A stretch of DNA of 20,000 nucleotides from an uncultured virus (IMG/VR IMGVR_UViG_3300025327_000013) (Duplodnaviria; Heunggongvirae; Uroviricota; Caudoviricetes). A program made the translations under genes and the position numbers. This document shows, piece after piece, positions 1 through 20,000 of the stretch. A model generated the notes under the pieces. It saw nothing but the letters and a program-made list of their open reading frames with translations, made no database searches and had not been told where the DNA came from. The DNA lies in IMG/VR virus record IMGVR_UViG_3300025327_000013; one strand, written 5' to 3'. Positions within the stretch are counted from its first letter, which is position 1. Each line of letters starts with the position of its first letter.

Positions 1-1
1 C

Positions 2-1084
2 CGCAATATTGTTTGCGCCATGCATCGTCTAGGCTATGACGTGCGCCTCGAGGCATGGGGACAGGGACGCGAGAAACCTCACCGCGAGTCGTTCATTGAC
101 CGCGATCTTCTGGACGAGCTTGCAGCGAAGCCAAAAGACTACGACAACGCGATCACGATCCGCCAAAGCTGGCCACGGTGCGAGCCGTACTACAGCCCTG
201 CCTACAACTGGGATACCATCCAAGGGAAAATCAAAATAGGGCTCCTCCCATGGGAAAGCGAACATCTCCCGGCGACATGGCTGGACAATATACGGACGGT
301 CGACGTCATCCTGACCATTTCCACGTTCTCTGCTGACCGTATAGAGCGGGAACTGTGCCGAGCGTCCGTTCCCACGCCAGTGTGGGGCGTCCCGTTAGGG
401 GTGGATCGCCGGCTGTTCAATCCAGACCGCCCTCCGAGAGCCCTCGAAGGCGCCAGGGCCTTCCGATTCCTCCACATAGGCGTCGGGCAGCCCCGGAAGG
501 GGTCGGATCTCGTGCGCCAAGCCTACCTGAACGAGTTCACGGACGCCGACGACGTGACTCTGGTGGTCAAGACAGGAGGATGGGATGACGCGTCCGCGTG
601 GACGGAGCATCTCGAGGCCAATGCCCCGCACATCCTGGTCGTGCATGATGATAATATCCCGGAAGCGGAGATGGGCGGGTTCTACACGGCCTGCCATTGC
701 CTGGTCCATCCGGCGCGCCTAGAAGGGTTTGGTATGACGATGTTGGAAGCGATGTCGTGCGGGATCCCGGTGATCTGTACGGAGCAGGGTGCGCACCGGG
801 TCTTTGCCAACGCATCCAACTCGATATTGGTCCCGTGCGTGGAGGAACAGTTCGCGTACTTTCAGGACCTCGTGGGCATAGCCCATCGCGTGGATCGCGA
901 GGCCTTGCGCCGTGCCATGCGGACGGCGATGCTGGATGCCTCGTGGCCTATGGTCACGCGAACGAATGTACATTTACTGCTTCCTGGTCTCATAACAGCG
1001 CAAACGTTCTCATGGGCACGCACGGCGGTACAGATCGTAGACCACATAGAACGGATGTTCGGGCCGCTGGATAAAATATCATGA
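2..1084 (+). CDS. GT4 (GT-B) glycosyltransferase, probably 5'-truncated by the window edge
   Basis: HIG..QPRKGSDL and EGFGMTMLEAMSCGIPVI (E-x7-E) motifs. Frame is open to the window start. Confidence 0.9.
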   Translation, partial: RNIVCAMHRLGYDVRLEAWGQGREKPHRESFIDRDLLDELAAKPKDYDNAITIRQSWPRCEPYYSPAYNWDTIQGKIKIGLLPWESEHLPATWLDNIRTVDVILTISTFSADRIERELCRASVPTPVWGVPLGVDRRLFNPDRPPRALEGARAFRFLHIGVGQPRKGSDLVRQAYLNEFTDADDVTLVVKTGGWDDASAWTEHLEANAPHILVVHDDNIPEAEMGGFYTACHCLVHPARLEGFGMTMLEAMSCGIPVICTEQGAHRVFANASNSILVPCVEEQFAYFQDLVGIAHRVDREALRRAMRTAMLDASWPMVTRTNVHLLLPGLITAQTFSWARTAVQIVDHIERMFGPLDKIS

Positions 1085-1788
1085 CAGATTCCGAAGCGAT
1101 TCAACGATTCCGTGCGCTGTATAGCGGTGGTCTGGCACAAAAGCGCCGTGATGCCGGAGACCCGAGTGCCCTAGCACCATGGCAATCCACGTCGTGGATG
1201 GGGAAACCTGTGTCGAAGTGTCCCATGGATCTGTGGGTGTATCAGGAATTGCTGTATGAGACTCAGCCGGATGTGTTACTTGAATGTGGGACGAGTGGAG
1301 CAGGGTCGGCGTTCTTCTTTGCCTCGATCTTCGATTTCATCGGAAAGGGCCACGTGGTCACGGTCGACGTCGATGTGTATCTCCATCTCCGGCGAGAGCA
1401 TCCGAGGATTACGTATCTAGTCGGCGATTGTCTCAGTGAGGAGATTATGTCTGTAATGCGAGAGTGCGCACGGGGGAAGGCGACCATGGTCTCGCTGGAT
1501 TCTACGCATACCTACGTGCACGTGAAACAAGAACTGGCGGTCTATGCACCACTGGTGACGCCGGGGCAGTATTGTGTTGTCGAGGATATCGGGATATTTG
1601 ACGAAGCGTCCGCCGAGCGCGGACCGCAGTTCACGCCAGCGATTCTTGCGGATCTCGACATCGGTGATCCGTACTGGGGGACGCTGGCGGTGGCAGAGTT
1701 TTGTCGCGAGCATCCTGAATTCGTGCAGGATGTGACGCGGGAGCGGCATCTCATGACGTCATTCGCGTGGCTTCGGAGGGATCGGTAA
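1081..1788 (+). CDS. CmcI-family (cephalosporin hydroxylase / rhamnosyl O-methyltransferase-like) SAM methyltransferase
   Basis: KCPMDLWVYQELLYETQPDVLLECGT, LDSTH and VVED motifs; ATGA overlap with upstream gene. Confidence 0.85.
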   Translation: MTDSEAIQRFRALYSGGLAQKRRDAGDPSALAPWQSTSWMGKPVSKCPMDLWVYQELLYETQPDVLLECGTSGAGSAFFFASIFDFIGKGHVVTVDVDVYLHLRREHPRITYLVGDCLSEEIMSVMRECARGKATMVSLDSTHTYVHVKQELAVYAPLVTPGQYCVVEDIGIFDEASAERGPQFTPAILADLDIGDPYWGTLAVAEFCREHPEFVQDVTRERHLMTSFAWLRRDR

Positions 1789-2477
1789 TGAGCTATGGTC
1801 GTGCACCGACGGTGGATTTAGCTGTCACCGTGAACTTGACCGAAGAGAACGTGATCGACGCATTCCACGGCGTCTATTACTCCAGGCTCGACACGCTGCG
1901 ATGGTTCGGGGTGCCCGTGCTCAAATCCCCTATTGATATGTGGATCTATCAGGAGATTCTGTGCCGAACACTGCCGGATGTGATCATTGAAACCGGCACG
2001 GCTTTCGGTGGCTCGGCGTATTTTATGGCAGCAGTTTGTCAGTTGATCGGGAAGGGACGCATTCTTTCTATTGACATTGATCCGACCACAGCGAATCTGA
2101 TGGTGACCAGTCGACCCGTCCATCCCCGCGTGACGTATCTCACGGGCAGTTCAACGGACTCGGCGATACTTCGGCAGGTCAGAGAGCAGATCCAACCCAG
2201 CGAACGTGTGATGGTAATTCTGGATTCGGATCATCATGAGCCGCATGTGAGTGCGGAACTTGAAGCCTACGCTGGCTTGGTCTCGCCAGACTGCTACCTT
2301 ATCGTGGAGGACACGAACCTGAACGGCCATCCCGTGGGGTCGGAGTTTGGGCCTGGTCCGTGGGAAGCTGTGGACAAATGGCTGCCGGAGCATCCGGAGT
2401 TTGTGCTCGACTCGGTCCTCGAGCAGCGCTACGTCGTCACGTTTAACCCGCGTGGGTATTTTCGGAGACTGGCATGA
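1788..2477 (+). CDS. Second CmcI-family SAM methyltransferase
   Basis: KSPIDMWIYQEIL..PDVIIETGTAFGGSA, LDSDH, IVEDT. Start placed at TAATG overlap with GGAGG at 1775-1779. Confidence 0.88.
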   Translation: MSYGRAPTVDLAVTVNLTEENVIDAFHGVYYSRLDTLRWFGVPVLKSPIDMWIYQEILCRTLPDVIIETGTAFGGSAYFMAAVCQLIGKGRILSIDIDPTTANLMVTSRPVHPRVTYLTGSSTDSAILRQVREQIQPSERVMVILDSDHHEPHVSAELEAYAGLVSPDCYLIVEDTNLNGHPVGSEFGPGPWEAVDKWLPEHPEFVLDSVLEQRYVVTFNPRGYFRRLA

Positions 2478-3358
2478 TTGATTCGGCGGTGCGAGATCGG
2501 ACGGCGTGCATGATGAGAGTGAGGAACGAAGAAAGATGGCTAAAAAGGTCACTTGAGCGGACTTACCAGGTGGCAAAGACCGTTGTGCTGTTTGACGACG
2601 GATCTGAAGACAGAACTATACGTGAGGCGCTTGAGACCGTCCTGCCGAGTACGGATGTCATTGATCGCCTGCTGGCTGCGCCAGATCCCATTGCTGTGGC
2701 GTACAACGATCGGTGCTTGTATGTAATCCGTTCTCCGTTTCGGTACAATGTAGTGCGGCCACGAGAGTCAGTCAATGAAATCGTGGATAAGGTGATACTC
2801 TGGCGGTTTGTTAAAGCGACCGTGGATTTTGACTACATACTCTGTCTTGATGGCGATGAAATTCTTACGCTGGCAGCCATTCGTAATTGGTCGTCGGCTA
2901 TCGAACAGATGCGCTCGGGCATTGACATCTTGCACATTCCGTTCCTTTACGCTTGGGATGCAGAAGATCGACGTCGCGTGGACGGTATTTACGGGGACAT
3001 CCCTGGTAGTTCGTTCGCGAAGTTGAATTTCCCGAGGCTCTTTACCATTCTTCGACTGAACGAACATTCTTTGTACAATTCTACCTTCCAGTGGCATGGC
3101 ACACAATGGAGTCTTCACGGAGGCAGTGTGCCTCGCCAGAACTTTCGACCTCTCGGGGCTGAGCCGACGTCTGGGAATGCCCACCTTCCTGTTTTACACC
3201 TTGGATACGTGTCTGAAGAACTCCGGCAACGAAAGTTCATTTTTTATAATGCTCAGGATCCGGCCAACGACGCGGAAGGGCGGTACGAACATATTGTAGG
3301 AAGAAGTGATATTCATGCCCCTGGACCATTGGAATTTGTATCCTGGAGCGATACATGA
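2474..3358 (+). CDS. GT2-like (GT-A) glycosyltransferase
   Basis: VRNEERWL, FDDGSEDRT, CLDGDE (DxD), HLGY. Confidence 0.85.
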   Translation: MIDSAVRDRTACMMRVRNEERWLKRSLERTYQVAKTVVLFDDGSEDRTIREALETVLPSTDVIDRLLAAPDPIAVAYNDRCLYVIRSPFRYNVVRPRESVNEIVDKVILWRFVKATVDFDYILCLDGDEILTLAAIRNWSSAIEQMRSGIDILHIPFLYAWDAEDRRRVDGIYGDIPGSSFAKLNFPRLFTILRLNEHSLYNSTFQWHGTQWSLHGGSVPRQNFRPLGAEPTSGNAHLPVLHLGYVSEELRQRKFIFYNAQDPANDAEGRYEHIVGRSDIHAPGPLEFVSWSDT

Positions 3359-3879
3359 ACGCGAGAACACGCCGACCTATAATTATAAAAGACGGTATAG
3401 CGTATATAGATCTTGCCGGTAGAGACTGGGCACTTATTAACGAGGAAGATTTACCCTTAGTTAGTAATTGGCCGTGGCATAGGATTAGAGGAAAGTATAC
3501 TTGGTACGCCGCAACAAATATTAGAGTGCCAAGTCGTCAACAAGAATACATGCACAGAATGATTCTTGGTACATCTGGGAACAAATATACCGACCATATA
3601 AATGGTAATGGGCTTGATAACAGACTGATCAATTTAAGGGAATGTACTAATGGTCAGAATATGCGCAACGCTGAAAAGAGAAAACGTGGCAAAGTTTTAT
3701 CTAGTAAATATAAAGGAGTATGTTGGTCTAAGAAATCTTCTTTATGGAGAGCAACGATTAAGGAGATGGGCATTCAAAGACATATTGGACTTTTTAAGTC
3801 CGAGGTGGAAGCCGCTAGGGCTTATGATTCAGCAGCAATAAAAGCATTTGGCGAATTCGCAAGGCCAAACTTCGCATGA
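3355..3879 (+). CDS. HNH endonuclease with C-terminal AP2 domain (free-standing homing endonuclease)
   Basis: MHRMIL..DHINGNGLDNRLINLR (HNH); SKYKGV..WRATI..IGLFKSEVEAARAYDSAAIKAFGEFARPNF (AP2). Visibly AT-rich relative to neighbours. Confidence 0.93.
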   Translation: MNARTRRPIIIKDGIAYIDLAGRDWALINEEDLPLVSNWPWHRIRGKYTWYAATNIRVPSRQQEYMHRMILGTSGNKYTDHINGNGLDNRLINLRECTNGQNMRNAEKRKRGKVLSSKYKGVCWSKKSSLWRATIKEMGIQRHIGLFKSEVEAARAYDSAAIKAFGEFARPNFA

Positions 3880-4610
3880 TCTACGCCGTCATCCCGTCCA
3901 GAACTGACGCCTACCTCGACGCGCTCCTGTCCTCCATGGAAGTCTCCGAGCCAGGCATGCTCGGGTATGCCGTGATCGCTGATAATGGGCTAAGTCAAGA
4001 GTTCAAAGATCGCTGGAAGATGATGTGTACGTTCGAACCGACGCCACAACCATTCGTATTCGCACAAGCCATCAACCTCGCGGTGGCCAAGATTCCAAAG
4101 AGCGCGGACATCCTCATCCTGAACGATGATACGACTATGGTGAGTACGTTCTGGCGTCAGCGTGCTGAGCGCCTACTCCGATCCCCAGATCTCGAGCGCT
4201 ACGGCATGATCTCGCTGGCCATCGACGGAGGCGTGGGGAACCCGGAGCAGAAGCGCGTGTTCTGGCAGACACCGGACGTGGTCGAGGCCACGAAGACGCT
4301 GTGCTTCGTTGCAGTGATAATCCGGCGCACGGCGTGGGACGCAGTAGGGCCGATGGATGAACGGTTTCACGCGTACGGCCACGATGACGACGACGCAGTG
4401 CGTCGCATGAAGTTAGGTGGTTGGAAATGTGGCGTGACTCAGCGTATCGTGGTAACGCACGGCGCTGATGGTAGGCCGCACAGCGCGTCATATCTTCGGT
4501 ACCATAGCCAGGAAGAGGCCGATAGGCTCTTCCATGAAAACCAGAGGATCTACTTTAATAAGTGGGGAGGATCTCCTGGGTATGAAAGGTTAACGGTGCC
4601 CAATCCATGA
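3876..4610 (+). CDS. GT2 glycosyltransferase
   Basis: IADNG, FAQAINLA, LILNDD, GPMDERFHAYGHDDDD. Confidence 0.88.
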   Translation: MIYAVIPSRTDAYLDALLSSMEVSEPGMLGYAVIADNGLSQEFKDRWKMMCTFEPTPQPFVFAQAINLAVAKIPKSADILILNDDTTMVSTFWRQRAERLLRSPDLERYGMISLAIDGGVGNPEQKRVFWQTPDVVEATKTLCFVAVIIRRTAWDAVGPMDERFHAYGHDDDDAVRRMKLGGWKCGVTQRIVVTHGADGRPHSASYLRYHSQEEADRLFHENQRIYFNKWGGSPGYERLTVPNP

Positions 4611-4825
4611 ACGCCGTGGCCATGGTCAACATCTGCTTTCGTCATGCGTATCCGGAACTCTACGACCGCGACTGTGTCGAAGAGCCTGCGATCCCAGCGG
4701 ACCTGCGTCATGGCGCTGGTGTCGGTGATATTCCAGTGGGTGCGGAGATTCCGGATGCCGTGACACTGATAGGCGACACACTGTCGGAGGCCGAACGCCT
4801 GCGGGCGCAGCAGGCATCATGCTAA
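4607..4825 (+). CDS. Hypothetical protein, 72 aa
   Basis: ATGA-coupled to the upstream GT2; fills the gap in the operon. Confidence 0.55.
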   Translation: MNAVAMVNICFRHAYPELYDRDCVEEPAIPADLRHGAGVGDIPVGAEIPDAVTLIGDTLSEAERLRAQQASC

Positions 4826-4911
4826 TCCGGTGCCCACAGTGTAAGCGGAAGAGCTTCGACCCCGTGGCTGGGGCCTGTGAACGACGTGCGTGTGGATATA
4901 CCGCGTCATGA
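4819..4911 (+). CDS. 30-aa putative zinc-finger microprotein (not in ORF track)
   Basis: Manual translation MLIRCPQCKRKSFDPVAGACERRACGYTAS*; overlaps upstream stop and is ATGA-coupled to the next ORF. Confidence 0.55.
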   Translation: MLIRCPQCKRKSFDPVAGACERRACGYTAS

Positions 4912-5084
4912 GGGTCTCTTCCCCGCATGTCCTGCCAAAGCGACGTGGTGCCGAACTTATATGTCCCGTGTGTGGTGGCAAGTTTTACGTGAAGCCCTCA
5001 CTGGTGGCGAAAACAAGCACGTGCTCATTGTCTTGCAAGGCGGAGAGACAGCGGCGGCCACAACTTCGGTTGGATGAGACATGA
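4908..5084 (+). CDS. Small putative zinc-finger protein
   Basis: CPVCGGKFYVKPS..TCSLSC; ATGA overlaps at both ends. Confidence 0.6.
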   Translation: MRVSSPHVLPKRRGAELICPVCGGKFYVKPSLVAKTSTCSLSCKAERQRRPQLRLDET

Positions 5085-5566
5085 CTCGTGCTCTGAACCT
5101 CGGGTGCGGGACGAAGCTCAAGAAGCCTGGGGATGAGGGCTTCGATGAATGGATCAACGCGGATATTCGCGAGGATGTCGGGGCGGACATGACTTTCGAT
5201 TGCATAATAGGTATTCCATTCCCTAATGGGTATTTTGATCATGCGGAGGCTGACAATTTCCTTGAGCACGTCAGATCGGAAAGCCTCCTCCCACTGATCA
5301 ATGAACTCGATCGGGTGATCCGAGTTAACGGAACAGTGCGCATAATCGTGCCGCATTTCTTATCACAAGGCGCAGTCCAAGATCCCACTCACGTCGCGCT
5401 ATTTTCACCGCGGACGTTCCTCTATCTCAATCAGCGCCAGACAATATTTGGTGGTCGCGCGATCGGCATTACCGCGAACCTCATCGCCATCGAAGGCCCG
5501 ACGGTCTATGGAGACATGGCCACGGAAGCGTTTATCACGGTGCTGCTGAGGAAGGAGCCACTGTAA
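5081..5566 (+). CDS. Class I SAM methyltransferase (Methyltransf_11-like)
   Basis: LNLGCG motif I, NFLEH, QDPTH. Confidence 0.85.
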   Translation: MTRALNLGCGTKLKKPGDEGFDEWINADIREDVGADMTFDCIIGIPFPNGYFDHAEADNFLEHVRSESLLPLINELDRVIRVNGTVRIIVPHFLSQGAVQDPTHVALFSPRTFLYLNQRQTIFGGRAIGITANLIAIEGPTVYGDMATEAFITVLLRKEPL

Positions 5567-5779
5567 TGATCGGCGTCAGACCTGAGAACGTACAACTGTA
5601 CAAGAGTCTTGCCGCCTATCGTCGCGCGCTCATTACAATTGACGATATTCCGCCTGAGGTGCTCCGAGGTATAGCGTGGCATTTACTGGAAGTCTGTGAA
5701 GTGCTTGTACAAGGACTGGATACGTTCAGAACAACCGTGGAAGATGCAATGGCGAAGCGATGAAGGAGCCACTGTAATG
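5551..5779 (+). repeat. Exact 18-bp direct repeat GAAGGAGCCACTGTAATG at 5551-5568 and 5762-5779
   Basis: Read directly; each copy contains an SD and an ATG. Confidence 0.95.
5566..5763 (+). CDS. Hypothetical protein, 65 aa
   Basis: AAGGAG SD and TAATG coupling. Confidence 0.65.
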   Translation: MIGVRPENVQLYKSLAAYRRALITIDDIPPEVLRGIAWHLLEVCEVLVQGLDTFRTTVEDAMAKR

Positions 5780-6001
5780 TCTGCGTTCTCGTTCGATCGG
5801 TGGATGCCGGAACTTGCGCTGAATAACGAGTTCCTCTGTGTGCGATATCGACAAACCACCACGACCGTATCACGGGATGTCCATAGTCTACACGGGCAGC
5901 CGATATACTTCGACACACGATCAGCGGCGCGAGCACAGTGTGAACTCTTGAATGCGTCGGAGCGTGCAGCTGTAGTTTCAACACGGAGGTTCACCGCGTG
6001 A
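5777..6001 (+). CDS. Hypothetical protein (MSAFSFDRW...)
   Basis: AAGGAG SD in the second repeat copy; GTGA overlap with next ORF. Confidence 0.6.
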   Translation: MSAFSFDRWMPELALNNEFLCVRYRQTTTTVSRDVHSLHGQPIYFDTRSAARAQCELLNASERAAVVSTRRFTA

Positions 6002-6177
6002 TCGTAACCTGTTCTTCGTGCCAGCTAGAATACGACGATTTATATACGCTCACCTATTGCCCACATTTGCCATTCCAAATGCATACGAAGGTCACCGTTA
6101 ACGGCATCCAGCGCTGCTGTCATAGCATCGAAGAACTGCGCGAAGCGATGCTGGACAAGACGCAGAGTGAACGATGA
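5998..6177 (+). CDS. 59-aa Cys/His-rich hypothetical protein (not in ORF track)
   Basis: GTG start, MIVTCSSCQLEYDDLYTLTYCPH...CCHSIEELREAMLDKTQSER*; 4-nt overlaps on both sides. Confidence 0.6.
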   Translation: MIVTCSSCQLEYDDLYTLTYCPHLPFQMHTKVTVNGIQRCCHSIEELREAMLDKTQSER

Positions 6178-6809
6178 CGTTGGGTGCTGAGAAAAGAGCC
6201 ACCAGGATTTGGGAAAAAACATGCCCAGCGTGTGGAGAATCTTTTGCTGTTGGCGGTGCATGTGGACCAATGAGAAAGAAAAAGTATTGTTCTGTGAGAT
6301 GCGCGGGATTTTCCCCGTCCTTTTCTTCACCACGTGGGGCAATGCCGTTAGAGATGAAAAAGGAAGACGCTGCTTGGTTAGCAGGCCTGTTCGATGGCGA
6401 AGGTTGCGTGATCATCTACAAAAGCTCAAGTAAGTATTCAGTCCGATATGCTATGAAGATAACATTGTCCAATACGAACTCAGAAGCACTTGTAAGATGT
6501 AGGGATATTTCCGGGGTTGGCAATGTTGTTCTTGGCAGGGCAGGAACATATAAAAGTAAGCCGAGTTATTACTGGGTCGCCGGCAGTGAGACCGCTGCTG
6601 CTATTCTTCGTCAGATACTACAGTATTCTTTTATAAAGAAACCGCAGGTAGAACTTGCCCTGAAGTTTCAAGAAAAAATGCTGACTGCGTCTTTGAGGGC
6701 TCAGCTTGGATGGCAATTAGAGATGAAAAATGAGCTGCATTTGTTGAATTATCGTGGACCTCGTATTATAACGCAGCGTCTTGGTCGCCCGAAGACAGAG
6801 GCTGTGTAA
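6174..6809 (+). CDS. Single-motif LAGLIDADG endonuclease with N-terminal zinc finger
   Basis: CPACG..YCSVRC followed by AAWLAGLFDGEG; AT-rich. Confidence 0.88.
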   Translation: MTLGAEKRATRIWEKTCPACGESFAVGGACGPMRKKKYCSVRCAGFSPSFSSPRGAMPLEMKKEDAAWLAGLFDGEGCVIIYKSSSKYSVRYAMKITLSNTNSEALVRCRDISGVGNVVLGRAGTYKSKPSYYWVAGSETAAAILRQILQYSFIKKPQVELALKFQEKMLTASLRAQLGWQLEMKNELHLLNYRGPRIITQRLGRPKTEAV

Positions 6810-7486
6810 TGCTACCCATCGTTATGCCGTGTGTGAATTGCGTTTCTTATAGTAAGCAAGCGGTCGCGTCCGCGCATCCTCGCAGCGATCTCTACTTCAT
6901 CGACAACGCCTCGACAGACGGCACGCGCGAGTGGGCGCAGGCAGAGGCCAACGCTGGCAGACTTCGATATCTGCCCCAGAGGTATAATCTTGGCGTGGCG
7001 GCATCCTGGAACCTCGGGATCCGAAAAGCCTTTGCTGACGGCCATGACAGCGTACTAGTGAGCAATAACGATGTTGTGTACGACGTGGATACGATCCCGA
7101 ACCTCGAGCGCTGGCACGAGGAGACAGGGGGCTTTATCACCGTCCACTCGGTCGCGTACCTTGAAACGCTGCTGAAGCAAGCGCGGCGGCATGTGCTGGA
7201 GCAGCCACCGGATTTCGCGGGCTTTGTTATCTCACGGAAAATATTTGAGATGATTGGTCCGTTCGATGAAGGATTCCGTCAAGCGTATTTCGAAGATCTG
7301 GATTATGTCATCCGCATGAAAGACGCTGATATAGTTTACGGCCGTGCTATGAACTCCTTAGTGCTTCATTACCACTCGAGAACTGTACACGAGGGGGGAG
7401 TGAAGGCTTTCCCTCAGCAAGAGTTAAATCGTCGTCGCTTCATTGCCAAGTGGGGGCAACAGCGGCTACAGGAAGTCGGGCAATAG
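6809..7486 (+). CDS. GT2 glycosyltransferase
   Basis: IDNASTDGT, NLGVAASWNLG, SNNDV, FDEGF..YFEDLDY. Confidence 0.92.
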   Translation: MLPIVMPCVNCVSYSKQAVASAHPRSDLYFIDNASTDGTREWAQAEANAGRLRYLPQRYNLGVAASWNLGIRKAFADGHDSVLVSNNDVVYDVDTIPNLERWHEETGGFITVHSVAYLETLLKQARRHVLEQPPDFAGFVISRKIFEMIGPFDEGFRQAYFEDLDYVIRMKDADIVYGRAMNSLVLHYHSRTVHEGGVKAFPQQELNRRRFIAKWGQQRLQEVGQ

Positions 7487-7508
7487 TCAATCAAAGGAGG
7501 ACATGGTA

Positions 7509-7730
7509 ATGGGATCTAGGGGTGCATTCTACCGTACTCATGTCTGTCCCGGAGGAGAGAAGCCACCGGACACACGAGCGATGATCGTTGCAGTTGATAA
7601 AGATAACGCGTTGATTGCGAACGTCCACGTTGGGTGGTATCTCCAGCTTGACGTAGATTGCTACGATTGGATATCAACCGTGCACGTGTCGATCGTGTTC
7701 TGTCCGTGGTGTCGGGTCACGCTCGAATGA
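7509..7730 (+). CDS. Hypothetical protein with C-terminal CPWC
   Basis: AAGGAGG at 7494-7500; IVFCPWC motif. Confidence 0.6.
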   Translation: MGSRGAFYRTHVCPGGEKPPDTRAMIVAVDKDNALIANVHVGWYLQLDVDCYDWISTVHVSIVFCPWCRVTLE

Positions 7731-7891
7731 AAGATATTCCGTCTGACTGGATCCGAGACTATGTGGACAAGTTACTCACACTAGCTGGTCAGTTGCCGGA
7801 AGATGGGAAGATGCGCGAGGCTATGTTGCGAAACGTAGATTGTATTATGAATATGGTACAGGCGTGGAAAGATACTAAGGAGACGCAATGA
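7727..7891 (+). CDS. Hypothetical protein, 54 aa
   Basis: ATGA overlaps at both ends. Confidence 0.6.
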   Translation: MKDIPSDWIRDYVDKLLTLAGQLPEDGKMREAMLRNVDCIMNMVQAWKDTKETQ

Positions 7892-8202
7892 ACACTATAT
7901 CAAACTATCGCTTCGACGGTGTCAAGACTGAGCCAGTGTATTTCTGCCGTTGTGGTGTTGAGCACACAGGAGATTACGCAATCTACGATTTCGGACATCA
8001 TATGTGCTTTCACGATGGACCACTGTGGGATATCGGCTTAGGTCAATTTGTCTGCTCGGAGTGTGGGAAAGATTTCAGAGTTGAGGAGATGCGCTCAGAA
8101 TATGATATTCGTCAAGGTGTACGAAGGAAGTATACTACCCGTTATCAGAAGCTCTCGTGGTGGCAGGAAATAGTCTTGTATCTGCAGGCGCTCTACCGAT
8201 GA
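7888..8202 (+). CDS. Hypothetical zinc-binding protein
   Basis: AAGGAG SD; CRCGVEH, HHMCFH, CSECG. Confidence 0.6.
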   Translation: MNTISNYRFDGVKTEPVYFCRCGVEHTGDYAIYDFGHHMCFHDGPLWDIGLGQFVCSECGKDFRVEEMRSEYDIRQGVRRKYTTRYQKLSWWQEIVLYLQALYR

Positions 8203-9311
8203 TCCGCGTGGGGTATTCGTCGTTTCTAGCTGACAGTTCGGGCATGGGGGAAGCGGCTCGTCGAGTACTGACTGCGTTGTCACTTCTTGACGACGTCGAA
8301 GTCGGTCCAGCGATCCTCAAGGGCGGGAAGCGAATCATCAGTGACGGGGGCTGGCAAGTGCCGATCACGCCAGCGCTCAAAGCATTCATCGACTACGATC
8401 TCTCTGGCCCAGCCGACGTTCATATGATCCACTGCGCTGCGATGGATTTCGATAAGTTTCGGCCACCGTTCATGACAGCGAAGCGGATCGGCATGACTTG
8501 TGTAGAGGTCGATCGCCTACACCGTATCCAGATCGAAGGCTGTAAGTTCGTCGATCAGGTACTCGTACCATCCAAACACAACCAGGAGGTCTTCGAACGA
8601 GCTGGCATAGCGACGACCGTGGTCCCGTATCCGCTGGTCATGCCACCGTATACAGATGAACGGAACATCCCGAACCGGCAGGCAATCGTCGGGGTCTTCG
8701 ATAGCTCGTACGTATTTTATTGTGTAACCACCCTCCAAGAGCGCAAGAATATCATGGGTCTCGTGACCGCGTTCCTCCATGCCTTTACGTGGCAGGATGA
8801 CGTCGCGCTCCTGATCAAGGTTGCTGGTGTGGATCCTCAGCAGGCTGTCAAGGACGCCGCTCTTTTCGTCGGAGCTTTGTGCACGGACATGCAGATCCAG
8901 GATCCGCCAAAGATCCGTCTGCTCGGCGGGGAATGGACGGATCCCATGCTCTGGGGCCTCCATGCTCGAGGGGACTGCTACGTGTCCTTATCCCGTGGGG
9001 AGGCCTTCGGAATTCCTTTGTTGGATGCCGCCGCCATGGGGAACCAGGTCATCGCGGTGCCGTACGGTGGCCACGTGGACTTCTTGCCGGCTGAAAACAC
9101 GCATTGGGTGAAATATAGGATGACGCCAGTTGTCCAGAGATACCCACATTTCAATGGCCAGCAACTCTGGGCCGACGCCGACATCCTTCAGGCCGCCAAC
9201 CTCATGAAGGAGATCGCCAAGAAAGGACGAGGGCCGAAAGCTCTACCGAACCTCACAGCATTTTCTACTATAAAAATCGCGGAGTTACTGCACAAGGTGC
9301 TTACTGAATGA
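8199..9311 (+). CDS. GT4 glycosyltransferase
   Basis: SGMGEAAR, ERKNIMGL, SRGEAFGIPLLDAAAMG. Start at ATGA overlap. Confidence 0.9.
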   Translation: MIRVGYSSFLADSSGMGEAARRVLTALSLLDDVEVGPAILKGGKRIISDGGWQVPITPALKAFIDYDLSGPADVHMIHCAAMDFDKFRPPFMTAKRIGMTCVEVDRLHRIQIEGCKFVDQVLVPSKHNQEVFERAGIATTVVPYPLVMPPYTDERNIPNRQAIVGVFDSSYVFYCVTTLQERKNIMGLVTAFLHAFTWQDDVALLIKVAGVDPQQAVKDAALFVGALCTDMQIQDPPKIRLLGGEWTDPMLWGLHARGDCYVSLSRGEAFGIPLLDAAAMGNQVIAVPYGGHVDFLPAENTHWVKYRMTPVVQRYPHFNGQQLWADADILQAANLMKEIAKKGRGPKALPNLTAFSTIKIAELLHKVLTE

Positions 9312-9338
9312 CTCGACATGTGTTGAGATAAACCACTC

Positions 9339-9584
9339 ATGAGTATGCCAATCCAGCGATTGTTTTACCGTGTCGAAGAGGTGGCGACACTCCTTGAAAT
9401 TTCGGTTCGAACGGCGTACCGCGCGATTGAAAAGGGAGACATTCCGAGCACGCGAGTACGCGGGTCACTGCGCATTCCCATAGCGGAGTTTCACATACGG
9501 TTTGGGCTGTCTGGAACTGTCGCATCGACGTCGACGGACCGTTGCGCAGACCTGTCATGGATGACAAAGAAAAGAAAGGCCTGA
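9339..9584 (+). CDS. Excisionase-like (HTH_17) DNA-binding protein
   Basis: YRVEEVATLLEISVRTAYRAIEKGDIPSTRVRGSLRIP. Confidence 0.85.
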   Translation: MSMPIQRLFYRVEEVATLLEISVRTAYRAIEKGDIPSTRVRGSLRIPIAEFHIRFGLSGTVASTSTDRCADLSWMTKKRKA

Positions 9585-9596
9585 TCTGACGCAGAC

Positions 9597-9626
9597 TTGA
9601 CGTACAGGCGTTCATCTTGGTAGTGT
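9597..9626 (+). promoter_or_regulatory. Putative sigma70-type promoter
   Basis: TTGACG-N18-TAGTGT with an extended -10 TG, in an intergenic gap. Confidence 0.45.
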
Positions 9627-9635
9627 TGTGGCGAA

Positions 9636-9824
9636 ATGGACACACCACAGGTAGTGCCATTGAGCGGATTCAAGCCTAACGCACAACACCCGGTCGTAGC
9701 TGCACCTCCTGTTGAACTCACTCCCGATCAGCTCCCAATGCGGATCAATTTCAAGGGACGGAAGTATGTTCTGCTGATGACAAAAAATATGAGGTTGGTC
9801 ATGAATGGAGTCACTGACGAGTAA
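9636..9824 (+). CDS. Small protein with HemP-like C-terminal motif
   Basis: INFKGRKYVLLMTKNMRLVMN resembles the HemP pattern IxHxGxxYxLRxTRxGKLIL as recalled. Confidence 0.55.
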   Translation: MDTPQVVPLSGFKPNAQHPVVAAPPVELTPDQLPMRINFKGRKYVLLMTKNMRLVMNGVTDE

Positions 9825-9874
9825 CTAATACTCCGGCCTTGCGCCGGTTGACATTCCACCAAGCGAGCGAGCCT

Positions 9875-9909
9875 AAAGCCAGCGAGCCCTCAGAGTCGTT
9901 GGCTTTTTT
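9875..9909 (+). terminator. Intrinsic terminator or attenuator
   Basis: AAAGCCAGCGA / TCGTTGGCTTT stem, 10-nt loop, T6 run. Confidence 0.7.
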
Positions 9910-9942
9910 GCTGTGCACGTTCGAACGCGGGAGGGACGATAG

Positions 9943-10242
9943 ATGGCAAATCAGTTGATCTGGATCATCATCGTTCTGGCGGTCCTTGCCGGCTTTGCAT
10001 GGTTCGCAAAATGGATCATCGAGGGATTCTTCCCAGAGCCCATGCGGACGCCTGCCCTCATCCTCGTCGGCGTTGTTCTGTTGATCTTCCTCATTATCGC
10101 GGCCTCACAACTTCTCGGTGGCGGCTCAACGATTGGGCCATTCAAATTCGGCCGCGCTGCAGTTATCGAAGAACCATCAGGGCACACACACCTCACCGCG
10201 TGCTGCATCAAGCCGCATCGGCGTGATATGGCGGCGATCTAG
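9943..10242 (+). CDS. Small two-TM membrane protein
   Basis: GGAGG SD; two hydrophobic segments separated by FPEPMRTP. Confidence 0.7.
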   Translation: MANQLIWIIIVLAVLAGFAWFAKWIIEGFFPEPMRTPALILVGVVLLIFLIIAASQLLGGGSTIGPFKFGRAAVIEEPSGHTHLTACCIKPHRRDMAAI

Positions 10243-10283
10243 ATGTTCTCTTGCAGTGTGAATCAGTTATGGAGAGCGGTCGC

Positions 10284-12152
10284 ATGGTGAAATATCACAC
10301 GGCGACGATGAGCCACGAGCAGATCCGTTCGACGGTTCAACGTGCACTCGATACAAAGTATCCGGGACCGATGCCAGAACCCATGGATTACGCTTCCATG
10401 CCGTGGGCCATGGAGGTTTACGACGGTCACGTGATCCATTCCGGTGGTCCAGGGAAAGGTCTGTATAAGCAGAAATATAAACTCGGCAAAAACGGCGAAT
10501 GTGAATTGCTAGGTGAACCGGAAGAGGTCGAGCCTGGCTATGTTACCAAGGTGGGGATGCAGTTAGCAGCGGCAAAAGTTACAACCGGGGACGAAGCGGA
10601 CGCCCAGGCGCTAATGGCCGAGTTGTGCGAAAAAAATCCGCTCATGGCGTCCATCAAGGATTCTCCGAACACCCATCTGGTCATTTTCGATCTAACGTCC
10701 ATCGGCAAGCCGAGCAATCACGAGGGTGAGTTCCATTATCAATTGGCGAAGGCCGGGTTGAAGGCGGCACTGCCCACGCTGATCAGCAAGCCTATTCACG
10801 TGACGGAGGGTTTCGACGGGCACTTTACGGCTGGGAAGGACCCCGTGGCGATTGGCGTGTTTCTGGGCGGCGTGGTCATTGACCAAGCCGATGGGTCTCA
10901 GATTCTTCGCGCAGTTGGCACGCTCTGGGACAATGATTTCCCGGATATCGTCAACGAGATCAAAGAGAAGCGTGCGGATCTCGGTGCCAGTTATGAAATC
11001 GCCTACCTCGCTGCCAGCGCGTCCCGCTTAGGAGGCAAGGTGATCGAGATCGGGCAATACGAGTTCTCCGGTGGGGCGCTTCTCTACAAATCTGCAGCGG
11101 CACATCACGAGACGCAATTGCTGATGGCGGATAAGGATGTTAGTCAGGCTTTCGATGTGCTGGACGACGAGCAGTACCCGCGGCTCCTTGCGTATCTCCG
11201 CGGTGGCACCAGCTTTACGCAGGCCGACACGTTGTCCTACAAGGCCCGTGAGAATCTGTCGGACAAGGATTTTGCGCTAATCCAGCACGTCGATGGCCGT
11301 ACGATTCGGCGGTTTCCGTTGCAGGACGAAGCACATCGCAAGAATGCATGGGCGCGATTGTCTCAGGCGAAGAACCTCTCCGACGCGGAACGCTCGGAGG
11401 TGGCAAACAAGATCATCTCGCGTGCGAAGGCAGCTGGGGATGACTGGGCAAAGCCGTACACGAAGTCCGGTGGTGACTGGACGAAGGGCACTCAGACCAA
11501 AGGAGGAGCATCCATGAAGTACAAGGGCATTCCGGAAGAGCTGGAGGCGGCGGTCGAGGCCCTGCTCAAGGACGCCACGGCCACAGTGACAGCGGAGTTC
11601 ACCGACAAGATCGCAGCGCTCGAGGCCAAGCAGGCTAAGGCATTGGCGGCGATGGACGGTGAAGACGACAAGGACATGGAAAAGATGATGAAGAAGAAGA
11701 TGGCGGAGACGACAGCCGAACTTGAGCGGATCAAGCCGTTCGAGGCCAAGGTCACGGAATTGACGGCTGCGCTGGACGTCACCAAGGACCAGTTGACAAC
11801 TGAACTCAGCAAGACGACAGAGGAACTTGCGACCGCACGGGCGGAACTCGACAAGCTCGCTGGTGAGCAGAAGTTGGCTGCCACGATTGCCGCGCTCAAG
11901 GCCGACTATGGCTTGACCGACGAGCAGCTGAAGGAAGAAAAGCGTGCGGTCATCGTCGCCAAGCAGGCTGCCGGCAAGGAGCCGCTCACGATCGAGGAGT
12001 GGAAGCAGTTGATGACCGGCGCGCAAGTCCCTGGCGTTGCCGGAACCCGTGTGCCGTTGTTCGCGGGCGGTGGAGACCCGGGCCAGCAGGCGCCGGATTT
12101 GAAGGCGATTTCGAAGAATTTCCCCAACGCGACCAAAAAGGTGTTCAGGTAA
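10284..12152 (+). CDS. Prohead protease / DUF6582-like / scaffold fusion
   Basis: Upstream of capsid genes; KPIH..H..IG and GASYE resemble prohead protease motifs; LSDKDFA..RFPLQDEAHRKNAWARLSQ; acidic coiled-coil C-terminus. Start placed after GGAG. Confidence 0.7.
   Translation: MVKYHTATMSHEQIRSTVQRALDTKYPGPMPEPMDYASMPWAMEVYDGHVIHSGGPGKGLYKQKYKLGKNGECELLGEPEEVEPGYVTKVGMQLAAAKVTTGDEADAQALMAELCEKNPLMASIKDSPNTHLVIFDLTSIGKPSNHEGEFHYQLAKAGLKAALPTLISKPIHVTEGFDGHFTAGKDPVAIGVFLGGVVIDQADGSQILRAVGTLWDNDFPDIVNEIKEKRADLGASYEIAYLAASASRLGGKVIEIGQYEFSGGALLYKSAAAHHETQLLMADKDVSQAFDVLDDEQYPRLLAYLRGGTSFTQADTLSYKARENLSDKDFALIQHVDGRTIRRFPLQDEAHRKNAWARLSQAKNLSDAERSEVANKIISRAKAAGDDWAKPYTKSGGDWTKGTQTKGGASMKYKGIPEELEAAVEALLKDATATVTAEFTDKIAALEAKQAKALAAMDGEDDKDMEKMMKKKMAETTAELERIKPFEAKVTELTAALDVTKDQLTTELSKTTEELATARAELDKLAGEQKLAATIAALKADYGLTDEQLKEEKRAVIVAKQAAGKEPLTIEEWKQLMTGAQVPGVAGTRVPLFAGGGDPGQQAPDLKAISKNFPNATKKVFR
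11514..12152 (+). CDS. Nested in-frame scaffold protein
   Basis: AAAGGAGGAG closely precedes ATG (MKYKGIPEE...) at the start of the coiled-coil region. Confidence 0.65.
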   Translation: MKYKGIPEELEAAVEALLKDATATVTAEFTDKIAALEAKQAKALAAMDGEDDKDMEKMMKKKMAETTAELERIKPFEAKVTELTAALDVTKDQLTTELSKTTEELATARAELDKLAGEQKLAATIAALKADYGLTDEQLKEEKRAVIVAKQAAGKEPLTIEEWKQLMTGAQVPGVAGTRVPLFAGGGDPGQQAPDLKAISKNFPNATKKVFR

Positions 12153-12181
12153 TCCCACGCACACAGGAGGAGTGATGAATC

Positions 12182-12610
12182 ATGGCGAAGAAAATCGCAG
12201 CCTATAACACAAACTCCGTTATCGGGGCGCCGATCAAGGCGGCCGCGGCATCGACCATTCTTCAGGGAGTCTTCGTTGGGCTGGATGGGTCCGGCCTAAT
12301 CCTCCCGGCGGATATGCGGTCCTCGGCCGGTCCGGTGCAGGCTCGGGGTGCGGCGCTACAAGATGCGCAGATGAAGGATCCGAAGGGTAACGTGTTGGAT
12401 ACGATCGTGCAGGGTTCCTACACATTCGAAGGCAAAATCGCGGGGTTGTCCGGTCTCACGTCCGGCGCAACCTATTACCTGCTCTCTGGTGGTGCCATTC
12501 AATCAACGGCTCCTGCATCGGCGACGGGCGATATCGACCAGGAAGTCGGCTACGCACTCGACGACACAACCTTGGTCATCATGATCGGACCAGCTGTCAT
12601 CCACGCCTAA
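12182..12610 (+). CDS. Capsid decoration/cement-like protein
   Basis: Strong AGGAGG SD; Gly/Ala-rich; GLTSGATYYL..G..Q.VGYA; lies between scaffold and capsid. Confidence 0.7.
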   Translation: MAKKIAAYNTNSVIGAPIKAAAASTILQGVFVGLDGSGLILPADMRSSAGPVQARGAALQDAQMKDPKGNVLDTIVQGSYTFEGKIAGLSGLTSGATYYLLSGGAIQSTAPASATGDIDQEVGYALDDTTLVIMIGPAVIHA

Positions 12611-12642
12611 TGGCGTTGGCTGAGAAAGGGAGGAACTGAGCA

Positions 12643-13662
12643 ATGCCAAAAGGATATGTCACATCTGACATGATCGACCTCAATGAGCTGTGGTATGCAG
12701 GCGGTGGTATCGCCGCTGCCGTCGATCAGTATCAAGCGGTCGAGATGCCGCTACTAAACGCACTCGCATTGCCGTGGCCGGAAAACATCATGAAGTACGG
12801 CATCAGCGAACGGAACGGATTCCAGGTCCTCGGGCCTGGGGAACGGCCAGACCGCAAGTACGTCGTAGAAGCGACGATGTACCCCGTCGTGACGAAGTAT
12901 GGCTACGGCGTGGGGACGGATCTCGATACCCTGCAACGCTCCAGCGCGCGGCAGATCATGCTCGCCATGAACCGGCCGATGCTGGAGGATCCTGAGCACA
13001 TCCTGACGCGCATTCTCAAACTTCTAATGACGAACCCAGGTACCAGTAATGCTGGGTACGGATTCTGGAACGGGCAGTACGCGGCAGAGGAAATTATCAC
13101 GCATCCGCCGGCCTATCAACAGCAGACGTTTGCGGCTGGCCACAACCACTTCTTGGTGTCGCTCACGGCCAGCACACTCGTGCTCAAAGACATCACCGCG
13201 ATGAAGCAGACAATCCGGCATCACGGGGCCAAGGGCACACTGCTTGGTTTCATCAATTCCGATACCGCGATGGCGATCGAGAACCTTGCGCTCTTTACCG
13301 TCGGCAGCACGGCGCTGGTGCGTTCGCCTGTATCGGATACCGTTGCGGTCGACGGCTTCGGGGAAAGCTTCAGGCTGCTCGGTGTCGACTGGTACGTCAC
13401 GGAACTCGTGCCGGCCAACTACGTCCTCATGGTCGAAGGCAATTCTGCCGAGACTGAGCGGCCGTTGATCATGTACGAGCCCGCCGCGATGCGGGGGCTC
13501 AGGCTGCATCCAGGGCCGATGAACGACTATCCGCTCATCGAGTCCTTCTGGGATCGGTGGTTTGGATTCAAGGTCGCCAGGCGCGGTTCCGGTGCTGCGC
13601 TCTGGTTTGGTGCGCACGTCGGGACGTATACGTCGCCGACATTCTCGTTCACGGCGTCGTAA
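12643..13662 (+). CDS. Major capsid protein (probably HK97 fold)
   Basis: 339 aa, strong SD, position after scaffold and decoration genes, downstream hairpin. Confidence 0.75.
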   Translation: MPKGYVTSDMIDLNELWYAGGGIAAAVDQYQAVEMPLLNALALPWPENIMKYGISERNGFQVLGPGERPDRKYVVEATMYPVVTKYGYGVGTDLDTLQRSSARQIMLAMNRPMLEDPEHILTRILKLLMTNPGTSNAGYGFWNGQYAAEEIITHPPAYQQQTFAAGHNHFLVSLTASTLVLKDITAMKQTIRHHGAKGTLLGFINSDTAMAIENLALFTVGSTALVRSPVSDTVAVDGFGESFRLLGVDWYVTELVPANYVLMVEGNSAETERPLIMYEPAAMRGLRLHPGPMNDYPLIESFWDRWFGFKVARRGSGAALWFGAHVGTYTSPTFSFTAS

Positions 13663-13679
13663 GGACTGACAACGGATGC

Positions 13680-13702
13680 CCCGGCGTGAGTAATCCGCCG
13701 GG
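13680..13702 (+). other. GC-rich hairpin after the capsid stop
   Basis: CCCGGCG / CGCCGGG with 9-nt loop; no U-tract. Confidence 0.5.
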
Positions 13703-13738
13703 GCCGTAAGATCAATCAAGCAATGAGAGGAGTGTGCG

Positions 13739-14089
13739 ATGAGAACACATCAGAGGGAGAGGGTGAAGGAGCATCTGATCGATCCGCGTCAATGGCGTGT
13801 CATCGGTCAATTGCGGCACCATGACGTGACGTACGGCACGGCAGAACCGCTGCCGGATATCACGGTGACTGAAGCGGCGCTGTACGAAAAGCAAGGCACA
13901 TTGATGCGGGTGAGCGATACGGCACTCGCAGAATCATATCTTGAAGGGCCTGATGTGGCGGTGCTGCAGACTGTGCTCGACAAGAAACCGGATGAACGAG
14001 TGCTGAATCAGATGCTTACACTGGCGCAAAGGAATTCGCGATCCAAGGTGCTTGAATTGGCGCTGACCATTGCCAGGGGGAGTGCATAG
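13739..14089 (+). CDS. Hypothetical phage protein downstream of capsid
   Basis: GAGGAG SD; stop overlaps the next start. Confidence 0.7.
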   Translation: MRTHQRERVKEHLIDPRQWRVIGQLRHHDVTYGTAEPLPDITVTEAALYEKQGTLMRVSDTALAESYLEGPDVAVLQTVLDKKPDERVLNQMLTLAQRNSRSKVLELALTIARGSA

Positions 14090-16401
14090 TGCCACGTGTG
14101 CTGATCGTCAGCGATAGCCCGGCGGTGAGTTCTGGCATGGGCCGCGTGGTGCGTGAACTCGCGCCGCGATTCACGGCCGACGGATTTTCGGTCGGGGTCG
14201 CTGGGTGGTTTGACCTTGACGCTCCTGCCATGGACTTCGATTATCCAGTTTTCCCAATTCAGAAGCACGAACCGGCGAGCCTGCAACCGTATCTCGAGCA
14301 CTTTGCGCCGGATCTCGTGGTGGCGATCGGGGATCCGTGGGACTGGGCGTGGCTTGTCAATCATCGGTTGCAGACCGGCGGATACAAGCTCGTCGGCTAC
14401 CTAAATGTCGAAAGTGCTCCATTGCCCATGCTGTGTGAACGTATTCTCGACGGTTTCGATGCCGTGTGTACCTCTAGCCAGTACGGTGCCCGTGCGATCG
14501 GCCGGCCTGGCGTGACTGCGATTCATTACGGCGTCGATACGGAGACGTTCTTTCCCATGCCGCCACCGTCCAAGGTGTTGTTTGGGAAGCCATTGGATCA
14601 GACATTCACGGTGCTGATCAACGGGCAAAATACATTTCGAAAGAACTTGGGCGCATCCATGGCGGGATTCCTGCAGTTCGCTCGCGGGAAGCCGGATGTC
14701 CTGGCGTACTTCAATACCGTCGCTAGGCCAGGTCCGAACGATGCACCCGGGACGGACCTCGTGGATCTGTCTATTCAGCTCGAGGCTGAGAAACTCGTTT
14801 GGTTCAATCCAGACAACCATGGACCGATCAAGACCATTGACGATACGGCCTTGAACGGACTCTATGGGATTGCCTCCGTTCTGCTCTCAACTTCTGTCGG
14901 CGAAGGATTCGGGCTTCCGGTCCTCGAGGCGATGGCCTGTGGCGTTGTTCCGGTAGTTCCGCAAGATTTCAGTATGCCGGAAATCATCGGAACGGAACCG
15001 GGTCAGTACATCCAACACGCCCGCGGTATTGGGATCCCGGTGCATGCGTACATTCCGACGCTCCAGGGTCAGCGGGTGCCGGTGGTCGCTGACGCGGACA
15101 TTGCGGATGCGCTCCAAGCTGCCTACGACGCATGGCGTCATATGCGCGCAATGTCCAATCTCGATGGGGATACGACCAGCTTCGGCGTGATGCGCACAAA
15201 CGGTCTTGAATTCGCGCGGAGCAAGACCTGGGATCGGACGTATACGCAATTCGTTACTGTGTGCCTAGACTCCTTGCGGACGCCGCGGTCGCGGATGGCG
15301 GTGGGCCGACCCATCGAGCCAGCTATCCGACTCTTTGGACGCCGGACAGCCAAACGGCATCCGGAGGCTTTTGGCGTGCTCAAGATGGGCGGGTTGGGTG
15401 ACATGCTGCAGGCCACGGCCGTTATCCGGGCTGCGGCGCTCAAGTCAGGACGCAAGGCCGTAGTTTTCTGCAACGCCCATGCGGACGTGTTTCTGGCCAT
15501 GCCAGAGGTGGTTGAAACTGTGCAACTCGCTCCCATGCCCCAGCAAATGGCAGCAGACAGCCTAGCAGACGAGTTTCCGCTCTTCCTGGACGTCCGGTAC
15601 GTCTCGAGGGCCTACGGCCTCTGGAAGCCCACGGCGTTCTTTGAGAAGCATCAGTGGTTTTATGACCACTGGACGCCGTCCTCAAATCGCCTGGCGACCC
15701 TTGGGATGCACAGTACGCAAATCATGCTGGATAGTTTGGGGCTCGAGGGGCCGATTTGGCCGGTCTATGAACCTCGGGCTGAGCCGTCGCTGGATCGCGC
15801 TGCGTGGCCAGTCGAGCCCTACGTGGTCTTGGCGACCGGTGTCGGTGCTATGGGAGGGCTCAAGCGCTGGCCGGCGGAGCGCTGGACCGCGCTCGCCCGT
15901 GCTCTTCACCTGGACGGACTTCACCTTGTGCATGTCGGCGGCACTGGGGATGACGCGGTGGATGGCATTGACTTTGATTACCGTGGTGCAAGCCTACCTG
16001 AGACCGCGTGGATCCTTGAGCATGCGCAAGCGCTAATTGCCGTGGAAGGTGGGATTGCACACTTGGCCGCTGCGGTCATGCGGCCTTTTTGGGGACCGGA
16101 TGGGCAGAAGGTGCCCAACGGACAATTCATTGGAGTGATCTTCGGGCCAACGCCCACTAGGCCTTTTCTCTATCCAGGCCACACCGCTCTCGTACTCCCA
16201 GAATTCTGTACCCCATGCTGGCAGGTCGAACCGAATTGGAAGCACGCCAAATGCTCAATCGGAGCACCGAGTTGTGTGAACTTCCCGTCGGTGGCGGATG
16301 TCCTCTCTACGGTAACGCTGTATCTGCCGCGTGTGACCCGAACATCCTTTTCTTCTCCCAGTACGGCGCATGCCCTGCATATGGAAATGATACCGAAATG
16401 A
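14089..16401 (+). CDS. GT4-GT9 double glycosyltransferase fusion
   Basis: N half: SDSP..SGMG, RKN, GEGFGLPVLEAMACG. C half: GGLGDML, KRWP..RW, EGGIAHLAAA, IFGPT, CTPCW. Confidence 0.9.
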   Translation: MPRVLIVSDSPAVSSGMGRVVRELAPRFTADGFSVGVAGWFDLDAPAMDFDYPVFPIQKHEPASLQPYLEHFAPDLVVAIGDPWDWAWLVNHRLQTGGYKLVGYLNVESAPLPMLCERILDGFDAVCTSSQYGARAIGRPGVTAIHYGVDTETFFPMPPPSKVLFGKPLDQTFTVLINGQNTFRKNLGASMAGFLQFARGKPDVLAYFNTVARPGPNDAPGTDLVDLSIQLEAEKLVWFNPDNHGPIKTIDDTALNGLYGIASVLLSTSVGEGFGLPVLEAMACGVVPVVPQDFSMPEIIGTEPGQYIQHARGIGIPVHAYIPTLQGQRVPVVADADIADALQAAYDAWRHMRAMSNLDGDTTSFGVMRTNGLEFARSKTWDRTYTQFVTVCLDSLRTPRSRMAVGRPIEPAIRLFGRRTAKRHPEAFGVLKMGGLGDMLQATAVIRAAALKSGRKAVVFCNAHADVFLAMPEVVETVQLAPMPQQMAADSLADEFPLFLDVRYVSRAYGLWKPTAFFEKHQWFYDHWTPSSNRLATLGMHSTQIMLDSLGLEGPIWPVYEPRAEPSLDRAAWPVEPYVVLATGVGAMGGLKRWPAERWTALARALHLDGLHLVHVGGTGDDAVDGIDFDYRGASLPETAWILEHAQALIAVEGGIAHLAAAVMRPFWGPDGQKVPNGQFIGVIFGPTPTRPFLYPGHTALVLPEFCTPCWQVEPNWKHAKCSIGAPSCVNFPSVADVLSTVTLYLPRVTRTSFSSPSTAHALHMEMIPK

Positions 16402-16408
16402 TTTTGTC

Positions 16409-16609
16409 ATGATACGACGGCTCAGTATCGCCTACCTCGTTGCCGTATTGACGTGGGGGTTTACGCTGTCCATTGGGGATTCGACGTTTCGCGTGTGTGG
16501 ATTTACAACACGCGATAAATGCTGGAGTGTACATAAGACGCTGACCGACGCATTCCCTGAATGGATCCTCGGTCACTGTGAACGTGAACCGCTGGTGCGA
16601 CGTGGCTAA
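16409..16609 (+). CDS. Small secreted or membrane protein
   Basis: Hydrophobic N-terminus; GFTTRDKC..GHC. Confidence 0.5.
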   Translation: MIRRLSIAYLVAVLTWGFTLSIGDSTFRVCGFTTRDKCWSVHKTLTDAFPEWILGHCEREPLVRRG

Positions 16610-17078
16610 CACGGATCTGGGCAGCCTTGAGCCGCAATTGATTGAAGAACTCGGTGGCGAGGACCTGGCGCCCGGCGTCCTCCGTCGGATGAACCTCCTT
16701 ATCCAGGCGGTACCGGATTTCAACGCCGCCACGCACGTAGCCTTTGGGTTGGCTGGTACAACGCTTGATCGCGAAGCCTCGCCCATGGAATCCCGCGCGA
16801 TCGTGCTCTTTGCGGCACTGAAATATCTTCGCGGGATGGCCATTGTGTCTGCTGGCATGGCACTCAGTCACACGAACGTCGCCGGCCGTACGGACACCTC
16901 GGGTCAGCCGCGTGCGTACGAGCGGCGCATTGAATCGGTTGAGGCACGGTTGGCGGCGGTCATGGAACGTCTAACTGACCACGCCATTGCTGGAGAAACC
17001 GTGGCGGCCGAGTTGGGAGAGACCAAAGACTTGCTTACGAGTCTCCCATCAACGTCGTGGTGGGATTGGCGCTGGTAA
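16602..17078 (+). CDS. Putative head-tail connector
   Basis: Size, position and helical character; GTG start overlaps upstream ORF end. Confidence 0.55.
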   Translation: MANTDLGSLEPQLIEELGGEDLAPGVLRRMNLLIQAVPDFNAATHVAFGLAGTTLDREASPMESRAIVLFAALKYLRGMAIVSAGMALSHTNVAGRTDTSGQPRAYERRIESVEARLAAVMERLTDHAIAGETVAAELGETKDLLTSLPSTSWWDWRW

Positions 17079-17145
17079 ACCCTGTTGCAGAGAGGAGGAG
17101 GCGGTATGCACGTGACATTCACACTTTCACGAGGAGGAGGGGCGC

Positions 17146-18244
17146 ATGGCAACTGCACGCATGAAGAAGGGTAGGCGCCCGCGGGGAGGAGTCACGCACT
17201 CCTCGATTCATGTCCGCGGGTTCGCTCGGATTCAGATGGGGGAGAGGGTCGACGGTCACCTGAAGATTGTCGGTGATTCCGGGTGGCTGAAGAACACGAT
17301 TACCAACGAGGGGCGCAATCTGTACATCGCGGCGCAGGTCGGCTCTGTCACCGGTTCCAAGCAGGTGAACGCGCTCCAGCTTGCGACGCAGCAAACCGCT
17401 GTCGATGCCGCGTCCACGGCTCTTGTGGGTGAGACGCGCGTGCGGAAGACACTGCTGGCGTCCACCCTCGCAACGGGTACGTTGCGGATGACCGCGTCCT
17501 GGTCGTCTACGGACAATGCGGCGGCGATCACCATCGGGTCGATCGCTGTGTACAACACCACTACCGCTGGGGCGGGTACCATGGGATCGGGCCAAAGTTT
17601 CACAACTTTGACTGTAAAATCAACTACTTACAGAGCGCCTGCTCTTTATCTAGTTGGTTGCGGAGCCTTGGCTGCGTGAGCTACCAAGGGATGGCCGCTA
17701 ATTCGGCGAACGCTGTGATGCCAACGCCGAGCGAAATGCCTGAGGCGATGAGGACGCGCTCGCAACACGTCTCAGGTATCTGTGTAGAGATCATATACGG
17801 CCCTCTTCGGCGCGTGCAGACCGGAGATGAAGACATGATCCATGCCCTGGCGAATGATAAGTCAGGGAACCAGCCCGATAGCCCAGTAAATTTGACGCAC
17901 TGCGCAATGGGCGTCAAATCAAGATTTGTCGGCTACGTTACTCCTGCTGCAAAATCAACTAGTTATATCTCAGAATATGAGAGATCGGTTGATAGCAGCG
18001 TAAAGGGGTCGGCGCGTCATATTGGTGACGATATGACGGATGGTGGCGAACTCGGTGGACGCTGTGATGCCAATACCGAGCCAAGCGTTGGGTCAGGGGA
18101 GATCGCACTCGTTTGTACTGACTCAATGGCGTGTGTAGAGACTAGGTGCCACCCTCTCCCGTGCGGTAGTTTGGGAGATGAAGGTATAGTCCACTCCCCG
18201 GCGAACGATAAGTCGGGAGCCACGAGGACGAGTGGCGTTTCTAA
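17146..18244 (+). CDS. Ser/Thr/Gly-rich virion protein, predicted spliced: join(17146..17608,17903..17938,18228..18244), 171 aa
   Basis: Strong SD; NTITNEG motif. Removing two U|...G-bounded group I introns gives an open frame ending GQSFTTSQWASNQDLSATYEWRF*. Confidence 0.75.
17609..17902 (+). ncRNA. Group I intron 1 (294 nt, no ORF)
   Basis: P2 CCTTGG/CCAAGG; P3 GGCCG 17693/CGGCC 17798; P4 TTCGGCG/CGCCGAG; P7 GAGATCA 17787/TGATCC 17836; P9 CCTGGC/GTCAGG. IGS GTTGCGGAG 17657-17665 pairs with ligated exons CTT|CGCAAT. Confidence 0.85.
17939..18227 (+). ncRNA. Group I intron 2 (289 nt, no ORF)
   Basis: P1 TACGT/GCGTA with U.G; P2 CGTCATAT/ATATGACG; P3 GGTGGC 18042/GCCACC 18148; P4 CTCGGT/ACCGAG; P7 GAGACTA 18138/TAGTCC 18187; J8/7 GAAGGTA; P9.0 CTC/GAG directly before the terminal G. 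Confidence 0.9.
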
Positions 18245-18280
18245 CGCATCGCGTTACAGTAGTTTGAGAGAGAATCAAGT

Positions 18281-19399
18281 GTGATTTGGACGAAGGAGAT
18301 GGATGCACTACTGCTCGAGAAGTATCCGAGCGAAGGTGCCCGTCCGTGCTCGGTACTATTCGGCGTATCAATCGACGCCGTATGGCACCGAGCACGGAAA
18401 CTAGGCTGTCATGCGAGCAAGGAAGTGCAGAAGTCTGCCATCCGTAGATGGAAAGACGAGTACGACGACATTCTTCGGAAACGGTATGCAGTCGACGGTC
18501 CACAAAGAATAGCAGCAGAACTCAAATTATCTAGGCAAACCGTAGAGAATCGGGCAGCGGCTCTTGGTCTTACAAAGGGACACTGGAGTCAGGAATCGGA
18601 TGCAGTAATTAAATCCGGTTATGCCGCAGATGGTGCTGCAGCCGTTGCTAAGGTTCTAGGGGTACCAATTTCTGCTGTGTACCACCGTGCCCGACGACTT
18701 GGAATTAAATATGACTGGAAGACTCGTCGTGGACAGTCGCAGTGGCTTTCAGAAACAGTACGTGTAACCGCAGCTATCCGTGATGATTTAAAGTGTGGAA
18801 TTTACGCTATTCGACATGGTGACAGTGGTCGGATGTATGTTGGTAGTGCTCTTGATATCTTTTCAAGATGGAAGGTACATCTAAGGGGTTTGCGTCAAGG
18901 TAAGCATCATTCTAGGGCATTACAAGCAATCTTCGATAAATATGGACCATCAGCATTCGTTTTTGAAGTTTTGGAAGAATGTGCTTCTGAACAGCTTTAC
19001 GAGCGCGAACAGCAGTTCATGAATATTCATAAACCTGACTTAAATTCGGCTCCAAACGCGGGGAGTCCACGTGGCATTAAACGCACTGCTGAGCAACGTG
19101 TTGCCCATACAAAGAGAATAAGAGCTATTTACGCTGATCCAATTAAGCGCAAACGCATTAGGGCAGCAAAGTCAGCGGCTATGCGTGAAAAGTGGAAGAA
19201 CTCAGAATTTCGAGGCAGAATGTCGACGGCTTGGCGTACGCGTCCGTGGGATGGCGAGGAGGATAATTACCTTTTCAATCTCTCTGGGCATCTTCCTCTT
19301 AAAGAATTAGCCGTAGTTTTTGGCCGAACACCGTCGGCCGTCCAAAATCGTGTCCATTTCCTCGGTCTCAGTCTCCGCGCCAAAGGAGCGAGGGTGTGA
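18281..19399 (+). CDS. Free-standing GIY-YIG endonuclease with HTH-like repeats
   Basis: CGIYAI..RMYVGSA..RW..H..FEVLEEC..REQ..N. Repeat W..E.D..L..Y..A..S..V..RA..LG occurs three times N-terminally and once C-terminally. Confidence 0.92.
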   Translation: MIWTKEMDALLLEKYPSEGARPCSVLFGVSIDAVWHRARKLGCHASKEVQKSAIRRWKDEYDDILRKRYAVDGPQRIAAELKLSRQTVENRAAALGLTKGHWSQESDAVIKSGYAADGAAAVAKVLGVPISAVYHRARRLGIKYDWKTRRGQSQWLSETVRVTAAIRDDLKCGIYAIRHGDSGRMYVGSALDIFSRWKVHLRGLRQGKHHSRALQAIFDKYGPSAFVFEVLEECASEQLYEREQQFMNIHKPDLNSAPNAGSPRGIKRTAEQRVAHTKRIRAIYADPIKRKRIRAAKSAAMREKWKNSEFRGRMSTAWRTRPWDGEEDNYLFNLSGHLPLKELAVVFGRTPSAVQNRVHFLGLSLRAKGARV

Positions 19400-19795
19400 A
19401 TGGGCACCGGCTATCTCACCCCCGCGCAAATAGCGCAGATCAAGGCGATCCGAGCGAAGGCCTGGAACCGCCCGTTCACGGTCTACACAGAGGTACGGAG
19501 CTCGCCGACAGATTACTACGACACGCCAGCGCTCCTGCAAAGTGGCACGACCACGGTGCTATCAGGCGACTGGGCCTGGCGCGGGCAGGTGGAGAACCGT
19601 GGAGAAGCGGGTGGAGTGATCCAGCATGCGGACTTAGCGCTGGCAACGGATATCCTGTATTCCGGCTCCCTGATGCAGGCGGGGGTACGACTGGTCGTCG
19701 ACGGCATCACGGTGGCGGTGATACGGGCATCCCCGTACCCAGATTCAGGGGAAATCGTTGTGAACGCTGTCAGAGTTCTGACGACCAATGAGTAA
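19400..19795 (+). CDS. Putative head-closure/adaptor protein
   Basis: AAGGAG SD; beta-rich with RLVVDG; size and position. Confidence 0.6.
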   Translation: MGTGYLTPAQIAQIKAIRAKAWNRPFTVYTEVRSSPTDYYDTPALLQSGTTTVLSGDWAWRGQVENRGEAGGVIQHADLALATDILYSGSLMQAGVRLVVDGITVAVIRASPYPDSGEIVVNAVRVLTTNE

Positions 19796-20000
19796 TCTGC
19801 TCCTCGCGCTCTCGGACGTCTCACGCCTTGTCGTGACGGGGTCCTTCTGGTGGTTTGTCATCAAATTCTGGAACATCAGGAACGGACTCGTGCTCCGTCG
19901 GTTCGCGGATTTCATTGTTGCGCTGGCACTCACCAGTAGCTGGATTACCCTAGTACATTTCGACCGGCGATTCGATGTATTGCCAATGATCGATCTCAAC
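19788..20000 (+). CDS. Membrane protein, 3'-truncated by window (not in ORF track)
   Basis: MSNLLLALSDVSRLVVTGSFWWFVIKFW...FIVALALTSSWITLV...; open to the window end. Confidence 0.55.
   Translation, partial: MSNLLLALSDVSRLVVTGSFWWFVIKFWNIRNGLVLRRFADFIVALALTSSWITLVHFDRRFDVLPMIDLN

What the first reader, a model, noticed from the sequence alone, without database searches (positions are those of the whole stretch)
17146..18244. Virion gene split by two tandem group I introns around a 36-nt micro-exon
Seen: two complete group I cores, each starting after U and ending in G. Joining ACAACTT|CGCAATGG and GCTACGT|ACGAGTGG gives ...SFTTSQWASNQDLSATYEWRF*. The ORF caller misses this and reads into intron 1 (stop at 17679). 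Known: phage group I introns are best characterised in nucleotide-metabolism and replication genes (td, nrd, DNA polymerase); multi-intron late genes are uncommon. Inference: making this structural protein needs two ribozyme reactions, with exons of only 36 and 17 nt.
Basis: partly seen in the sequence, partly recalled or inferred. Interest (0 to 1): 0.92.

Follow-up and report, generated by a model that had tools for sequence, protein, structure and literature searches.

The report
Tail-fibre-like gene split by two introns
The last 20 codons of a conserved tail-fibre-like gene of an uncultured soil phage are interrupted by two self-splicing-type (group I) introns only 36 bases apart, next to a homing endonuclease gene, which is a neat but not unprecedented case of selfish elements crowding into one short conserved stretch.

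Summary
Exon 1 (17146-17608), intron 1 (17609-17902), a 36-nt exon (17903-17938), intron 2 (17939-18227) and a 17-nt last exon (18228-18244) join to a 171-aa protein. Its tail is the tail of intron-less homologues: 44 of 57 homologues carry that tail.

Rfam misses both introns at its cut-off. A covariance model built only from seven related introns elsewhere finds exactly these two in the window, at E 4e-31 and 2e-26. The P2-P8 core, with the P3/P7 pseudoknot, covaries across ten introns.

The host protein has a phage tail-fibre/baseplate fold. A free-standing GIY-YIG homing endonuclease gene follows (18281-19399).

In relatives the same 60-nt stretch holds introns at four or more positions. 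Endonuclease genes of two families sit right after the stop codon.

Splicing itself is not shown, because no RNA data exist. A phage structural gene with several group I introns has a precedent (Twort orf142), so this is a new member of a known kind.

The parts
17146..17608 (+). Exon 1 of the tail-fibre-like gene (154 codons plus 1 nt); ends in U
   Evidence: tblastn of intron-less homologue P0006 covers residues 1-153 at 83% identity. A GGAGG-type ribosome-binding site lies upstream of the ATG.
17609..17902 (+). Group I intron 1 (294 nt, no ORF). Extended P1 hairpin about 17612-17663; guide sequence 17657-17665; P2 17666-17689; core P3-P7' 17690-17842; ends in G17902
   Evidence: R1 model hit at 17690-17842, 108.9 bits, E 2.3e-26. 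All P3, P4, P5, P7 and P8 pairs are standard. P1 is C17606-G17665, U17607-A17664, U17608.G17663. P10 is six pairs, 17657-17662 with 17903-17908. There is no RF00028 match.
17903..17938 (+). 36-nt internal exon (12 codons, split codons at both ends)
   Evidence: tblastn of P0006 residues 153-165 matches at 92% identity. The encoded residues equal the near-invariant family tail.
17939..18227 (+). Group I intron 2 (289 nt, no ORF). Extended P1 hairpin about 17944-17998; guide sequence 17998-18002; P2 18015-18038; core 18039-18193; ends in G18227
   Evidence: R1 hit at 18039-18193, 127.9 bits, E 3.7e-31. RF00028 scores 23.1 bits, E 0.0018. P1 has five pairs, 17934-17938 with 17998-18002, including U17938.G17998. 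Introns sit at the same Tyr-codon site in L044 and L016.
18228..18244 (+). Last exon, 17 nt (two nt of the Tyr codon, four codons, TAA)
   Evidence: Completes the family's conserved C-terminus.
18281..19399 (+). Free-standing GIY-YIG homing endonuclease gene (372 aa from GTG 18281; ATG at 18299 is an alternative start). Three N-terminal and one C-terminal helix-turn-helix modules flank the nuclease domain
   Evidence: Pfam PF01541 scores 36.9 bits against a cut-off of 22.6, at residues 171-252; phrog_314 E 7.5e-20 and phrog_323 E 7.4e-23. Homologues sit directly after the same gene in L036, L037, L038 and L046.

Best explanation
The gene at 17146-18244 encodes a ~171-aa tail-fibre/baseplate-like virion protein. 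Its 3' end is interrupted by two ORF-less group I introns.

After transcription each intron folds into the standard core (P3-P9 with the P3/P7 pseudoknot). Each core carries an unusually long P1 hairpin, which places about 50 nt between the 5' splice site and the guide sequence. Guanosine attacks after U17608 and after U17938. The freed exon ends then attack after G17902 and G18227, joining exon 1 to the 36-nt exon and that exon to the 17-nt exon.

Intron 1 has only three exon-guide pairs in P1, but it has a six-pair P10 immediately next to them that lines up the 36-nt exon. Intron 2 has a five-pair P1 and no P10.

Without splicing, translation stops 23 codons into intron 1 and the near-invariant C-terminal strand is lost.

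Shown here: the exon structure, both cores, the pairings, and the homology of the joined product. Inferred: that the RNAs actually splice, whether alone or with help from host factors.

The GIY-YIG gene directly downstream is most likely a homing endonuclease that cuts intron-less or endonuclease-less alleles near this gene's 3' end. Repair of such a cut would carry the endonuclease gene and the neighbouring introns into other phages (trans or collaborative homing). That part is inference only.
For: Exon junctions: the joined product ends exactly as intron-less homologues do. 44 of 57 homologues carry that tail. tblastn of P0006 runs uninterrupted to the stop in all loci except the window phage's own copies, L016, L036 and L044.

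Cores: R1 was built from seven introns that exclude the window's two. It hits only 18039-18193 and 17690-17842 in the window, at E 3.7e-31 and 2.3e-26. On ten introns, 92.7% of 313 cells pair, against 34-44% when the partners are slid. 23 of 32 pairs change on both sides, and 0 of 500 shuffles reach the observed values.

Family membership of relatives: RF00028 gives 55.4 and 52.4 bits (L029), 52.6 (L044 intron B, at the same site as intron 2), 51.9 (L016, same site) and 47 (L036).

Splice-site rules: U precedes and G ends each intron. The six-pair P10 sits next to the P1 guanosine; the chance of that is about 0.375^6 = 0.003 (my arithmetic).

Persistence: the same two-intron allele at 99.5% identity occurs in two other assemblies, L005/L028 and L035, and 14 DNA runs hold half or more of its sampled words.

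Endonuclease.
Against: No RNA evidence exists: none of the 21 listed runs is on record as RNA.

Neither intron reaches Rfam's gathering score, and intron 1 gets no RF00028 match at all.

Intron 1's P1 has only three exon pairs. A competing five-pair helix (17603-17607 with 17652-17656) would leave the splice-site U opposite a U, by my reading.

Intron 2 has no P10.

For the homing part, endonuclease-bearing relatives L037, L038 and L046 show no intron in the sequence held. The association between endonuclease and intron across loci is weak: 3 of 10 against 1 of 20, one-sided Fisher p = 0.095. Only 72 of 149 downstream ORFs were scanned for that count.
Confidence: 0.87

Rival explanations
1. 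The introns are decaying relics that no longer splice. The phage makes the truncated 177-aa read-through protein, or the gene is dead.
For: Sub-threshold or absent RF00028 scores. Intron 1 has a three-pair P1. Gene callers report the 177-aa form.
Against: The 36-nt and 17-nt exons still encode the family's near-invariant residues without a single change relative to P0006, which would not be expected if they were untranslated. Every core pair of P3, P4, P5, P7 and P8 is intact in both introns. In the high-confidence model the lost tail forms the last beta strands (E145-156 and E160-169).
Confidence: 0.06
2. Splicing happens but is not autonomous, or gives more than one product. Intron 1 may need host or phage factors or ongoing translation. 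Joining exon 1 directly to the last exon (skipping the 36-nt exon) would give a second, shorter protein.
For: Skipping the 36-nt exon keeps the frame. Intron 1's P1 is weak. In Bastillevirinae, four of eight spliced genes spliced only in infected cells and one gene showed exon skipping (abstract and passages of PMC11878797). Exon skipping was reported for Twort orf142 (cited there).
Against: No homologue among the 57 lacks just these 12 residues. The strong P10 of intron 1 favours correct pairing with the 36-nt exon.
Confidence: 0.3
3. The interruption is one composite element (an intron inside an intron, or a duplicated intron with an exon-like spacer) rather than two independent introns.
For: The two introns align at about 75% column identity including flanks. 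They share the 5' hairpin motif and the P9 loop sequence.
Against: The spacer encodes the consensus residues exactly. Each intron has its own complete core, its own guide sequence and its own terminal G. Over the core, intron 2 is closer to introns in other genes and phages (L036 79%, third intron of this genome 74%) than to intron 1 (65%). Intron 1 is closest to L044 intron B (69%).
Confidence: 0.04

Closest known systems
Staphylococcus phage Twort orf142 (tail tube gene) with three group I introns and exon skipping (Landthaler and Shub 1999)
   Same: A phage virion gene carries several ORF-less group I introns close together, so more than one ribozyme reaction is needed for one small protein. 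In-frame exon skipping is possible.
   Different: Here there are two introns, confined to the last 20 codons, with internal and terminal exons of 36 and 17 nt. The phage is an uncultured, high-GC soil phage, and an endonuclease gene lies directly downstream. I saw the Twort work only as cited in passages of PMC11878797; the paper itself is not held, so I could not compare its exon sizes.
Collaborative (trans) homing: free-standing endonuclease plus ORF-less intron at one target site (cyanophage S-PM2 psbA with F-CphI; a second phage system), as described in the review PMC3984707
   Same: [quoted passage not shown]
   Different: In the published cases the cleavage site was mapped to the intron insertion site. 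Here no cleavage data exist. There are two introns, and relatives carry the endonuclease without introns. I read passages of the review only.
Bastillevirinae phage introns (PMC11878797)
   Same: Two or three group I introns occur in one phage gene, some are missed or only partly matched by RF00028, and alternative splicing was seen.
   Different: Those lie in DNA polymerase, terminase, thymidylate synthase and ribonucleotide reductase genes and average 802 nt, often with endonuclease ORFs. The window's introns are about 290 nt, have no ORF, and lie in a tail-fibre-like gene. I read the abstract and passages.
Phage T4 td, nrdB and sunY introns
   Same: Group I introns in phage protein-coding genes, with an in-frame stop codon early in the intron.
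   Different: The T4 introns carry or carried their own endonuclease ORFs and sit in nucleotide-metabolism genes (passages of PMC3984707, plus recalled knowledge).

Membership tests
Group I intron | Conserved core helices P3-P8 with the P3/P7 pseudoknot, supported by covariation | tested here: met
   Ten introns including both window introns: 92.7% of cells paired against 34-44% when slid, 23 of 32 pairs with changes on both sides, 0 of 500 shuffles as high. Both window introns match all 150 positions of the independent model R1 with no non-standard pair marked.
Group I intron | 5' splice site after a U that forms a U.G pair with an internal guide sequence (P1) | tested here: met
   Intron 2: five pairs ending in U17938.G17998. 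Intron 1: three pairs ending in U17608.G17663, which is short but followed directly by a six-pair P10.
Group I intron | Intron ends in G (omega G) | tested here: met
   G17902 and G18227. The junctions are fixed by the invariant Ser and Tyr codons of the family.
Group I intron | Score at or above Rfam RF00028 gathering threshold (50 bits) | tested here: not met
   0 hits at gathering. Intron 2 scores 23.1 bits. Intron 1 has no match. 0 hits in the whole record. Related introns that R1 unites with them do pass: 55.4, 52.6, 52.4 and 51.9 bits. This is a curated score cut-off, not a structural feature.
Group I intron | Guanosine-dependent self-splicing with exon ligation | not testable with these tools
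   No RNA run holds the stretch. It needs in vitro transcription or RT-PCR.
GIY-YIG homing endonuclease | GIY-YIG catalytic domain plus DNA-binding modules, encoded as an insertion between conserved genes | tested here: met
   PF01541 scores 36.9 bits against a cut-off of 22.6 and covers profile positions 1-74 of 78, with helix-turn-helix hits on both sides. The gene lies between the host gene and the conserved next gene (19400-19795), where relatives have a ~70-aa membrane-protein gene instead.
GIY-YIG homing endonuclease | Site-specific cleavage of alleles that lack the element | not testable with these tools
   Needs the purified protein and substrate DNA.
Collaborative (trans) homing pair | [quoted passage not shown] | not testable with these tools
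   Only adjacency is shown. The co-occurrence across loci is weak: 3 of 10 against 1 of 20, p = 0.095.
Phage tail-fibre / baseplate-periphery proteins (phrog_4176, PF23140 Gp80, PF12571) | Sequence match to the family profile | tested here: inconclusive
   The window protein has no Pfam or PHROG hit. 46 of 134 family members hit phrog_4176 'tail fiber protein' (best E 4e-13), and 73 of 134 hit phrog_5417 of unknown function. PF23140 is hit by only 5 of 33 members, best E 0.19.
Phage tail-fibre / baseplate-periphery proteins (phrog_4176, PF23140 Gp80, PF12571) | Shared fold with solved tail appendage proteins | tested here: met
   The model has pLDDT 92.5. Foldseek: 9h4p_BD at E 5e-6. VIA-align: the top eight chains are all phage tail, fibre, baseplate or neck parts (Z 11.2, 8.4, 7.9, 7.7, 6.7, 6.5, 6.5, 6.2), and the next, unrelated, chain has Z 4.3. 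An Atlas cluster with PF12571 gives TM 0.74/0.82. A shared fold does not fix the function.

The most novel reading that the evidence does not exclude
The last ~60 nt of this tail-fibre-like gene may be a contested landing strip where homing endonucleases and introns interact. Free-standing endonuclease genes of two unrelated families are parked right after the stop codon: GIY-YIG in the high-GC clade and HNH in the low-GC clade. ORF-less group I introns of one subfamily have entered at four or more positions within that stretch. Their similarity does not follow their insertion site, so they have moved between sites. The introns may persist because they break up the endonuclease target and so protect the carrier. 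The long P1 hairpin of both window introns carries a 12-nt motif. The same motif starts the endonuclease cassette at the stop codon in L036, L037 and L038. That could be a footprint of recombination between intron and endonuclease cassette, that is, a natural snapshot of how mobile introns are assembled or taken apart.
Probability: 0.3. Interest if true: 0.75.

Novelty: new member of a known kind. Interest (0 to 1): 0.55.

Why it matters
Standard annotation gets this gene wrong. It reports a 177-aa protein with a false tail, and RF00028 at its curated threshold sees none of the three introns in this genome. The same error affects at least ten homologues in the protein databases.

The case extends group I introns in phage virion genes from Twort-like staphylococcal phages to an uncultured soil phage lineage with no cultured relative: tblastn and blastn against 50,697 phage records found nothing.

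Exons of 36 and 17 nt (about 22 nt in L044) show how little exon context these ribozymes need.

The locus family also offers natural alleles with zero, one or two introns, with or without an adjacent endonuclease. That is ready material for testing collaborative homing and intron-based protection from endonucleases.

Tried and rejected
RNA evidence: the look-up of sequencing runs listed 21 DNA runs from soil or sediment metagenomes and no RNA holder.

Laying four partial holders (X12-X15) gave only fragmentary contigs identical to the window and no joint that skips an intron. So no intron-less allele of this same phage was seen.

blastn (distant mode) of 16000-19500 and tblastn of P0006 against the phage collection: no match.

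The first AlphaFold run with 33 close homologues gave pLDDT 50 and was discarded. It was repeated with 134 sequences.

A profile of the family against PDB sequences gave nothing below E 0.03.

The search of earlier findings: nothing on this genome.

Landthaler and Shub 1999 (PMC22036) is not held.

A literature search for micro-exons or mini-exons flanked by group I introns listed one fungal mitochondrial paper and otherwise spliceosomal work. I read only the listing, so I make no claim that 36 nt is a record.

A shorter one was built.

Considered and rejected: intein, programmed frameshift or translational bypass. Complete ribozyme cores and U/G boundaries explain the gap, and no intein domains are present. 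I did not assign the introns to a subgroup (IA, IC and so on). By my reading they lack P5abc and P7.1/7.2, but I ran no subgroup models.

Full report
What is there.
- The ORF starting at 17146 runs in frame to T17608.
- Intron 1 spans 17609-17902 (294 nt) and ends in G.
- A 36-nt exon spans 17903-17938 and ends in T.
- Intron 2 spans 17939-18227 (289 nt) and ends in G.
- The last exon, 18228-18244, holds 17 nt including TAA.
Joined in a script, the exons give 171 codons. Read without splicing, the frame stops at 17677-17679. That yields the 177-aa protein P0001, which is what the databases hold for this gene.

The decisive test: homologues.
- A search with exon 1 alone returned 58 proteins at E <= 0.001 among 169 candidates, one of them P0001 itself.
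- Of the other 57, 44 carry the complete conserved tail. P0006 (83% identical, 170 aa) ends in exactly the residues that the 36-nt and 17-nt exons encode.
- Ten of the remaining 13 diverge inside the last ~20 codons. Most of these end in the same short in-intron reading as the window, so they are also read into introns.
- The last three are a long form (P0047), a fragment (P0059) and a distant hit (P0060).
- On DNA, tblastn of P0006 runs uninterrupted to the stop in all fetched loci except four groups: the window phage's own copies (L005/L028 and L035, 99.5% identical), L016, L036 and L044.

Are they group I introns? Rfam alone would say no.
- There is no hit at gathering in the window or in the whole 45.6-kb record.
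- Intron 2 scores 23.1 bits against a cut-off of 50. Intron 1 has no RF00028 match even when searched alone.
- Related introns do pass or nearly pass: 55.4 and 52.4 bits in L029, 52.6 for L044 intron B, 51.9 for L016 and 47 for L036. L044 intron B and the L016 intron sit at the same Tyr-codon position as window intron 2.
- I aligned ten introns (A3) and drew P2, P3, P4, P5, P7 and P8 by hand, with P3 and P7 crossing. 92.7% of 313 cells pair, against 34-44% with slid partners. 23 of 32 pairs change on both sides, and 0 of 500 shuffles reach the observed values.
- P3 and P7 are 100% paired across all ten introns. Between the two window introns alone, two compensatory changes occur in each.
- I then built a covariance model from seven related introns that excludes both window introns (A7, R1). 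It finds exactly two places in the window: 18039-18193 (127.9 bits, E 3.7e-31) and 17690-17842 (108.9 bits, E 2.3e-26). Both match end to end with no non-standard pair.
- R1 finds nothing in the intron-less loci (13 hits over 46 loci) and three hits in the whole record.
- R1's E-values are rough because of the shortened calibration, and one training intron comes from the same genome.

Splice-site geometry.
- Intron 2: the last five exon bases (17934-17938) pair with 17998-18002, ending in the U.G pair. No P10 is evident.
- Intron 1: only three exon bases (17606-17608) pair with 17663-17665, again ending in U.G. The six bases just 5' of that guanosine (17657-17662) pair perfectly with the first six bases of the 36-nt exon (17903-17908). 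This is the classical contiguous arrangement of P1 and P10, and it fixes the junction independently of the protein argument.
- In both introns about 50 nt of stable hairpin lie between the 5' splice site and the guide sequence (dG -19.6 and -21.6 kcal/mol for the regions folded), so P1 is unusually extended.
- The in-frame stops fall in the P2 loop of intron 1 (17677-17679) and in the guide sequence of intron 2 (18001-18003). Skipping the 36-nt exon would stay in frame.

The two introns are not a recent tandem duplication. Over the core, intron 2 is closest to the L036 intron (79%) and to a third intron of this genome (74%). Intron 1 is closest to L044 intron B (69%), which sits at intron 2's site in another phage. 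Similarity therefore does not follow the insertion site.

What the gene is.
- The window protein hits no Pfam or PHROG family.
- The family is large: 296 representative clusters at E <= 0.001, nearly all 150-190 aa.
- 46 of 134 members hit phrog_4176 'tail fiber protein' and 73 hit phrog_5417 of unknown function.
- With 134 sequences AlphaFold gives pLDDT 92.5.
- Foldseek's best match is a tail protein of Haloferax tailed virus 1 (E 5e-6).
- In VIA-align the top eight chains are all phage tail, fibre, baseplate or neck components (Z 11.2 to 6.2). There is then a drop to Z 4.3.
- The gene lies 3.5 kb downstream of the major head protein gene (12643-13662, phrog_3990, E 8e-34).
- 'Virion gene' is thus supported at fold level. 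The exact role is open.

Neighbourhood and relatives.
- ORF 18281-19399 begins 37 nt after the stop codon. It is a GIY-YIG endonuclease with helix-turn-helix modules on both sides.
- It occupies the place where relatives have a ~70-aa membrane-protein gene, before the conserved next gene.
- GIY-YIG homologues (33-76% identity among them) sit directly after the same gene in L036 (one intron) and in L037, L038 and L046 (no intron seen).
- In the distant low-GC clade an HNH_3 endonuclease gene takes the same position in L012, L013, L016, L019 and L021. L016 also has an intron. In that call I scanned 72 of 149 downstream ORFs.
- Counting non-redundant loci with enough downstream sequence, introns occur in 3 of 10 endonuclease-bearing loci and in 1 of 20 others (one-sided Fisher p = 0.095). 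This is suggestive at best.
- Intron positions verified on DNA number four: window intron 1; L044 intron A; L036; and the Tyr codon shared by window intron 2, L044 intron B and L016. The truncated protein tails suggest several more.

An unexplained link.
- A 12-nt motif in the 5' strand of the long P1 hairpin (window 17619 and 17954) also occurs at the 5' end of the L036 intron.
- It also occurs starting at the stop codon of the host gene in L036, L037 and L038. There it forms a hairpin immediately before the ribosome-binding site of the GIY-YIG gene.
- In 262 kb of loci the pattern occurs only once elsewhere.
- Protein tails suggest that some introns at intron 1's site lack the hairpin (P0005).
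- I cannot say whether this reflects recombination between intron and endonuclease cassette, a shared regulatory hairpin, or something else.

Comparison with what is known.
- Group I introns in phages are mostly found in DNA-metabolism, terminase and lysin genes (passages of PMC8541194, PMC3888941 and PMC11878797).
- A virion gene with three group I introns and exon skipping is known from Twort orf142 (cited in PMC11878797).
- Free-standing endonucleases that cooperate with ORF-less introns are known as collaborative homing (passages of PMC3984707).
- The window is therefore a new member of a known kind, with an unusually compact arrangement and an informative set of natural variants.

Limits.
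- No RNA data exist.
- No cultured relative exists.
- Endonuclease activity and target are untested.
- Subgroup assignment was not attempted.

Noticed in passing
own genome outside the window: L050:2818-3047 (genome 38817-39046); ORF L050:1651-2730: A third ORF-less intron of the same subfamily (R1 134.6 bits) interrupts a ~270-aa gene of unknown function about 17 codons after its start. Directly upstream lies a free-standing LAGLIDADG-like endonuclease ORF (PF14528, E 9e-7). This is the same pairing of endonuclease and ORF-less intron at a gene end.
   Followed up: partly
window 17619-17630 and 17954-17965; L036:773 and 1086; L037:3453; L038:1419: A 12-nt motif heads the long P1 hairpin of three introns. 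It also heads the hairpin that starts at the stop codon and precedes the GIY-YIG gene in three relatives. Only one other occurrence was found in 262 kb. Its meaning is unknown.
   Followed up: partly
L029:2400-5730 (IMG/VR contig of 111,877 nt): Six RF00028 matches at E <= 0.0024 lie within about 3.3 kb, plus a seventh at E 0.94. Two are above gathering (55.4 and 52.4 bits), and there are four R1 hits. The ORFs between them have no PHROG match except a weak resolvase-like one. This is a very intron-dense stretch whose host gene I did not identify.
   Followed up: partly
L012:4510-5253, L013:4517-5362, L016:4815-5318, L019:4591-5169, L021:4571-5053: In the distant (~40% identity) low-GC clade, an HNH_3 endonuclease gene is inserted directly after the host gene, ahead of the usual methyltransferase gene. 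A second endonuclease family therefore uses the same spot.
   Followed up: partly
L023:5066-7051: A 662-aa ORF two genes downstream of the host gene contains an intein with a LAGLIDADG domain (Intein_splicing E 2e-10, LAGLIDADG_3 E 8e-9).
   Followed up: no
L044:1133-1399: L044 also has two introns, separated by only about 22 nt of exon. For its first intron, no junction that keeps the consensus protein gives both a U before the intron and a G at its end. An alternative junction would change three residues (and my reading).
   Followed up: partly
L031:2554-3343: An intron of the same subfamily (R1 54.8 bits, RF00028 35.1 bits) carries a GIY-YIG ORF inside it, related to the free-standing ones (tblastn E 2e-10 to the L037 protein).
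   Followed up: no
L037:4641-4718; L003:4900-4977: CyVA-1 RNA (RF02965) matches above gathering (53.1 and 46.3 bits against 41.4) lie a few hundred bases downstream of the host gene in relatives. The window has none.
   Followed up: no
window 20-1084, 3876-4610, 6809-7486, 8157-9311, 14089-16401; 3355-3879, 6174-6809: The window holds at least five glycosyltransferase-like ORFs. One is a 770-aa two-domain ORF between the head gene and the tail-fibre-like gene. Two further endonuclease-like ORFs (phrog_99 HNH; phrog_5046) lie among them, so the genome is rich in selfish nuclease genes.
   Followed up: no
window 18343-18398: A 56-nt near-perfect palindrome lies inside the endonuclease ORF. It gave weak miRNA-family matches on both strands (E 0.06 and 0.14), which are probably meaningless as RNA families.
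   Followed up: no

What the first reader, a model, noticed from the sequence alone, without database searches (positions are those of the whole stretch)
17609..18227. The two introns are diverged paralogues with compensatory changes even in P7
Seen: shared blocks CTGYAAAATCAACTA, GGATGG, ACGCTGTGATGCCAA, TGTGTAGAGA, GGAGATGAAG and GGCGAAYGATAAGTC, while paired stems differ. P7 is GAGATCA/TGATCC in intron 1 and canonical GAGACTA/TAGTCC in intron 2: two base pairs changed, G-binding G-C pair kept. P3, P4 and P9 also differ while staying paired. Inference: both are under selection for activity, and one lineage colonised two sites 36 nt apart by retargeting its guide sequence.
Basis: partly seen in the sequence, partly recalled or inferred. 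Interest (0 to 1): 0.75.

Follow-up and report, generated by a model that had tools for sequence, protein, structure and literature searches.

The report
Two tandem group I introns in phage gene
Two related self-splicing RNA introns sit 36 bases apart at the end of one phage gene, and their relatives in other phages occupy several neighbouring sites, which makes this gene end a natural record of how such introns move.

Summary
Window 17609-17902 and 17939-18227 are two ORF-less group I introns, 181 of 264 aligned bases identical. Removing them restores the C-terminus seen in intron-less homologues (...TTSQWASNQDLSATYEWRF*). Both keep a full P1-P9 core. Seven aligned base pairs differ on both sides yet stay paired, two of them in P7, and the G-binding G-C pair and bulged A are kept.

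The two are not each other's closest relatives. Intron 1 groups (99.9/99 support) with two introns of another phage's homologous gene. Intron 2 is nearer to introns at a third site in other phages and to a third intron 6 kb downstream in this phage, in another gene.

Across 7 distinct intron-bearing alleles with good model scores (10 introns), the family occupies four sites within 36 nt of mRNA. The intron-2 lineage sits at ...ACGU| sites with a shared GCG guide, so it needed no retargeting. The intron-1 lineage did change its guide.

The core resembles bacterial tRNA (IC3) introns. Free-standing homing endonuclease genes flank both intron-bearing genes. Tandem similar introns around a short exon are already known from phage Twort. 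I judge this a new member of a known kind, with a useful site-hopping pattern.

The parts
17146..17608 (+). Exon 1 of the host gene (154 codons plus the first base of a Ser codon). The protein has no Pfam or PHROG family.
   Evidence: ORF. 58 homologues. The alignment shows homology up to ...GSGQSFTT. No family found.
17609..17902 (+). Intron 1, a 294-nt ORF-less group I intron that ends in G17902. Helices: P1 17606-17610 / 17661-17665 (U17608.G17663); L1 hairpin 17619-17626 / 17651-17658; P2 17666-71 / 17684-89; P3 17693-97 / 17798-17802; P4 17702-08 / 17725-31; P5 17712-13 / 17720-21; P6 17736-47 / 17768-79; P7 17787, 17789-93 / 17836-41; P8 17804-10 / 17821-27; P9 17845-51 / 17861-67 with a 9-nt loop.
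   Evidence: Model R1 scores 118.8 bits. The junction is set by intron-less homologues. No Rfam hit even at E<=10.
17903..17938 (+). Exon 2, 36 nt. It supplies the last two bases of the Ser codon, then codes QWASNQDLSAT, then the first base of a Tyr codon.
   Evidence: Frame listed. It matches ...SQW[AN]SNQDLSAT... of intron-less homologues.
17939..18227 (+). Intron 2, a 289-nt ORF-less group I intron that ends in G18227. Helices: P1 17934-17939 / 17997-18002 (U17938.G17998); L1 hairpin 17954-60 / 17987-93; P2 18015-24 / 18029-38; P3 18042-47 / 18148-53; P4 18051-57 / 18074-80; P5 18061-62 / 18069-70; P6 18086-97 / 18117-28; P7 18138, 18140-44 / 18187-92; P8 18155-61 / 18172-78; P9 18194-18202 / 18212-19 with a 9-nt loop.
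   Evidence: Model R1 scores 140.1 bits. Rfam RF00028 gives 23.1 bits, E 5.9e-4, below the gathering score of 50.
18228..18244 (+). Exon 3: the last two bases of the Tyr codon, then EWRF and the stop codon TAA.
   Evidence: Sequence. It matches the YEWRF* end of homologues.
18299..19399 (+). Free-standing GIY-YIG homing endonuclease gene (366 aa, with HTH regions). It starts 72 nt after intron 2's 3' splice site.
   Evidence: Pfam GIY-YIG E 4.4e-9. PHROG homing endonuclease families. 39% identical over 147 aa (E 9e-29) to the GIY-YIG at the same position in L008.

Best explanation
The stretch holds two ORF-less, probably self-splicing group I introns. Their core resembles that of bacterial tRNA (IC3) introns. 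They interrupt the last 53 coding bases of a conserved 171-codon phage gene.

Inferred splicing: each intron folds its own P1-P9 core, binds guanosine in P7 and cuts after a U paired to a guide G (U17608.G17663; U17938.G17998). It then joins the exons after its terminal G. Splicing at these points restores ...TTSQWASNQDLSATYEWRF*.

The two introns are homologous but belong to two sub-lineages of one phage-borne family. In related phages that family occupies four sites within 36 nt of this mRNA, and in this phage it also occupies a second gene.

Site choice follows 3-5 nt of exon-guide complementarity. The intron-2 lineage carries a GCG(U) guide and sits at ...ACGU| sites. That pattern fits RNA-guided (reverse-splicing type) insertion. 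Spread between phages was probably helped by the free-standing homing endonuclease genes next to both intron-bearing genes (collaborative homing).

Shown here: the anatomy, the junctions, covariation and the relationships. Inferred: catalytic activity, the insertion pathway and the endonuclease's role.
For: Junctions:
- 58 homologues were found. The intron-less ones end ...TTSQW[AN]SNQDLSATYEWRF. The window gives exactly this only if 17609-17902 and 17939-18227 are removed. Both removed stretches follow a U and end in G.

Family and structure:
- Model R1 finds only these two copies in the window (118.8 and 140.1 bits). A third copy scores 127.4 bits at genome 38812-39050.
- R1 also gives 96 matches in 100 viral loci and 16 in 19, and 93 in 100 bacterial loci.
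- On 74 distinct sequences, 92.8% of cells pair, against 75.3% in shuffles and 27-46% with slid partners. 19 of 26 pairs show changes on both sides. P7 is 100% paired.
- Relatives in the same gene reach Rfam's gathering score: L202 70.3 bits and L171b 52.6 bits.

Subgroup:
- 78 of the 120 bacterial loci that match the core pattern are split tRNA genes by ARAGORN -i: Leu-UAA 24, CAU 14, Arg-CCU 8.
- The classical bacterial tRNA introns are marked IC3 in GISSD, according to bioRxiv 10.1101/2020.01.27.920355 (passages read).

Lineages and sites:
- The tree is and the sites were read. Site 1 holds i1. Site A holds L022a and L171a. Site B holds L008, L022b, L036, L167 and L202. Site 2 holds i2 and L171b.
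- The third intron's junction (GAC GU|...G|C UUC) restores MAQE..RRRKKEDVFIDGYF, as in intron-less homologues. Its 5' flank AAGACGU is identical to L008's site B flank.
- Folds place the splice-site U opposite G in L008, L167, i3 and L202. For i2 the U17938.G17998 pairing was read by hand; the minimum-energy fold pairs U17938 with A18003 instead.

Endonucleases:
- A GIY-YIG gene lies downstream here, in L008 and in L167. A LAGLIDADG ORF ends 82 nt before the third intron's site.
Against: - No RNA data exist, so splicing itself is not shown. No RNA run was listed.
- Neither intron reaches Rfam's gathering score. i2 scores 23.1 of 50 bits and i1 has no hit.
- Intron 1's P1 has only three exon pairs. 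A rival register (U17607.G17656, intron ending at G17904) gives a better-looking 5-bp P1 but deletes a conserved Ser.
- No P10 pairing is evident for either intron.
- The viral and bacterial family members were fetched with a pattern that fixes 16 core bases, and alignment A6 is fitted to the model. Both inflate conservation and pairing figures.
- The tree rests on 129 columns.
- i1 and i2 alone share three peripheral elements (the 5' hairpin, the L5 15-mer and L9). That argues for some direct kinship or exchange between them, against a clean two-lineage picture.
- Reverse splicing needs a reverse transcription step for which nothing was found here. A palindromic ACGT could equally be an endonuclease or recombination preference.
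- Endonuclease genes also follow 9 of 55 intron-less alleles, against 2 of 4 intron-bearing ones in the same set. No association can be claimed.
Confidence: 0.7

Rival explanations
1. One reading: one intron duplicated inside this gene in this phage lineage, the copy changed its guide sequence, and the two copies then diverged in place.
For: The introns lie 36 nt apart and are 69% identical overall. They alone share the AAAATCAACTA 5' hairpin, the identical 15-mer ACGCTGTGATGCCAA in P5/L5, and the GGCGAAYGATAAGTC L9. These elements are absent from L171a/b, L008 and the third intron.
Against: The core tree puts i1 with L171a/b at 99.9/99 support and i2 with L167, L008 and i3. Core identity is 66% for i1-i2, 72% for i1-L171 and 81% for i2-L167. 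i2's guide is the same as that of its relatives at other sites.
Confidence: 0.2
2. Only one intron is an autonomous ribozyme. Intron 1, with its unusual P7 and weak P1, is inactive alone and depends on a protein or on intron 2. Alternatively the gene is a pseudogene.
For: i1 has no Rfam match at E<=10. Its P7 variant occurs in 2 of 74 distinct family members. Its P1 has 3 exon pairs, and the terminal pair of its P3 is a C.A mismatch.
Against: At 41 columns conserved at 95% or more, i1 differs only at the four mutually compensating P7 positions. All helices fold. The exons keep an intact conserved reading frame. The same P7 variant arose separately in L117.
Confidence: 0.08
3. The two repeats are not introns but another repeated RNA or DNA element, such as a regulatory hairpin array or a remnant of a mobile element, and the gene simply ends at 17679.
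For: The ORF 17146-17679 is open with a stop codon. Gene callers produced such read-through proteins in other contigs (P0002, P0003).
Against: The conserved C-terminal 17 residues are encoded in two pieces exactly at U|...G boundaries. The group I core shows covariation. Relatives pass Rfam's threshold.
Confidence: 0.02

Closest known systems
Bacteriophage Twort orf142 (tail tube gene) with three group I introns. Described in PMC10136302 (passages read) and PMC11878797 (passages read). The original paper, PMC22036, is not held.
   Same: A phage structural-region gene with several group I introns. Two of them are highly similar and flank a very short exon (23 nt in Twort, 36 nt here). Exon skipping is mechanically possible, and here it would stay in frame.
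   Different: The Twort introns are subgroup IA2, whereas these have an IC3-like core. Here the two neighbours are only 69% identical and come from different sub-lineages. Exon skipping was shown for Twort and is not tested here.
Bacterial tRNA group I introns, subgroup IC3: tRNA-Leu(UAA), tRNA-fMet, tRNA-Arg(CCU) and tRNA-Ile(CAU), including the Azoarcus intron. Sources: bioRxiv 10.1101/2020.01.27.920355, passages; review PMC3984707, passages.
   Same: The core signature is the same: GTAGAGA...TGAAGnnAYRRTCC, P3-P8 without P7.1/P7.2 or P5abc, and a small size (about 240-290 nt). Model R1, built from the phage introns, scores most bacterial loci at roughly 55-90 bits, with a weaker tail down to 23 bits. 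Other phage family members score 61-86 bits in the alignment set.
   Different: Those sit in anticodon loops of tRNA genes, and these sit in protein-coding phage genes. i1 and i2 have a large hairpin inserted in the P1 loop, a two-pair P5 with a 6-nt loop, and a 9-nt L9 in place of a tetraloop. The tetraloop-receptor habit of IC3 introns is recalled, not tested here. Formal subgroup assignment was not run.
Collaborative (trans) homing of ORF-less introns with free-standing homing endonucleases, as summarised in review PMC3984707 (passages read).
   Same: ORF-less introns lie within about 70-80 nt of a free-standing endonuclease gene. The GIY-YIG gene follows the i1/i2 gene, and a LAGLIDADG gene precedes the third intron's gene. 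A homologous GIY-YIG holds the same position in L008.
   Different: The cleavage site of the endonucleases is unknown here. Endonuclease genes also follow many intron-less alleles.
Related rDNA group I introns at different sites, taken as circumstantial evidence for reverse splicing. Sources: review PMC3984707, passages; PMC1299323, seen in a search listing only.
   Same: Closely related introns sit at different sites whose 5' flanks fit the intron's 3-6 nt guide.
   Different: Here the case is in phage protein-coding genes: four sites within 36 nt, plus a second gene with an identical 7-nt flank.

Membership tests
Group I intron (Rfam RF00028 Intron_gpI) | The last exon base is U, paired to a G of the internal guide in P1. 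| tested here: met
   i2: U17938.G17998 with four further exon pairs (read by hand; the minimum-energy fold instead pairs U17938 with A18003). i1: U17608.G17663 with two further exon pairs and two intron pairs. A rival register exists for i1 (U17607.G17656).
Group I intron (Rfam RF00028 Intron_gpI) | A terminal G (omega G) at the 3' end, and exon ligation that restores the gene. | tested here: met
   G17902 and G18227. The joined exons give ...TTSQWASNQDLSATYEWRF*, as in intron-less homologues.
Group I intron (Rfam RF00028 Intron_gpI) | A conserved core P3-P4-P5-P6-P7-P8 with the P3/P7 pseudoknot, supported by covariation. | tested here: met
   Alignments. On 74 distinct sequences 92.8% of cells pair, against 75.3% shuffled, and 19 of 26 pairs change on both sides. 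Caveats: the sequences were picked by a core pattern, and the alignment is fitted to the model.
Group I intron (Rfam RF00028 Intron_gpI) | A guanosine-binding G-C pair in P7 next to a bulged A. | tested here: met
   G17789-C17840 with A17788 bulged, and G18140-C18191 with A18139 bulged. The identification of this pair with the G-binding site is by analogy recalled from the Tetrahymena intron.
Group I intron (Rfam RF00028 Intron_gpI) | A score at or above Rfam's gathering threshold (50 bits). | tested here: not met
   There is no hit in the whole window at gathering. i2 scores 23.1 bits, E 5.9e-4, when searched alone. i1 has no hit at E<=10. Relatives in the same gene pass: L202 70.3 bits and L171b 52.6 bits.
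Group I intron (Rfam RF00028 Intron_gpI) | Self-splicing with guanosine and Mg2+. | not testable with these tools
   No RNA run was listed. DNA contigs show no intron-less joint.
Subgroup IC3 | Closest likeness to the classical bacterial tRNA introns, with no P7.1/P7.2 and no P5abc. | tested here: met
   The core pattern finds 120 or more bacterial loci, of which 78 are split tRNA genes. R1 matches 93 times in 100 of them, most at roughly 55-90 bits and the weakest at 23 bits. J7/3 is 1-4 nt and P5 is a simple hairpin.
Subgroup IC3 | Assignment by subgroup-specific covariance models, and low scores for non-IC3 controls. | not tested
   No subgroup models are on hand. No IA2 control (T4 td, Twort) was run against R1.
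Twort-type tandem introns | Two similar group I introns flank a short exon in one ORF, and exon skipping occurs. | tested here: inconclusive
   The arrangement is met: a 36-nt exon, both introns after the first base of a codon, so skipping would stay in frame (...TT-YEWRF*). Skipping itself cannot be tested. A hybrid of i1's 5' strands with i2's 3' strands would carry 2 mismatches in P3, and 1 mismatch plus 1 wobble in P7.
Collaborative homing pair | A free-standing endonuclease cleaves the intron insertion site of intron-less alleles. | not testable with these tools
   Only adjacency is shown.

The most novel reading that the evidence does not exclude
The last 36 nt of this gene's mRNA may be a natural arena of RNA-guided intron transposition.
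- One sub-lineage with an unchanged GCG guide has landed at three different ...ACGU| sites: site B in other phages, site 2 here, and a second gene whose 7-nt flank AAGACGU is identical to site B of L008.
- The other sub-lineage moved by single-base guide changes (GAG versus GGG).
- The unusual compensated P7 and P3 of intron 1 may be selected to keep two neighbouring ribozymes from forming a chimeric core. Alternatively they may tune an in-frame exon skip that removes 12 residues.
Probability: 0.3. Interest if true: 0.75.

Novelty: new member of a known kind. Interest (0 to 1): 0.55.

Why it matters
Direct evidence for reverse-splicing transposition of group I introns is lacking. The review read here calls related rDNA introns at two sites the best circumstantial evidence (PMC3984707).

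This locus offers a compact, testable case in phage protein-coding genes. It has ten introns of one family at four sites within 36 nt, and a copy in another gene with the same 7-nt flank. Guides can be read directly from the sequence.

It also shows IC3-like introns in phage structural-region genes, whereas phage introns are usually filed under IA2 (PMC11878797). Both copies are missed by Rfam's threshold, so such introns truncate gene calls: P0001-P0003 are read-through proteins.

For the tandem pair it gives a natural counterpart to engineered work showing that differentiated cores and splice-site elements suppress exon skipping (PMC10136302).

Tried and rejected
- Named phage records: tblastn of exon 1 and blastn of 17100-19900 against 50,697 records found nothing.
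- Rfam over the whole window at gathering gave no hit. The evalue run over 17300-19900 gave only chance miRNA-like hits on a hairpin at 18343-18398.
- nhmmer with a 3-intron profile found fewer relatives than the covariance model did.
- ARAGORN with default settings found no tRNA in 15 bacterial loci. The intron option was needed.
- Expression: no RNA holder was listed. Contigs of four DNA runs cover the stretch in pieces, identical to the window, with no joint that would show an intron-less allele.
- Structure of the host protein: the AlphaFold2 model of intron-less homologue P0004 with 27 sequences had mean pLDDT 48 and pTM 0.28. That is too poor to search with, and no fold search was run.
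- Host proteins of all three introns have no Pfam or PHROG family.
- The 16-mer of the 5' hairpin gave 53 viral hits. That is about what my rough estimate gives for chance, and only the window's own contig keeps the hairpin partner. I therefore did not treat it as a mobile element.
- Endonuclease-intron association: 150 of 157 downstream ORFs from 59 non-duplicate loci were scanned. 11 loci carry a GIY-YIG, HNH_3 or NUMOD3 ORF, 2 of the 4 intron-bearing and 9 of the 55 intron-less loci. This is too few to claim anything.
- P10 pairing was looked for by eye and not found for either intron.
- L5-L9 kissing was considered and rejected because the loops are not complementary.
- The Twort paper PMC22036 is not held.
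- One protein comparison failed on a wrong frame and was not repeated.
- Earlier findings of this scan: none for this genome.
Full report
WHAT IS THERE

The window is bases 14585-34584 of a 45.6-kb viral record. A 128,929-bp metagenome contig carries the identical locus. Upstream lie a major head protein gene (12643-13662, PHROG 3990) and many glycosyltransferase and methyltransferase genes.

The ORF at 17146 reads through to a stop at 17679, but that end is false. Fifty-eight metagenomic homologues exist. The intron-less ones end ...GSGQ[ST]FTTSQW[AN]SNQDLSATYEWRF*. In the window this end is coded in three pieces:
- exon 1, up to U17608;
- exon 2, 17903-17938 (36 nt);
- exon 3, 18228-18244.

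THE OBSERVATION

The two stretches align at 181 of 264 positions. The alignment score is 176, against 73 +/- 10.5 for 200 shuffles.

Both fold into a complete group I core. The order is P1 with a large hairpin in its loop, then P2, P3, P4, a two-pair P5 with a 6-nt loop, a long P6, P7 with a bulged A, P8, and P9 with a 9-nt loop.

Seven aligned pairs differ on both sides and stay paired: 2 in P3, 1 in P4, 2 in P7, 1 in P8 and 1 in P9. Four of five one-sided changes lead to G.U. P2 and P6 differ in sequence but both remain helices. The G-C pair next to the bulged A in P7 is unchanged.

ARE THEY GROUP I INTRONS, AND OF WHICH KIND?

Rfam finds nothing at its gathering score. Searched alone, intron 2 gets 23.1 bits (E 5.9e-4) for RF00028. 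Intron 1 gets nothing.

I built a covariance model (R1) from six cores: the two introns, a third copy found in the same genome, and three introns found in homologous genes of other phages. R1 finds only the two copies in the window.

A scan of viral contigs with a core pattern gave at least 119 loci. R1 matched 96 times in 100 of them and 16 times in the other 19.

On 82 aligned matches (74 distinct), 92.8% of cells pair, against 75.3% in shuffles and 27-46% with slid partners. Nineteen of 26 pairs show changes on both sides. P7 pairs in every sequence, although its 5' strand was not fixed by the pattern.

Two caveats apply. The pattern fixes 16 core bases, and the alignment is fitted to the model.

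Relatives within the same host gene pass Rfam's threshold (L202 70.3 bits, L171b 52.6 bits).

The same pattern in bacterial genomes gave at least 120 loci. Seventy-eight of the 120 are intron-split tRNA genes by ARAGORN with introns allowed, chiefly Leu(UAA), CAU and Arg(CCU). R1 gives 93 matches in 100 of these loci, most at roughly 55-90 bits with a weaker tail down to 23 bits. The upper range is the same as for unrelated phage members.

The classical bacterial tRNA introns are filed as IC3 (bioRxiv 10.1101/2020.01.27.920355, passages). With no P7.1/P7.2 and no P5abc, the introns here are best called IC3-like. I could not run subgroup models or an IA2 control.

IS INTRON 1 DECAYED?

At 41 columns conserved in at least 95% of 71 other distinct members, intron 1 departs only at the four P7 positions that compensate each other. 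Intron 2 departs at two unpaired positions.

Intron 1's P7 (GAGAUCA/UGAUCC) is rare: 2 of 74 distinct sequences carry it. The other carrier (L117) lies elsewhere in the tree, so the same double swap arose twice.

One uncertainty remains, the 5' splice site of intron 1. The junction that keeps the conserved Ser (U17608 | ... G17902) has a P1 of three exon pairs (CUU/GAG, U17608.G17663) plus two intron pairs. A register one base upstream (U17607.G17656, intron ending at G17904) gives five exon pairs but deletes the Ser.

I favour the first junction for two reasons:
- The bases left at the ends of the intron would otherwise spell the conserved TCG codon by coincidence.
- Read-through protein P0003 looks like the same intron without the hairpin, which would bring CUU and GAG close together. 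This is inferred from a protein sequence and is weak.

RELATIONSHIPS

On 129 core columns, identities are 66% for i1-i2, 72% for i1-L171a and i1-L171b, 81% for i2-L167, 76% for i2-L008 and 76% for i2-i3. The third intron (i3) and L167 share 91%.

IQ-TREE groups i1 with L171a/b at SH-aLRT 99.9 and UFBoot 99. It places i2 among L008, L167 and i3, with weaker support there. A FastTree of 73 sequences agrees in outline. So the two neighbours represent two sub-lineages, each also present in other phages.

Against a clean split, i1 and i2 alone share three peripheral elements: the 5' hairpin block, an identical 15-mer in P5/L5, and L9. This points to retained common periphery, to exchange between neighbours, or to a shared constraint. 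I cannot tell which.

SITES AND GUIDES

I examined 42 viral and 80 metagenomic loci encoding the host protein, duplicates included. R1 found introns in six of each set at E<=0.01. These reduce to seven distinct alleles with good scores carrying ten introns, plus one weak hit (L236, 24.3 bits).

Read against the protein, the sites are:

| Site | Exon context | Introns |
|---|---|---|
| 1 | ACU U\| | i1 |
| A | UGG GCN U\| | L022a, L171a |
| B | [GA]AC [GC]U\| | L008, L022b, L036, L167, L202; probably L236 |
| 2 | AC[GC] U\| | i2, L171b |

In spliced coordinates the sites lie at 0, +12, +25 and +36.

Lineage and site do not go together. i1-type introns sit at sites 1, A and 2. i2-type introns sit at sites B and 2, and in another gene.

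The third intron (genome 38812-39050, outside the window) splits codon 16 of a different conserved gene. Its junction GAC GU|...G|C UUC restores MAQE..RRRKKEDVFIDGYF, as in intron-less homologues. Its seven 5' flanking bases AAGACGU equal those of L008's site B.

Folds put the splice-site U opposite a G followed by C-G in L008, i3 and L202. For i2 the same pairing (U17938.G17998, then C-G and G-C) was read by hand, because the minimum-energy fold pairs that U with A18003 in a competing long hairpin. L167, whose flank is ACCU, has GGGG instead.

In this phage site B reads GAU UU|G and is empty, while site 2 reads ACG U| and is occupied. The intron-2 lineage therefore appears at sites that fit one unchanged guide. 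The intron-1 lineage shows guide changes (GAG here; GGG or GGGC in L171; read from sequence).

This is the pattern expected of guide-directed insertion. It does not prove reverse splicing, and ACGT is a palindrome that an enzyme could also prefer.

ENDONUCLEASES

A free-standing GIY-YIG gene starts 72 nt after intron 2. It is 39% identical (E 9e-29) to one at the same place in L008, and L167 has one too. A double-motif LAGLIDADG ORF ends 82 nt before the third intron's site.

Among 59 non-duplicate loci with enough downstream DNA, 11 carry an endonuclease ORF in this slot: 2 of 4 intron-bearing and 9 of 55 intron-less loci (150 of 157 ORFs scanned). The slot is clearly a homing-endonuclease hot spot. 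A link with the introns is plausible (collaborative homing; PMC3984707) but is not shown.

COMPARISON WITH WHAT IS KNOWN

[quoted passage not shown] The arrangement here is the same in kind.

Both introns here sit after the first base of a codon and the exon is 36 nt long. Skipping would therefore give an in-frame protein lacking 12 residues.

A chimeric core made of i1's 5' strands and i2's 3' strands would have two mismatches in P3, and one mismatch plus one wobble in P7. In other tandem pairs of the family, L171, L074 and L072 also clash in P3 or P7, but L022a/b are fully cross-compatible. The idea that divergence is selected to keep neighbours apart stays a hypothesis.

VERDICT

These are real, unannotated group I introns. 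The pair itself is a new member of known kinds (IC3-like introns; Twort-type tandem introns). The wider pattern of four sites and a shared guide is the part worth following up.

Noticed in passing
outside the window: genome G000:C1:38812-39050 (L002:1412-1650): A third intron of the same family (R1 127.4 bits) splits codon 16 of another conserved gene. It has a P7 variant GAGACUG/CAGUCC, an extended P5 and a GGAA L9. Its core is 91% identical to the L167 intron, which sits in the i1/i2 host gene family.
   Followed up: yes
outside the window: genome 37650-38729 (L002:250-1329): A free-standing ORF with two LAGLIDADG motifs ends 37 nt before the start codon of the gene that carries the third intron.
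   Followed up: partly
L167:1083-1135, compared with window 17616-17660 and 17951-17993: The 5' hairpin of introns 1 and 2 shares a 16-mer with intron 1 that recurs in L167. There it lies outside any intron, between the host gene's stop codon and the start of the free-standing GIY-YIG gene. Its role is unexplained. It could be a regulatory element of the endonuclease gene or a relic of an endonuclease once carried in the P1 loop. Some viral hits to the 16-mer have AT-rich upstream context reminiscent of phage promoters, but the hit count is near my rough chance estimate.
   Followed up: partly
window 18343-18398: A long, near-perfect hairpin lies inside the 5' part of the GIY-YIG reading frame. 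It drew chance miRNA-like Rfam hits. It might affect expression of the endonuclease.
   Followed up: no
window 3355-3879 and 6174-6809: Two more free-standing homing endonuclease genes (HNH with an AP2 domain; LAGLIDADG) are wedged between glycosyltransferase genes. No intron of this family and no Rfam hit lies near them.
   Followed up: partly
window 20-9311 and 14089-16401: An unusually dense set of glycosyltransferase and rhamnosyl O-methyltransferase/CmcI-like genes sits around the head genes. It includes a 770-aa fusion of GT4-like and GT9-like domains directly after the major head protein region.
   Followed up: no
L032:4051-6039: In a related phage, the gene after the methyltransferase downstream of the host gene carries an intein with a LAGLIDADG domain.
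   Followed up: no
proteins P0001-P0003, P0010, P0036, P0049: Public gene calls for this protein family often run into the introns and end in ...LAA*, which is translated P2 sequence. Database entries for these alleles therefore carry false C-termini.
   Followed up: partly
L048, L075, L122: Several viral family members lie beside clusters of phage tRNA genes. Part of the viral family may therefore be introns of phage tRNA genes rather than of protein-coding genes.
   Followed up: no

Follow-up and report, generated by a model that had tools for sequence, protein, structure and literature searches.

What holds the downstream exon in place at the 3′ splice sites of two introns that follow one another at the end of a phage gene? 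P9.0 and P10 are described in PMC3984707 as the standard 3′ splice-site elements of group I introns. For the locus studied here, a sequence-only reading had proposed that at both predicted 3′ splice sites the tail of the intron pairs with the exon that follows, so that each splice site lies at the fourth position of a hairpin loop, and had taken this pairing for an extra guide or splicing control that homologous introns might share. We examined the locus in its window, by which we mean the whole 20,000-nt stretch of DNA that was analysed, part of a 45.6-kb viral record.

A phage gene split twice near its end

Apart from the split gene, the window carries a major head protein gene at 12643-13662, several glycosyltransferase genes and a GIY-YIG homing endonuclease gene (Table 1). 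Both introns fall within the last 53 coding bases of the split gene, each after the first base of a codon. The three exons and two introns were assigned because the window could be aligned to uninterrupted homologues. Among 58 protein relatives of the gene product the C-terminus is uninterrupted in 44, while nine end ..LAA and five are otherwise cut or different; the same C-terminus is coded contiguously in all 12 of the intronless loci. The 3′ splice sites that the sequence-only reading had assumed, after G17902 and G18227, are thereby borne out by the uninterrupted homologues and the intronless loci, and this alignment confirmed them on evidence that is independent of RNA structure. Skipping of exon 2 would stay in frame and would remove 12 residues.

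The frame of exon 1 runs on as an ORF (17146-17679) which closes at TGA 17677-17679, inside the GTGA loop of intron 1 P2. This stop would fit the known idea, set out in PMC3984707, that an early in-frame stop keeps ribosomes off the ribozyme. The ORFs of 9 of the 58 homologues, with introns at several insertion sites, likewise end ..LAA as the exon 1 frame does. No Pfam or PHROG family matched the product of the split gene, BLAST against a phage GenBank collection gave no match with either the region or the whole window as query, and no relative of the protein was found in the genome contigs searched. Contigs of four DNA runs yielded only fragments identical to the window and to the third intron of this phage (see below), with no exon joints and no intronless form, and were uninformative on splicing and on covariation.

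Table 1. Coordinates of the split gene, its introns, the two hairpins and the neighbouring gene (positions in the window).
Feature	Position	Strand	Basis
Exon 1 of the split phage gene	17146..17608	+	ORF from ATG 17146; end after T17608 from the uninterrupted C-terminus of homologues
Intron 1, group I, 294 nt, after U17608, ends G17902	17609..17902	+	Junctions from intronless homologues
Intron 1 guide sequence	17657..17665	+	GAG 17663-17665 = P1 with exon 1 end; 17657-17662 = P10
Intron 1 P2, GTGA loop	17666..17689	+	Alignment of six introns
Intron 1, 35-nt tail beyond P9 (five relatives: 1-9 nt)	17868..17902	+	Intron alignment
Possible outer helix, 7 bp incl. 2 G-U, pairs with exon 2 17926-17932	17871..17877	+	Predicted
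Hairpin 1, 5′ arm ATTTGACGC, intron 1 tail	17890..17898	+	Sequence, stem scan, folding
Exon 2, 36 nt, 12 codons' worth	17903..17938	+	Intronless homologues
Hairpin 1, 3′ arm GCGTCAAAT, exon 2 codons A-S-N, +9 to +17	17911..17919	+	Sequence, stem scan, folding
Intron 2, group I, 289 nt, after U17938, ends G18227	17939..18227	+	Junctions from intronless homologues
Intron 2 guide triplet GCG, just 5′ of P2 (18015-18038), pairs with exon 2 end CGT	18012..18014	+	P1 analysis
Hairpin 2, 5′ arm GCCAC, tail spacer and last base of P9	18219..18223	+	Sequence, stem scan, folding
Exon 3, 17 nt, ends in TAA	18228..18244	+	Intronless homologues
Hairpin 2, 3′ arm GTGGC, exon 3 +5 to +9, codons E-W-R	18232..18236	+	Sequence, stem scan; codons conserved in intronless alleles
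Free-standing GIY-YIG homing endonuclease gene, helix-turn-helix domains	18299..19399	+	Pfam GIY-YIG E 4.5e-09; PHROG homing endonuclease E 7.5e-20

Both introns belong to a group I family that the Rfam model does not detect

Introns 1 and 2 were aligned by structure with four others, namely an intron at a third site in the same gene (contig L007), two tandem introns of contig L011 and the third intron of this phage, which lies in a different gene (contig L002). The alignment of the six yields P2, P3, P4, P5, P6, P6a, P8 and P9. When the P7 pseudoknot is included, 95.1% of the cells pair, and both partners vary in 37 of 51 pairs, a result that none of 500 shuffles matched (n = 6 introns). P7 itself is 100% paired in the six introns, and controls in which the strands were slid came out at 35-44% paired. 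Covariation thus supports P2 to P9 and the P3/P7 pseudoknot, and on these grounds introns 1 and 2 are tandem group I introns, predicted from their class to be self-splicing.

Searching the window with Rfam, including the group I model RF00028, found nothing, either at the gathering threshold or at E values up to 10. According to PMC11878797, in the part of that paper on this point, the Rfam group I model is incomplete and models built from existing intron databases may miss phage variants. We built a model, R1, from the six aligned introns. It scored the core of intron 1 at 195.8 bits and intron 2 at 206.7 bits, and it found exactly three matches in the 45.6 kb of the phage itself; among the matches listed it gave 82 in 94 sources, mostly viral contigs that had been found by the core pattern. 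In IMG/VR the core pattern of these introns occurs in at least 122 stretches (contigs L019-L098). By these sequence comparisons the introns are members of a large family of phage group I introns that the Rfam model does not detect.

A terminal G is present in introns 1 and 2, the L007 intron, L011 intron 2 and the L002 intron, all with junctions taken from intronless homologues. For L011 intron 1 the 3′ junction can be drawn in more than one way (L011 1125-1400): the consensus protein requires a terminal A, and the nearest junction after a G adds two residues. The third intron of this phage (L002 1412-1650, about 38812-39050 of C1) is 239 nt long and splits codon 16 of another gene of the structural region; its junctions were set by 34 homologues, its P9.0 is clear, and it shows no pairing between tail and exon. 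Immediately upstream of it there is a free-standing ORF (L002 226-1329) of double-motif, LAGLIDADG-like type. On the minus strand of contig L039 one gene has, close to its start, a tandem run of at least two and probably three introns of the family (about 550-1090 in reverse-complement coordinates), with exons of a few tens of bases between them.

P1, P10 and the loss of P9.0

All six aligned introns carry, immediately 5′ of P2, a triplet that pairs with the final three exon bases, with U-G at the junction, and three different triplet pairs occur (CTT/GAG once, CGT/GCG twice and CCT/GGG three times). As judged from these sequences P1 is short but covarying, and the exon part of the helix, at only 3 bp, is unusually short. 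Directly 5′ of the P1 triplet of intron 1, bases 17657-17662 can pair with exon 2 bases 17903-17908 over 6 contiguous bp, one of them G-U. This predicted P10 is canonical and strong for the family, as P10 in the relatives is 1-3 bp. The sequence-only reading had seen no clear P10 in intron 2, and we agree: no contiguous P10 is found there (0 bp from +1, as against 6 bp in intron 1). From the sequence of intron 2 a longer alternative guide, AGCGTA at 17997-18002, can also be read.

The usual tail of the family after P9 is about 8 nt long and consists of a 4-nt A/U-rich spacer, 3 nt of P9.0 strand and the terminal G, as in L007, L002, L039 and L045, where P9.0 makes three of three pairs with the bases after P7. 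At the same register introns 1 and 2, by our reading of the alignment, make one of three. The tail of intron 1 has no evident P9.0 in its 35 nt. Intron 2 keeps the length of about 8 nt and has lost the P9.0 register, though a shifted CTC/GAG pairing could serve as P9.0; its spacer is CCAC, against ATAA, ATTA, ATAG, GTAA and GTTA in the five relatives read. A strict P9.0 rule for predicting the 3′ splice sites of the family worked in only 4 of 76 members (L007, L002, L039 and L045) and was dropped.

Two hairpins between intron tail and downstream exon

The arms and loops of both hairpins were recovered from the window sequence by script exactly as the sequence-only reading had given them. Hairpin 1 has 9 bp and a 12-nt loop, made of ACTG before the splice site and CGCAATGG after it, which contains the terminal G together with the whole P10 partner. 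Hairpin 2 has 5 bp and an 8-nt loop, GAGG before and ACGA after the splice site, which holds the terminal G one base from P9. Neither hairpin uses the guide sequence, J7/9 or the core strands, and the P10 partner of intron 1 lies in the loop, so that the pairing is distinct from P9.0 and P10, as had been claimed, and would be compatible with catalysis. A predicted outer helix may extend the structure of intron 1, and the stem between tail and exon would then reach 16 bp. The codon choice in the exon arm of hairpin 1 differs in other alleles.

Folding of contexts of 71-711 nt gave predicted ensemble pair probabilities of 0.92-0.97 for hairpin 1 and 0.88-0.94 for hairpin 2. The local folds have energies of -11.7 and -9.2 kcal/mol (z = -2.58 and -2.59), and 3 and 5 of 200 shuffles, respectively, were as good; in the wider contexts of 71 and 55 nt z is only -1.33 and -1.67. 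The duplex energy of the whole tail with exon 2 was not significant, being equalled by 109 of 2000 shuffled tails and by 348 of 3969 natural 35-mers. In a scan of the window, 10.5% of positions lie in a loop of 3-14 nt closed by a perfect stem of at least 5 bp and 0.12% in one closed by a perfect stem of at least 9 bp (23 positions, including the loop of hairpin 1 itself). Of 19920 positions, 244 (1.2%) have a stem of 5 bp or more, and 2 (0.01%) one of 9 bp or more, whose 5′ arm ends exactly 4 nt before them. Chance is clearly an unlikely source of the 9-bp stem. The same can be said of the 5-bp stem only on condition that the common offset counts as a prior hypothesis, and this offset was noticed after the fact.

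A competing pairing was also considered, in which exon 2 GTCAAA would bind TTTGAC at the 5′ splice site and the tail would compete with it. It had been suggested by a single minimum-free-energy fold of a shortened sequence, and we rejected it, as its ensemble probability was 0.0 in contexts of 371 and 711 nt.

The helices are not shared by related introns

If the hairpins were a structural element of these introns, homologous introns could be expected to carry the same helix, and this part of the sequence-only reading was not upheld. In the four relatives with homology-defined junctions the helix is absent (0 of 4): their best stems spanning the junction are of 4-5 bp and of other geometries, the one in L007 using a P9 strand as an arm, and at offset 4 they make only 1-2 bp. 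In intron 1, 21 of 35 tail bases are predicted to pair with the downstream exon at a probability above 0.5, and in intron 2 it is 4 of 8; the four relatives gave 0 of 9, 0 of 1, 0 of 8 and 0 of 9. L011 intron 2 shares with intron 2 the insertion site and the first eight bases of exon 3, and its tail, which ends ATAGGAAG, has no match to its exon; the helices are absent from the L011 tandem pair, which surrounds an exon of 30 nt, and from the third intron of this phage.

The wider family shows no excess of hairpins either. Among the matches listed, 25 of 77 distinct members had a perfect stem of 7 bp or more close to the end of the model or beyond it, as against 25 of 70 upstream controls. Four homologues (P0002, P0003, P0010 and P0036) have an intron at the site of intron 1. 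The other copies of this phage that were examined are identical in this region and so offer no variation in the hairpin arms. Comparison across these introns indicates that the hairpins are helices specific to the two tandem introns of this phage and not the common design of the family.

Near-repeats, a P1-loop module and the neighbouring endonuclease gene

At 17896-17909 a near-repeat of CGCACTG and CGCAATG, alike at six of seven bases, is centred on the 3′ splice site of intron 1, a match reached at 0.08% of window positions. A second one, of ACGAGG and ACGAGT at 18222-18233, is alike at five of six bases (0.88% of window positions) and is centred on the 3′ splice site of intron 2. No tandem near-repeat was found at the 3′ junctions of the four related introns. 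Going by sequence, the near-repeats speak for something non-random at these junctions, for which we offer no mechanism.

The P1 loops of introns 1 (17616-17660) and 2 (17951-17994) are filled by a structured module that starts AATCAACTA, with an outer stem and an inner hairpin whose sequence varies between copies and yet stays paired. The module recurs at L007 1083-1125 and, in the intronless L013, at 2998-3040, just past the stop codon of the gene and upstream of a free-standing GIY-YIG gene. This distribution suggests exchange between an endonuclease cassette and the introns. A GIY-YIG gene directly follows the split gene here, in L007 and in intronless L013. In the window its ATG at 18299 is preceded by GAAGGAG, the ORF being listed from GTG 18281. 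The 5′ portion of the endonuclease ORF contains a long near-perfect hairpin (18343-18398), whose weak hits to microRNA models are no better than chance.

No Pfam or PHROG family matched the ORFs that cover introns 1 and 2 on the minus strand or by read-through. In the ‘collaborative homing’ of cyanophage psbA, an intron without an ORF is served by a neighbouring free-standing homing endonuclease. The arrangement here is alike in that introns 1 and 2 have no ORF of a matched family and are followed, after the end of the split gene, by a GIY-YIG gene, and mobility of these introns by such a route is putative.

What the hairpins may do

We tentatively favour a reading in which the helices are accessory tethers, specific to this lineage, that hold the 3′ exon in two introns which lack the P9.0 of their family, though we would put it at somewhat less than an even chance. 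In the unspliced transcript the tail would pair with the following exon and keep the downstream exon beside the terminal G, and after the loss of P9.0 the helices would have taken over the positioning of the 3′ exon. In intron 1 the 9-bp helix would present the terminal G and the six P10 exon bases in its 12-nt loop and so act together with P10; in intron 2, which has no P10, the spacer would have turned into CCAC, pairing with the conserved GTGG of the exon. What the analysis shows is sequence, splice sites, the fold of the introns, P1, P10 and predicted stability; that the helices form in the cell and aid splicing is our inference. Against tethers speak the absence of the helix from all four relatives with defined junctions, the lack of a family-wide excess, the ordinary duplex energy and the weak z-scores in context, and the extended 16-bp stem of intron 1 would probably place the terminal G far from P9 and P7 and hinder its docking. 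Much the same evidence serves an explanation nearly as likely as tethers, and likewise short of even, in which the complementarity is fortuitous and neutral: the tails drifted after the loss of P9.0 and came by chance to match the nearby exon, in helices that may form and have no selected role. Stems of at least 5 bp span a tenth of the window, relatives without the helix are spliced at the same site, neither the family nor the duplex energy gives a signal, and the finding was picked for its look, so that small p-values are inflated. Chance drift accounts poorly, however, for a perfect 9-bp stem that lies exactly across the splice site, as rare as the window scan found it, for the recurrence of this offset in a stem of the adjacent intron (p about 0.012), and for a spacer in intron 2 of which all four bases depart from the A/U-rich spacer of the family and all four pair with the exon.

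A stronger version of the tether seems unlikely to us, namely that the helix is an undescribed 3′ splice-site ‘clamp’ beside P10 which replaces the lost P9.0, ties each terminal G to its own exon against skipping of the 36-nt exon, and has the near-repeats as part of the same device. It is rather improbable that the hairpins inhibit or time splicing, in the sense that a hairpin around the terminal G and the exon must open before the second step and thereby slows or orders the splicing of both introns around the 36-nt exon. Their high predicted stability would suit such a role, as would the terminal G of intron 2, confined to an 8-nt loop one base from P9, and an extended stem in intron 1 that would carry the terminal G off the core; exon skipping is known for tandem group I introns flanking short exons, as PMC10136302 describes in the part that deals with them. 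Nothing points to regulation, however, ribosomes cannot unwind the helices because the exon 1 frame stops at 17677-17679, and the other tandem pair of this gene family, in L011, does without such helices. Least probable of all, in our judgement, is a feature of the DNA itself, either inverted and direct repeats that arose when the 3′ junctions were formed, or a palindrome bound by a protein, for example the neighbouring homing endonuclease. In its favour are near-repeats that are centred on both 3′ splice sites and absent from the 3′ junctions of all four relatives, and it agrees with a 6-bp palindrome, TGCGCA, in the loop of hairpin 1 and with a GIY-YIG gene 55 nt downstream of the stop codon of the split gene; but we know of no mechanism that gives such a pattern, and the outer helix of intron 1 depends on two G-U pairs, which are mismatches in DNA.

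Relation to known systems and significance

The tethers that we tentatively propose resemble P9.0 and P10, which also position the 3′ exon and the terminal G, and differ from them in that the intron's own tail pairs with the exon, at +9 to +17 in intron 1 and at +5 to +9 in intron 2. Tandem group I introns are known from orf142 of phage Twort, around an exon of 23 nt, and from the 23S rRNA of Coxiella, around one of 34 nt, and exon skipping occurs with them, as described in the part of PMC10136302 on these systems. There as here two related group I introns surround a short exon of one gene (36 nt in this phage, where skipping would be in frame). Skipping was seen in those systems, whereas the layout here is known from DNA alone, and tail-exon hairpins are not mentioned for them in that part of PMC10136302. 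In the introns of phage T4, according to the section of PMC3984707 on them, pairings between exon and intron disturb folding and are relieved by the translating ribosome. The likeness lies in an exon-intron pairing outside the catalytic core of a phage protein-coding gene, which here also has the early in-frame stop at 17677-17679; the T4 pairings described in that section involve the upstream exon and are harmful, whereas here the downstream exon would pair with the tail, out of reach of the ribosome. A narrow search of the open-access literature found no described helix between an intron tail and the 3′ exon, and we do not claim its absence from print. What would be new here is a lineage-specific pairing of tail and exon, with a putative role, in an otherwise known kind of intron.

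The firm results of this analysis are more ordinary, namely a phage gene interrupted by a tandem pair of group I introns whose family escapes Rfam, precise splice sites, an unusually short P1, and pairings that are not common to the relatives. If the helices do act as tethers, they would be a third way, besides P9.0 and P10, for group I introns to choose the 3′ splice site, and they would matter for the question of how introns packed so close together keep a tiny exon from being skipped, and for designing tandem or circularising ribozymes.
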